DNA of 32,000 nt, from NCBI GenBank assembly GCA_000743035.1, contig CP008936.1, positions 1,620,001-1,652,000 on the forward strand, given 5' to 3'. Shown here piece by piece: positions 1 through 32,000 of this stretch. A model generated the notes under the pieces. It ran no database searches. It was not told where the DNA came from and saw only the letters and a list, made by a program, of their open reading frames with translations. A program made the position numbers and the translations under genes. How positions within the stretch are numbered: the stretch's first letter is position 1; every line of letters begins with the position of its first letter. This DNA comes from Candidatus Paracaedimonas acanthamoebae. GTDB taxonomy: Bacteria; Pseudomonadota; Alphaproteobacteria; Caedimonadales; Caedimonadaceae.

Positions 1-251
1 TTATAGATGGTTTTTAATTCTTTAAGGCTGAGAAGCTCTGTGTTCAGATTTCCACTTGAACGGTTAAAATATTGTAAAGGAATTATTTTAATTCCAGCGG
101 CTTCAATTTGTTTTTGGCAATCACTCAAAGAAGTAATTAAAAATACATCATAACCTTTTGCAAGAGCCACTTTTGCAAGAGGAAGACGATGAGTACAAAA
201 ATACCAATCTTCAGAAACAAAATAAAGAAGCCGTTTTGATTTTTTGCTCAT
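1..251 (-). CDS. glycosyltransferase (GT4/GT1 fold), N-terminal ~83 codons only; gene continues past the left edge
   Basis: Own translation of the reverse strand from the ATG at 249-251 gives MSKKSKRLLYFVSEDWYFCTHRLPLAKVALAKGYDVFLITSLSDCQKQIEAAGIKIIPL... The DW(Y/F)F..HRLP.A.....GY.V N-terminus is typical of GT4-type sugar transferases. It is absent from the ORF track because the window edge truncates it. Confidence 0.55.
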   Translation of the reverse strand, partial: MSKKSKRLLYFVSEDWYFCTHRLPLAKVALAKGYDVFLITSLSDCQKQIEAAGIKIIPLQYFNRSSGNLNTELLSLKELKTIY

Positions 252-296
252 AAGTTACCTTTATGCTAATTTTACTTATCATACCTTGGAGGCATC

Positions 297-953
297 ATGA
301 AACAACATCCTAAAATTTCGAGTTCGATACTCTCTGCAAATTTTGCATCTCTAGGGAAAGAAATTGCAGATGTAACCCAAGCAGGTGCCGATTCAATACA
401 TATAGATGTAATGGACGGGCATTTTGTCCCTAATATCACCTTGGGACCTCAAGTCATCAGAGCAATACGCCCTTACTCGCCTCTTCCTTTTGATGTGCAT
501 TTAATGATTAATAATGTTGATTCTTACCTTGAGTTTTTTGCTGCCGCGGGAGCAGATCGTCTCATTGTTCATCCTGAAGCTGAACCTCATATACATCGAA
601 TCCTTCAAAGAATTAAGAAGCTTGGTAAGAAAGCGGGGGTCGCTCTTAATCCAGCCACTTCACCTCGTGCTATTGAGTATTTGATAAATGAAATTGATTA
701 TATCCTTATAATGACAGTAAATCCTGGTTTTGGTGGCCAAAGTTTTATTTCTCAGCAGCTCGAAAAAATTAAAGTGGTTCGTTCTATTGTAGGAACGCAG
801 CCCATTGAAATTGCTGTTGATGGGGGTGTCACCCTTGAAAATTCTCAACAGATTATAGAGGCTGGTGCATCCACTCTTGTGGCAGGTACATCTATTTTCA
901 ATGACTTAGGGTACGAAAATAATATAAGGCGTTTAAGGGGAGAAATAGCTTAA
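297..953 (+). CDS. rpe: ribulose-phosphate 3-epimerase
   Basis: 218-aa ORF. Motifs SILSANF..LG, IHIDVMDGHFVPNITLG and MTVNPGFGGQSF are hallmark Rpe motifs. Confidence 0.95.
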   Translation: MKQHPKISSSILSANFASLGKEIADVTQAGADSIHIDVMDGHFVPNITLGPQVIRAIRPYSPLPFDVHLMINNVDSYLEFFAAAGADRLIVHPEAEPHIHRILQRIKKLGKKAGVALNPATSPRAIEYLINEIDYILIMTVNPGFGGQSFISQQLEKIKVVRSIVGTQPIEIAVDGGVTLENSQQIIEAGASTLVAGTSIFNDLGYENNIRRLRGEIA

Positions 954-1034
954 ATTATAATATTGAATTTTGTTTACAATTCTTTCTTGCAAATTCTTTT
1001 TACTTGGTTATGATCCATTCATATTTCTTGGGGC

Positions 1035-1109
1035 GCGGGCGTAGCTCAGGGGTAGAGCACAACCTTGCCAAGGTTGGGGTCGAGGGTTCAAATCCCTTCG
1101 CCCGCTCCA
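1035..1109 (+). tRNA. tRNA-Gly (anticodon GCC)
   Basis: Cloverleaf folded by eye. Acceptor GCGGGCG/CGCCCGC, D arm GCTC-AGGGGTA-GAGC, anticodon arm CAACC-TTGCCAA-GGTTG, T arm GAGGG-TTCAAAT-CCCTT, encoded CCA. Confidence 0.92.
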
Positions 1110-1293
1110 TTTAATAAATGAGTCTTTAATAATAAGTATATTTCTATCACCATATTGAAATCATATTATCGTATAATTCTTTGAAAAACCTTATTCATCG
1201 TTTTCCTTCTTTTAAAATCTTAAAATAAATCAGCGTTACAATTTCCAGTATTACTTAAATTTTTATCAATTAATTTTTGAGGAAGCTATTTTT

Positions 1294-2466
1294 ATGCAAC
1301 AATTTATTCTGCCTGTTTTATTGATATTATCTTTGATCCCATGTTGTATTGAAATCGATATTTCAGCTCCAAGTTTTCCAGAAATTGCCTCATATTTTGG
1401 CGTTTCAGAAGGAAAGGTAGGGATGACGATCGCTTATAATTTTCTGGGATTTTGGGTCTCAGCTGTTCTATATGGGCCTTTGTCGGAATGTTATGGTAGA
1501 AGAAGAATAATGATTTCTGGGAATGCCCTGCTTTTGATAGGTGCCTTTGGATGTGGGACCGTGACTACAATAGACCAACTCTTGATTTGGAGATTTATCC
1601 AAGGTTTGGGGGCGAGCACTTCTGCTGTTATTGTATTTGCAATGGTAGCAGACGTCTATAAAGGAAATAAAGCAATTCGGTTGATAGGTGTTATGAATGC
1701 AATATTAACCTTCATTATGGCTATTGCTCCCGTTATCGGAAGTTTTATTAACCGCGCTTGGGGATGGCGAGGTAATTATTTTATTGTGGCAGGTGTCAGT
1801 CTTATTTCTTGGATTTTACTTCTTAAAATGCTGCCTGAGACAAAAAGAAATCTGCAAAAATTTCACTTTGGAAAAATTCACCAGGATTACAAAACTTTAT
1901 TAAAGAGCCCTGAATTTATAGGAACTTCTTTTGTACCAAGTATGCTTTATGCTTCTTACATGGCATTTATTGCGTGTGGGCCGTTTTTATATATGGAAAC
2001 TTTTAAGCTTTCAATATTTACATATGCTTGCCATCAAGGAGCCATCATTGCTATTTTTTCTTTGATAAGTTTAAGTTCCGATCATGTGATGGGAGTACTA
2101 GGAAAAAAGAATTGTATTGTATTCGGTGTAACCGCGTCTTTTATAAGTGCTGCTGTGCTTAACATTATAAGTCTTTTCTGGCCAAATTCTCCTTTTTTAG
2201 TAACGAGTTTTATGATTATTTTTTGTATGGGATTTGCTTTATGCTATCCAATAATTTTTAGTGCGTCACTTGAATTATTTCCAAAGATTAAAGGAATAGC
2301 TTCTTCTTTGACGATGGCTTTGCGAGCGTTAATATGTGCCTTAGTTGTAGGGGTGACGAGTTTTTTTTACAATGGGCACCCTCTCTCGGTATTTTTTGTC
2401 GTCTTGTTAGCAACCATTTTTGTATTTATGCTAACGCGATACTATCTTCTTAAGAAGATATTTTAA
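1294..2466 (+). CDS. MFS transporter, Bcr/CflA-type drug:H+ antiporter family
   Basis: 390-aa strongly hydrophobic ORF with about 12 TM segments. GPLSECYGRRRIM (MFS motif A-like) and RFIQGLGAS match the Bcr/CflA subfamily layout. Confidence 0.85.
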   Translation: MQQFILPVLLILSLIPCCIEIDISAPSFPEIASYFGVSEGKVGMTIAYNFLGFWVSAVLYGPLSECYGRRRIMISGNALLLIGAFGCGTVTTIDQLLIWRFIQGLGASTSAVIVFAMVADVYKGNKAIRLIGVMNAILTFIMAIAPVIGSFINRAWGWRGNYFIVAGVSLISWILLLKMLPETKRNLQKFHFGKIHQDYKTLLKSPEFIGTSFVPSMLYASYMAFIACGPFLYMETFKLSIFTYACHQGAIIAIFSLISLSSDHVMGVLGKKNCIVFGVTASFISAAVLNIISLFWPNSPFLVTSFMIIFCMGFALCYPIIFSASLELFPKIKGIASSLTMALRALICALVVGVTSFFYNGHPLSVFFVVLLATIFVFMLTRYYLLKKIF

Positions 2467-2532
2467 AGGATGGAAATTAAAAATTGTAAAAAGCCTAACG
2501 CTATGATCAAGTTTGATTTGAGGGGGAATTTT

Positions 2533-2868
2533 ATGTCTATTGCTTACGACATTTGCGAGAAGGTTGATTAACGGTCTGGTATTGTTGTTCAGGCGGAGTT
2601 TTTTGGAAGGGCAAAAAAGCCTGCTTACAAAGTATAGGTTGATTTTGGCCCTGGAATAGGAGTCAAAAAGACATCCGCACAAATTACAAAACACTATACA
2701 CCCGAAAGTTTAATAGGTCGTCTTGTAATCGGATGTATCAATCTTGAGCTAAGAAATATTGCAGGCTTTATGTCTGAATTTTTGCTAGTTGGGTGCGCAG
2801 ATAGTAATGGAGATATTTGTTTATTAACAACAGAACATCCAATTTCCAAAGGTCAGAAAGTTTTCTAA
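2533..2868 (+). pseudogene. CsaA/YgjH-like tRNA-binding (OB-fold) protein gene, inactivated by two in-frame stop codons
   Basis: Own translation in one frame gives MSIAYDICEKVD*RSGIVVQAEFFGRAKKPAYKV*VDFGPGIGVKKTSAQITKHYTPESLIGRLVIGCINLELRNIAGFMSEFLLVGCADSNGDICLLTTEHPISKGQKVF*. This matches the ~110-aa tRNA-binding protein family (..VD[LI]RVG.IV.AE.F..A.KPAYKL[WK]IDFG.EIGVK.SSAQIT..Y.PE.L.G). The stops are TAA at 2569-2571 (Leu/Ile expected) and TAG at 2635-2637 (Trp/Lys expected). No frameshifts. The ORF track shows only a spurious antisense ORF here. Confidence 0.8.
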
Positions 2869-2998
2869 AATAAAAAATAAAAGTTCTTTATGCAAATGGG
2901 GTATACATACGGATAGCGGTGAATACGCTTAAATATCGGCACAAACTATCTGCTTGTGATCTAAGAATGAAGAAATTATAGTAACTTAGCTATCTTTT

Positions 2999-4051
2999 TT
3001 GGGGGTTACGGTGTCTCATTTTTATATAATAAGAAGCGTCATTCTATTTTGCATTTTCTCCTCATTCTGCAATGCTCAAGATCCACAATTTCAATATTTA
3101 AAAACACCTGATGGCTTGACGCTTAGAGTTGCTCATTGGGTAAATTCAAAACCTCATCTACATTCCAAGACAATTTTATTTTTAGAAGGAAGAGGTTCAT
3201 TTATTGAGTTGAATCAAGAAACGGTTCAAGATCTTCTTATTCAGGGGCATGATGTTTGGGTATTTGATTGGCGTGGACAAGGAGGATCAAGCCGTCTTCT
3301 CGATAATCCGCAAAAGGTTCATATTGATCGATATGAAACTTACTTAAAAGATCTCTATCAGGTTGTTCACCAGATGGTGAAACCTAAAGCACGTTTTCCC
3401 TTAATTTTTTTGGGTATTTCTTTTGGGGGGCATATGGCGCTACGTTATGCACTCGCTCATGAGGAAGATCTTGAGGGAATGATTCTTGTCTCACCTATGC
3501 TGGATGTTCATACAAATCCTTTTCCTTATGCTTTTGCCCGTGCCTTGACACGAACAGCACTGCTTTTAGGATTTGGTGAGACGTATGCGGCTGGTTATGG
3601 TGACTATAATCCTTTTGTAGAACGCTTTAAGGAAAATCTTAATACACAAGATCATCTTCGTTATGAATGGCAAAGAAAACTATCCATGAATAATATACAA
3701 CTAATAACAGGGGGCCCCACCTACAGCTGGGTAAATGCGACTTTTAATTCCATTGACTATATCCAGCAACCAGGTTTCTTAGAATCAATTAAAGTACCAA
3801 CCCTCCTTCTCAGTGCAGGTCTTGATAAAGTGGTTAACAATTCACGGGATAAAGAGTTGTGCCGTAAAATGGCTGCTTGCCACCAAAAGACATACTTTAA
3901 TGCCTATCATAATATTCCAAATGAAAAAAATATTATTAGGGATCAATTTTTAATAGATGTTGCTCAATTCTTAAAAAATTTAGATTCTCACCCTTCAGAA
4001 ATAATCCTTCAAAAAGTAGAGAATAATATAAAAGCCAATAACGTGCTTTAA
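2999..4051 (+). CDS. lysophospholipase L2 (PldB)-like alpha/beta hydrolase with N-terminal signal sequence
   Basis: 350-aa ORF. DWRGQGGSSRL, nucleophile elbow GISFGGH and GGPTYSWV follow the PldB/lysophospholipase layout. Hydrophobic N-terminus ends ..FSSFCNAQ. The track start is TTG at 2999; GTG at 3011 is an alternative. Confidence 0.8.
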   Translation: MGVTVSHFYIIRSVILFCIFSSFCNAQDPQFQYLKTPDGLTLRVAHWVNSKPHLHSKTILFLEGRGSFIELNQETVQDLLIQGHDVWVFDWRGQGGSSRLLDNPQKVHIDRYETYLKDLYQVVHQMVKPKARFPLIFLGISFGGHMALRYALAHEEDLEGMILVSPMLDVHTNPFPYAFARALTRTALLLGFGETYAAGYGDYNPFVERFKENLNTQDHLRYEWQRKLSMNNIQLITGGPTYSWVNATFNSIDYIQQPGFLESIKVPTLLLSAGLDKVVNNSRDKELCRKMAACHQKTYFNAYHNIPNEKNIIRDQFLIDVAQFLKNLDSHPSEIILQKVENNIKANNVL

Positions 4052-4067
4052 GCTTAAGAATAATTAA

Positions 4068-5273
4068 TTACATTTGCAGTTCTGAAACAGCTTTTTTTAT
4101 TCTTTCGCATGCTATGCGTAATTTAGGTAAATCCGTAGCATAAGATAAACGAAAATAGGGTGAAAGACCAAAAGCTGAACCCGGAACAACAGCGATTCCA
4201 TAGGTTTCAAGTAAATAACTTGCAAAATCTTGATCAGAATTAATAATTTCGCCCTTAAGTATGGATTTTCCTATAACACCTTGGCAATTAATATACATGT
4301 AAAAAGCCCCTTCTGGAAGGACGCAAGAAAATTCCTTGATTTGTTCCATTTCATTAAAAACAACATTTCTTCTTTCTTGAAGAGTTTTGTTCCACTCTTC
4401 TAAAAATGTTTGAGGGCCGTTAAGAGCCGCTACAGCTGCTGCTTGAGAAATGGCACTTGGGCTAGAGGTAGAATGTGATTGGATGCTTGTCATGGCTTGA
4501 ATAAGCCATTGAGGCCCTCCTGCATATCCTAGACGCCATCCTGTCATTCCATATGCTTTAGAAACCCCATTGAGAGTCAAAGTGCGTACTTTGAGGCGAG
4601 GTTCTAAAGAAGCTATCGTGGAAAAAGGTTCAGAATTGAAGCGCACATGTTCATAAATATCGTCACTTAAAACCATGACGTGAGGATATTTAAGTAAAAC
4701 TTCAGCAATTGCTTCGAGTTCTGCGTTAGTATAAATAGCACCTGTAGGATTTGATGGGGAATTTAATATTAACCACTTCGTCCGCGGTGTGATGCTTTTT
4801 TCTAATGCTTGAGGACTAATTTTAAATTGCTCTTCTTGTGAGCAATCAATAATAATAGGCTTTCCCTCAGTTAAGTACACAATATCTAGATAAGAAACCC
4901 AATAAGGTGCGGGCACAATCACTTCATCATTGGGGCCTACTGTTGCAAGAAATGCATTGAAGATGGATTGCTTCGCTCCTGTGGACGCTATAATTTCATA
5001 AGGCTTGTAATCAAGGTTATTTTCTCGCCTAAATTTCTCAATAATGGCTTGTTTTAAGACAGGAGTCCCTCCCACAGCAGTATATTTCATGTCTCCTTGC
5101 ATCATAGTTTGACAAGCAGCTTCACAAATCCATGAGGGGGTGGGAAAATCTAATTCGCCAGTTGTTAAAGAGATGATATCATGACCTTGAGCTTTTAACT
5201 CACTGGCTTTTTGGCTCAAACTTAAAGTTGAAGAAGGTTTTACCGATTTTAGTCTGTCACTTATGGAATTCAT
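4068..5273 (-). CDS. aspartate (class I, PLP-dependent) aminotransferase
   Basis: 401-aa ORF. LNSPSNPTG and the PLP-lysine region NGVSKAYGMTGWRLGY are typical of AspC/AatA-type aminotransferases. Confidence 0.9.
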   Translation of the reverse strand: MNSISDRLKSVKPSSTLSLSQKASELKAQGHDIISLTTGELDFPTPSWICEAACQTMMQGDMKYTAVGGTPVLKQAIIEKFRRENNLDYKPYEIIASTGAKQSIFNAFLATVGPNDEVIVPAPYWVSYLDIVYLTEGKPIIIDCSQEEQFKISPQALEKSITPRTKWLILNSPSNPTGAIYTNAELEAIAEVLLKYPHVMVLSDDIYEHVRFNSEPFSTIASLEPRLKVRTLTLNGVSKAYGMTGWRLGYAGGPQWLIQAMTSIQSHSTSSPSAISQAAAVAALNGPQTFLEEWNKTLQERRNVVFNEMEQIKEFSCVLPEGAFYMYINCQGVIGKSILKGEIINSDQDFASYLLETYGIAVVPGSAFGLSPYFRLSYATDLPKLRIACERIKKAVSELQM

Positions 5274-5396
5274 ACTTAAATAGCCTATGCTTTAAAGAGG
5301 AAATTTTAACACTATGAATATTCTTATAAATGACAATAGGAATATTTTATAGATAAATTTGAATTATCCTGATTAAGGATATTATTCTTAATAGAA

Positions 5397-6308
5397 TTAA
5401 GTTTCGAGTAAATTTTTAGGCCATCGGCGGTGAAGCCATAGCCACTGTTCTGGATGTTGTCGAATCCAGCTTTCAAAAAGCTCATTCATTTGTATTAAGA
5501 GGTCCGTTGTTTGCTCTTGGAGGCTCCCTTTTATTCTCGGCTTAAGAGGAGGATGATAGGTGACACGAAAATGAGCATTAGGGAGCCTTTCAACCTGAAT
5601 GGGAATGAAAGGGCAATCAAGTTTTAAAGCTATACGAGCTGGAGCGGAAGGAGTCATCGCAGGAATACCAAAAAAAGGAATGAGCTCTCCTTCTCGCAAC
5701 TTTTGATCTAAAAGCATAGAGACAATCCCTCCTTTTCGAAGAGTTGCCAGCATTTTTCGAGCGCCCTCAGGTCCTTTCGTGATAACGTCTTGAGCGATTC
5801 TTTTATGAATAAAATGAATTAGTTTATCCGTTAAGGGATAATTGAGGCGTCTATATAATTGAGTAATTTTGAGACCTTTTTGTGTGCCAACCATTGTCGC
5901 AATCTCCCAATGAGCGAGATGTGCCAAGAATAAAATGGCGGGTCCGCCATTTTTATGAAGTTGTTCAATAATTTCACCGCCAACAACTTCAACGCGACTA
6001 TTCGGTTTATAAATTTTAAAACGGGGAAGAGACATGTATTCAAAAAAGCCTCGAGCAAAATTCTCCCACATGCCAGCAACAATTTTCTTACGTTCAGCAA
6101 AAGAAAGTTCAGGCATTACAAGTTCAATATTTTTATAAGCGCGGCGTGAGAAGGGAAGGTGAATTAAAGCAAATCTTGCGATAAAACCAACTCCATTCGA
6201 GCCCCAGGAGAAAGGTAAGTAATAAAATATAACATACACTATCCCTATGAAGGAAAATTGCAAAAAGTCGATAAAAAATCGGAGTAATTTATTAGATTTT
6301 TTCTTCAT
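5397..6308 (-). CDS. lpxL: lipid A biosynthesis lauroyl/myristoyl acyltransferase (LpxL/HtrB family)
   Basis: 303-aa ORF with an N-terminal TM segment and HLAHWE (HX4E acyltransferase motif). It is the last gene of the lipid A/Kdo operon and overlaps the lpxK end by 17 nt. Confidence 0.85.
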   Translation of the reverse strand: MKKKSNKLLRFFIDFLQFSFIGIVYVIFYYLPFSWGSNGVGFIARFALIHLPFSRRAYKNIELVMPELSFAERKKIVAGMWENFARGFFEYMSLPRFKIYKPNSRVEVVGGEIIEQLHKNGGPAILFLAHLAHWEIATMVGTQKGLKITQLYRRLNYPLTDKLIHFIHKRIAQDVITKGPEGARKMLATLRKGGIVSMLLDQKLREGELIPFFGIPAMTPSAPARIALKLDCPFIPIQVERLPNAHFRVTYHPPLKPRIKGSLQEQTTDLLIQMNELFESWIRQHPEQWLWLHRRWPKNLLET

Positions 6309-7281
6309 GATTTACAGCTTTATAGATAAGATTTGAAAACAAATTTTCTTCCTCAATGATCACATGGGCATGAATTATTTTTACCTCTTGGCGCACGTCA
6401 TGAGAAAGGCGCAAGAAATCTTTTTCGGTTGTGACCAATTGTGCTTTAAGTTGTTTTGCTTGTACACACAATTCATTTAAATCTCGAGGCTTAAAAAAAT
6501 AATGATCAGGGAAAGCTTTTTCCGCGACTACATGAAGGCCATAGTTACGTAACATCGCAAAAAATTTTTCGGGATGTCCAATGCCTGCAAAAGCATAAAT
6601 AGGTTGATTTCTTAGAGCTTGAATGTCATTTACATGAGGAGTCAGGTCTCCGTGAAAAATGGGGCAAATTCCTCGCCATCTTTTTTCAAGAAGATGATTA
6701 TCTCTTCCCATCATCATTATAATGTTTGCTTTTTTAAGGGCGCTTTCAACCGTTTCACGTAAAGGGCCTGCAGGAAAGATTCGCCCATTTCCTAATCCAT
6801 ATTCGCCATTAACAACAATAATTGAAAAATTTTTGTAAAGATTTGGATTTTGCAATCCATCATCTAGTATCAGAATTTCTGCCCCTGCTTTGGTGGCTGC
6901 TTTAGCGCCTTCAGCTTTGTTTTTAGCGATCCATGTTGGAGCGGTTTGAGCCAGTAAAAGAGGTTCATCTCCTACTTCTGGCGCAGTGTGAAAAACAGGA
7001 TTAACAAGTAAAGGACCCTTTAGTTTTCCACCATATCCTCTTGATAAAATATGAACATTAAAACCTTGCTCTTTCAAAGCTGCGGCAATCATTATGGTGA
7101 CAGGTGTTTTGCCTGCGCCTCCCAAGACTATATTCCCAACACAGATTACAGGGATTTGGACTTTTGTCGTTGTTGCAAATCTTTCTCTTTGAGATGTAAC
7201 CAATCGATATAGGGCTCCAAAAGGTGACAACAGTACTCCCCACAAACTGTCTTCATTTTTCCAAAAAAGAGGGGCTTTCAA
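6292..7281 (-). CDS. lpxK: tetraacyldisaccharide 4'-kinase
   Basis: 329-aa ORF with P-loop VGNIVLGGAGKTP, characteristic of LpxK. The TTG start overlaps the waaA stop (TTGA). Confidence 0.9.
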   Translation of the reverse strand: MKAPLFWKNEDSLWGVLLSPFGALYRLVTSQRERFATTTKVQIPVICVGNIVLGGAGKTPVTIMIAAALKEQGFNVHILSRGYGGKLKGPLLVNPVFHTAPEVGDEPLLLAQTAPTWIAKNKAEGAKAATKAGAEILILDDGLQNPNLYKNFSIIVVNGEYGLGNGRIFPAGPLRETVESALKKANIIMMMGRDNHLLEKRWRGICPIFHGDLTPHVNDIQALRNQPIYAFAGIGHPEKFFAMLRNYGLHVVAEKAFPDHYFFKPRDLNELCVQAKQLKAQLVTTEKDFLRLSHDVRQEVKIIHAHVIIEEENLFSNLIYKAVNHEEKI

Positions 7282-8555
7282 GATTGTTTTCCTATTTCAT
7301 CGAGATAAGGAGATAAAACCGTAATGACTTGCTCAAGTGTTTTATTTTGTGCTGATGCAACCTCAAAAGCTGCTTCAGAGAATTTCTGGCATAAGGGAGG
7401 ATTTTTGAGCAGTTCAGTAACTTTCGCAGCAAGCTGCAAGGCATTCTGAATTTCAATACTTGCTTGATGAGTTTGAAATAATGTGACTAATTCACGTGAT
7501 TTATGGGTGTGAGGTCCATGCAAGATAACAGAATTAAGTAAGGCAGGTTCAATAAGATTATGACCTCCTATGGGAACAAGAGATCCTCCAACAAAAACAA
7601 TGGTGATCAAACGATAAAAAAGCCCTGTTTCTCCTAACGTGTCGCATAGATATATATCAGTATCATTAGAAGGCAATTCTCCAATTGAGCGCCGAGCAAC
7701 TTTAAATTTTTTATTAAGTGTTTCTATGATTTCATTCCCTCTTTCGGGGTGTCGAGGCAAAATGATTGTCAAGAGTTCAGGATAGCTTTGACGAATGAAA
7801 GAGTGAGCCTCAGCGATGAAAATTTCCTCAGAAGGATGAGTGCTTGCAGCCAACCAAACAGGGCGATCCTTAATTTTAGTTTGTAATACTTTCAAATCAT
7901 TTTTTCGATAACTTAATGGCTTAGCCGAGAATTTTAGATTCCCAATCGTAGTAACATTAGAAGCACCCAAAAACTTTAAACGGGATGCTTGCTCAGGAGA
8001 AGGGGAAATGCACAATGCAAAACACTTTAGAAGTGGTTTTATAAAGCTTTTTAACCAAAGCCATCGTTGATATGAACGATCTGAAAGACGCGCATTTAAA
8101 AGAATAAGATTAATTTTTTGAGCCGTTGTTTCTAAAATAAGATTTGGCCAGAGTTCTGATTCAATCCATAAAGCAAGAGAAGGTTTCCAATGAGTGAGGA
8201 AACGTTGAACCCATCTTTTTGCATCTAAAGGAGAAAATTGATGAAAAGCTTTTTTGGGAAGACGTTGGGCTATTAATTTTGCAGAACTGACCGTGCTGGT
8301 AGTTATTAAGAAATATAAAGTGGGATATAATTTATTCAAAAGTTCAATCAAGCTCAAGATCGACAAAGATTCTCCAACGCTTGCTGCATGAAACCAAATT
8401 AAGGGTCCTGGGGGCCTTTTTATAGTAGCAATACCGTACCTTTCAAGGTAACGAACAGAATCTTCCTTACCTTTCTTCAAACGTCGTCGTACATGAAGTT
8501 TAAGCAAAGCCTCTACTAGATAAGATGTCAAAAAACGATACACGGATAAAAGCAT
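7278..8555 (-). CDS. waaA: 3-deoxy-D-manno-octulosonic acid (Kdo) transferase
   Basis: 425-aa ORF. WFHAASVGE and GGSL.P.GGHN.IEPA are motifs of WaaA/KdtA. Confidence 0.92.
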   Translation of the reverse strand: MLLSVYRFLTSYLVEALLKLHVRRRLKKGKEDSVRYLERYGIATIKRPPGPLIWFHAASVGESLSILSLIELLNKLYPTLYFLITTSTVSSAKLIAQRLPKKAFHQFSPLDAKRWVQRFLTHWKPSLALWIESELWPNLILETTAQKINLILLNARLSDRSYQRWLWLKSFIKPLLKCFALCISPSPEQASRLKFLGASNVTTIGNLKFSAKPLSYRKNDLKVLQTKIKDRPVWLAASTHPSEEIFIAEAHSFIRQSYPELLTIILPRHPERGNEIIETLNKKFKVARRSIGELPSNDTDIYLCDTLGETGLFYRLITIVFVGGSLVPIGGHNLIEPALLNSVILHGPHTHKSRELVTLFQTHQASIEIQNALQLAAKVTELLKNPPLCQKFSEAAFEVASAQNKTLEQVITVLSPYLDEIGKQS

Positions 8556-9259
8556 TATTTTCCTTCATCTGCCGGGATAGGTGCATGCCCACAAAGCTGA
8601 TCGACATAATCAGAAATATGACTAAGAGTGGTTTCAACTTTTAATAAAGTTTCATTAATTTCTTCTTCAGTTGCAGAAGATGGGACATAAATTGGATCTC
8701 CTGTAATAAAAATATTTCTGCCAAAAGGAAGGGCAAAAATGAATCGATCCCAAGAATTTATCACTCGTCGGTGTGTGGTTGAATAACTTATTGGAAGAAT
8801 AGGACATCCTGCTAATTTTGCAATCTGTACAACACCTCCTCTTGCTTTAAAACGTGGACCTCGTGGTCCGTCCGGTGTGATTCCAATATAGTTCTGTTCT
8901 TTTAAAAGTCTTAATAAATGACGAAGCGCTTGGGTACCACCTTTTGTTGAAGATCCTGCCACGCTTAAAATTCCATAATGTCTAATAGTTTCTGAAATTA
9001 AAAGGCCATCTCGATGAGCAGAGATTAGCATATGCATTTTATTTTTTTGGCCAGCCCATGAAAAACTCATCATTAATAAACGGTTGTGCCAAAAACAGAG
9101 AATAAAAGGAGTATTCGATTCAAGGAGTTTATCCATGGCTTCTCGGTTAATCCATTGTTGCTTTGAAGTAATAAAAACAAACTTTATGTAATAGGCAATT
9201 AAGTGAGAAAAACCACGAATGATGAAAGGATTTTTTAAAAGTTTTTTGAAAAAGCGCAT
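8555..9259 (-). CDS. DUF374-domain protein (lysophospholipid-acyltransferase-like), conserved partner of msbA/waaA
   Basis: 234-aa ORF with the ITPDGPRGPR motif typical of DUF374. It is packed between msbA and waaA with 0-1 nt spacing. Confidence 0.8.
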   Translation of the reverse strand: MRFFKKLLKNPFIIRGFSHLIAYYIKFVFITSKQQWINREAMDKLLESNTPFILCFWHNRLLMMSFSWAGQKNKMHMLISAHRDGLLISETIRHYGILSVAGSSTKGGTQALRHLLRLLKEQNYIGITPDGPRGPRFKARGGVVQIAKLAGCPILPISYSTTHRRVINSWDRFIFALPFGRNIFITGDPIYVPSSATEEEINETLLKVETTLSHISDYVDQLCGHAPIPADEGK

Positions 9260-11056
9260 TTATTCTTCTCGTGTATTTGGCTCAGTAAATTGAGCTTTAC
9301 AAAGTTGGGCATAACGGGAATTGTTCGTTATTAAGTCTTGATGTTTTCCTGCATCAACCACTTGACCGTTTTCAATCACATAGATGATATCTGCATTCAT
9401 GACGGTCGCTAGACGATGGGCGATAATAAGAGTTGTTCGCCCTTTCATGAGAGTCGTTAAAGCAAGTTTCACTTTTTGTTCAGATTCTGCATCAAGTGCA
9501 GATGTAGGCTCGTCCAATAGAAGAACAGGCGCGTTTTTAAGAATAGCTCTTGCAATTGAAAGACGTTGACGTTGCCCGCCTGAAAGGCGAACCCCATGTT
9601 CTCCAACTTGGGTATCATATCCTTGTGGGAGCTCAATAATAAATTCATGAGCTGCTGCGGCTTTTGCTGCTTCAATAATCGCGTTTTCAGAGGCGCAAGG
9701 ATAACCAAACTCAATATTTTTTCGAATTGTATCATCAAATAAAATGACATCTTGACTTACTAAAGCAATATTTTGGCGCAAGGACGCGAGATTTAGTTGC
9801 CGAACATCAATACCATCAATGGTAATTTCCCCTTCAGTAACATCATAGAAACGAGGGATAAGATTCATGATGGTAGATTTACCCGCTCCACTTGTACCCA
9901 CAAGGGCGACTGTTTTTCCTGCAGGAATTTCAAGAGTAAGGAAGTTAAGGATTGGAGACTCTCTATTGTAAGAAAAATTTACATTATTAAAGCGGATTTT
10001 ACCTTTTGTGATTTGAGCCATTTTTGCTTGAGGTAAATCAATTACTTTTGGTTTTAAATCAAGAAATTCAAAAACACGGCTTGCTGAGGCTAGTTGATCC
10101 TGAAGATTCGCATTTAAATTCGCTAAGCGTTTTAAAGGTTCATACATCATGAGAAGAGCAGTGATAAATGAGAAAAAAGTTCCAGGGTTTTGCTGACCTT
10201 GAACAACAGCGTGCCCTCCATAAATAACGACTATCGCAATAGCAAGGCCGCCTAAGAATTCCATAATAGGATGGGACGCTGCGCGGACTCGAACAGCTTT
10301 TAAATTTTTACGACAAATTTCTTCAATTGTTTCATGAATTTTATGACGTTCATATTTTTCCATACAATAAGATTTAATAAGGCGAATACCCTGAAAAGCT
10401 TGAGTTAAAAGAATTGTAAGTGTTGCCGTTTCCTTCTGAATATTAGCAGAAGCCTTTCGCATTTTTTTGCCAATTTTTACCACTGGTAAAATAGCAATAG
10501 GTACAACAAAAAATGAAATTGAGGCCATAAACCAATCTTGATAAAACATGAATCCAATAAAGCCACTAAGCATCAAGCTATCTTTTCCAATATTGGTTAA
10601 AGTTCCAGTTACAGCGCTGTGTAGCTTAGTGACATCATTCATAAACCGTGAGACAATTTCACCGCTCGGTGTTGCATGATAGAAAGCAAGGTCACCTTCG
10701 ATAAGATGATTAAAAAGGTGAGCTTGAAGGTCGGCAATTATGCGTTGCCCTACATAAGTCATCGTGACAGATTCCGCATACGTGGCAAGACCTTTTAATA
10801 GAAAGACAATACATATTCCTAATGTGAGAGGTAATATCATATTTGCATCTTTGGCAACAAAGATATCATTGATAATAGGCTCAATAAGTTTCGCTGAAGA
10901 AACAGAAGTAGCGGCTACGATCAGCATTGCAAGAAGACCTAGACATATTCGAGCTATATAAGGTCGTGCATAATCCGTAAGAAGTCGCTTAACGAGAAAT
11001 CGCGTTGTTGGATCTCTGAAAGATATTTTCTTCTTTTTTGTCAAAGAATGGCCCAT
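9260..11056 (-). CDS. msbA: lipid A export ABC transporter (ATP-binding/permease fusion) MsbA
   Basis: 598-aa ORF with an N-terminal 6-TM domain, Walker A GTSGAGKST, signature LSGGQRQRLSIARA and Walker B LLLDEPTSALD. It is the first gene of the lipid A/Kdo operon. Confidence 0.9.
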   Translation of the reverse strand: MGHSLTKKKKISFRDPTTRFLVKRLLTDYARPYIARICLGLLAMLIVAATSVSSAKLIEPIINDIFVAKDANMILPLTLGICIVFLLKGLATYAESVTMTYVGQRIIADLQAHLFNHLIEGDLAFYHATPSGEIVSRFMNDVTKLHSAVTGTLTNIGKDSLMLSGFIGFMFYQDWFMASISFFVVPIAILPVVKIGKKMRKASANIQKETATLTILLTQAFQGIRLIKSYCMEKYERHKIHETIEEICRKNLKAVRVRAASHPIMEFLGGLAIAIVVIYGGHAVVQGQQNPGTFFSFITALLMMYEPLKRLANLNANLQDQLASASRVFEFLDLKPKVIDLPQAKMAQITKGKIRFNNVNFSYNRESPILNFLTLEIPAGKTVALVGTSGAGKSTIMNLIPRFYDVTEGEITIDGIDVRQLNLASLRQNIALVSQDVILFDDTIRKNIEFGYPCASENAIIEAAKAAAAHEFIIELPQGYDTQVGEHGVRLSGGQRQRLSIARAILKNAPVLLLDEPTSALDAESEQKVKLALTTLMKGRTTLIIAHRLATVMNADIIYVIENGQVVDAGKHQDLITNNSRYAQLCKAQFTEPNTREE

Positions 11057-11121
11057 CTCATTGTTTAATTAAATCAATATAGAAACATATCATAATAAGA
11101 ATCAAAAATACTTGCAGAAAA

Positions 11122-11197
11122 TGGTGGGCATTACAGGATTCGAACCTGTGACTCCCTGATTAAAAGTCAGGTGCTCTACCGACTGAGCTAAATGCCC
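11122..11197 (-). tRNA. tRNA-Lys (anticodon UUU)
   Basis: Reverse complement folds as GGGCATT-TA-GCTC-AGTCGGTA-GAGC-A-CCTGA-CTTTTAA-TCAGG-GAGTC-ACAGG-TTCGAAT-CCTGT-AATGCCC-A-CCA. Confidence 0.92.
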
Positions 11198-11217
11198 CAC
11201 GTAATTAGATCAACTTG

Positions 11218-11246
11218 AACTTAAGGGCATGAACGCGTTTGGTCAA
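11218..11246 (-). promoter_or_regulatory. putative sigma70 promoter of tRNA-Lys
   Basis: On the reverse strand: TTGACC (11241-11246), a 17-nt spacer, then TAAGTT (11218-11223), about 20 nt upstream of the tRNA 5' end. Confidence 0.4.
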
Positions 11247-11286
11247 CTTAAAATTTAAGAAATTGTAGACTTTTTACTTCAAACCC

Positions 11287-11315
11287 TTGACGTAAGTCTA
11301 AAAGCTGAATACTTT
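11287..11315 (+). promoter_or_regulatory. putative sigma70 promoter of the CAU-anticodon tRNA
   Basis: TTGACG (11287-11292), a 17-nt spacer, TACTTT (11310-11315), then a GC-rich discriminator GCGGG. The tRNA starts at 11325. Confidence 0.45.
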
Positions 11316-11324
11316 GCGGGTGAA

Positions 11325-11400
11325 GGGCCTGTAGTTCAGAGGTTAGAACGCACCGCTCATAACGGTGTTGTCGTAGGTTCGAATCCTACCGGGCCCACCA
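11325..11400 (+). tRNA. tRNA with anticodon CAU, elongator type; acceptor stem resembles tRNA-Ile, so possibly tRNA-Ile2 (lysidine) rather than tRNA-Met
   Basis: Folds as GGGCCTG-TA-GTTC-AGAGGTTA-GAAC-G-CACCG-CTCATAA-CGGTG-TTGTC-GTAGG-TTCGAAT-CCTAC-CGGGCCC-A-CCA. G1-C72 is paired and there is no GGG/CCC anticodon stem, so it is not an initiator. C4-G69 and C5-G68 match the pairs TilS uses on tRNA-Ile2 in E. coli. Confidence 0.9.
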
Positions 11401-11580
11401 TATTTTATTTAAATAGAATCTTCTCGATCATCTTTAAAAAACAATTTCTTATTTTATGAAGTGGAAAAATGTAAAAATTTAAAACTTTATTAAAGATATA
11501 TTATAATATATTATAAAATTAATAATAAAATAAAAAATAAATATTATAAAAATATGATGCTCTAAATTGGGGAGAGGGAA

Positions 11581-11913
11581 ATGTTACATCACTTTATTAA
11601 AAAATACTTTTTTATTAGTGGAGTTTTCTTTTTGACAGGGTGTGCTTTTCAAAATCAAGGGATACAAAATAAAGCCCTTCGTGATAAAGTGATTGCCTGT
11701 GGTGCTGGATTTTCTGATGCAGCTTTAGGATCTTTAGGGGCAGCATATGAAAATTACCCTTTTGATGTTCAAGCAAATGCGGGTTTTAAAGCCTCCGCTC
11801 AAGAAATTATTTTCTCAGAACTGCCCCCGCAAGATAGATTAAAAGCGTATGCAGATTATATTACATGTATTGAATCGAACACTTTTTTAAGCGATAAAAA
11901 GCTCTCTAAATAA
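11581..11913 (+). CDS. hypothetical lipoprotein
   Basis: 110-aa ORF with signal peptide and lipobox ..VFFLTGC (Cys21), SD GGGGAGAGGG upstream. No recognisable family. Confidence 0.6.
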   Translation: MLHHFIKKYFFISGVFFLTGCAFQNQGIQNKALRDKVIACGAGFSDAALGSLGAAYENYPFDVQANAGFKASAQEIIFSELPPQDRLKAYADYITCIESNTFLSDKKLSK

Positions 11914-11970
11914 AATTACTTTAGAAGGGAATTTTTCACATTTATTTATTGAACGTACCTTATTTTCATC

Positions 11971-12825
11971 CTAAATGAGGGGAAAAGTCCTTTCTGCTAA
12001 CTGTAAAAAATGCTCAGGGTCAAGATGATCTTCGAGATTCCAACAAATTGCGAGAATGAGACGAACAAAATACCATTGTCTCACGTTCTCAAGTGAGTAA
12101 TTAAAATAGCTTGCTATATATTCTGTATCTGAAGCTGGATCAACAATAAACGCCCAAGTTTCACTTACGGGTGGTCCAATGACTCCTTGGGGGTCAATAA
12201 CAACCCACTCTTTATCTTGTAAAAGAATATTATCATGATGCAAATCCCAATGCAGGAGAACATATGATTGCGAATAATTAAGTAGTTTATCTTTTAAAAA
12301 ACGAGCTTTTACAAGGTATTCTGTAGGAATATTCCATTCTTTATCTAAAATTTTTAAAAGATCACTTATTGAGGGAAATAAGGTTTTGGAATTTTGAGAG
12401 AGAGGTGCCTGGTGAAGTCTTCCCATAATTTGGCACATCACAAGTCGGGCTTCATCCTTTCGTTCTGGAAGATATGTTTTTAAAGAGTAACCAGGGATAA
12501 GTTGTTCTAATAGAAGGGTGTGCGTATCTGAGTTAAGAACTCGAACGGCACCATAATTTTTAAATATTTTCAAAATCGCCGTTTCTTTATATAAACGTTC
12601 CTCATCGAGGGACAGTTTGAGCACAACAGGCTTTTCTTTTTGAAAACCAGATAAGACATAGTTATAAGTCATTGTCTCTATAGGTCGGAGGTTATTCAAA
12701 TCCCAAGCTTGGGCGATTTGTTGTACGAGTGTTGGAAGTTGGCGGAGCCATTTTTGTCCCCTGCTGCCATAAATGCTTATGATATTTTGCTCAAAGGTAT
12801 TCATGATTTTTACCTGCTTATGCAT
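11971..12825 (-). CDS. aminoglycoside phosphotransferase family protein, APH(6)/StrB-like
   Basis: 284-aa ORF. LLHWDLHHDNILL followed by VVIDPQGVIGP parallels HGDLHHENI...VIDPVGLVGE of APH(6). The second ATG at 12804 has the better SD (AGCAGGT). Confidence 0.75.
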   Translation of the reverse strand: MHKQVKIMNTFEQNIISIYGSRGQKWLRQLPTLVQQIAQAWDLNNLRPIETMTYNYVLSGFQKEKPVVLKLSLDEERLYKETAILKIFKNYGAVRVLNSDTHTLLLEQLIPGYSLKTYLPERKDEARLVMCQIMGRLHQAPLSQNSKTLFPSISDLLKILDKEWNIPTEYLVKARFLKDKLLNYSQSYVLLHWDLHHDNILLQDKEWVVIDPQGVIGPPVSETWAFIVDPASDTEYIASYFNYSLENVRQWYFVRLILAICWNLEDHLDPEHFLQLAERTFPLI

Positions 12826-12868
12826 TAGTTTCAGAGTAGTATAGTCTTCTAAAGAAGAAAGAGAAAAG

Positions 12869-13807
12869 ATGGCGATTCAAAAAGTAATTATTTCTGTCAA
12901 TGATGTCGGTACACGGTTATTAAATTGGCTAAAACGGCATTATCAAGGAATGCCTTTTAACCACCTACAAAAATGGTTAAGAACAGGACAGATTCGCCTC
13001 GATGGAAAGCGTGTAAAAGGAAATGAGGTTTTGTCTCTAAATCAAGAGCTTAGATTGCCATCTTATATGCCGGTGGTTGGAAATGTACAATCATCCATAA
13101 AAAAACCACCGAAACAAGAGCTACTAAAACAAATTCGAGACGCGATCGTTTACCAAAATGATCATTGGATTGTGCTCAATAAACCGCAAGGGTTAGCAAC
13201 ACAAGGTGGGACTGGCATTAAAGAAAGCGTTGACCAAATTATGGCGGCTCTTTTTACACCAGCCCCTAAGCTTACGCATCGCCTTGATAAGGATACAAGT
13301 GGTGTTCTCTTGCTTGCAAAAACTCTTGAGGATGCTCGTTGGTTGACACAAATGTTTAAAGAAGGAACGGTTGCCAAGACTTATATAGCATTTGTTGTTG
13401 GCGTTCCTAAGGAAAACGCAGGAACAGTTGATCTTCCGATATGTAAACTCCCTGGAAAGATAGGGGAGCGTATGGTTGTTGATTTTAATGAGGGACTAGA
13501 AGCTATAACGCATTATCGTGTGCTTGAGACTAAAAATAATTTATCCTTGCTTGAACTCAAGCCAATGACAGGAAGAATGCACCAATTGCGGCTCCATTGT
13601 GCAGAATTGGGAACTCCTATTTTAGGAGATGGAAAGTACGGAGGTAAAAGTGCGCATCCAGAAGGAGTTCGTTTCACCCTTCATCTTCATGCCCATCAAA
13701 TTGAATTTATGGATGCTAAAGGAAAATCTCAAACTTTTAAAGTTGAGCTTCCGGATCATATGGTTATTACCTTGAAGAAATTCAAATTTATTTTACCATC
13801 TTTTTGA
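12869..13807 (+). CDS. rluC: RluA-family 23S rRNA pseudouridine synthase (RluC-like) with N-terminal S4 domain
   Basis: 312-aa ORF with catalytic motif HRLDKDTSGVLLLAK and an S4-like N-terminus (LQKWLRTGQIRLDGKRVK). Ends with TGA. Confidence 0.88.
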   Translation: MAIQKVIISVNDVGTRLLNWLKRHYQGMPFNHLQKWLRTGQIRLDGKRVKGNEVLSLNQELRLPSYMPVVGNVQSSIKKPPKQELLKQIRDAIVYQNDHWIVLNKPQGLATQGGTGIKESVDQIMAALFTPAPKLTHRLDKDTSGVLLLAKTLEDARWLTQMFKEGTVAKTYIAFVVGVPKENAGTVDLPICKLPGKIGERMVVDFNEGLEAITHYRVLETKNNLSLLELKPMTGRMHQLRLHCAELGTPILGDGKYGGKSAHPEGVRFTLHLHAHQIEFMDAKGKSQTFKVELPDHMVITLKKFKFILPSF

Positions 13808-13857
13808 GCATTTCTGTTCAAGCTATATGAACTAGTTAAAGAGCTTGAAAAATAATA

Positions 13858-16080
13858 TTAGAATTTATTATTTTTAGGAAAACCGAAAGGAGGGAGCTTT
13901 CCCGTTTGAGCTCGACTTCCAAGCCAAGGACGCAAATCTGTAACAGTTCGACTTTGAGTGCCATAGACCCAGCTTAAGCCTTGAGAGAAGGTAAACACTT
14001 TTAAGTCTGAAAGAGTCGCTTCTTTATATTTTTGTAAGATGACACCTTTGCCACGTGAAAGCTGCGGAATTTCAGTAATCGGAAAAATTAATAGTTTGCG
14101 ATTTGTTCCAATGATTGCAACATGGTCACCCGTGAGGGGGATGCACTTTTGAGCTTTAACACCATTATTTAATATAAGGATCTGTTTACCCATCTTTGTT
14201 TGAGCGAGGGCTTCTTGTGTTTCAACGATAAACCCTTTCCCATCTGAAGTTGCGACCAAGAATTTTTGATCAAGAGTGTTAGGCTTAATAATGAATATTG
14301 AAAGTATTTCATCTTCATTTCCTAGATCAATTAAAAGACGTAATGCTTCTCCATGTCCTCTACCACTTGGGAGTTTATCAATCCCAAGAGTGTAAAAGCG
14401 CCCATTGGATGCAAAAATTAAAAGTTTGTCAGTTGACTCACCCTCAAGAATAAAGCGTTCTTCGTCTCCTTCTTTATATTTTATATCTTCATGAGCAAGG
14501 TGGTGTCCTTTAAGAGTACGAATCCAATTTTTGTTTGAGCAGACAATGGTGACAGGTTCCTTTTCCAAGAAGGCTTCAATTGGTACTTCTGTGATCTGAG
14601 GGGCCGTTTCAAAAGTTGTGCGGCGCTTCCCAAAAGGATGTGAAGAACCGAATGCCTTTTCAATTTCTTTAATTTCTTTAGCAATGGCTTGCCATTGATG
14701 TTTTTCTGTCGAAAGTAAGTTTTGAAGGTCTGATTTTTCTGTTTCAAGTGATTGGAGTTCTTTAAGAATTTCAAGTTCTTCAAGTTTTCTTAAAGTGCGT
14801 AAACGCATATTTAAAATAGCTTCTGCTTGAATATCTGAGAGCGCCCAACGCTTTTGCATTTCAAGTTTAGGGTCATCTTCTTCTCGAATAATTCGGATAA
14901 CTTCATCTAAATTTAAATAAGCAATTTGATACCCTTTAAGAACCTCGAGACGATGATCAATTTGCTTGAGTCGGTAGTTAGATCTCCGTTGTAGAACTTG
15001 TTGGCGATGCTTTAAAAAAGCTTGTAAAACTTCTTTCAAGTTCATCACTTTAGGAATGCGCCCTTCTTCTAGGACATTCATGTTCATATTAAAGCGAATT
15101 TCAAGGTCTGTTTGTCGGTAAAGAGCTTCCATAAGAATCAAAGGATCAACAGTACGATTCTTGGGGATAAGAATAAGTCTTATATCTTCGGCTGACTCAT
15201 CACGCACATCGCCAAGAAGAGGAATTTTCTTCTCAATAATTAGTTCCGCAATTTTTTCAATCAGGCGCGCTTTTTGAACTTGATAAGGAATTTCAGTGAC
15301 AACAATTTGATACAAACCACCTTTAAGAGGTTCAATCTCATAACGTGAGCGTAATCGAAAACTGCCACGTCCTGTTTCATATGCTTTTAAAATGTTTTCA
15401 CTGGGTTCTACAAGTAAACCTCCAGTAGGAAAATCAGGCCCAGGCATTATTTGCAGAAGGCTAGAGATGGATGTTGTTGGGTCTTTAAGAAGAAGTTGGA
15501 GTGCGGAACAAATTTCCTCAACGTTATGAGGAGGGATATTTGTTGCCATTCCTACAGCAATGCCTGTTGCCCCATTCGCTAAAAGATTCGGAAACTTAGC
15601 AGGGAGAACAAGAGGTTCTTCAGTTTCATTATTGTAAGTTTTTTGAAAATCGACTGCTTCTTCATAAATACCTTCAAGCATATAGGCAGATGCTAACGTG
15701 AGGCGAGCTTCCGTGTATCGCATTGCCGCCGCATTATCGCCATCAAGACTTCCAAAATTTCCCTGTCCATCAACCATAAGATAGCGAAGAGAGAAATCTT
15801 GGGCCATACGAACCATTGATTCATAAATAGGATCATTGCCATGAGGATGATATTTCATCATCACATACCCCACTGCACTTGCTGATTTTCGATAGGGTTT
15901 ATCTTGAGTGTTTCCAGATTCACCCATGGCATACAGAATACGTCTTTGGACCGGTTTTAAGCCATCACGGACATCAGGGAGTGATCGGGCAGTAATTGTA
16001 GAAAGAGCATAACTTAAGTAGCGTTCAGAAAGAGCCTCATTGAGAAGCGTATCTTTAACCCGACCAATAGAATCTGTCAT
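13858..16080 (-). CDS. parC: DNA topoisomerase IV subunit A
   Basis: 740-aa [20 protein letters not shown] and [10 protein letters not shown] (active-site Tyr) are present. The length and short C-terminal domain fit ParC rather than GyrA. Confidence 0.9.
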
Positions 16081-16820
16081 TCTGGCCTCAATATATAAGT
16101 TTGTCGTGCTAGTCGGTTTTTAAAGCGCTCGCGAGCTGCGGGTAATTTCAACCCATGAAGACCGAATAAATAACGGTTTAAAAAATATTCATTTAATTCA
16201 AGCACTGCCAAAAGCTCCTTACTAGAAAGAGAAATCTCATGCCTCTTAGATTCTGTCAAGCAAGGAGGGAGTTTTAAAAGACGATCTTGATAGGGAGAAC
16301 CAGCAATTTTGGAAACAGCTCGTCCTGTTCGAGGAGATATAAAGGTAAGATCTTGTTTACTTCCTGTAGCGACGCATGTTGAAAAATCTAGCGCAATACC
16401 GGCATATTTAAGGAGAGTGAGTTCAAGATCAACCAAAAACCATGCCCAATTTTCTTGAGCTAAATTATAAGTAAATTTTTGAAAAATGTGAAAAATCTCT
16501 TCTTGATGCTCGCGTTCAGGAAGAATAGCATCAATAAGGGCACAAGCTGTCGCAAGGGCTTCAAGTCGTATCGGGTTTTGGAAAGTCATTGCAAAGGCGC
16601 TATGGATATTTTCAAGGCGCCAAGTACCTAGATGTTCAGGCAAGCGAGCTTGCCAAGTGGCCTCACAAAGGTTACCAAGGTGAAAAACTTGTTCTGCCTT
16701 TTTACTCAGTCGTGTGACCCCCATATGGCGACCGTGCGCACTGGTCAGCAGAGTGGCAACAATTTTATCTTCGCCAAGCCGCTTAAGCGCAATAATAATA
16801 CCTTGATCCTTCCACTGCAA
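16077..16820 (-). CDS. recO: DNA repair protein RecO
   Basis: 247-aa ORF with a RecO-type OB N-terminus (MQWKDQGIIIALKRLGEDKIVATLLT..HGRH.GV). Its stop overlaps the parC start (ATGA). Confidence 0.85.
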   Translation of the reverse strand: MQWKDQGIIIALKRLGEDKIVATLLTSAHGRHMGVTRLSKKAEQVFHLGNLCEATWQARLPEHLGTWRLENIHSAFAMTFQNPIRLEALATACALIDAILPEREHQEEIFHIFQKFTYNLAQENWAWFLVDLELTLLKYAGIALDFSTCVATGSKQDLTFISPRTGRAVSKIAGSPYQDRLLKLPPCLTESKRHEISLSSKELLAVLELNEYFLNRYLFGLHGLKLPAARERFKNRLARQTYILRPE

Positions 16821-16907
16821 ATTAGAATCCTTTGCGCTTTACAAGTAAAGATTTAAATATAAGCAGGTTGCTAGCACCGATCAAGCTTAGCATTCTAATC
16901 TTAAATT

Positions 16908-17807
16908 TTAAGCTACTTTAGGTAAATTAGAAAGGTTTTTTGTTTTCTTTATAAAATCAACAATATAATCACCCAATAAGCGGACTTTTTTAGAATCTTT
17001 CAAGTGCTCAGGATAGACATAATAAGCATCAATGACAGGTCCTTTAACCTCAGGAAGAACCTGAACTAATTTACCACTTCTTAGAAGTAAGTTCTCTTGA
17101 GCAAGAGTAACAATGCCTAAGCCTTGTTCTGCAGCGTGGTAGGGACTACAGACAATTAAGTAAGGATCCCGAATTTTGTCATTTTTGGTTCCTAAAGATA
17201 AATGCCATTTAAGATCTGATAAGGTATGCCCGCCCACTCCATGGGCAATTATGTGATGAAAATCTAAATCTTCTATGGTTTTTGGTATCCCATGGATATT
17301 TAAGTATTCTGAGCTTGCAAATAATTTTAAGTGGAATTGCATAAGGTGGCGTTGAATCCAGGTTGGACGATCTGGCATAAACGGAATAATTGCAGCATCC
17401 ACTTCATTAAGAGTAAATTCATTAAGACGTTCAATAGGAATCATATGCAGGCGAATTTTGGGATATTGCTTCAGAAATTCTGCAATATATTGGATAAGGA
17501 TAGTTGCTGTCCAACCACCAGGAATAGCAACCCTCAATACACCTTGAGGTTCAGCACCGACTTCATTTAATAACGAGCGTGCAGCGTCAAGTTCAGCAAA
17601 AATCTTATGAGCAGATTCAAAAAGGATTTCGCCTTGATCTGTTAAGCTAAGTCCTCTGCCTTGTCGATAAAACAAGGGGGCTTTAAGGCGATGTTCAAGA
17701 TCACTAATATGTCGACTGACGGCTGAAGGGCTTAAATTTAAATCGCAATTTGTGAAGCTATTAGCCTTTGCTGCATAATAAAAAATCCGTAACTTATCAA
17801 GATCCAT
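16908..17807 (-). CDS. LysR-family transcriptional regulator
   Basis: 299-aa ORF with an N-terminal wHTH (FTNCDLNLSPSAVSRHISDLEHRL) and a LysR substrate-binding C-terminal domain. Confidence 0.9.
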   Translation of the reverse strand: MDLDKLRIFYYAAKANSFTNCDLNLSPSAVSRHISDLEHRLKAPLFYRQGRGLSLTDQGEILFESAHKIFAELDAARSLLNEVGAEPQGVLRVAIPGGWTATILIQYIAEFLKQYPKIRLHMIPIERLNEFTLNEVDAAIIPFMPDRPTWIQRHLMQFHLKLFASSEYLNIHGIPKTIEDLDFHHIIAHGVGGHTLSDLKWHLSLGTKNDKIRDPYLIVCSPYHAAEQGLGIVTLAQENLLLRSGKLVQVLPEVKGPVIDAYYVYPEHLKDSKKVRLLGDYIVDFIKKTKNLSNLPKVA

Positions 17808-17948
17808 AACTTTTCCTTACTATATTCAGTATAAAACTAATGTAGGAAACAATTTTATTATTACAAGGGCGCAACCAGAAATTATTGATCCTTTTCTCTA
17901 TCTATTAATATTTTTATCTACCTTGAATAACAAACGTAAAATTAACTG

Positions 17949-17976
17949 TTAGGGCATGCAAAAATTGCAACCCTAA
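17949..17976 (-). terminator. possible terminator hairpin downstream of sodB
   Basis: TTAGGG..TGCA-AAAAT-TGCA..CCCTAA imperfect hairpin about 60 nt after the sodB stop. The following U-tract is weak. Confidence 0.3.
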
Positions 17977-18035
17977 GAAATCTCATAGACAATGAACATA
18001 TTAGCACTTGTTAAGAAGCTAAGTTTCAAGAATTT

Positions 18036-18644
18036 TTATTTTATCGCTTTTAAAAAATTTTCTTCAGCAAAACGCCAGTTTGCAAGATGATTTAAGAAAA
18101 TTTCCAAATAATCAGGGCGGCGATTTTGATAATCCAAGTAATAAGCGTGCTCCCAAACATCACAAGTTAAAAGAGCAACTTGCCCATGGATCATAGGAAG
18201 ATCTGCATTGCTTGTTTTTGTGATTTTTAACTTTCCATTCTCAACCACAAGCCATGCCCAACCAGAACCAAACTGTGTAATTCCTGCTTGCTTAAAAGCA
18301 TTTTTAAATTCTGAAAAATTACCAAAATCTTCGTTGATTTTAAGAGCTAAAGCTTTTTGTGGTTCTCCACCACCATTTGGTGTCATGGAATTCCATAAAA
18401 AAGTATGATTCCAAACTTGAGCAGCATTATTGAAGATACCGCTTTTGGATGGAGCTTGAGCTGTATGTATAATGATCTCCTCTAACGTGGAGGCTGCAAG
18501 ATCGGGTGCATCCAGAAGAAGCGTGTTAAGATTAGTGACATAAGCTTGATGATGCTTGCCATAATGAAAATCAAGGGTACGCTCTGAAAGATATGGCTCC
18601 AAAGCATCATGCCCATAAGGAAGAGGAGGAAGAGTGAATGCCAT
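18036..18644 (-). CDS. sodB: iron superoxide dismutase
   Basis: MAFTLPPLPY..LEP..S..T..FHYGKHH, AQVWNHTF, FGSGWAWL and DVWEHAYYLDYQNRRPDY are Fe/Mn-SOD motifs with Fe-type residues. The track ORF starts 11 codons upstream (18677), but the family N-terminus is MAFTLP. Confidence 0.92.
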   Translation of the reverse strand: MAFTLPPLPYGHDALEPYLSERTLDFHYGKHHQAYVTNLNTLLLDAPDLAASTLEEIIIHTAQAPSKSGIFNNAAQVWNHTFLWNSMTPNGGGEPQKALALKINEDFGNFSEFKNAFKQAGITQFGSGWAWLVVENGKLKITKTSNADLPMIHGQVALLTCDVWEHAYYLDYQNRRPDYLEIFLNHLANWRFAEENFLKAIK

Positions 18645-18686
18645 GTGTTTACCTTTCGATTGGTTTGTTTTTAACATAAGTAAATT

Positions 18687-19139
18687 TTATTTCCCGGTTT
18701 TAGTATCTTCTTTACGCCCTGCTCGCCCAAAATTTCCAAATATTTGATGGAGGAGTGGTCGTTCATGGCCTGCAGAAGGGGTGATATCAGGGCTAGGATT
18801 AATCTCTTCTTCAGGTGTTGTTTTTAGTAAAACTTCTTTTACTTTATCAGTCACGTCAAAACGAATTATTATAAGCTTTTGCTCAAGAGATTGAGGTTCG
18901 AAGAAAGATAGACTTTCTGTTACCTTATAATAATAGATCCATGTATTTTCATCAAAAAGTGTAGTACTTGAGGGGCTTCCAAGTGTGCGTAATACATCTT
19001 CTTTAGTATCATAACCGGCCTTTATTTTTTGCACTTCAGTCAGATCTGGTAGTTTCCCGCGATGATCAATGCGGGAGCTGCAGCCAGCAAGCATAAGAAA
19101 AGAGCTTATAAGAAAACAAAAACTTAAATTTCCAACCAT
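18687..19139 (-). CDS. bamE: outer membrane assembly lipoprotein BamE (SmpA/OmlA)
   Basis: Lipobox LMLAGCSS followed by an SmpA/OmlA-like segment (KIKAGYDTKEDVLRTLGSPS....DENTWIYYY). The likely start is the ATG at 19137-19139; the track ORF extends to 19184. Confidence 0.75.
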   Translation of the reverse strand: MVGNLSFCFLISSFLMLAGCSSRIDHRGKLPDLTEVQKIKAGYDTKEDVLRTLGSPSSTTLFDENTWIYYYKVTESLSFFEPQSLEQKLIIIRFDVTDKVKEVLLKTTPEEEINPSPDITPSAGHERPLLHQIFGNFGRAGRKEDTKTGK

Positions 19140-19283
19140 AAAGTTCTCATTAATTAAATGTTTGAATACGCGTTGACTTTGCACGTCAATTCATAAAAGT
19201 CAATATAGCTTAGGACATAAAACTTGCCTTTCACAATAAAAATTCTTATAAATTTAAGAAAATTATGGGAGTTTCCTAATAAA

Positions 19284-19982
19284 ATGATTCTAACTTGTCC
19301 TTCTTGTCAGAAACGTTATATGATTGAGTCACGCGAAATTGGCTCAAAAGGAAGACTTGTTCGGTGTGTTGCTTGTCGCCATACCTGGCACCAACAATTA
19401 GATGAAGACATGTCAGCTTTGGCAGACTTAACAGCAGACTTCTTTTCTGAGAAAGAAAATACAGTTATATCAAAACGGCATCCTACAATTTGGATCCTTA
19501 TGGTTGCTGGATTAATACTTCTCTTGGGGTCATTGTTAATGGCTCGAAATACAATTGTCTCTCATTGGCCAAGTACAGAAAAAATTTTTTCAAAAATTGG
19601 TTTTTCCACCTCAAACCCTACTGAAGGCTTACAAATAGAAAATATTACGCCTATGCAGCTTACCCATGGAACGGATGCAATGATTGTTCTCAAGGGTGAC
19701 CTTGTGAATACCTCTTCTTTAATTCGCACGATTCCTACTTTGCATATCATTGTAAAAGGCGATTGTAAGGGAGCTCCTTTGGCATCTCAGATAAAAATGC
19801 AATTAAAGCAAACATTGGCAAAGATGGTGAAAAGTTCTGTAATAAGTGATGGGCTTTGCACTCTAGAAGAATGGGATTATAATCTTTCTGAGTCACGTTT
19901 ATTTCCTTCTGAGCGTTTAAGCTTTGAAACAACACCCCATGCTATGGTAGAAGGCGCAAAAGACATTACAGTTGAATTTTAG
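19284..19982 (+). CDS. MJ0042-type zinc-ribbon protein with one TM segment (DUF3426-like)
   Basis: MILTCPSCQKRYMIES......LVRCVACRHTW is the MJ0042 zinc-finger signature common in alphaproteobacteria, followed by a TM helix. The track ORF starts at 19224 (TTG). Confidence 0.75.
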   Translation: MILTCPSCQKRYMIESREIGSKGRLVRCVACRHTWHQQLDEDMSALADLTADFFSEKENTVISKRHPTIWILMVAGLILLLGSLLMARNTIVSHWPSTEKIFSKIGFSTSNPTEGLQIENITPMQLTHGTDAMIVLKGDLVNTSSLIRTIPTLHIIVKGDCKGAPLASQIKMQLKQTLAKMVKSSVISDGLCTLEEWDYNLSESRLFPSERLSFETTPHAMVEGAKDITVEF

Positions 19983-19991
19983 GAGGTCTTT

Positions 19992-20603
19992 ATGTCTTTA
20001 ACATCTTCACCGGTTGTCACCGCGATTTCTTGGGATGCATTTTTCCAGTCTGAATTAAAAGAACATTTAATGGTGGCTGAAGACACTCAAAAGAGTATGC
20101 AAAACCAATTTATATCTCTCGTTGAAATGGCAATTAACACTTTGCAAAAAGGGGGGAAAATAATCTTTTTTGGAAATGGGGGAAGTGCTGCTGATTCCCA
20201 GCATTTGGCGACAGAACTAACTGTTCGGTATCGTAAAAATCGTGCCGCTCTTGCTGCGCTTGCATTAACGACAGATACTTCTGCGCTAACAGCAATTGGA
20301 AATGACTTTGGTTTTGATCACCTTTTTGAAAGACAGATAGAAGCACTTGCCAAGCCAGATGATCTTATCATTGGAATTACAACATCAGGTAAAAGCCCCA
20401 ATGTTATTTTAGCATTTAAAAAGGCGCAAGCGTTGGGACTTAAGACGGTTGCTTTTACCGGGGGAACAGGTGGAGAATTACCAGGAATAGTCGATTTAAT
20501 ACTTTGTGTTCCTTCATTTACAACGAGTCGTATCCAAGAAATGCATATCACTTTGGGACAAATGTTGTGTGGGGCATTGGAAGATTTCTTTGCTAACTCT
20601 TAA
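19992..20603 (+). CDS. gmhA: D-sedoheptulose-7-phosphate isomerase (SIS domain)
   Basis: 203-aa ORF with FFGNGGSAADSQHLATEL and TTSGKSPNV motifs. It lies directly upstream of hldE. Confidence 0.9.
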   Translation: MSLTSSPVVTAISWDAFFQSELKEHLMVAEDTQKSMQNQFISLVEMAINTLQKGGKIIFFGNGGSAADSQHLATELTVRYRKNRAALAALALTTDTSALTAIGNDFGFDHLFERQIEALAKPDDLIIGITTSGKSPNVILAFKKAQALGLKTVAFTGGTGGELPGIVDLILCVPSFTTSRIQEMHITLGQMLCGALEDFFANS

Positions 20604-20611
20604 GGTTCATT

Positions 20612-22102
20612 ATGTTCTCTTCTTCAAATTTTGACCATTATTTAGATAATTTAGCTCACACTCATTTGTTGTGTCTAGGCGACATAATGCTTGATTGCTT
20701 CATTTATGGTCGAGTGGAACGCATTTCTCCTGAAGCCCCCGTTCCTGTATTTCACATGAATCATAAAACAATGTCTGTAGGAGGAGCAGGAAACGTCGTA
20801 CGGAATCTATGTGCGCTTGGCGTTGAAACTTCTTTTTGTGGCATGATTGGTAAGGATAATGAAGGAGAAGAATTAAAGAAATTAATCGATGGGCTCCCTA
20901 AAACGGCAGGATGCTTGATTCAAGATGCTCATCGACCCACAACGCACAAAATACGCTATCTGGCCCATAACCAACAAATACTTAGAGCAGATAATGAGGC
21001 AACCTTTCCCCTTTCTTTAGAGCTTCAAAATCAAGTAATACAGTATTTTCAAACACAGCTATTTTTAGTTAATGGCGTCATTTTTTCAGATTATGGCAAA
21101 GGAATGTTACCTCCTACGCTTCTGAAAGAGTTAATTTCTCTAGCAAAACAAGCAGGAAAGCCTGTTATTGTGGATCCTAAGGGCTCAGATTACAGTATTT
21201 ATCGTGGGGCAACAGTTCTTACACCTAACTTGCGCGAGCTTGCTCAGGCAACACATATGCCAGTTACTAAAGATAATGAAATTGTTGAGGCAGCTTTAAG
21301 CTTGATCAATAAATATGAGATTAATGCTGTTCTTGTTACGCGTAGCGAACAAGGCATGAGCTTAATTCGTGCGCATCAAGAGCCCTTCCATATTCCAACA
21401 CACGCTATAGAGGTATTTGATGTTTCGGGGGCGGGCGATACGGTTATAGCGGCATTTTCGGCAACTTTGTTAAGTGGTGCTTCTTTTGAAGAAGCTGCTT
21501 ATCTTGCAAATGTGGCAGCTGGTCTTGTTGTCGCAAAGGTGGGGACGGCAACTGTTAGTTCAGAAGAGGTACAAAATCTTATAAAAAAGAAAGATATCTC
21601 TCCTATAAAAAATAAGAATTTAAACCGTTTAGAAGCAAACGATATTGTTATTCAATGGAAACGTCAGGGATTGAAAGTTGGGTTTACAAATGGATGTTTT
21701 GATCTTCTTCATCCAGGGCATATAGCGCTTTTGCAAAAGGCAAGATCAAAGTGTGACAAGCTAATTGTAGGGTTGAACAGCAATGCTTCAATTCAGCGTC
21801 TGAAAGGTCCGCAACGACCTATACAATCTCAAGAGGCTAGAGCAACTGTTTTAGCTTCTTTAGAGATGGTCGATATGGTTGTCGTTTTTGAAGAAGATAC
21901 GCCGATAAATCTTATTCATACAGTGCGTCCCGATGTTCTTGTAAAAGGTGCCGATTATACGATTGATAAAGTCGTTGGAGCCCGCGAAGTCCAAAGTTGG
22001 GGAGGTGAAGTTTTATTAATTGAATTAATCCCTGAACAAAGCACAACAAGAACCGTCCATAAAATAAAAGAAGCTCAACAAAGCCCAAGCCAAGTAGCAT
22101 AA
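20612..22102 (+). CDS. hldE: bifunctional D-beta-D-heptose 7-phosphate kinase / D-beta-D-heptose 1-phosphate adenylyltransferase
   Basis: 496-aa ORF. N-terminal ribokinase-like domain (DVSGAGDTV) and C-terminal cytidylyltransferase domain (GFTNGCFDLLHPGH). Confidence 0.92.
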   Translation: MFSSSNFDHYLDNLAHTHLLCLGDIMLDCFIYGRVERISPEAPVPVFHMNHKTMSVGGAGNVVRNLCALGVETSFCGMIGKDNEGEELKKLIDGLPKTAGCLIQDAHRPTTHKIRYLAHNQQILRADNEATFPLSLELQNQVIQYFQTQLFLVNGVIFSDYGKGMLPPTLLKELISLAKQAGKPVIVDPKGSDYSIYRGATVLTPNLRELAQATHMPVTKDNEIVEAALSLINKYEINAVLVTRSEQGMSLIRAHQEPFHIPTHAIEVFDVSGAGDTVIAAFSATLLSGASFEEAAYLANVAAGLVVAKVGTATVSSEEVQNLIKKKDISPIKNKNLNRLEANDIVIQWKRQGLKVGFTNGCFDLLHPGHIALLQKARSKCDKLIVGLNSNASIQRLKGPQRPIQSQEARATVLASLEMVDMVVVFEEDTPINLIHTVRPDVLVKGADYTIDKVVGAREVQSWGGEVLLIELIPEQSTTRTVHKIKEAQQSPSQVA

Positions 22103-22125
22103 TTTTTAAACTAAAAGGAATAACC

Positions 22126-22193
22126 ATGAAAAAAGAAGCAATTTTTATATTGTTCTCAGTGGATTGATGGTATCAAGTGCATCAATTTCTTAA
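22126..22193 (+). pseudogene. decayed 5' remnant (signal-peptide region only) of a paralogue of the 25362-26207 gene
   Basis: SD AAAGGAA plus an ATG at 22126. Frame 0 gives MKKEAIFILFSVD*; the shifted frame gives SGLMVSSASIS*. Compare MKKQTIYTMICGLMMSSASMASS at 25362. The 14-mer TCAAGTGCATCAAT is identical at 22173-22186 and 25407-25420. Confidence 0.5.
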
Positions 22194-22203
22194 AGGTTAT
22201 GCA

Positions 22204-22830
22204 TCATTCAATCGTTAGCATATCTGAAAATTGATGATTAACATCGCGATGCTTGCATTCATCATTGCGGATCACAACAATAAGATCCTTGAGCCGCGCT
22301 GTTGGTGAAAGGTTCCAATAACCTCGAGCAATTTGAGGAATCTCGCAATTGGCCATTCTGCCTTCTTCAACTTCTTTTAAATATTGCGTGTAACTTACCA
22401 CTGCTTCTTCCTCAAGATAGCCAACAAGACGATGAGCAGTTCTTGCAGAACAAATATATAAGATCAAATACAAGGTATAAAAAATGCCTTGTGCGGCTAT
22501 AATAAGTAATCTTTCAAGAGTACTGGGTTGGGCAATATGAATGAATGTCATTAGGTGCATTCTTTCGTTTTCTGCTTCATCTAAAAGTTCTTTTATCCAT
22601 CCATGATCATCTTCGATTTTTCTTAGAGATCTTAAATGGCGTAACATGCCGGCAATCATGCCAGGAATAGCCGCAACCGTTTCTAAGACAACAGCGCGAT
22701 GGCCATATCTTTTCTTAAAGAAAGCATCGGCAAATAAACGCATAAATTTTACAATGCAAAGAGCAATACGATCTTGAATGGTTTTTGGTTTGCGGTGGAC
22801 TTTTAAAGGGTATAACTGAGTCATCAACAT
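22204..22830 (-). CDS. aox: alternative oxidase (cyanide-insensitive di-iron ubiquinol oxidase)
   Basis: 208-aa ORF with all four iron-binding motifs in order: LETVAAIPGM, ENERMHLMTF, YLEEEAVVSYT and RNDECKHRDVNH (compare the eukaryotic LET, NERMHL, LEEEA, RADEA.HRDVNH). Confidence 0.9.
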   Translation of the reverse strand: MLMTQLYPLKVHRKPKTIQDRIALCIVKFMRLFADAFFKKRYGHRAVVLETVAAIPGMIAGMLRHLRSLRKIEDDHGWIKELLDEAENERMHLMTFIHIAQPSTLERLLIIAAQGIFYTLYLILYICSARTAHRLVGYLEEEAVVSYTQYLKEVEEGRMANCEIPQIARGYWNLSPTARLKDLIVVIRNDECKHRDVNHQFSDMLTIE

Positions 22831-22916
22831 TTCTCTTGGTTTTTAGAAATTATTGTTAAACAATTAATGCCTAACACACTATCTTCTCAAACCAAACGTT
22901 TCAATAGAGTTAAAAT

Positions 22917-23633
22917 TCATTTTAAAATATGACTTAGCGCTAATGCATCATAAGGAGCATGACAGCGTCGTGTATTATTGAAATAAAGCCAAGTATTTTC
23001 TGCTTTTGACGTTCTTATTCGTTTGGACCATTCTTCTAGAATTTCTTTTTCATAATGAGGTTCATAAGTTGGGCTTCCATGAAAGCGTATATATAATTCA
23101 GGTTGATTGGGAATAATAATCTCTGGAACATTCATGCCACTGACACTGCAAATTGTAATGTTTGCTAATTTGCATGCTTTAAAAACATGGGAATCCCACC
23201 AGCTTGGGTGCCGAAATTCTAAAACATTTTTGTAAAAAGGATCTAATTGAGCAAGAATGTGCTCTAGATTTTCCCGTGTAAAGATCAAACTTGGCGGCAG
23301 TTGAAATAAAAAGCAACCCATCTTTTCCTGGAGAATATCACATAGGTTATAGGTTTGTTTAATCCAGTCTTGGGCTTCATTAAACTTTAATTTATGAGTG
23401 ATCATATGATGTGCTTTAATCGTGAATTTAAATCCTAAAGGGGCTGTTTGATACCACTTTAAAACCGTTTTTGAAGAAGGATATTGATAAAAAGTGCTAT
23501 TAACTTCGACTGTATTGAAATGATTTACATAAAAATGTAAGTGATCTTGGGGTTTTAAATTTAAAGGATAAAATTTTCCCATCCATTCTCGATAACTCCA
23601 TCCAGCACAACCAATATAAATGTTATGAGCCAT
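22917..23633 (-). CDS. DUF72 (YecE/UPF0759) family protein
   Basis: 238-aa ORF. IYIGCAGWSY..W.GKFYP, FNTVEVNSTFY and FEFRHPSW are typical of DUF72. Confidence 0.85.
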   Translation of the reverse strand: MAHNIYIGCAGWSYREWMGKFYPLNLKPQDHLHFYVNHFNTVEVNSTFYQYPSSKTVLKWYQTAPLGFKFTIKAHHMITHKLKFNEAQDWIKQTYNLCDILQEKMGCFLFQLPPSLIFTRENLEHILAQLDPFYKNVLEFRHPSWWDSHVFKACKLANITICSVSGMNVPEIIIPNQPELYIRFHGSPTYEPHYEKEILEEWSKRIRTSKAENTWLYFNNTRRCHAPYDALALSHILK

Positions 23634-23661
23634 AGAGGAGAATGAAAATATTTCTTATTTC

Positions 23662-23862
23662 TCAAATATAATTCTGTTCTTGATCTTTCCAGTTATTTAA
23701 CTTAGTAAAGGACGCATCTTGAGGATCAAAAAAATCCTTTAATTCTGGATAACTCAAATTATTTCCTCTTATTTCATTTACAGAGGGGTAAGTGTGCCCA
23801 AGAGGCTTTGTAATAAAATATAGTGCCAAAAAAAATAACGCTGTAAGTATGACTCTATTCAT
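23662..23862 (-). CDS. small hypothetical secreted/membrane protein (66 aa)
   Basis: Strong SD (AAGGAG 8 nt upstream of the ATG) and an N-terminal hydrophobic segment (ILTALFFLALYFI). It is 28 nt upstream of the DUF72 gene on the same strand. Confidence 0.55.
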   Translation of the reverse strand: MNRVILTALFFLALYFITKPLGHTYPSVNEIRGNNLSYPELKDFFDPQDASFTKLNNWKDQEQNYI

Positions 23863-24247
23863 TTGAAAGCTCCTTTATTTTATTTTTAATATAAAAGGAG
23901 AAGCTCGGAAGTGAGAATTTGAGAGATTAAAGAAATTTAAACTTCTTAGCGAAGCTTATCAATCAAAGGATCCAATTTATTGCAACCATGAAATATAAAA
24001 AATTGTTGTCAAATAGTTGAATCATTATTTTATAGAGTTAGATTAAAACTTGGATCGTATTAAATATTATTAAAAATATACATAGTATGTTTGGAAATAG
24101 TAACTTCTATGAATTTAGAAAAAAGAAAGAAAATATAAAATTTATAAAAAATATTTAATTGTTTTATCCATATTTGACAAGAATCTTCTTATTCAGTAAA
24201 TGAAATCAGCAATTTTTTTGGTGAAAAATAAATTTTTGAAAAAAAAG

Positions 24248-24275
24248 TTGACAACTATCAATGATAGTATATTTA
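24248..24275 (+). promoter_or_regulatory. putative sigma70 promoter with an embedded tetO-like palindromic operator, upstream of the 24330 cluster
   Basis: TTGACA (24248-24253), perfect palindrome ACTATCA-A-TGATAGT (24254-24268), then TATTTA (24270-24275) at a 16-nt spacer. An A8 run sits immediately upstream. A second candidate is TTGACA-17 nt-TAAATG at about 24174-24202. Confidence 0.5.
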
Positions 24276-24329
24276 CATAAGCAGGTAAGCTAAAATTTAA
24301 GACAATTTGTGTATATAAGGAAAATTATA

Positions 24330-25019
24330 ATGAAGAATTTTGCGCAAAATATCTCTTTTTTCAAAACCCTTAGTGTTTGCATAATTCTTTCTGGTTTTGG
24401 CATAAATGTCTTTAAGTGTGCAGCGAGTGCGCTCGGAGAGGAAGCTGCAGAAGATGTTAATATTGGGGGAGCAAGCTCTTCGGTACCTATGGTAATTCCC
24501 CCTCTAAATTTGTTTGAATCCGACATTACATCACAGTCCCCAACGTTACGCCCCATCCCGATCCCATCTCTAAAAGAGCTGAAAGGTCAAATTTTTTGGC
24601 ATGAGTTCATAATATTAGATGAAAAGAGTGACAGTCGCGAAAACAAAAGGCTCAAAGCGCAGGATGCATTTATTGCAGTGACTGACTTGGCGACTATGTT
24701 TGAAGAGGAATTTGAAAAGGATAAGTATCAGACTATTTTTTCTGGAACAAATTTTAAGCAAGTTTTATCAGAAGAGAAGGTGAGGATGAAACTCATCTTG
24801 AAGGGCCAAGAATTTGAAATAGCAGGATTCAGTGATGCATTGTTAGGAGCTTTAGATCAGTGGGTCACATTGAAAGAGTGCTTTTTTAGTCTTAACAAAG
24901 CCGTAACATTGCTTCGTAATCGGATTCATGAAGATTATACTAAAGAACAAGAATATATCGCTCGTATTGCTTTTTTAACTAAATTGAAAAAAAATGGGAA
25001 GACGAATGTCAATCTTTAA
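24330..25019 (+). CDS. hypothetical secreted protein, upstream segment of a gene split at an A8 tract
   Basis: SD AAGGA (24317-24321) plus an ATG at 24330. Signal-like N-terminus MKNFAQNISFFKTLSVCIILSGFGINVFKCAASA. No recognisable family. The reading frame terminates 25 nt after the A8 run. The track start is GTG at 24309. Confidence 0.6.
   Translation: MKNFAQNISFFKTLSVCIILSGFGINVFKCAASALGEEAAEDVNIGGASSSVPMVIPPLNLFESDITSQSPTLRPIPIPSLKELKGQIFWHEFIILDEKSDSRENKRLKAQDAFIAVTDLATMFEEEFEKDKYQTIFSGTNFKQVLSEEKVRMKLILKGQEFEIAGFSDALLGALDQWVTLKECFFSLNKAVTLLRNRIHEDYTKEQEYIARIAFLTKLKKNGKTNVNL
24987..24994 (+). repeat. homopolymeric A8 tract at the junction of two reading frames
   Basis: ttgAAAAAAAAtgg. 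The 0 frame reads L K K N G...stop. The -1 frame is open from 24983 and reads ..K K W E D E C... through to 25351. Confidence 0.9.
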
Positions 25020-25090
25020 TAACAAATGGTTCTGCGTCCGGAAGCACTAACCAACAATCTTCAATAGTAAGTCCCAGAGAACTTGAGCAG

Positions 25091-25351
25091 TTGCAGTCTC
25101 AAAATCAAGATTTAAGGATAAATATTGCAACGTTCGAAAGGGCTAATCAACAATTAAACTTGGAAAATCAAACGCTTCGAGCTCGGGTCTCTCAACTTGA
25201 AAAAGAGGCACTGGATAATCGTCAAGAAGATCACGTGGCTATTCCGGTTGGTGCAGAGCCTAAGAAAAGACTTTCTTTTTGGGGATGGATTGTGAGCTTG
25301 TTTCAGAGGTCCCCATCTACAGTAAATGAAACAACCAAACTTATACAATAA
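25091..25351 (+). CDS. coiled-coil segment, probably the downstream (-1 frame) part of the 24330 gene rather than an independent gene
   Basis: The ORF has no ATG or Met anywhere. The track start is a TTG without a convincing SD. The frame is open upstream to 24983, overlapping the A8 tract. It has heptad-like Q/L/E/N-rich sequence and ends in the hydrophobic LSFWGWIVSLF. Confidence 0.45.
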   Translation: MQSQNQDLRINIATFERANQQLNLENQTLRARVSQLEKEALDNRQEDHVAIPVGAEPKKRLSFWGWIVSLFQRSPSTVNETTKLIQ

Positions 25352-25361
25352 GGAGTAAACT

Positions 25362-26207
25362 ATGAAAAAACAAACTATTTACACAATGATATGTGGCTTA
25401 ATGATGTCAAGTGCATCAATGGCTTCATCTAACTTAAAAGACGAGTTTTCAACACCAGAAAAAAAACGTATCACACAAGTAACGGTAGGTCTCACTCCTT
25501 ATTCTAAAGCAATTGTAGAAGAACAAGTAAAGGCTTCTCTAAGACAAGAAAGACAGGAAAAAAAAGCAACTGAAGAATCTAGGGTAGCAAGAAGGCTTGT
25601 ATTAGAAGAAGCTGACGAAAAAGTTAAGCTTGAAGAGGCGAAACATAAAATTCAAATGAAAGAATTAGAAGAAAAACTTCAAGCTTTAAATCTTTCAAAA
25701 ACATCGAGTGAAAAAGAATTACAAGACCTTCGTAAAGAAAATGAGGAATTAAGACAAAGCAAGGAAGATCTTTCGACTCAACTGAAGAAAATTGAACAGG
25801 ATATTCAATTAAAGACAACAGAATTTGCAGAATTAGAAAAAGGTCATAAAGAAGTGCAAACAGCTCTTACGACTGCAAAAGCAACAGCAACCCAAGATGC
25901 TGAAAAAATTCAACAATTAGAAGGAAGCAAAAAAAGCCGTGAAGCAGCCTTGAAAATTTTGAGTGATTCTCTTGCGCTTGCTAGACAAGAGAAGGCTGAA
26001 GTAGTTGCTAAGTTAAATATAAAAGAACAAGAAGAAGCAGAATCAAAGGCGCAAGTTGCACTTAAGGAAGCAGAATTGAAACGTACTCAAGAAGAATTGT
26101 CTCTCGTGAAACAATATGTTTTTGAGGCTCCGACATCAACAACTGCTTCGACTTCAAAGCCTTCTCCAAATTCAAAGGCGCCTGGAAAAAAGAATATATT
26201 GGATTAA
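25362..26207 (+). CDS. secreted coiled-coil protein (E/K/Q-rich), no recognisable family
   Basis: SD AAGGAG (25350-25355) overlaps the preceding stop. Signal peptide MKKQTIYTMICGLMMSSASMA/SS, then about 220 aa of heptad-like charged sequence and an S/T/P-rich tail (APTSTTASTSKPSPNSKAPGKK). Confidence 0.75.
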   Translation: MKKQTIYTMICGLMMSSASMASSNLKDEFSTPEKKRITQVTVGLTPYSKAIVEEQVKASLRQERQEKKATEESRVARRLVLEEADEKVKLEEAKHKIQMKELEEKLQALNLSKTSSEKELQDLRKENEELRQSKEDLSTQLKKIEQDIQLKTTEFAELEKGHKEVQTALTTAKATATQDAEKIQQLEGSKKSREAALKILSDSLALARQEKAEVVAKLNIKEQEEAESKAQVALKEAELKRTQEELSLVKQYVFEAPTSTTASTSKPSPNSKAPGKKNILD

Positions 26208-26248
26208 TGATTATAGAGGTTGAGCTTAATAAGCATTAATGCTAACAG

Positions 26249-26304
26249 GAAACAGGTTTAAATTCTTTTTATTTTATAAGGATGAGAACCTGTTTCATTT
26301 TTTT
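26249..26304 (+). terminator. putative rho-independent terminator after the coiled-coil gene
   Basis: 10-bp stem GAAACAGGTT (26249-26258) / AACCTGTTTC (26287-26296) followed by a T7 run (26298-26304). The 28-nt loop is unusually large. Confidence 0.45.
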
Positions 26305-26332
26305 GTACTAAATAAAGTGCATTGGGGCGCAA

Positions 26333-27103
26333 ATGTTGAGAAAAGTATTATACTGTTGGTTTTCTCTTTTATTTAATCTATCTCTTGCTCATGCGACCAC
26401 ATGGGAGAATCTTCAGCCTTTCAAATGGCCAACTTGCATTGTACCTCAGAATGAATGGCGTTTTGGTGTTGGAATAGGTGTCGAATATCTTAACCTTCAA
26501 GCAAAAGTAAAAGATGATTTTTCACCTTTTGGCGCTGTGCAATTTGGGGATCGAGATCAAACTCAAAAACACTTTCAAGTTTCCCCATCCTTAGAAATAG
26601 GGAAGACGAGTTGCAATAATTACTATACAGGACTTGTTGTAAGTTGGCATTATTCTGGAATAAAAAAAGAGTCAAGAGCCCCGTTAAAACTCACGACTTA
26701 CTTTACCCATCAATTTAAGATGGCCTATTATTTAGATGTTTTGGCTAAACTTGGGTATAAAGTTACTTCAGAAACAATGGCTTATATGCTTGTGGGGCCT
26801 TCTATGGTGAAGTGGTCACACACAACAAAGCAAATTACCGAGCAAACACTGGAAGATACTTTTAAGATGTCTCAAACAAGTATCGGCTTAGGGGTAGGCT
26901 TAGGAGTAGAACAAGTTATTGGTCAAAATGTAGCTTTAAGCATAAATTATACCCATCATTTTTATAAAAATGAGAAAAAACAAAAGATTATGTCCATCAT
27001 AGATAATGTAGGGTATGGTCCATTCCCACGCTCAGGCATTATTTCTAAAAAAATAACGCCATCTTCTGATGCTATTACCCTGCGTTTAACCTACTTTTTC
27101 TAA
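26333..27103 (+). CDS. outer-membrane beta-barrel protein (OMP_b-brl / surface-antigen-like)
   Basis: Signal peptide ending ..LSLAHA/TT, alternating hydrophobic/polar strands (e.g. FGVGIGVEY, IGLGVGLGVEQ, ALSINYTHHF) and a C-terminal ..ITLRLTYFF with terminal Phe, the typical OMP signature. Confidence 0.75.
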   Translation: MLRKVLYCWFSLLFNLSLAHATTWENLQPFKWPTCIVPQNEWRFGVGIGVEYLNLQAKVKDDFSPFGAVQFGDRDQTQKHFQVSPSLEIGKTSCNNYYTGLVVSWHYSGIKKESRAPLKLTTYFTHQFKMAYYLDVLAKLGYKVTSETMAYMLVGPSMVKWSHTTKQITEQTLEDTFKMSQTSIGLGVGLGVEQVIGQNVALSINYTHHFYKNEKKQKIMSIIDNVGYGPFPRSGIISKKITPSSDAITLRLTYFF

Positions 27104-27428
27104 ATTATCGTCAGCTCCTCTTATTACATGAGAAGACAAGCACTATTTTAGGCAAATCGTGCTTTATTTTAAGAATATTCCAAGCTTATAAGGGGATTTC
27201 TGTTATTGCTTCTCAGGCGTGATCAAGTGCCGAACAATAGTAAGCTTGAAATGCGCGAGCTTGTGTTTTGCTTTCTTAAAGCATATCACGGCGTACTGAT
27301 CCTCATTTCCCATGGCGAAGTTTTCCTGGCTGAGATCGGTATGCGTTTCACATATCGAATTCATGATGGTTGTACAGGCCATCAACACGATTTATAGTGA
27401 ACTATAATAAGGGATAAAGGAAATTAAA

Positions 27429-28073
27429 GTGTTTAGTAATTATCGTGATTCGATCATTATCAAAGATCATCTTAAATGCCGCCATATTATTGCAGGAGAT
27501 TACTCTTACTATTCTGGCTATTATCATGGGAAGTCTTTTGAAGAGTGTGTCATGTATTTGGATGAGCTTGATAATCATCATGATCCTACGACAACAGATC
27601 GGCTCATTATGGGAAAGTTTTGCTCAATTGCCACAGGCGTTAAATTTATGATGGGAGGAACGCAAGGTCATAACTATGAGTGGATTGCAGCTTACCCTCT
27701 AGATTCTTTTGACGATGATTTTGATGGATATACGAATACGCCACCTAAAGCTCATAAATGCAAAGGAGATACAATCCTTGGAAATGATGTATGGATTGGC
27801 GCCGAAGCCATGATCATGCCTGGGGTTCATATTGAAGATGGAGCTGTTATTGCGGCACGCGCAGTGGTGACAAAGAAGGTTGGGCCCTATGAGATTTGAG
27901 GTGGAAATCCTGCTAAATTGATTAAAAAACGTTTCTCAGATGAGCACATTGATAAACTCTTACAGATAAAATGGTGGGATTGGGATTTAGAGATACTCAA
28001 GCGAAATCTCCCCTTACTGCGCGCGAAAGATGTGGATGTTTTGTGGAGTAAATTGAAGCAAGGAACCTTATAA
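27429..28073 (+). pseudogene. Vat/XAT-family (streptogramin A / xenobiotic) hexapeptide acetyltransferase interrupted by a single in-frame TGA
   Basis: GTG start with [67 protein letters not shown] and ..GPYEI match Vat proteins. After the TGA at 27897-27899 the same frame continues GGNPAKLIKKRFSDEHIDKLLQIKWWDWDLEILKRNLPLL...QGTL and ends at TAA 28071-28073. The total is 214 sense codons plus the internal TGA, within the normal Vat length range. Confidence 0.8.
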
Positions 28074-28636
28074 TGTTTCCCTTAAAATCCTTTTATTTTA
28101 TCCGCCATGGTGAGACAGAATGGAATAGGCAAGGGATGATTATGGGGCAAACGGATATTCCTTTAAATGCGACAGGGATCAAACAAGCTCACAAAGCAAA
28201 AGATATTTTAAGACAAGAAAATTTCTCAACGATTTATACAAGCCCTCTCCAGCGCGCTTATCAAACAGCTCAAATTCTGAATGATGGTTTAGAAAAAGCA
28301 GTTGTCACAGAGGATTTATTAAAGGAGCGTGGTTGGGGGAAGTTAGAAGGGATATCTCGTACAAGAGTTAAAGAACTAATGGATCAAAATACACCATCAG
28401 ATGCCGAGTCTTCTGTAAATTTTGAAGCCCGTATTTTAAAAGCAATTTGTCAGATCTTGAATACTTCTCATGTCACCCCTTTAATTGTTGCACATAGTGG
28501 CGTTTTTATGGCGCTTGCGAAGATGATGAAGTATTCATCCTTAAGAACATCAAACTGTATCCCCTTTTTATTTAAACCACCTGAGTGTAAAACCCATCCA
28601 TGGATTATTTGTAACTTGAGTGATTTGGAAAACTGA
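28073..28636 (+). CDS. histidine phosphatase (phosphoglycerate mutase-like) family protein
   Basis: 187-aa ORF with FIRHGETEWN (RHG catalytic His) and VAHSGVF (second His). Its ATG overlaps the TAA of the Vat frame (TAATG). Confidence 0.85.
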   Translation: MFPLKSFYFIRHGETEWNRQGMIMGQTDIPLNATGIKQAHKAKDILRQENFSTIYTSPLQRAYQTAQILNDGLEKAVVTEDLLKERGWGKLEGISRTRVKELMDQNTPSDAESSVNFEARILKAICQILNTSHVTPLIVAHSGVFMALAKMMKYSSLRTSNCIPFLFKPPECKTHPWIICNLSDLEN

Positions 28637-28700
28637 AATTGGATGGTAAGTAAAGCATATTGTAGCCTTTTAAAAACAATGCTAGAATTCAAAAAGAAAA

Positions 28701-29102
28701 GTGGGGGTAAATATACTATCTTTTAAAAACCTTCAGCAAGTATATGCCTTGTTCATATGTCTCATCTGTATGATTGTCCTCTTAATTTCTTCGGGGAATT
28801 TCTTAGATGAGCTTACACGCCTCACCTTGCCTGCTTATAGAAATGCAGCACATCTCATTCATTTTCAATCTAATGAAGCCTATTTAAAACATCTTTCTTC
28901 TAACCCCACGGAACGCGCGGAAGCAAAGCTTTTATCTGCTGAAGAACTTAAAGAAAAAAGAATTGAAGCCCGTCAGTATTTTTTAGATGTTGAGCGTTTC
29001 AAAGCTATTGAAAGCCTCATAAAAACAATTCAATGGGCCTTGGTCGCTTTTGTGTTTTTTCTTATTCATTGGCGATTGTACAAGAAATCTGGTTCTGTTT
29101 AA
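28701..29102 (+). CDS. hypothetical membrane protein with two predicted TM helices
   Basis: 133-aa ORF (GTG start) with hydrophobic segments YALFICLICMIVLLISS and WALVAFVFFLIHW flanking a charged helical middle. No family recognised; the start is uncertain. Confidence 0.45.
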   Translation: MGVNILSFKNLQQVYALFICLICMIVLLISSGNFLDELTRLTLPAYRNAAHLIHFQSNEAYLKHLSSNPTERAEAKLLSAEELKEKRIEARQYFLDVERFKAIESLIKTIQWALVAFVFFLIHWRLYKKSGSV

Positions 29103-29108
29103 TTGCAA

Positions 29109-29678
29109 ATGTCTCAAAAGTTCAAAGGTTGCGAGAGCGTTTTGAACATTGAAAATATTGTTCGTAAAATTAACCCATTAGATGACACAGAAGTACACCA
29201 TATTCATGAAACACTTTCTTGGATTCAAAGTGGGGCACCGATTTTTCGACTTCAAAAACCCGATATCCCCAATAAGCACCTTGTGTCTTATTTTGTGCCT
29301 TTTGATAAAAAGGCAAATAAGATTTTATTAACAGTTCATAAGAAATCTGGTCTTTGGTTACCACCAGGTGGGCACGTTGAACTTAACGAGGACCCTCGAG
29401 AAACCGTTAGAAGAGAATGCTTAGAAGAACTAGGATGTACAGCAGAATTTTGGCGTACAGAACCTTTATTTTTAACTTCAACACTAACTGTAGGTCCTAC
29501 AGCAGGGCATACAGATGTAAGTTTCTGGTACGTAATACAAGGTCATCAAGAGTATGCTTATCAATTTAATTTGGATGAATTTGAAGCTATTCGATGGTTT
29601 GGTTTTAATGAGATTCCTTATGAAAATTCAGACCCTCACATGGGTCGCTTTCTTAAAAAATTAGTGATTGAGCTATAA
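29109..29678 (+). CDS. Nudix hydrolase
   Basis: Complete Nudix box GHVELNEDPRETVRRECLEELGC (GX5EX7REUXEEXGU). The ATG at 29109 lies 2 codons inside the track ORF (TTG 29103) and 6 nt after the upstream stop. Confidence 0.85.
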   Translation: MSQKFKGCESVLNIENIVRKINPLDDTEVHHIHETLSWIQSGAPIFRLQKPDIPNKHLVSYFVPFDKKANKILLTVHKKSGLWLPPGGHVELNEDPRETVRRECLEELGCTAEFWRTEPLFLTSTLTVGPTAGHTDVSFWYVIQGHQEYAYQFNLDEFEAIRWFGFNEIPYENSDPHMGRFLKKLVIEL

Positions 29679-29696
29679 AACGGGTTGTTCAGTCTT

Positions 29697-31631
29697 CTAG
29701 TGCTTATCTTCATAAATATAATAGGGCACGTTGATAATAATGCGAGCTTGGTTACGTAAGCGCTCGTTCCAAGAAAGAGTACGCACAATGACTTCTGCTG
29801 TGCGGTTATGAAGTAAATTATGCCACCAACGTGCAGGAATAAATTCAGGTAGAATGAGAACGCAAGAGGTCCCATTTGCAGCATCTAAATAGTGGACATA
29901 ATCTATAATAGGTCGAATAATTGACCGATAAGGGGAGTTAAGCACAATGATATCAAGATCCCATTCCAGCGCCTCTAATTGCAATTTTGTTTGAGTCGTG
30001 TCATCGTGCTGAATATCCACAATAATAACTTTAACGTCTGTCGTCATTTGCCGTGCAAACCTTAATGCCTCAAGAGTTCCTTTGTGCACTCTCGAAACAG
30101 GAACAATCACAGTTGAAGCTTTAGAATGACTAAATTTTTTGTTGATATTTTTTTCTATTGTAATGTCGACTTTAAGTTGTTTTTCAATTTCATTATAATG
30201 TTTTTTCACGCTGTAACATAAACTCACAATTATAGGCACGACGATAACGGTCAAGAAAGCACCCTCAGAAAATTTGGCTTCAAAAGTTACAAGAAGCGCT
30301 ATCCCGGTTAAGCAGGCGCCAAATGTATTCAACATCATCTTGCAGCCAGTTGCGGACCAAAAAGATTGAGAGGTTTCTTTAAGATGCTGACGCCAATATT
30401 TAACCATTCCCAGTTGGCTTAATGTGAAGGCGCTAAAAACCCCAATTGCGTAAAGCGGAATTAAAGCATGGGTATCACCTCTAAAGATTAATATTAAAAG
30501 GCTGGCTAAAATAGCGAGCCATAAGATTCCTTTAGAAAAGACAAGGCGATCACCAATAGCTGAAAGTTGACGTGGTAGCCAGCCATCTTTTGCGAGGATA
30601 GCACTTAATTTAGGGAAACCCGCGAAGACAGTATTGGCTGCGAGAAATAAAACGGTTGCTGTTAAAATTTGAATGGCATGATAAAGAAGGCTATCTCCCC
30701 ATAGATTGCGGGTTAATTGGCTTAATAAGCTTTCTGAAAGCATGGGTTTTAGGTCAAGATTTTGAGAAATAATAGTAATGGATAGGAATGTACAGCCAAG
30801 AATGACACCAAGCGCTAAGAGAATTTGGCGGGCAACCATTGAGCTAGGGTTTGTCAGCATGTTACCTGCATTCGCAACAGCTTCAATCCCTGCCATGGCT
30901 GTGCAACCACCCGCAAAAGCTCGTAAGACAACAGCAAAGGTTGCTATATCCAAGAACACATCAAAAGATGAAAAAGCTTGTTTTTGAAAGGATATACCGG
31001 TCTTGAATAAACCATCAATGCATAAACAAATGATAAGGATGATAAAAGCACCTACGGGGAAAGCAACGGCATAGGCTGACTCACGAATCCCTCTTAAATT
31101 AATCCAGGTTAAGAGCCAAAGACCAGAAAAGCACAGAGATAGTTTAAAGTTAAGTAGGTATGGAAAAGCAGAGCAGATGGCTCGAATGCTCGCAGTCATA
31201 GAAACAGCTACTGTTAAAACATAATCAATCAGCAATGAAGAAGCTGCAACTAGAGCAAAGGGGATTCCCAAGTTGTTGCGCGCGACAATATATGCCCCTC
31301 CCCCTTCTGGATAAGCTTGAACCGTTTGTCGATAAGAGGCGATGAGAGAAGTCAAAACTATCACAATGGTAAAGGCAATTGGGATGGATAAAACTAAAAA
31401 GTGACTTCCAGCTAAAGAAAGTGCAATTAAAATTTCTTCTGTTGCATAAGCGATGGAAGAAAGAGCATCTACAGCCAAGAGAGGAAGGCCAAGAAAAAAA
31501 CCTAGCCGTTCTCGATGTTGAGCTGAACTTTTGAGAGGATGCCCAAGCAATAATGTGCGAAGACGAGTAATAGGATGAGTATGAGGTAAAACACGTTGAA
31601 AAGGAAAAGAGAGAATTTTCATTACGCTCAT
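29697..31631 (-). CDS. kimA: APC-superfamily permease with C-terminal cytoplasmic domain, KimA-like K+/H+ symporter
   Basis: 644-aa ORF. HPLKSSAQHRERL, AVDALSSIAYATEEIL, SYRQTVQAYPEGGGAYIV, NLRGIRESA and the C-terminal LPEFIPARWWHNLLHN closely parallel my recollection of B. subtilis KimA (SSDALSSVAYGTEQIL, SYRQ..YAYPQGGGAYIV, PQFITKKRWHTILHN). Confidence 0.7.
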   Translation of the reverse strand: MSVMKILSFPFQRVLPHTHPITRLRTLLLGHPLKSSAQHRERLGFFLGLPLLAVDALSSIAYATEEILIALSLAGSHFLVLSIPIAFTIVIVLTSLIASYRQTVQAYPEGGGAYIVARNNLGIPFALVAASSLLIDYVLTVAVSMTASIRAICSAFPYLLNFKLSLCFSGLWLLTWINLRGIRESAYAVAFPVGAFIILIICLCIDGLFKTGISFQKQAFSSFDVFLDIATFAVVLRAFAGGCTAMAGIEAVANAGNMLTNPSSMVARQILLALGVILGCTFLSITIISQNLDLKPMLSESLLSQLTRNLWGDSLLYHAIQILTATVLFLAANTVFAGFPKLSAILAKDGWLPRQLSAIGDRLVFSKGILWLAILASLLILIFRGDTHALIPLYAIGVFSAFTLSQLGMVKYWRQHLKETSQSFWSATGCKMMLNTFGACLTGIALLVTFEAKFSEGAFLTVIVVPIIVSLCYSVKKHYNEIEKQLKVDITIEKNINKKFSHSKASTVIVPVSRVHKGTLEALRFARQMTTDVKVIIVDIQHDDTTQTKLQLEALEWDLDIIVLNSPYRSIIRPIIDYVHYLDAANGTSCVLILPEFIPARWWHNLLHNRTAEVIVRTLSWNERLRNQARIIINVPYYIYEDKH

Positions 31632-31797
31632 ATTATATAGATTGTTTCAACTTTAAATCAAGCGTGCTAATGATGCAACAATAACGCTTTTTTATAGGTC
31701 ATCAGAAAACAATCATCTTGAGTTGAATTGAGATCTAAGACCAATTATTCTTCATTTAAGAATATAGCTAAAAATTTACTTTTAAAAGAGGTGTTTT

Positions 31798-32000
31798 ATG
31801 ATCTCGGTTAGCATCAATGATGGAAAATCTCTTTCGCCTGTGAGTGAAAATGAAAGCTCTCTTGAAAGCTCGTCCCTTGCAAACCATCTTCCTAAAAATA
31901 AGGTAGATCTTAATGAGCACCTCATCAAAAATCCGACAGCAACTTTTTTTCTTAGAGCTGCCAGTGATGCATTAAAAGGGGCCGGAGTTTTTAGGGGAGA
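31798..32000 (+). CDS. UmuD/LexA-like (peptidase S24 fold) protein, N-terminal 67 codons; runs off the right edge
   Basis: Own translation gives MISVSINDGKSLSPVSENESSLESSSLANHLPKNKVDLNEHLIKNPTATFFLRAASDALKGAGVFRG.. This aligns with E. coli UmuD [41 protein letters not shown] lies upstream. It is not in the ORF track because it is truncated. Confidence 0.65.
   Translation, partial: MISVSINDGKSLSPVSENESSLESSSLANHLPKNKVDLNEHLIKNPTATFFLRAASDALKGAGVFRG

Follow-up and report, generated by a model that had tools for sequence, protein, structure and literature searches.

A conserved three-gene locus for two orphan coiled-coil proteins and a predicted outer-membrane barrel in Candidatus Paracaedimonas acanthamoebae and its relatives

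Introduction

To our knowledge, very little is known about how Holosporales-type protist endosymbionts interact with their hosts. A locus of Candidatus Paracaedimonas acanthamoebae raises the question of whether three adjacent genes form an envelope module, and what such a module might do. The genes lie in the window, which here means the whole stretch of 32,000 nucleotides that was analysed (contig CP008936.1, positions 1,620,001 to 1,652,000). The initial annotation had proposed a surface-display or host-interaction module, with the barrel serving as anchor or exporter of the coiled-coil proteins. The conservation of the unit, its fast evolution and one replacement of the whole locus fit a role at an interface; the exporter role of the barrel is not plausible.

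The locus and its distribution

Three genes on the same strand, A, B and C, are arranged with a hairpin and a T7 run before the last of them. The features are as follows.

23863-24329, no strand: AT-rich intergenic spacer of 467 bp ahead of gene A (composition)
24232-24329, plus strand: nearly invariant block, putative promoter and 5'UTR (genome alignments)
24330-25351, plus strand: gene A, frameshifted; ORF 24330-25019 joined to the -1 frame that ends at 25351 restores a product of 340 aa
24330-24428, plus strand: constant leader of A, about 33 codons (DNA alignments between genomes)
24987-24994, plus strand: A8 homopolymer at which the 1-nt frameshift lies; a run of A9 would keep the frame
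25271-25303, plus strand: Trp/Phe-rich hydrophobic C-terminal segment of A (orthologue alignment)
25362-26207, plus strand: gene B, 281 aa (signal peptide, heptad-like repeats)
26248-26305, plus strand: hairpin and T7 between B and C, intrinsic-terminator-like (fold of the spacer, conservation)
26333-27103, plus strand: gene C, 256 aa, predicted outer-membrane beta-barrel (PF13505, AF2, Foldseek)

The intergenic region has 21.8% GC against 37.3% across the window, and relatives carry a region of similar length upstream of gene A. It had been described as AT-rich and 445 bp long. The AT-richness holds, but that length counts to a GTG at 24309, whereas relatives share the ATG at 24330 as their start codon, which gives 467 bp. 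Envelope and LPS genes are also found nearby in the window.

The trio is a real, conserved unit. No fewer than 11 lineages, all with 'Caedibacter sp.' MAGs as relatives, carry it, in five unrelated genomic contexts, so that a lack of synteny in every relative can be dismissed. In the window and in L002, L006, L015, L017, L018, L019, L021 and L027 it is flanked by AOX-DUF72 and HisPhos; in L009 by DUF1467 and TK, in L011 by YdjM and GroES, and in L013 by DnaKJ and a monooxygenase, with L016 adding yet another context. The order A-B-hairpin-C is kept despite these unrelated flanks. Intact ORFs of conserved architecture are present in at least 10 other lineages, and the architecture of A and B is retained with almost no sequence identity between lineages. 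The family has a narrow range, a very small clade of alphaproteobacteria that resemble protist symbionts, and no secretion-system genes are linked to the trio in any of the five contexts.

Two orphan coiled-coil proteins

The gene A ORF (24330-25019, 229 aa) ends 25 nt past the A8 run, and one extra A (A9) fuses it to the frame ending at 25351, yielding a protein of 340 aa. The unsplit orthologues P0002, P0003 and P0017-P0020 have 309-344 aa and align with it from end to end. The 119 codons downstream of the frameshift were open in 6 of 20,000 shuffles (p ~3e-4), and the other two frames contain 7 and 9 stops. Gene A is thus split at A8 by a 1-nt frameshift, as had been proposed; its out-of-frame state here reflects either recent inactivation, ON/OFF slippage or an error in sequencing. 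At the equivalent site relatives have only A6 or K-rich codons, with other tracts elsewhere, and a phase-variable contingency gene was rejected on the grounds that no homopolymer tract is conserved there.

The restored protein comprises a signal peptide, an acidic/Pro-rich spacer, a small helical domain with FW.E.I.L and FFSLN motifs, heptads at ~156-214 and ~250-296, a Trp-rich segment and an ETTKLI tail. The predicted C-terminus of coiled coil plus a short hydrophobic tail (LSFWGWIVSLF) was therefore recovered. The hydrophobic segment, conserved as [LF]S[FL]W.W[IF]..LF, spans 10-13 residues in most orthologues; among the distant ones, L009 has GFWSWILGLF and L011 a full 23-residue hydrophobic tail. 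This Trp-rich segment may bind a membrane. The AF2 model of orthologue P0002, which shows a helix of ~80 residues (182-260), has low confidence (pLDDT 43) and is uninformative. Most A orthologues have 229-344 aa, and that of L016 has 433.

The leader of A, with the consensus MKNFAQN.SF.KTLSVC.I.SGFGIN..KC.AS, is a predicted Sec signal peptide, and the -3/-1 rule places probable cleavage in a C-A-A-S-A region. In every pair of genomes the DNA identity is 85-94% in the leader and ~50% immediately after it. P0021 aligns to the A profile over residues 1-47 only.

Gene B follows with an AGGAG that overlaps the TAA of A (25349-25351), and its earlier description as a 281-aa signal-peptide coiled coil with a Shine-Dalgarno sequence over the upstream stop is upheld. 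Its signal peptide, MKKQTIYTMICGLMMSSASMA, is followed by a conserved N-terminal segment of ~40 residues (TP...TPYS). Heptad-like repeats occupy residues 96-219 at the least, the tail is rich in S/T/P/K, and the EKQRD content of the protein is 43%. Its length is 281-311 aa in most lineages examined and 251 aa in L017. Within one population, the only differences over the 2.2-3.3 kb compared are a nonsense codon, carried by L005, and a 21-nt in-frame deletion, both in B.

By sequence, A and B are true orphans: neither belongs to a known family in Pfam, NCBIfam, PDB sequences, PADLOC or PHROGs. An A profile found 8 clusters among 1.84 billion proteins, and a search of 5.8 billion proteins with B matched only B itself. 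The earlier statement that the genes have no recognisable family applies to A and B in the databases searched and fails for C, which has a borderline PF13505 match and a predicted 8-stranded fold.

Several known classes were considered for these proteins. PF03938 (OmpH) was not detected in B at E <= 1 across 8 orthologues, nor in A at E <= 0.1, which places both outside the OmpH/Skp-like chaperones. The two resemble Skp/OmpH as exported helical proteins encoded near envelope-biogenesis genes, but they are about twice the size of Skp and lie away from bamA/lpxD; B in particular was rejected as such a chaperone, having 281-311 aa in those orthologues against ~160 aa and other neighbours. A trimeric or classical autotransporter (type V) was likewise rejected, as no YadA_anchor or Autotransporter domain was found in Pfam and NCBIfam searches and the barrel is encoded by a separate gene. 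The trio shares coiled-coil stalks and an outer-membrane barrel with trimeric autotransporter adhesins (type Vc), from which it differs in that its barrel is a separate 8-stranded protein and that it has no YadA-anchor, head or neck repeats. A polymorphic toxin in a toxin-immunity cassette was discarded for A, every allele of which keeps one architecture of spacer, helical domain, coiled coil and Trp-rich tail; searches of Pfam, NCBIfam and PADLOC gave no toxin or immunity domain. Neither A nor B contains a lipobox ([LVI][ASTVI][GAS]C). The Cys of the B leader is not conserved, being absent in L009, L013 and L016, and the C-terminal residue varies (D, K, E, I, F, L), with Lys in only some B orthologues. 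A Braun lipoprotein-like tether between outer membrane and peptidoglycan was rejected on both counts.

The barrel encoded by gene C

Gene C had been annotated as a 256-aa beta-barrel OMP ending in TYFF, and the AF2 and Foldseek results agree with an 8-stranded barrel. The PF13505 (OMP_b-brl) match is borderline, at 28.4 bits (E = 2.2e-6) against the Pfam gathering threshold of 28.7 bits. Eleven homologues were found, and of the 12 proteins that the search listed, 11 carry a precomputed PF13505 assignment, that of the window included. The protein has a signal peptide (...LSLAHA|TTW) and a C-terminal aromatic residue (...LRLTYFF). The AF2 model (pLDDT 82.6, pTM 0.72) contains 8 long strands at 42-62, 74-93, 97-119, 122-143, 148-169, 172-197, 200-224 (kinked) and 231-255. 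Foldseek matched this model with probability 1.00 to OmpA-TM, Ail, NspA and OmpX, with a TM-score of up to 0.62 on the target, and also to OpcA and Legionella 'porin I'.

C thus probably belongs to the generic small-barrel family of the OmpA/Opa/Ail/Lom type. With PF13505/COG3637 proteins (Opa, Omp25/Omp31, Ail/OmpX/Lom, NspA, OmpA N-terminal domain) it shares the signal peptide, 8 antiparallel strands, C-terminal aromatic residue and variable external loops, besides the fold matches and the borderline sequence match. It differs from them in its unusually long strands (~20-25 residues), in a predicted periplasmic N-terminal extension of ~20 residues (TWENLQ.FKWPTC.IPQN.W) conserved in close relatives, and in the two coiled-coil genes that always precede it. 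We know of no partnership of a small 8-stranded barrel with two coiled-coil genes, and a literature search for the PF13505/COG3637 family did not find one. Conservation in C is lower in the loops and membrane-distal halves, where its variable columns are concentrated (mean 0.59 vs 0.73, p = 1e-4). A folded coiled coil could not pass the narrow pore of an 8-stranded barrel. Of the earlier proposal, the anchor half is plausible and the exporter half is not.

Expression signals

The last ~120 nt before the ATG of gene A have ~85% invariant columns in an alignment of four genomes, in which the proteins encoded just downstream are only 34-44% identical. The block contains, in order, an A8 run, TTGACA (24248-24253), ~60 nt of leader RNA and an AAGGA Shine-Dalgarno sequence (24317-24321); a second TTGACA, also conserved, lies at 24174-24179. 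The block was found again in 6 genomes, and all loci retrieved from JGI metagenomes with an exact 23-nt motif were gene A loci. The block probably acts as a promoter.

The hairpin and T7 that had been noted before the third gene were located at 26248-26296, with an outer stem of 11 bp, and 26298-26304. The B-C spacer of 136 nt that contains the hairpin folds at -32.3 kcal/mol (z = -3.2). Immediately upstream of the hairpin, a conserved block includes the palindrome GCATTAATGC (26233-26242). This hairpin is kept in 4 genomes, with one compensatory pair, in L006; 6 other lineages have hairpins of unrelated sequence at the same position (z = -4.6 to -8.7). All lineages examined have a hairpin between B and C. 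This element with its T-run suggests that A-B and C are not a simply co-transcribed trio, and that C may not be simply co-expressed with A and B.

Fast evolution and replacement of the cassette

Between the window and L002 (38-128), amino-acid identity is 78-96% in the flanks and 77% in C, compared with 38-44% in A and 36-38% in B. The dN/dS is 0.3-0.6 in A and B and 0.03-0.3 in the flanks. In the vertically related pair L006/L027 it rises from 0.05-0.17 in the flanks to 0.23 in C, 0.32 in A and 0.63 in B. Every whole-gene comparison gives dN/dS < 1, and much of the rate excess is therefore accounted for by relaxed constraint on coiled coils; in one stretch of 50 codons of B, for which few close alleles exist, dN is about equal to dS.

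The genomes L002 and L017 have flanks that are ~95% identical. Along the locus, their nucleotide identity is 96% through the leader of A, ~40% in A and B, 55-77% in C and ~90% after the C stop. It drops from 96% to 44% at the predicted signal-peptide cleavage site of A (codon ~33) and recovers after the stop of C. The cassette dS of 1.3-2.2 against a flank dS of 0.12-0.39 indicates that the cassette was replaced whole, and the barrel of L017 is equidistant (53-58%) from all other barrels. Allelic divergence far above that of the flanks, with sharp boundaries, is the pattern of a recombining locus. Whole-cassette replacement has occurred at least once, this pair being the only unambiguous case; between the window and L002, the cassette dS (0.8-1.3) is only modestly above the flank dS (0.4-0.7).

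Possible function and alternative explanations

The rate excess and the whole swap suggest a role at the cell surface or host interface. We tentatively favour, as a plausible reading somewhat short of probable, an outer-membrane-anchored coiled-coil assembly at the outer interface of the symbiont, with the barrel as anchor rather than exporter. A, B and C would constitute one lineage-specific outer-envelope module, its expression set by the highly conserved promoter and 5'UTR, while the hairpin and T-run might lower or separate that of C. Sec would export A and B. C, an 8-stranded barrel whose external hairpins would be tall, would insert in the outer membrane and act as the membrane anchor, and A could be held on a membrane by its short Trp-rich C-terminal segment. 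B would dock through its conserved N-terminal ~40 residues, from which the long coiled-coil stalk and disordered tail would project. The resulting fibrous assembly, associated with the outer membrane, would face the host cytoplasm or vacuole, exposed on the surface or after release from the periplasm. A precedent in the order is Holospora, whose periplasmic proteins move out of the cell during infection (review PMC11909080). Changing selection at this interface would make the mature parts of A and B evolve fast, with occasional replacement of the cassette by recombination anchored in the invariant promoter/leader and the conserved 3' flank. We know of no way for Sec-exported coiled coils to cross the outer membrane unaided by a dedicated translocator, and the locus encodes no such protein. 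The frameshift of A here and the nonsense allele of B in one population mean that the genes could equally be dispensable.

This picture is analogous to variable surface-antigen loci with a constant leader and a hypervariable coiled-coil body, such as streptococcal M protein/emm, or to recombining OMP loci such as Wolbachia wsp and Neisseria opa/porA: a constant promoter and signal peptide, a divergent mature coiled coil, sharp recombinational replacement and variation in OMP loops. The trio, a putative surface locus, differs in having no homology to them, a diderm setting, no cell-wall anchor, no autotransporter domain and a whole-gene dN/dS below 1. A bolder form of the idea, which we consider unlikely, is that A and B are subunits of an undescribed diderm cell-surface fibril, in which Sec-exported heteromeric coiled coils would sit on a dedicated 8-stranded barrel without autotransporter, usher, lipid anchor or type I to type IX machinery. 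As a strain-specific layer of host recognition or evasion in Holosporales-like endosymbionts, such a fibril would be exchanged as a cassette.

The same divergence can be read in another way, which is possible though on balance doubtful: A on a membrane and the B rod might link barrel C to the inner membrane or peptidoglycan in the periplasm and so fill the role of Lpp, OmpA or TolA, which this lineage would lack. Constraint would then fall on length and coiled-coil character alone, and the sequence would drift fast. Lengths are indeed mostly kept where sequence is not (with B of L017 and A of L016 as the outliers), whole-gene dN/dS is below 1, Sec signal peptides are predicted with no outer-membrane translocator encoded, and genes for the envelope and LPS are close by. 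Exported coiled coils at the outer membrane also include Lpp, TolA domain II and other periplasmic spacers, and spacers diverge in sequence yet keep their length, according to the coiled-coil review PMC5082667. A and B depart from Lpp and TolA in having no lipobox, no conserved C-terminal Lys, no TolA domain III and a narrow phyletic range. Essential tethers are usually widespread. Near-identical genomes would not normally exchange divergent alleles of a housekeeping tether, least of all with borders that coincide with a signal-peptide cleavage site and a barrel stop, and the locus tolerates frameshift, nonsense and indel alleles.

Storage of A and B in the periplasm and delivery into the host at infection or lysis, with C as a linked, co-varying outer-membrane protein or release site, is distinctly unlikely. 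The Holospora precedent (PMC11909080) applies here as well. Signal peptides, fast evolution and coiled-coil-rich architecture are typical of host-directed proteins, and the C-terminus of A is tail-anchor-like, fully so in L011; in most orthologues, though, the hydrophobic tail has only 10-13 residues, an 8-stranded barrel cannot conduct folded proteins, and the five contexts link no secretion-system genes to the trio. A chance adjacency of three unrelated lineage-specific genes, A and B being decaying orphans, is already disfavoured and very improbable. The broken alleles of A in the window and of B in L005, the terminator-like hairpin that parts C from A-B and the elevated dN/dS would accord with it. 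Against it stand the survival of adjacency and order across contexts, the intact ORFs elsewhere, the open frame past the A frameshift, the nearly invariant promoter and leader, a dN/dS well below neutrality and the joint replacement of all three genes in L017.

Significance

We know of no envelope or surface determinants defined in Holosporales-type endosymbionts outside Holospora. The trio locus is a compact candidate, in which a constant expression signal and leader go with a dedicated barrel and two very fast-evolving proteins predicted to be exported; it evolves faster than its neighbours and has one exchange of the whole cassette on record. If A and B are periplasmic spacers, they would be an unusual structural element of the envelope, strain-variable and dispensable. 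If they are exposed, the locus would provide a marker for strain typing and a handle on host specificity, and it might exemplify a novel mode of coiled-coil protein display at the surface of a diderm.

Organization of the locus

Genes A and B, which encode coiled-coil proteins predicted to be exported, and gene C, which encodes an outer-membrane beta-barrel, lie in tandem within a window of 37.3% GC. Of its named relatives, the MAGs 'Caedibacter sp. 38-128' and '37-49', both Holosporales-type alphaproteobacteria, are the closest. The sequencing run SRR29001150 contains a barrel gene identical to C.

Features of the A-B-C locus
23863-24329: spacer upstream of A, 467 bp, 21.8% GC, following the divergent AOX, DUF72 and 66-aa ORF
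24330 (ATG), plus strand: gene A, with a frame 0 stop at 25019 and the end of the restored frame at 25351
25362-26207, plus strand: gene B, whose AGGAG overlaps the stop codon of A
26248-26296: B-C hairpin, followed by a T7 run
26333-27103, plus strand: gene C

This layout therefore confirms the initial annotation, which had described an A gene split at an A8 run, a Shine-Dalgarno sequence of B lying over the stop of A, a hairpin with T7, and C. Almost no variation was found in the ~100 nt 5' of the ATG of A in six genomes. A sigma-70 scan upstream of A yielded no convincing -10 element properly spaced from the invariant TTGACA. Relatives do not share the GTG at 24309, upstream of the ATG, as a start. 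No Rfam family was found in 23600-27450. The 66-aa ORF (23662-23862, minus strand), divergent from A, has an N-terminal hydrophobic leader and belongs to no family found; it is kept in relatives, where it is called as genes of 65-75 aa (79% identity in the relative's locus L002).

The segment 23828-25565 (1.7 kb) holds five of the six A8/T8 runs of the 32-kb window, at 23828, 24239, 24987, 25459 and 25558, the third of which is the site of the frameshift in A. The frame 0 stop lies 25 nt past this run (24987-24994), and one extra A joins both frames into a protein of 340 aa. The orthologues (309-344 aa) carry no such split and can be aligned over their full length. The 119 codons downstream of the lesion are open in only 6 of 20,000 shuffles, and the other two frames over this segment carry 7 and 9 stops. 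Because the orthologues are unsplit and the downstream frame is still open, the lesion arose recently by mutation, is a slip that can revert, or reflects an error of sequencing; it is not old decay. Relatives do not keep the A8 tract, so phase variability of A cannot be demonstrated. Programmed frameshifting and phase variation here are retained as no more than a possibility, and A_AAA_AAT would make a poor slippery heptamer.

Conservation of the trio

The order A-B-hairpin-C with window-like flanks (AOX-DUF72 upstream, His_Phos_1 downstream) is present in the window and in loci L002-L005 and L014 (38-128), L006 to L008, L015 and L025 (37-49), L017, L018, L019, L021 and L027/L023. Four further lineages carry the trio between wholly different flanks.

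Trio loci with different flanks
L009: DUF1467, trio, thymidine kinase
L011: YdjM, trio, GroES
L013: DnaK-DnaJ, trio, flavin monooxygenase
L016: yet another context, with an A protein of 433 aa

The trio is thus a unit, and co-occurrence in related genomes, a check proposed at the outset, has been found. Across the lineages with differing flanks A and B are barely alignable; order and domain layout are kept, as is size in most lineages. The phyletic range is a lower bound, because the contig scan used a single narrow peptide pattern, which returned three loci.

Family searches and comparison with known systems

The initial annotation had recognised no family for A and B, and none was found for either in Pfam, NCBIfam, PDB sequences, PADLOC or PHROGs; they fall into no family described so far. 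When a profile of A built from three sequences was compared with 1.84 billion representative proteins, it retrieved only eight clusters, all from this clade, and B had no match beyond itself in a word-indexed search of 5.8 billion proteins. Against PDB sequences, both profiles gave generic coiled-coil noise only (GCN4, bZIP, BST2, M protein, Lpp; E >= 0.006). Pfam scans of all eight B orthologues returned signal-peptide or coiled-coil noise only, with no Skp/OmpH match, which ruled out B as a protein of that type. Neither A nor B is like Lpp, as the lipobox is absent and the terminal Lys is not conserved. PADLOC and PHROGs gave nothing meaningful for the trio, with a weak Lom match for C. The trio was also ruled out as an autotransporter and as a toxin-immunity pair, and no account of such a module came up in the literature searched.

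Architecture of the proteins

Protein A begins with a ~33-residue leader with a predicted C-A-A-S-A cleavage region, followed by an acidic Pro-rich spacer and a small helical domain with conserved FW.E.I.L and FFSLN. Heptad segments lie at about residues 156-214 and 250-296, and are drawn as one ~80-residue helix in the AF2 model of an orthologue. Near the C-terminus there is a Trp/Phe-rich segment of 10-13 residues, [LF]S[FL]W.W[IF]..LF, and then a short ETTKLI tail; as a candidate amphipathic helix, the Trp-rich tail has a muH of 0.05-0.63 across orthologues. The AF2 model of P0002, an unsplit orthologue of A, built from three sequences, reached a pLDDT of 43, too poor for a fold search.

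In protein B, the leader MKK.TIYT.. is still recognisable in the most distant orthologues. It is followed by a stretch of ~40 residues whose T and P positions are invariant, by heptad-like repeats (43% EKQRD), scored in the window protein at residues 96-219, and by a tail rich in S/T/P/A/K. Contigs of the 38-128 population that come from different samples differ, over the 2.2-3.3 kb compared, in B alone: an AAG to TAG nonsense change at codon 243 in L005 (9670), and a 21-nt in-frame deletion in L004, equivalent to L002 9695-9715.

C had been described as a barrel of no recognised family. It is not an orphan, and adds to the small barrels of PF13505/COG3637. Its score against PF13505 OMP_b-brl is borderline, at 28.4 bits (cutoff 28.7 bits), and two of the 11 homologues returned are labelled 'porin family protein' or 'opacity protein-like surface antigen'. 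The AF2 model (pLDDT 82.6) has eight long strands and matches OmpA-TM, Ail, NspA, OmpX, OpcA and the 'porin I' seen around the Legionella Dot/Icm machine in Foldseek. Eight-stranded barrels of the OmpA/OmpX class are membrane anchors or adhesin scaffolds and have no protein-conducting channel; of the two roles initially offered for the barrel, anchor is favoured and exporter is not. With a topology assumed from the standard outer-membrane-protein rule, variable columns of C cluster in the loops and the halves distal to the membrane (mean conservation 0.59 vs 0.73, Mann-Whitney p = 1e-4).

The B-C spacer and expression of C

The 136-nt spacer between B and C contains a hairpin (fold -32.3 kcal/mol, z = -3.2). 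A strong hairpin is found here in every lineage examined, with unrelated sequences (z = -4.6 to -8.7) and, among close relatives, one compensatory pair. Only ~36 nt separate it from the ATG of C, so expression of C probably depends on read-through or on a promoter that overlaps a conserved block just upstream. This block, 26212-26247 (AGGTTGAGCTTAATAAGCATTAATGCTAACAGG), directly 5' of the hairpin, is nearly invariant in four genomes despite following the hypervariable 3' end of B. It contains a palindrome, GCATTAATGC, at 26233-26242, and could be the C promoter or a protein-binding site.

Divergence and cassette replacement

Between the window and L002, protein identity is 78-96% for ten flanking genes and 77% for C, against 38% (tblastn) or 44% (global alignment) for A and 36-38% for B. 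DNA identity is 85-94% over the A leader and the ~200 nt of spacer that precede it, ~50% immediately past the leader, and recovers just before C. With dS of 0.8-1.3 in the cassette and 0.4-0.7 in the flanks, the window's own cassette is compatible with vertical descent and fast protein evolution.

In the vertical pair L006/L027, dS is comparable in flanks (0.22-0.33) and cassette (0.09-0.25), and dN/dS is 0.05-0.17 in the flanks, 0.23 in C, 0.32 in A and 0.63 in B; thus A and B are intrinsically fast-evolving yet not neutral. A cassette younger than its flanks, suggested for L006/L023 from AOX alone, was rejected because five more flanking genes, with dS of 0.22-0.33, match the cassette.

A different picture emerges from L002 and L017. 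Their flanks come from nearly the same genome (88-99% amino-acid identity, dS 0.12-0.39), whereas amino-acid identity is down to 38% for A, 24% for B and 59% for C, and dS is 1.3-2.2. Nucleotide identity falls from 96% to 44% some 100 nt inside A, where cleavage of the signal peptide is predicted, stays near 40% across A and B, is 55-77% across C, and returns to ~90% directly past the stop of C. The L017 barrel is equidistant (53-58%) from all other barrels of the close group. This case is a whole-cassette allelic replacement or a retained ancient allele, bounded by the constant leader and the 3' flank.

The adjoining alternative oxidase gene (AOX, 22204-22830) is a dS outlier relative to its neighbours (0.85 vs 0.22-0.33 in L006/L027; 0.39 vs 0.12-0.16 in L002/L017) and also has the lowest dN/dS.

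Neighbouring genes

Downstream of C, 27429-28073 (plus strand) encodes a hexapeptide-repeat acetyltransferase (Pfam Hexapep), Vat/CatB-like by its ...VGPYEI*GGNPAKLIKKRF motif and broken by an in-frame TGA at 27897-27899. It is missing from relatives, where the His_Phos_1 gene directly follows the barrel gene, and looks like a lineage-specific insertion, now a pseudogene. Counting an APH(6)/hydroxyurea-kinase-family phosphotransferase (11971-12825, minus strand), there are two genes of antibiotic-modifying type, in a genome that is small and symbiont-like. Envelope/LPS genes are abundant at 5397-11056 (minus strand) and 18687-22102, including an LpxL-like acyltransferase, LpxK, Kdo transferase, a DUF374 acyltransferase, an MsbA-like ABC exporter, BamE, a SIS-domain gene (GmhA-like) and a PfkB/CTP_transf_like gene (HldE-like). 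Some kilobases 3' of the cassette, relatives (L002 15141+; L006 13395-16694; L021 7764-11090) encode an S24 LexA-like peptidase and a STAND-type protein of ~1100 aa (GerE/NB-ARC/TPR); the window stops short of that position.

Possible role of the cassette

A constant promoter and leader, a very fast mature body, joint sharp-edged replacement, barrel outer-loop variation and tolerated null alleles are typical of changing external selection, as on surface antigens and receptors, and not of housekeeping periplasmic tethers. These features favour, at somewhat below even probability, a coiled-coil assembly anchored in the outer membrane, at the outer interface of the symbiont, C being its putative anchor. 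In Holospora, of the same order, Sec-exported periplasmic proteins end up outside the cell during infection (PMC11909080), which by analogy may offer a precedent. The main rival, which we regard as rather unlikely, is that A and B act in the periplasm as a spacer or tether constrained in length alone, a behaviour that a review describes for coiled-coil spacers (PMC5082667). A dN/dS below 1 and the lack of an outer-membrane translocator encoded with the trio agree with such a spacer, whereas the swapped cassette, its limited distribution and the null alleles speak against it.

Release of A and B as host-directed proteins is improbable, and mere adjacency of the three genes highly so. In how it works, the trio would most resemble a recombining variable surface-protein locus, a functional analogy whose key trait, surface exposure, is presumed. 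The three genes form a genuine and conserved envelope cassette, not described before, that evolves in an unusual manner and whose mechanism we infer.

What the first reader, a model, noticed from the sequence alone, without database searches (positions are those of the whole stretch)
24980..25095. A8 tract splits a secreted-protein gene; the -1 frame opens exactly at the tract and has no start codon
The ORF starting at 24330 stops at 25017-25019, 25 nt after an A8 run (24987-24994). The -1 frame has a stop at 24980-24982 and is then open from 24983 to 25351, so it opens just upstream of the A run and overlaps the tail of the first ORF by 37 nt. The downstream ORF contains no ATG at all; the track's start at 25091 is a TTG with no convincing SD. 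It nevertheless ends in a strong SD (AAGGAG 25350-25355) for the next gene, which indicates it is translated. One extra A (A9), or a -1 slip on A AAA AAA A by the ribosome or RNA polymerase, yields a single 340-aa protein: ...ARIAFLTKLKK-KWEDECQSLITNGSASGS...QLEKEALDN...LSFWGWIVSLF... This fuses a signal-peptide domain to a coiled-coil and hydrophobic tail. There are four possible explanations: a homopolymer sequencing error, a fresh pseudogene, slipped-strand phase variation, or programmed/transcriptional slippage producing two isoforms. The neighbouring coiled-coil gene also carries two in-frame A8 runs (25458-25465, 25558-25565), and another A8 abuts the -35 box (24239-24246).
Basis: seen in the sequence. 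Interest (0 to 1): 0.72.

Follow-up and report, generated by a model that had tools for sequence, protein, structure and literature searches.

The report
One gene split at poly-A run
Two neighbouring "genes" of an amoeba symbiont are really one conserved secreted coiled-coil gene, broken by a one-base shortfall in a run of eight A's. The break is most likely a 454 sequencing miscount or else a very recent mutation, not a programmed recoding device.

Summary
An A8 run (24987-24994) sits exactly where the coding frame switches from frame 0 (24330-25019) to the -1 frame (24983-25351). Adding one A gives a 340-aa protein. This protein aligns end to end with seven single-ORF orthologues (309-332 aa) in the same gene neighbourhood in related Holosporales lineages. 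So IM40_08775 and IM40_08780 of Candidatus Paracaedimonas acanthamoebae are two halves of one gene, and the annotated TTG start at 25091 is an artefact.

Nothing supports a programmed event:
- The frame break and the tract are absent from all orthologues.
- No RNA structure flanks the tract.
- A8 is at the detection limit for slippage by bacterial RNA polymerase.

Phase variation is not supported either. The promoter A8 is fixed in length across lineages. The other A8 runs are by-products of Lys/Glu-rich coding sequence.

The genome was sequenced by 454 and assembled with Newbler at 50x. That platform's consensus errors concentrate in long A/T homopolymers of low-GC genomes.

My ranking is: 454 undercall of A9 as A8 (about 0.55), genuine recent A9-to-A8 deletion (about 0.27), phase variation (about 0.07), programmed slippage (about 0.05). 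This is an ordinary finding of low interest.

The parts
24225..24329 (+). Promoter region and 5' UTR of the gene: T5-G-A8-G-TTGACA, an invariant ATAGTATATTTACATA block, then a 5' UTR ending in the SD AAGGAAAA. The A8 run at 24239-24246 lies here.
   Evidence: Alignment A5 of 7 lineages is almost invariant from the T-run to the ATG, although the encoded proteins are only 35-46% identical. The tract is A8 in 6 of 7 lineages and A9 in L010 through a G>A change. The promoter role is inferred from the TTGACA and this conservation; the consensus scan did not call this site.
24330..24994 (+). 5' part of the gene, read in frame 0 (residues 1 to about 222). It encodes the signal-like N-terminus, the conserved FW.E and FFSLN..LLR.RI motifs, and the start of a long helix.
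   Evidence: Translation. It equals P0001 / IM40_08775. It aligns with residues 1 to about 215 of seven single-ORF orthologues. There are no frame-0 stops. The only strongly hydrophobic stretch is residues 8-30.
24987..24994 (+). The A8 homopolymer, which is the site of the one-base deficit. A9 or A6 would restore a single frame.
   Evidence: The frame change must lie within 24983-25016. The Trp codon at 24995-24997 in the -1 frame aligns with the W of P0002, P0004 and P0007, which places the shift at or before 24994.
25017..25019 (+). Premature TAA in frame 0, after 7 out-of-frame residues (NGKTNVNL).
   Evidence: It is followed by 8 further frame-0 stops.
24995..25351 (+). 3' part of the gene, read in the -1 frame. 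It encodes a linker, a leucine-zipper coiled coil (L254, L261, F268, L275, L282, L289), the conserved C-terminal S-F-W-x-W-I-x-S-L-F ... E-T-T-K-L-I motif, and the stop at 25349-25351.
   Evidence: Translation. It is homologous to the C-terminal halves of the orthologues, including invariant W318, W320, F325, E334 and L338. The segment 24995-25090, upstream of the annotated TTG start, is also homologous (SPRELEQ versus TPRDAES and APRESYE). The GenBank ORF IM40_08780 / P0008 (25091-25351) is therefore a gene-calling fragment.
25362..26207 (+). Downstream neighbour, shown for context. It is a second coiled-coil protein with a signal peptide (281 aa) and two in-frame A8 runs (25459-25466, 25558-25565). 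Its SD AAGGAG at 25350-25355 overlaps the end of the split gene.
   Evidence: A conserved neighbour of 284-294 aa is present in all orthologous loci. The A-rich runs recur in frame in orthologues.

Best explanation
Window 24330-25351 is a single gene for a lineage-specific exported protein of about 340 aa. Its parts are an N-terminal signal-like segment, a helical domain, a leucine-zipper coiled coil and a Trp-rich C-terminal motif. The deposited sequence is one A short in a poly(A) tract (A8 where the intact frame needs A9). Gene callers therefore split it into a 229-aa ORF and an 86-aa ORF with a spurious TTG start. The break is not a programmed or conserved feature. The most likely cause is a pyrosequencing homopolymer undercall in the 454/Newbler reference assembly. 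On this reading the organism carries an intact gene and makes the full-length protein by ordinary translation.

Shown here: the two ORFs are one gene, the shift lies in the tract, it is absent from orthologues, there are no recoding signals, and the assembly came from 454 data.

Inferred: that the missing base is an assembly error rather than a real deletion.
For: - The fused 340-aa reading aligns end to end with single-ORF homologues P0002 to P0007, P0011, P0012 and the L005 protein (309-334 aa). The alignment includes the residues flanking the tract and the invariant C-terminal W..W..F..E..L motif.
- All these homologues sit in the same neighbourhood: SIS, hldE, AOX, (DUF72, small ORF), gene, coiled-coil gene, OMP beta-barrel.
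- The frame switch is clean, at 0/9 versus 20/0 stops.
- The downstream half shows no decay: it has no stops over 119 codons and all conserved motifs are intact. The promoter, 5' UTR and SD are invariant. This is what an intact gene with a miscounted tract would look like.
- The AF2 model is poor overall, but it predicts one continuous helix (167-236) across the junction.
- Provenance: P0001 is IM40_08775 of Ca. Paracaedimonas acanthamoebae. This organism was formerly Ca. Caedibacter acanthamoebae. It was 'sequenced by 454 ... assembled using Newbler 2.5.3' at 50x and 37.9% GC (PMC4302308).
- Consensus errors in 454 data are biased to A/T homopolymers. They increase with run length and are worst in low-GC genomes (PMC3277595).
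- The tract is in the longest homopolymer class of the window. There are 6 runs of 8 and none longer.
Against: - No reads or second assembly of this species could be found, so the tract length is unverified. P0001's cluster has one member on one contig, and the genome and metagenome scans returned only distant orthologues.
- The 18 other coding A/T runs of 7 or more in the window are all in frame. The genes tested by Pfam are full length. The assembly is therefore not riddled with such errors.
- PMC4198247 says the five genomes used 'a combination of 454, Illumina and PacBio', so some polishing cannot be excluded.
- Real gene decay does occur in this window: the catB-like gene has an in-frame TGA away from any homopolymer.
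- The gene evolves fast, at 35-46% identity against 77-93% for its flanks.
- Coding A9 runs are rare in relatives. There are 3 runs of 9 in 66 kb, all three in the intergenic region upstream of the target gene.
Confidence: 0.55

Rival explanations
1. This is a genuine, recent one-base deletion (A9 to A8, or loss of the base after the tract) in the symbiont genome. The gene is then a fresh pseudogene, or it makes only a truncated 229-aa exported protein that lacks the leucine zipper and the C-terminal motif. Stochastic RNA-polymerase or ribosome slippage on the A8 run would give at most a few per cent of full-length protein, as an unselected leak.
For: - The organism is an obligate intracellular symbiont. 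Single-base indels in A/T homopolymers are the classic route of gene inactivation in such genomes (PMC5574713 discussion).
- Another real pseudogene lies 3 kb away: catB-like, with an in-frame TGA at 27897-27899.
- The gene and its neighbour evolve far faster than the flanking genes.
- The window protein has also lost the C-terminal N-S-D-x-N-x-V tail that 6 of the 7 orthologues carry (P0007 ends differently).
- The other long homopolymers in the window are in frame.
Against: - The downstream half and all expression signals are completely undecayed, so the event would have to be very recent.
- The gene is retained as a single ORF with a near-invariant promoter and 5' UTR in seven other lineages. 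This argues for purifying selection against loss.
- The 454 provenance offers a simpler source for exactly this kind of difference.
Confidence: 0.27
2. This is slipped-strand phase variation. The poly(A) tract would be a contingency locus that switches the exported protein between full-length (A9) and truncated (A8) forms within the symbiont population.
For: - A homopolymer of 8 or more lies inside the coding region of an exported, fast-evolving protein.
- All five A8 runs of the window fall within 23.8-25.6 kb.
Against: - The tract is absent at this site in the orthologues aligned at DNA level, which read AAG AAA AAA GGG or AAG CAA AAA GGT.
- The promoter A8 is fixed in length across 7 lineages.
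- The neighbour's A8 runs are in frame, and equivalent runs are in frame in every lineage.
- The density of long runs here matches the A-rich Lys/Glu composition. It is similar in orthologous loci and at different positions.
- No population data are available.
Confidence: 0.07
3. This is programmed recoding. Transcriptional slippage (+1 A) or -1 ribosomal frameshifting on the A run would produce a set ratio of a 229-aa and a 340-aa isoform. Known parallels are C. rodentium tssM1 and Shigella spa13/mxiE.
For: - The geometry matches known cases. A poly(A) run is closely followed by a zero-frame stop, with the conserved C-terminal domain in the -1 frame (PMC4256274).
- The downstream frame is intact.
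Against: - It is not conserved: all 7 orthologous lineages encode a single ORF.
- A8 is shorter than the known sites, which have 9-11 residues. With E. coli RNAP no rescue was detectable below 8 A's, and fluorescence was barely detectable for this RNAP overall (PMC6260861).
- No structure lies downstream or upstream of the tract. The z-scores are +0.4 to +1.1.
- In frame 0 the heptamer is A AAA AAT. Its A-site Asn codon cannot re-pair well after a -1 slip (read from the sequence; established rules for X XXY YYZ sites).
- No SD-like stimulator lies upstream.
Confidence: 0.05
4. These are two independent genes, as annotated in GenBank (IM40_08775 and IM40_08780), with the second starting at TTG 25091.
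For: This is the GenBank annotation. A TTG codon is present at 25091.
Against: - The -1 frame upstream of 25091 (24995-25090) is homologous coding sequence.
- No convincing SD precedes the TTG.
- All orthologues are single ORFs.
- The 86-aa piece carries no signal sequence, yet it holds the family's conserved C-terminal motif.
Confidence: 0.02

Closest known systems
454 pyrosequencing homopolymer consensus errors that create artificial frameshifts (Luo et al. 2012, PMC3277595)
   Same: The difference is a single base in a long A/T homopolymer. The genome is low-GC (37%) and was sequenced by 454 and assembled with Newbler. The gene is otherwise intact and is split into two called ORFs.
   Different: This is not demonstrated here because no reads were available. 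Only 1 of 19 coding runs of 7 or more in the window is affected.
Poly(A)-tract frameshifts in endosymbiont genes, with proposed rescue by transcriptional slippage (Buchnera and Blochmannia; cited in PMC5009743 and PMC5574713)
   Same: The host is an AT-rich obligate intracellular bacterium. The frame breaks at a poly(A) run in an otherwise conserved gene.
   Different: The tract has only 8 A's. The frameshift is not shared with any related lineage. No transcript data exist. The transcriptome-wide Buchnera study found no case of a transcription error restoring a reading frame.
Citrobacter rodentium tssM1 and Shigella spa13/mxiE transcriptional frameshifting (PMC4256274; PMC5009743)
   Same: A poly(A) run lies just before a zero-frame stop. 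The essential C-terminal part is in another frame. The fusion would need one extra A in the mRNA.
   Different: Those sites have 9-11 residues, were shown experimentally, and in tssM recur in a second genus (Yersinia). Here the tract is A8 and the arrangement is unique to one genome.
Homopolymer contingency loci (phase-variable surface genes of host-adapted bacteria); comparison drawn from my own knowledge
   Same: A homopolymer lies inside the coding region of an exported, fast-evolving protein.
   Different: There is no tract conservation, no length polymorphism data, and no enrichment beyond what composition explains. The neighbouring A8 tracts are fixed in length or in frame across lineages.

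Membership tests
Programmed -1 ribosomal frameshift site (dnaX / IS type) | Slippery heptamer X XXY YYZ in the zero frame that allows both tRNAs to re-pair | tested here: not met
   The zero-frame codons are TTG AAA AAA AAT GGG. The only in-phase heptamer is A AAA AAT, and its A-site Asn codon would re-pair with AAA through a wobble mismatch.
Programmed -1 ribosomal frameshift site (dnaX / IS type) | Stimulatory RNA structure 5-9 nt downstream, and/or an SD-like element upstream | tested here: not met
   Folds of 24995-25044, 24995-25074 and 24960-25100 give z = +1.08, +0.62 and +0.85. No SD-like sequence lies in the 25 nt upstream.
Programmed -1 ribosomal frameshift site (dnaX / IS type) | Frameshift arrangement conserved among orthologues | tested here: not met
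   All 7 orthologous lineages have a single ORF of 309-332 aa.
Programmed transcriptional slippage (mxiE, spa13, tssM1, Thermus dnaX) | A/T run long enough for efficient RNAP realignment (9 or more in the known bacterial cases) | tested here: not met
   The tract is A8. Known cases have 9 to 11 residues. For E. coli RNAP, rescue at A8 is at the limit of detection.
Programmed transcriptional slippage (mxiE, spa13, tssM1, Thermus dnaX) | Heterogeneous tract length in mRNA but not in DNA | not testable with these tools
   This needs cDNA and genomic DNA amplicon sequencing.
Phase-variable contingency locus | Tract length polymorphic among or within strains | not testable with these tools
   No second assembly or read set of this species is in any collection searched.
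Phase-variable contingency locus | Tract maintained at the site, or tracts enriched beyond composition | tested here: not met
   The orthologues aligned at DNA level (L001, L002) lack the tract at this site. The promoter A8 has a fixed length. Orthologous loci carry comparable numbers of runs of 7 or more at other positions. The run-length spectrum is like that of relatives.
Endosymbiont poly(A) frameshift maintained by selection (Blochmannia / Buchnera type) | Same frameshift shared by related lineages | tested here: not met
   The frameshift is unique to the window genome.
454 homopolymer consensus error | Assembly derived from pyrosequencing reads | tested here: met
   PMC4302308 states 454 shotgun plus 3-kb paired-end libraries, Newbler 2.5.3, 50x. 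The identity of the organism was established through.
454 homopolymer consensus error | Single-base length difference in a long A/T homopolymer of an otherwise intact gene | tested here: met
   The error bias toward long A/T runs in low-GC DNA is from PMC3277595.
454 homopolymer consensus error | Independent reads show the other length | not testable with these tools
   No reads are available.
Caedimonadaceae/Holosporales exported coiled-coil protein family (unnamed; P0002 to P0007) | N-terminal MKNFAQN..SF..LSVC..GFGIN..C.AS segment; FW.E and FFSLN..LLR.RI motifs; leucine zipper; C-terminal SFW.W..SLF...ETT.LI; position between AOX/DUF72 and the coiled-coil plus OMP genes | tested here: met
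   All these motifs are present in the A9 reading. Synteny is shown. The family has only 9 hits at E<=1e-3 among 1.84 billion representatives.

The most novel reading that the evidence does not exclude
The tract really is A8 in the genome and the cell depends on slippage. This could be RNA-polymerase +1 A insertion, or Lys-tRNA -1 slippage, or population-level A8/A9 switching. Either route would make a small, tuned amount of the full-length exported coiled-coil protein alongside a truncated form. That would be a lineage-specific, recently evolved two-isoform or on/off control of a host-interaction protein in an amoeba endosymbiont.
Probability: 0.1. Interest if true: 0.5.

Novelty: not a real feature. 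Interest (0 to 1): 0.15.

Why it matters
The practical consequence is an annotation fix. IM40_08775 and IM40_08780 should be merged into one 340-aa gene, or flagged as one frameshifted gene. The gene belongs to a small, uncharacterised family of exported coiled-coil proteins. That family is confined to Caedimonadaceae-like amoeba symbionts and has an unusually conserved promoter and 5' UTR.

If the A8 proved real, it would be one more example of homopolymer-driven gene erosion in an endosymbiont, or possibly of leaky rescue. That would be useful but not surprising. The case also shows that homopolymer frame breaks in 454-era, low-GC genomes need read-level confirmation before any recoding claim is made.

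Tried and rejected
- **Second strain or read-derived assembly.** I looked for one to read the tract length independently. The protein search, the cluster look-up, the genome-contig scan and the metagenome-contig scan returned only orthologues of 35-46% identity. The window's own genome was not returned by the genome scan.
- **Recoding signals.** RNA folding downstream, across and upstream of the tract showed nothing beyond shuffled controls.
- **Systematic cap at 8 in homopolymer calls.** The window has 6 runs of 8 and none of 9. The short-read-derived relatives show a similar decay, with 20 runs of 8 and 3 of 9 in 66 kb. The test is uninformative.
- **Function.** Pfam, NCBIfam and a PDB profile search gave only sub-threshold coiled-coil or leucine-zipper noise, such as C/EBP and GCN4 at E of about 0.005 and YabA. 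I considered a bZIP-like reading and rejected it. The basic-region signature is absent and that segment is not conserved across the family.
- **Structure.** The AlphaFold2 model from the 9-sequence alignment was poor (pLDDT 50, pTM 0.27), so I ran no fold search.
- **dN/dS on the two halves.** I did not attempt this because the orthologues are too divergent (saturated).
- **Other split-gene candidates.** The pair 28701-29102 and 29103-29678 looked like another in-frame split. It is two genes, with the second (NUDIX) starting at ATG 29109.
- **TGA as a sense codon.** I rejected this because TGA terminates 8 ordinary genes in the window.

Full report
**1. Observation**

The sequence is as described.
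- An A8 run occupies 24987-24994.
- The ATG-initiated ORF 24330-25019 encodes 229 aa and stops at TAA 25017-25019.
- The -1 frame has TAA at 24980-24982. It is then open to the TAA at 25349-25351.
- That open stretch contains no ATG, only TTG and GTG codons. The first is TTG 25091, and no SD precedes it.
- Inserting one A gives a 340-aa product.

Stop-codon counts show a clean coding-frame switch. Frame 0 has 0 stops before the tract and 9 after it. The -1 frame has 20 stops before the tract and none after it until the terminal stop.

One coordinate is off by one. The first in-frame A8 of the next gene is at 25459-25466.

**2. What it is**

The first ORF is identical to 'hypothetical protein IM40_08775' of Candidatus Paracaedimonas acanthamoebae, on a 1.72-Mb contig. 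The TTG ORF is IM40_08780 (AIL13556.1).

The fused 340-aa reading aligns over its whole length with single-ORF proteins of 309-334 aa. These come from MAGs named Caedibacter sp. 38-128 and 37-49 and from several unnamed metagenome and Logan assemblies.

A profile search of 1.84 billion representative proteins found only nine hits. The family is therefore small and lineage-specific.

In six fetched orthologous lineages the gene lies in the same neighbourhood as in the window. The order is SIS, hldE, AOX, (DUF72, small ORF), this gene, a coiled-coil gene of about 285 aa with a signal peptide, and an OMP beta-barrel gene (the neighbours of the Caedibacter sp. 38-128 locus L001 were not examined). 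In all seven lineages the gene is one ORF.

Homology continues across the junction:
- Frame 0 supplies ...EQEYIARIAFLTKLKK.
- The -1 frame supplies W-E-D-E-C-Q-S-L. Its W aligns with the W of P0002, P0004 and P0007.
- The stretch between the tract and the annotated TTG start (24995-25090) is also homologous (SPRELEQ versus TPRDAES and APRESYE).

The frame change must therefore lie between 24983 and 24994, which is in or at the edge of the A tract. The annotated TTG start is a gene-calling artefact.

The protein has four recognisable parts:
- One strongly hydrophobic N-terminal segment (residues 8-30), followed by invariant C-x-A-S. This is probably a Sec signal peptide (inference).
- A conserved helical region with an FFSLN..LLR.RI motif.
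- A leucine zipper in the downstream half (L254, L261, F268, L275, L282, L289).
- An invariant C-terminal S-F-W-x-W...L-F...E-T-T-x-L-I motif.

No database family explains the protein's function. The AlphaFold model is of low confidence (pLDDT 50). It does draw one continuous helix, 167-236, across the junction.

**3. Is the break a designed feature?**

Four tests argue that it is not.
- Conservation: the frameshift is unique to this genome. At the same site the orthologues aligned at DNA level read AAG AAA AAA GGG (L001) or AAG CAA AAA GGT (L002).
- Signals: no RNA structure stands out downstream, across or upstream of the tract. The z-scores are +0.4 to +1.1. There is no SD-like stimulator. 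The in-phase heptamer is A AAA AAT, which is poor for tandem -1 slippage.
- Tract length: characterised bacterial transcriptional-slippage sites have 9-11 residues (PMC4256274, PMC5009743). With E. coli RNA polymerase no rescue was detectable below eight A's, and rescue was barely detectable for this RNAP overall (PMC6260861). A transcriptome-wide study in Buchnera found no transcription error that restored a reading frame (PMC5574713).
- The 'cluster of A8 runs':
  - The promoter A8 (24239-24246) lies in a block of about 100 nt that is nearly invariant in seven lineages. It is A8 in six of them and A9 in one through a substitution. It is a fixed element, perhaps UP-element-like, and not a variable tract.
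  - The two A8 runs of the neighbouring gene fall in Lys/Glu-rich regions. Orthologues also carry A-rich runs there, always in frame.
  - Orthologous loci have comparable numbers of runs of 7 or more at other positions.

The SD at 25350-25355 serves the next gene. It is present with the same spacing in all loci, so it does not show that the downstream half is translated.

**4. Artefact or mutation?**

Ca. Paracaedimonas acanthamoebae is the renamed Ca. Caedibacter acanthamoebae (PMC11909080). [quoted passage not shown] They report 50x coverage, 37.9% GC and 5 contigs (PMC4302308). The companion paper speaks of 454, Illumina and PacBio for the five genomes collectively (PMC4198247).

Consensus errors in 454 data are concentrated in A/T homopolymers and rise with run length. 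In low-GC genomes they can put frameshifts into a large fraction of genes (PMC3277595).

The tract here belongs to the longest homopolymer class of the window. The correction needed is +1, which is an undercall. Everything else about the gene is intact, including the near-invariant promoter and 5' UTR and all conserved motifs.

Several points argue against an artefact:
- The 18 other coding runs of 7 or more in the window are in frame.
- The genes tested are full length against Pfam.
- Real decay exists nearby. A type-B chloramphenicol/xenobiotic acetyltransferase homologue carries an in-frame TGA where its relatives have Val. The site is not a homopolymer, and TGA is a normal stop in this genome.
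- The gene and its neighbour evolve much faster than the flanking genes, at 34-46% identity against 57-93%.

No reads or second assembly could be found, so the two readings cannot be separated here. I weigh the strong conservation of the gene and its expression signals in seven lineages against the known behaviour of 454 on A/T runs of 8-9. On that basis I put the sequencing undercall at about 0.55 and a genuine recent deletion at about 0.27. The genuine deletion would mean a fresh pseudogene or truncated product, with at most a few per cent of unselected slippage leak. I put phase variation at about 0.07, programmed slippage at about 0.05, and two independent genes at about 0.02.

**5. Comparison with known systems and novelty**

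The geometry resembles C. rodentium tssM1 and Shigella spa13/mxiE, and the poly(A) frameshifts of Buchnera and Blochmannia. It fails their defining features that could be tested here, namely tract length and conservation.

It fits the profile of a 454 homopolymer consensus error, or of the commonest kind of endosymbiont gene-inactivating mutation. Both are well known. The finding is ordinary, and its practical value is a corrected gene model.

**6. Verdict**

- The single-gene inference is strongly supported, at about 0.95.
- The recoding and phase-variation readings are not supported.
- Interest is 0.15.
- The most novel reading still open is a real A8 with functional slippage or switching. 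It has a probability of about 0.1 and would merit interest of about 0.5 if true.

Noticed in passing
window 27429-28073 (+), stop at 27897-27899: A type-B chloramphenicol/xenobiotic acetyltransferase (CatB/Vat-like) gene is interrupted by an in-frame TGA (…VGPYEI*GGNPAKLIKKRF…). The best PDB homologue, 6mfk, has Val at that position (E=6e-69 over the whole length). The site is not a homopolymer, and TGA is a normal stop in 8 other genes of the window. The gene is absent from the syntenic loci L006, L008 and L010. It is probably a nonsense-inactivated, horizontally acquired gene.
   Followed up: partly
window 24225-24329; L001, L002, L005, L006, L008, L010 upstream regions (alignment A5): The ~100 nt upstream of the split gene are almost invariant across seven lineages. 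The block runs T5-G-A8-G-TTGACA … ATAGTATATTTACATA … 5' UTR … AAGGAAAATTATAATG. The encoded proteins are only 35-46% identical. This is an unusually constrained promoter and leader, which may be a regulatory RNA or a protein-binding site. The consensus promoter scan did not call it.
   Followed up: partly
window 24330-26207 versus flanks 20612-22830 and 26333-27103: The split gene and the adjacent 281-aa coiled-coil gene with a signal peptide are 34-46% identical to their orthologues. hldE and AOX are 77-93% identical and the OMP gene is 57-73%. The result is a fast-evolving pair of exported proteins embedded in conserved synteny.
   Followed up: partly
P0009 (240 aa, Logan contig; not in the window): This protein shares a nearly identical first ~35 residues (MKNFAQNPSFLKTLSVCMIFSGFGIN.IKCVAS) with the family. 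The rest of it is different, although it also has a coiled coil and a C-terminal SFW motif. The N-terminal export module and the leader appear to be reused by a paralogous gene.
   Followed up: no
window 22204-22830 (-): An alternative oxidase (AOX, Pfam E=9e-84) is encoded next to hldE. It is conserved at 86-93% identity in all related loci. This is a notable respiratory gene for an obligate amoeba symbiont lineage.
   Followed up: no
window 24309 (GTG) to 24329: the ORF listing extends the ORF to a GTG at 24309 (MYIRKII-MKNF…), and the same extension appears in L005. This stretch is the conserved 5' UTR and contains the SD AAGGAAAA, so the ATG at 24330 is the likelier start.
   Followed up: partly
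window 25340-25351 versus orthologue C-termini: The window protein ends at …TKLIQ*. It lacks the 6-8-residue tail (N-S/T-D-x-N/D-x-x-V) present in six of the seven orthologues (P0007 ends …LLDREN instead). The stop overlaps the SD of the next gene.
   Followed up: no
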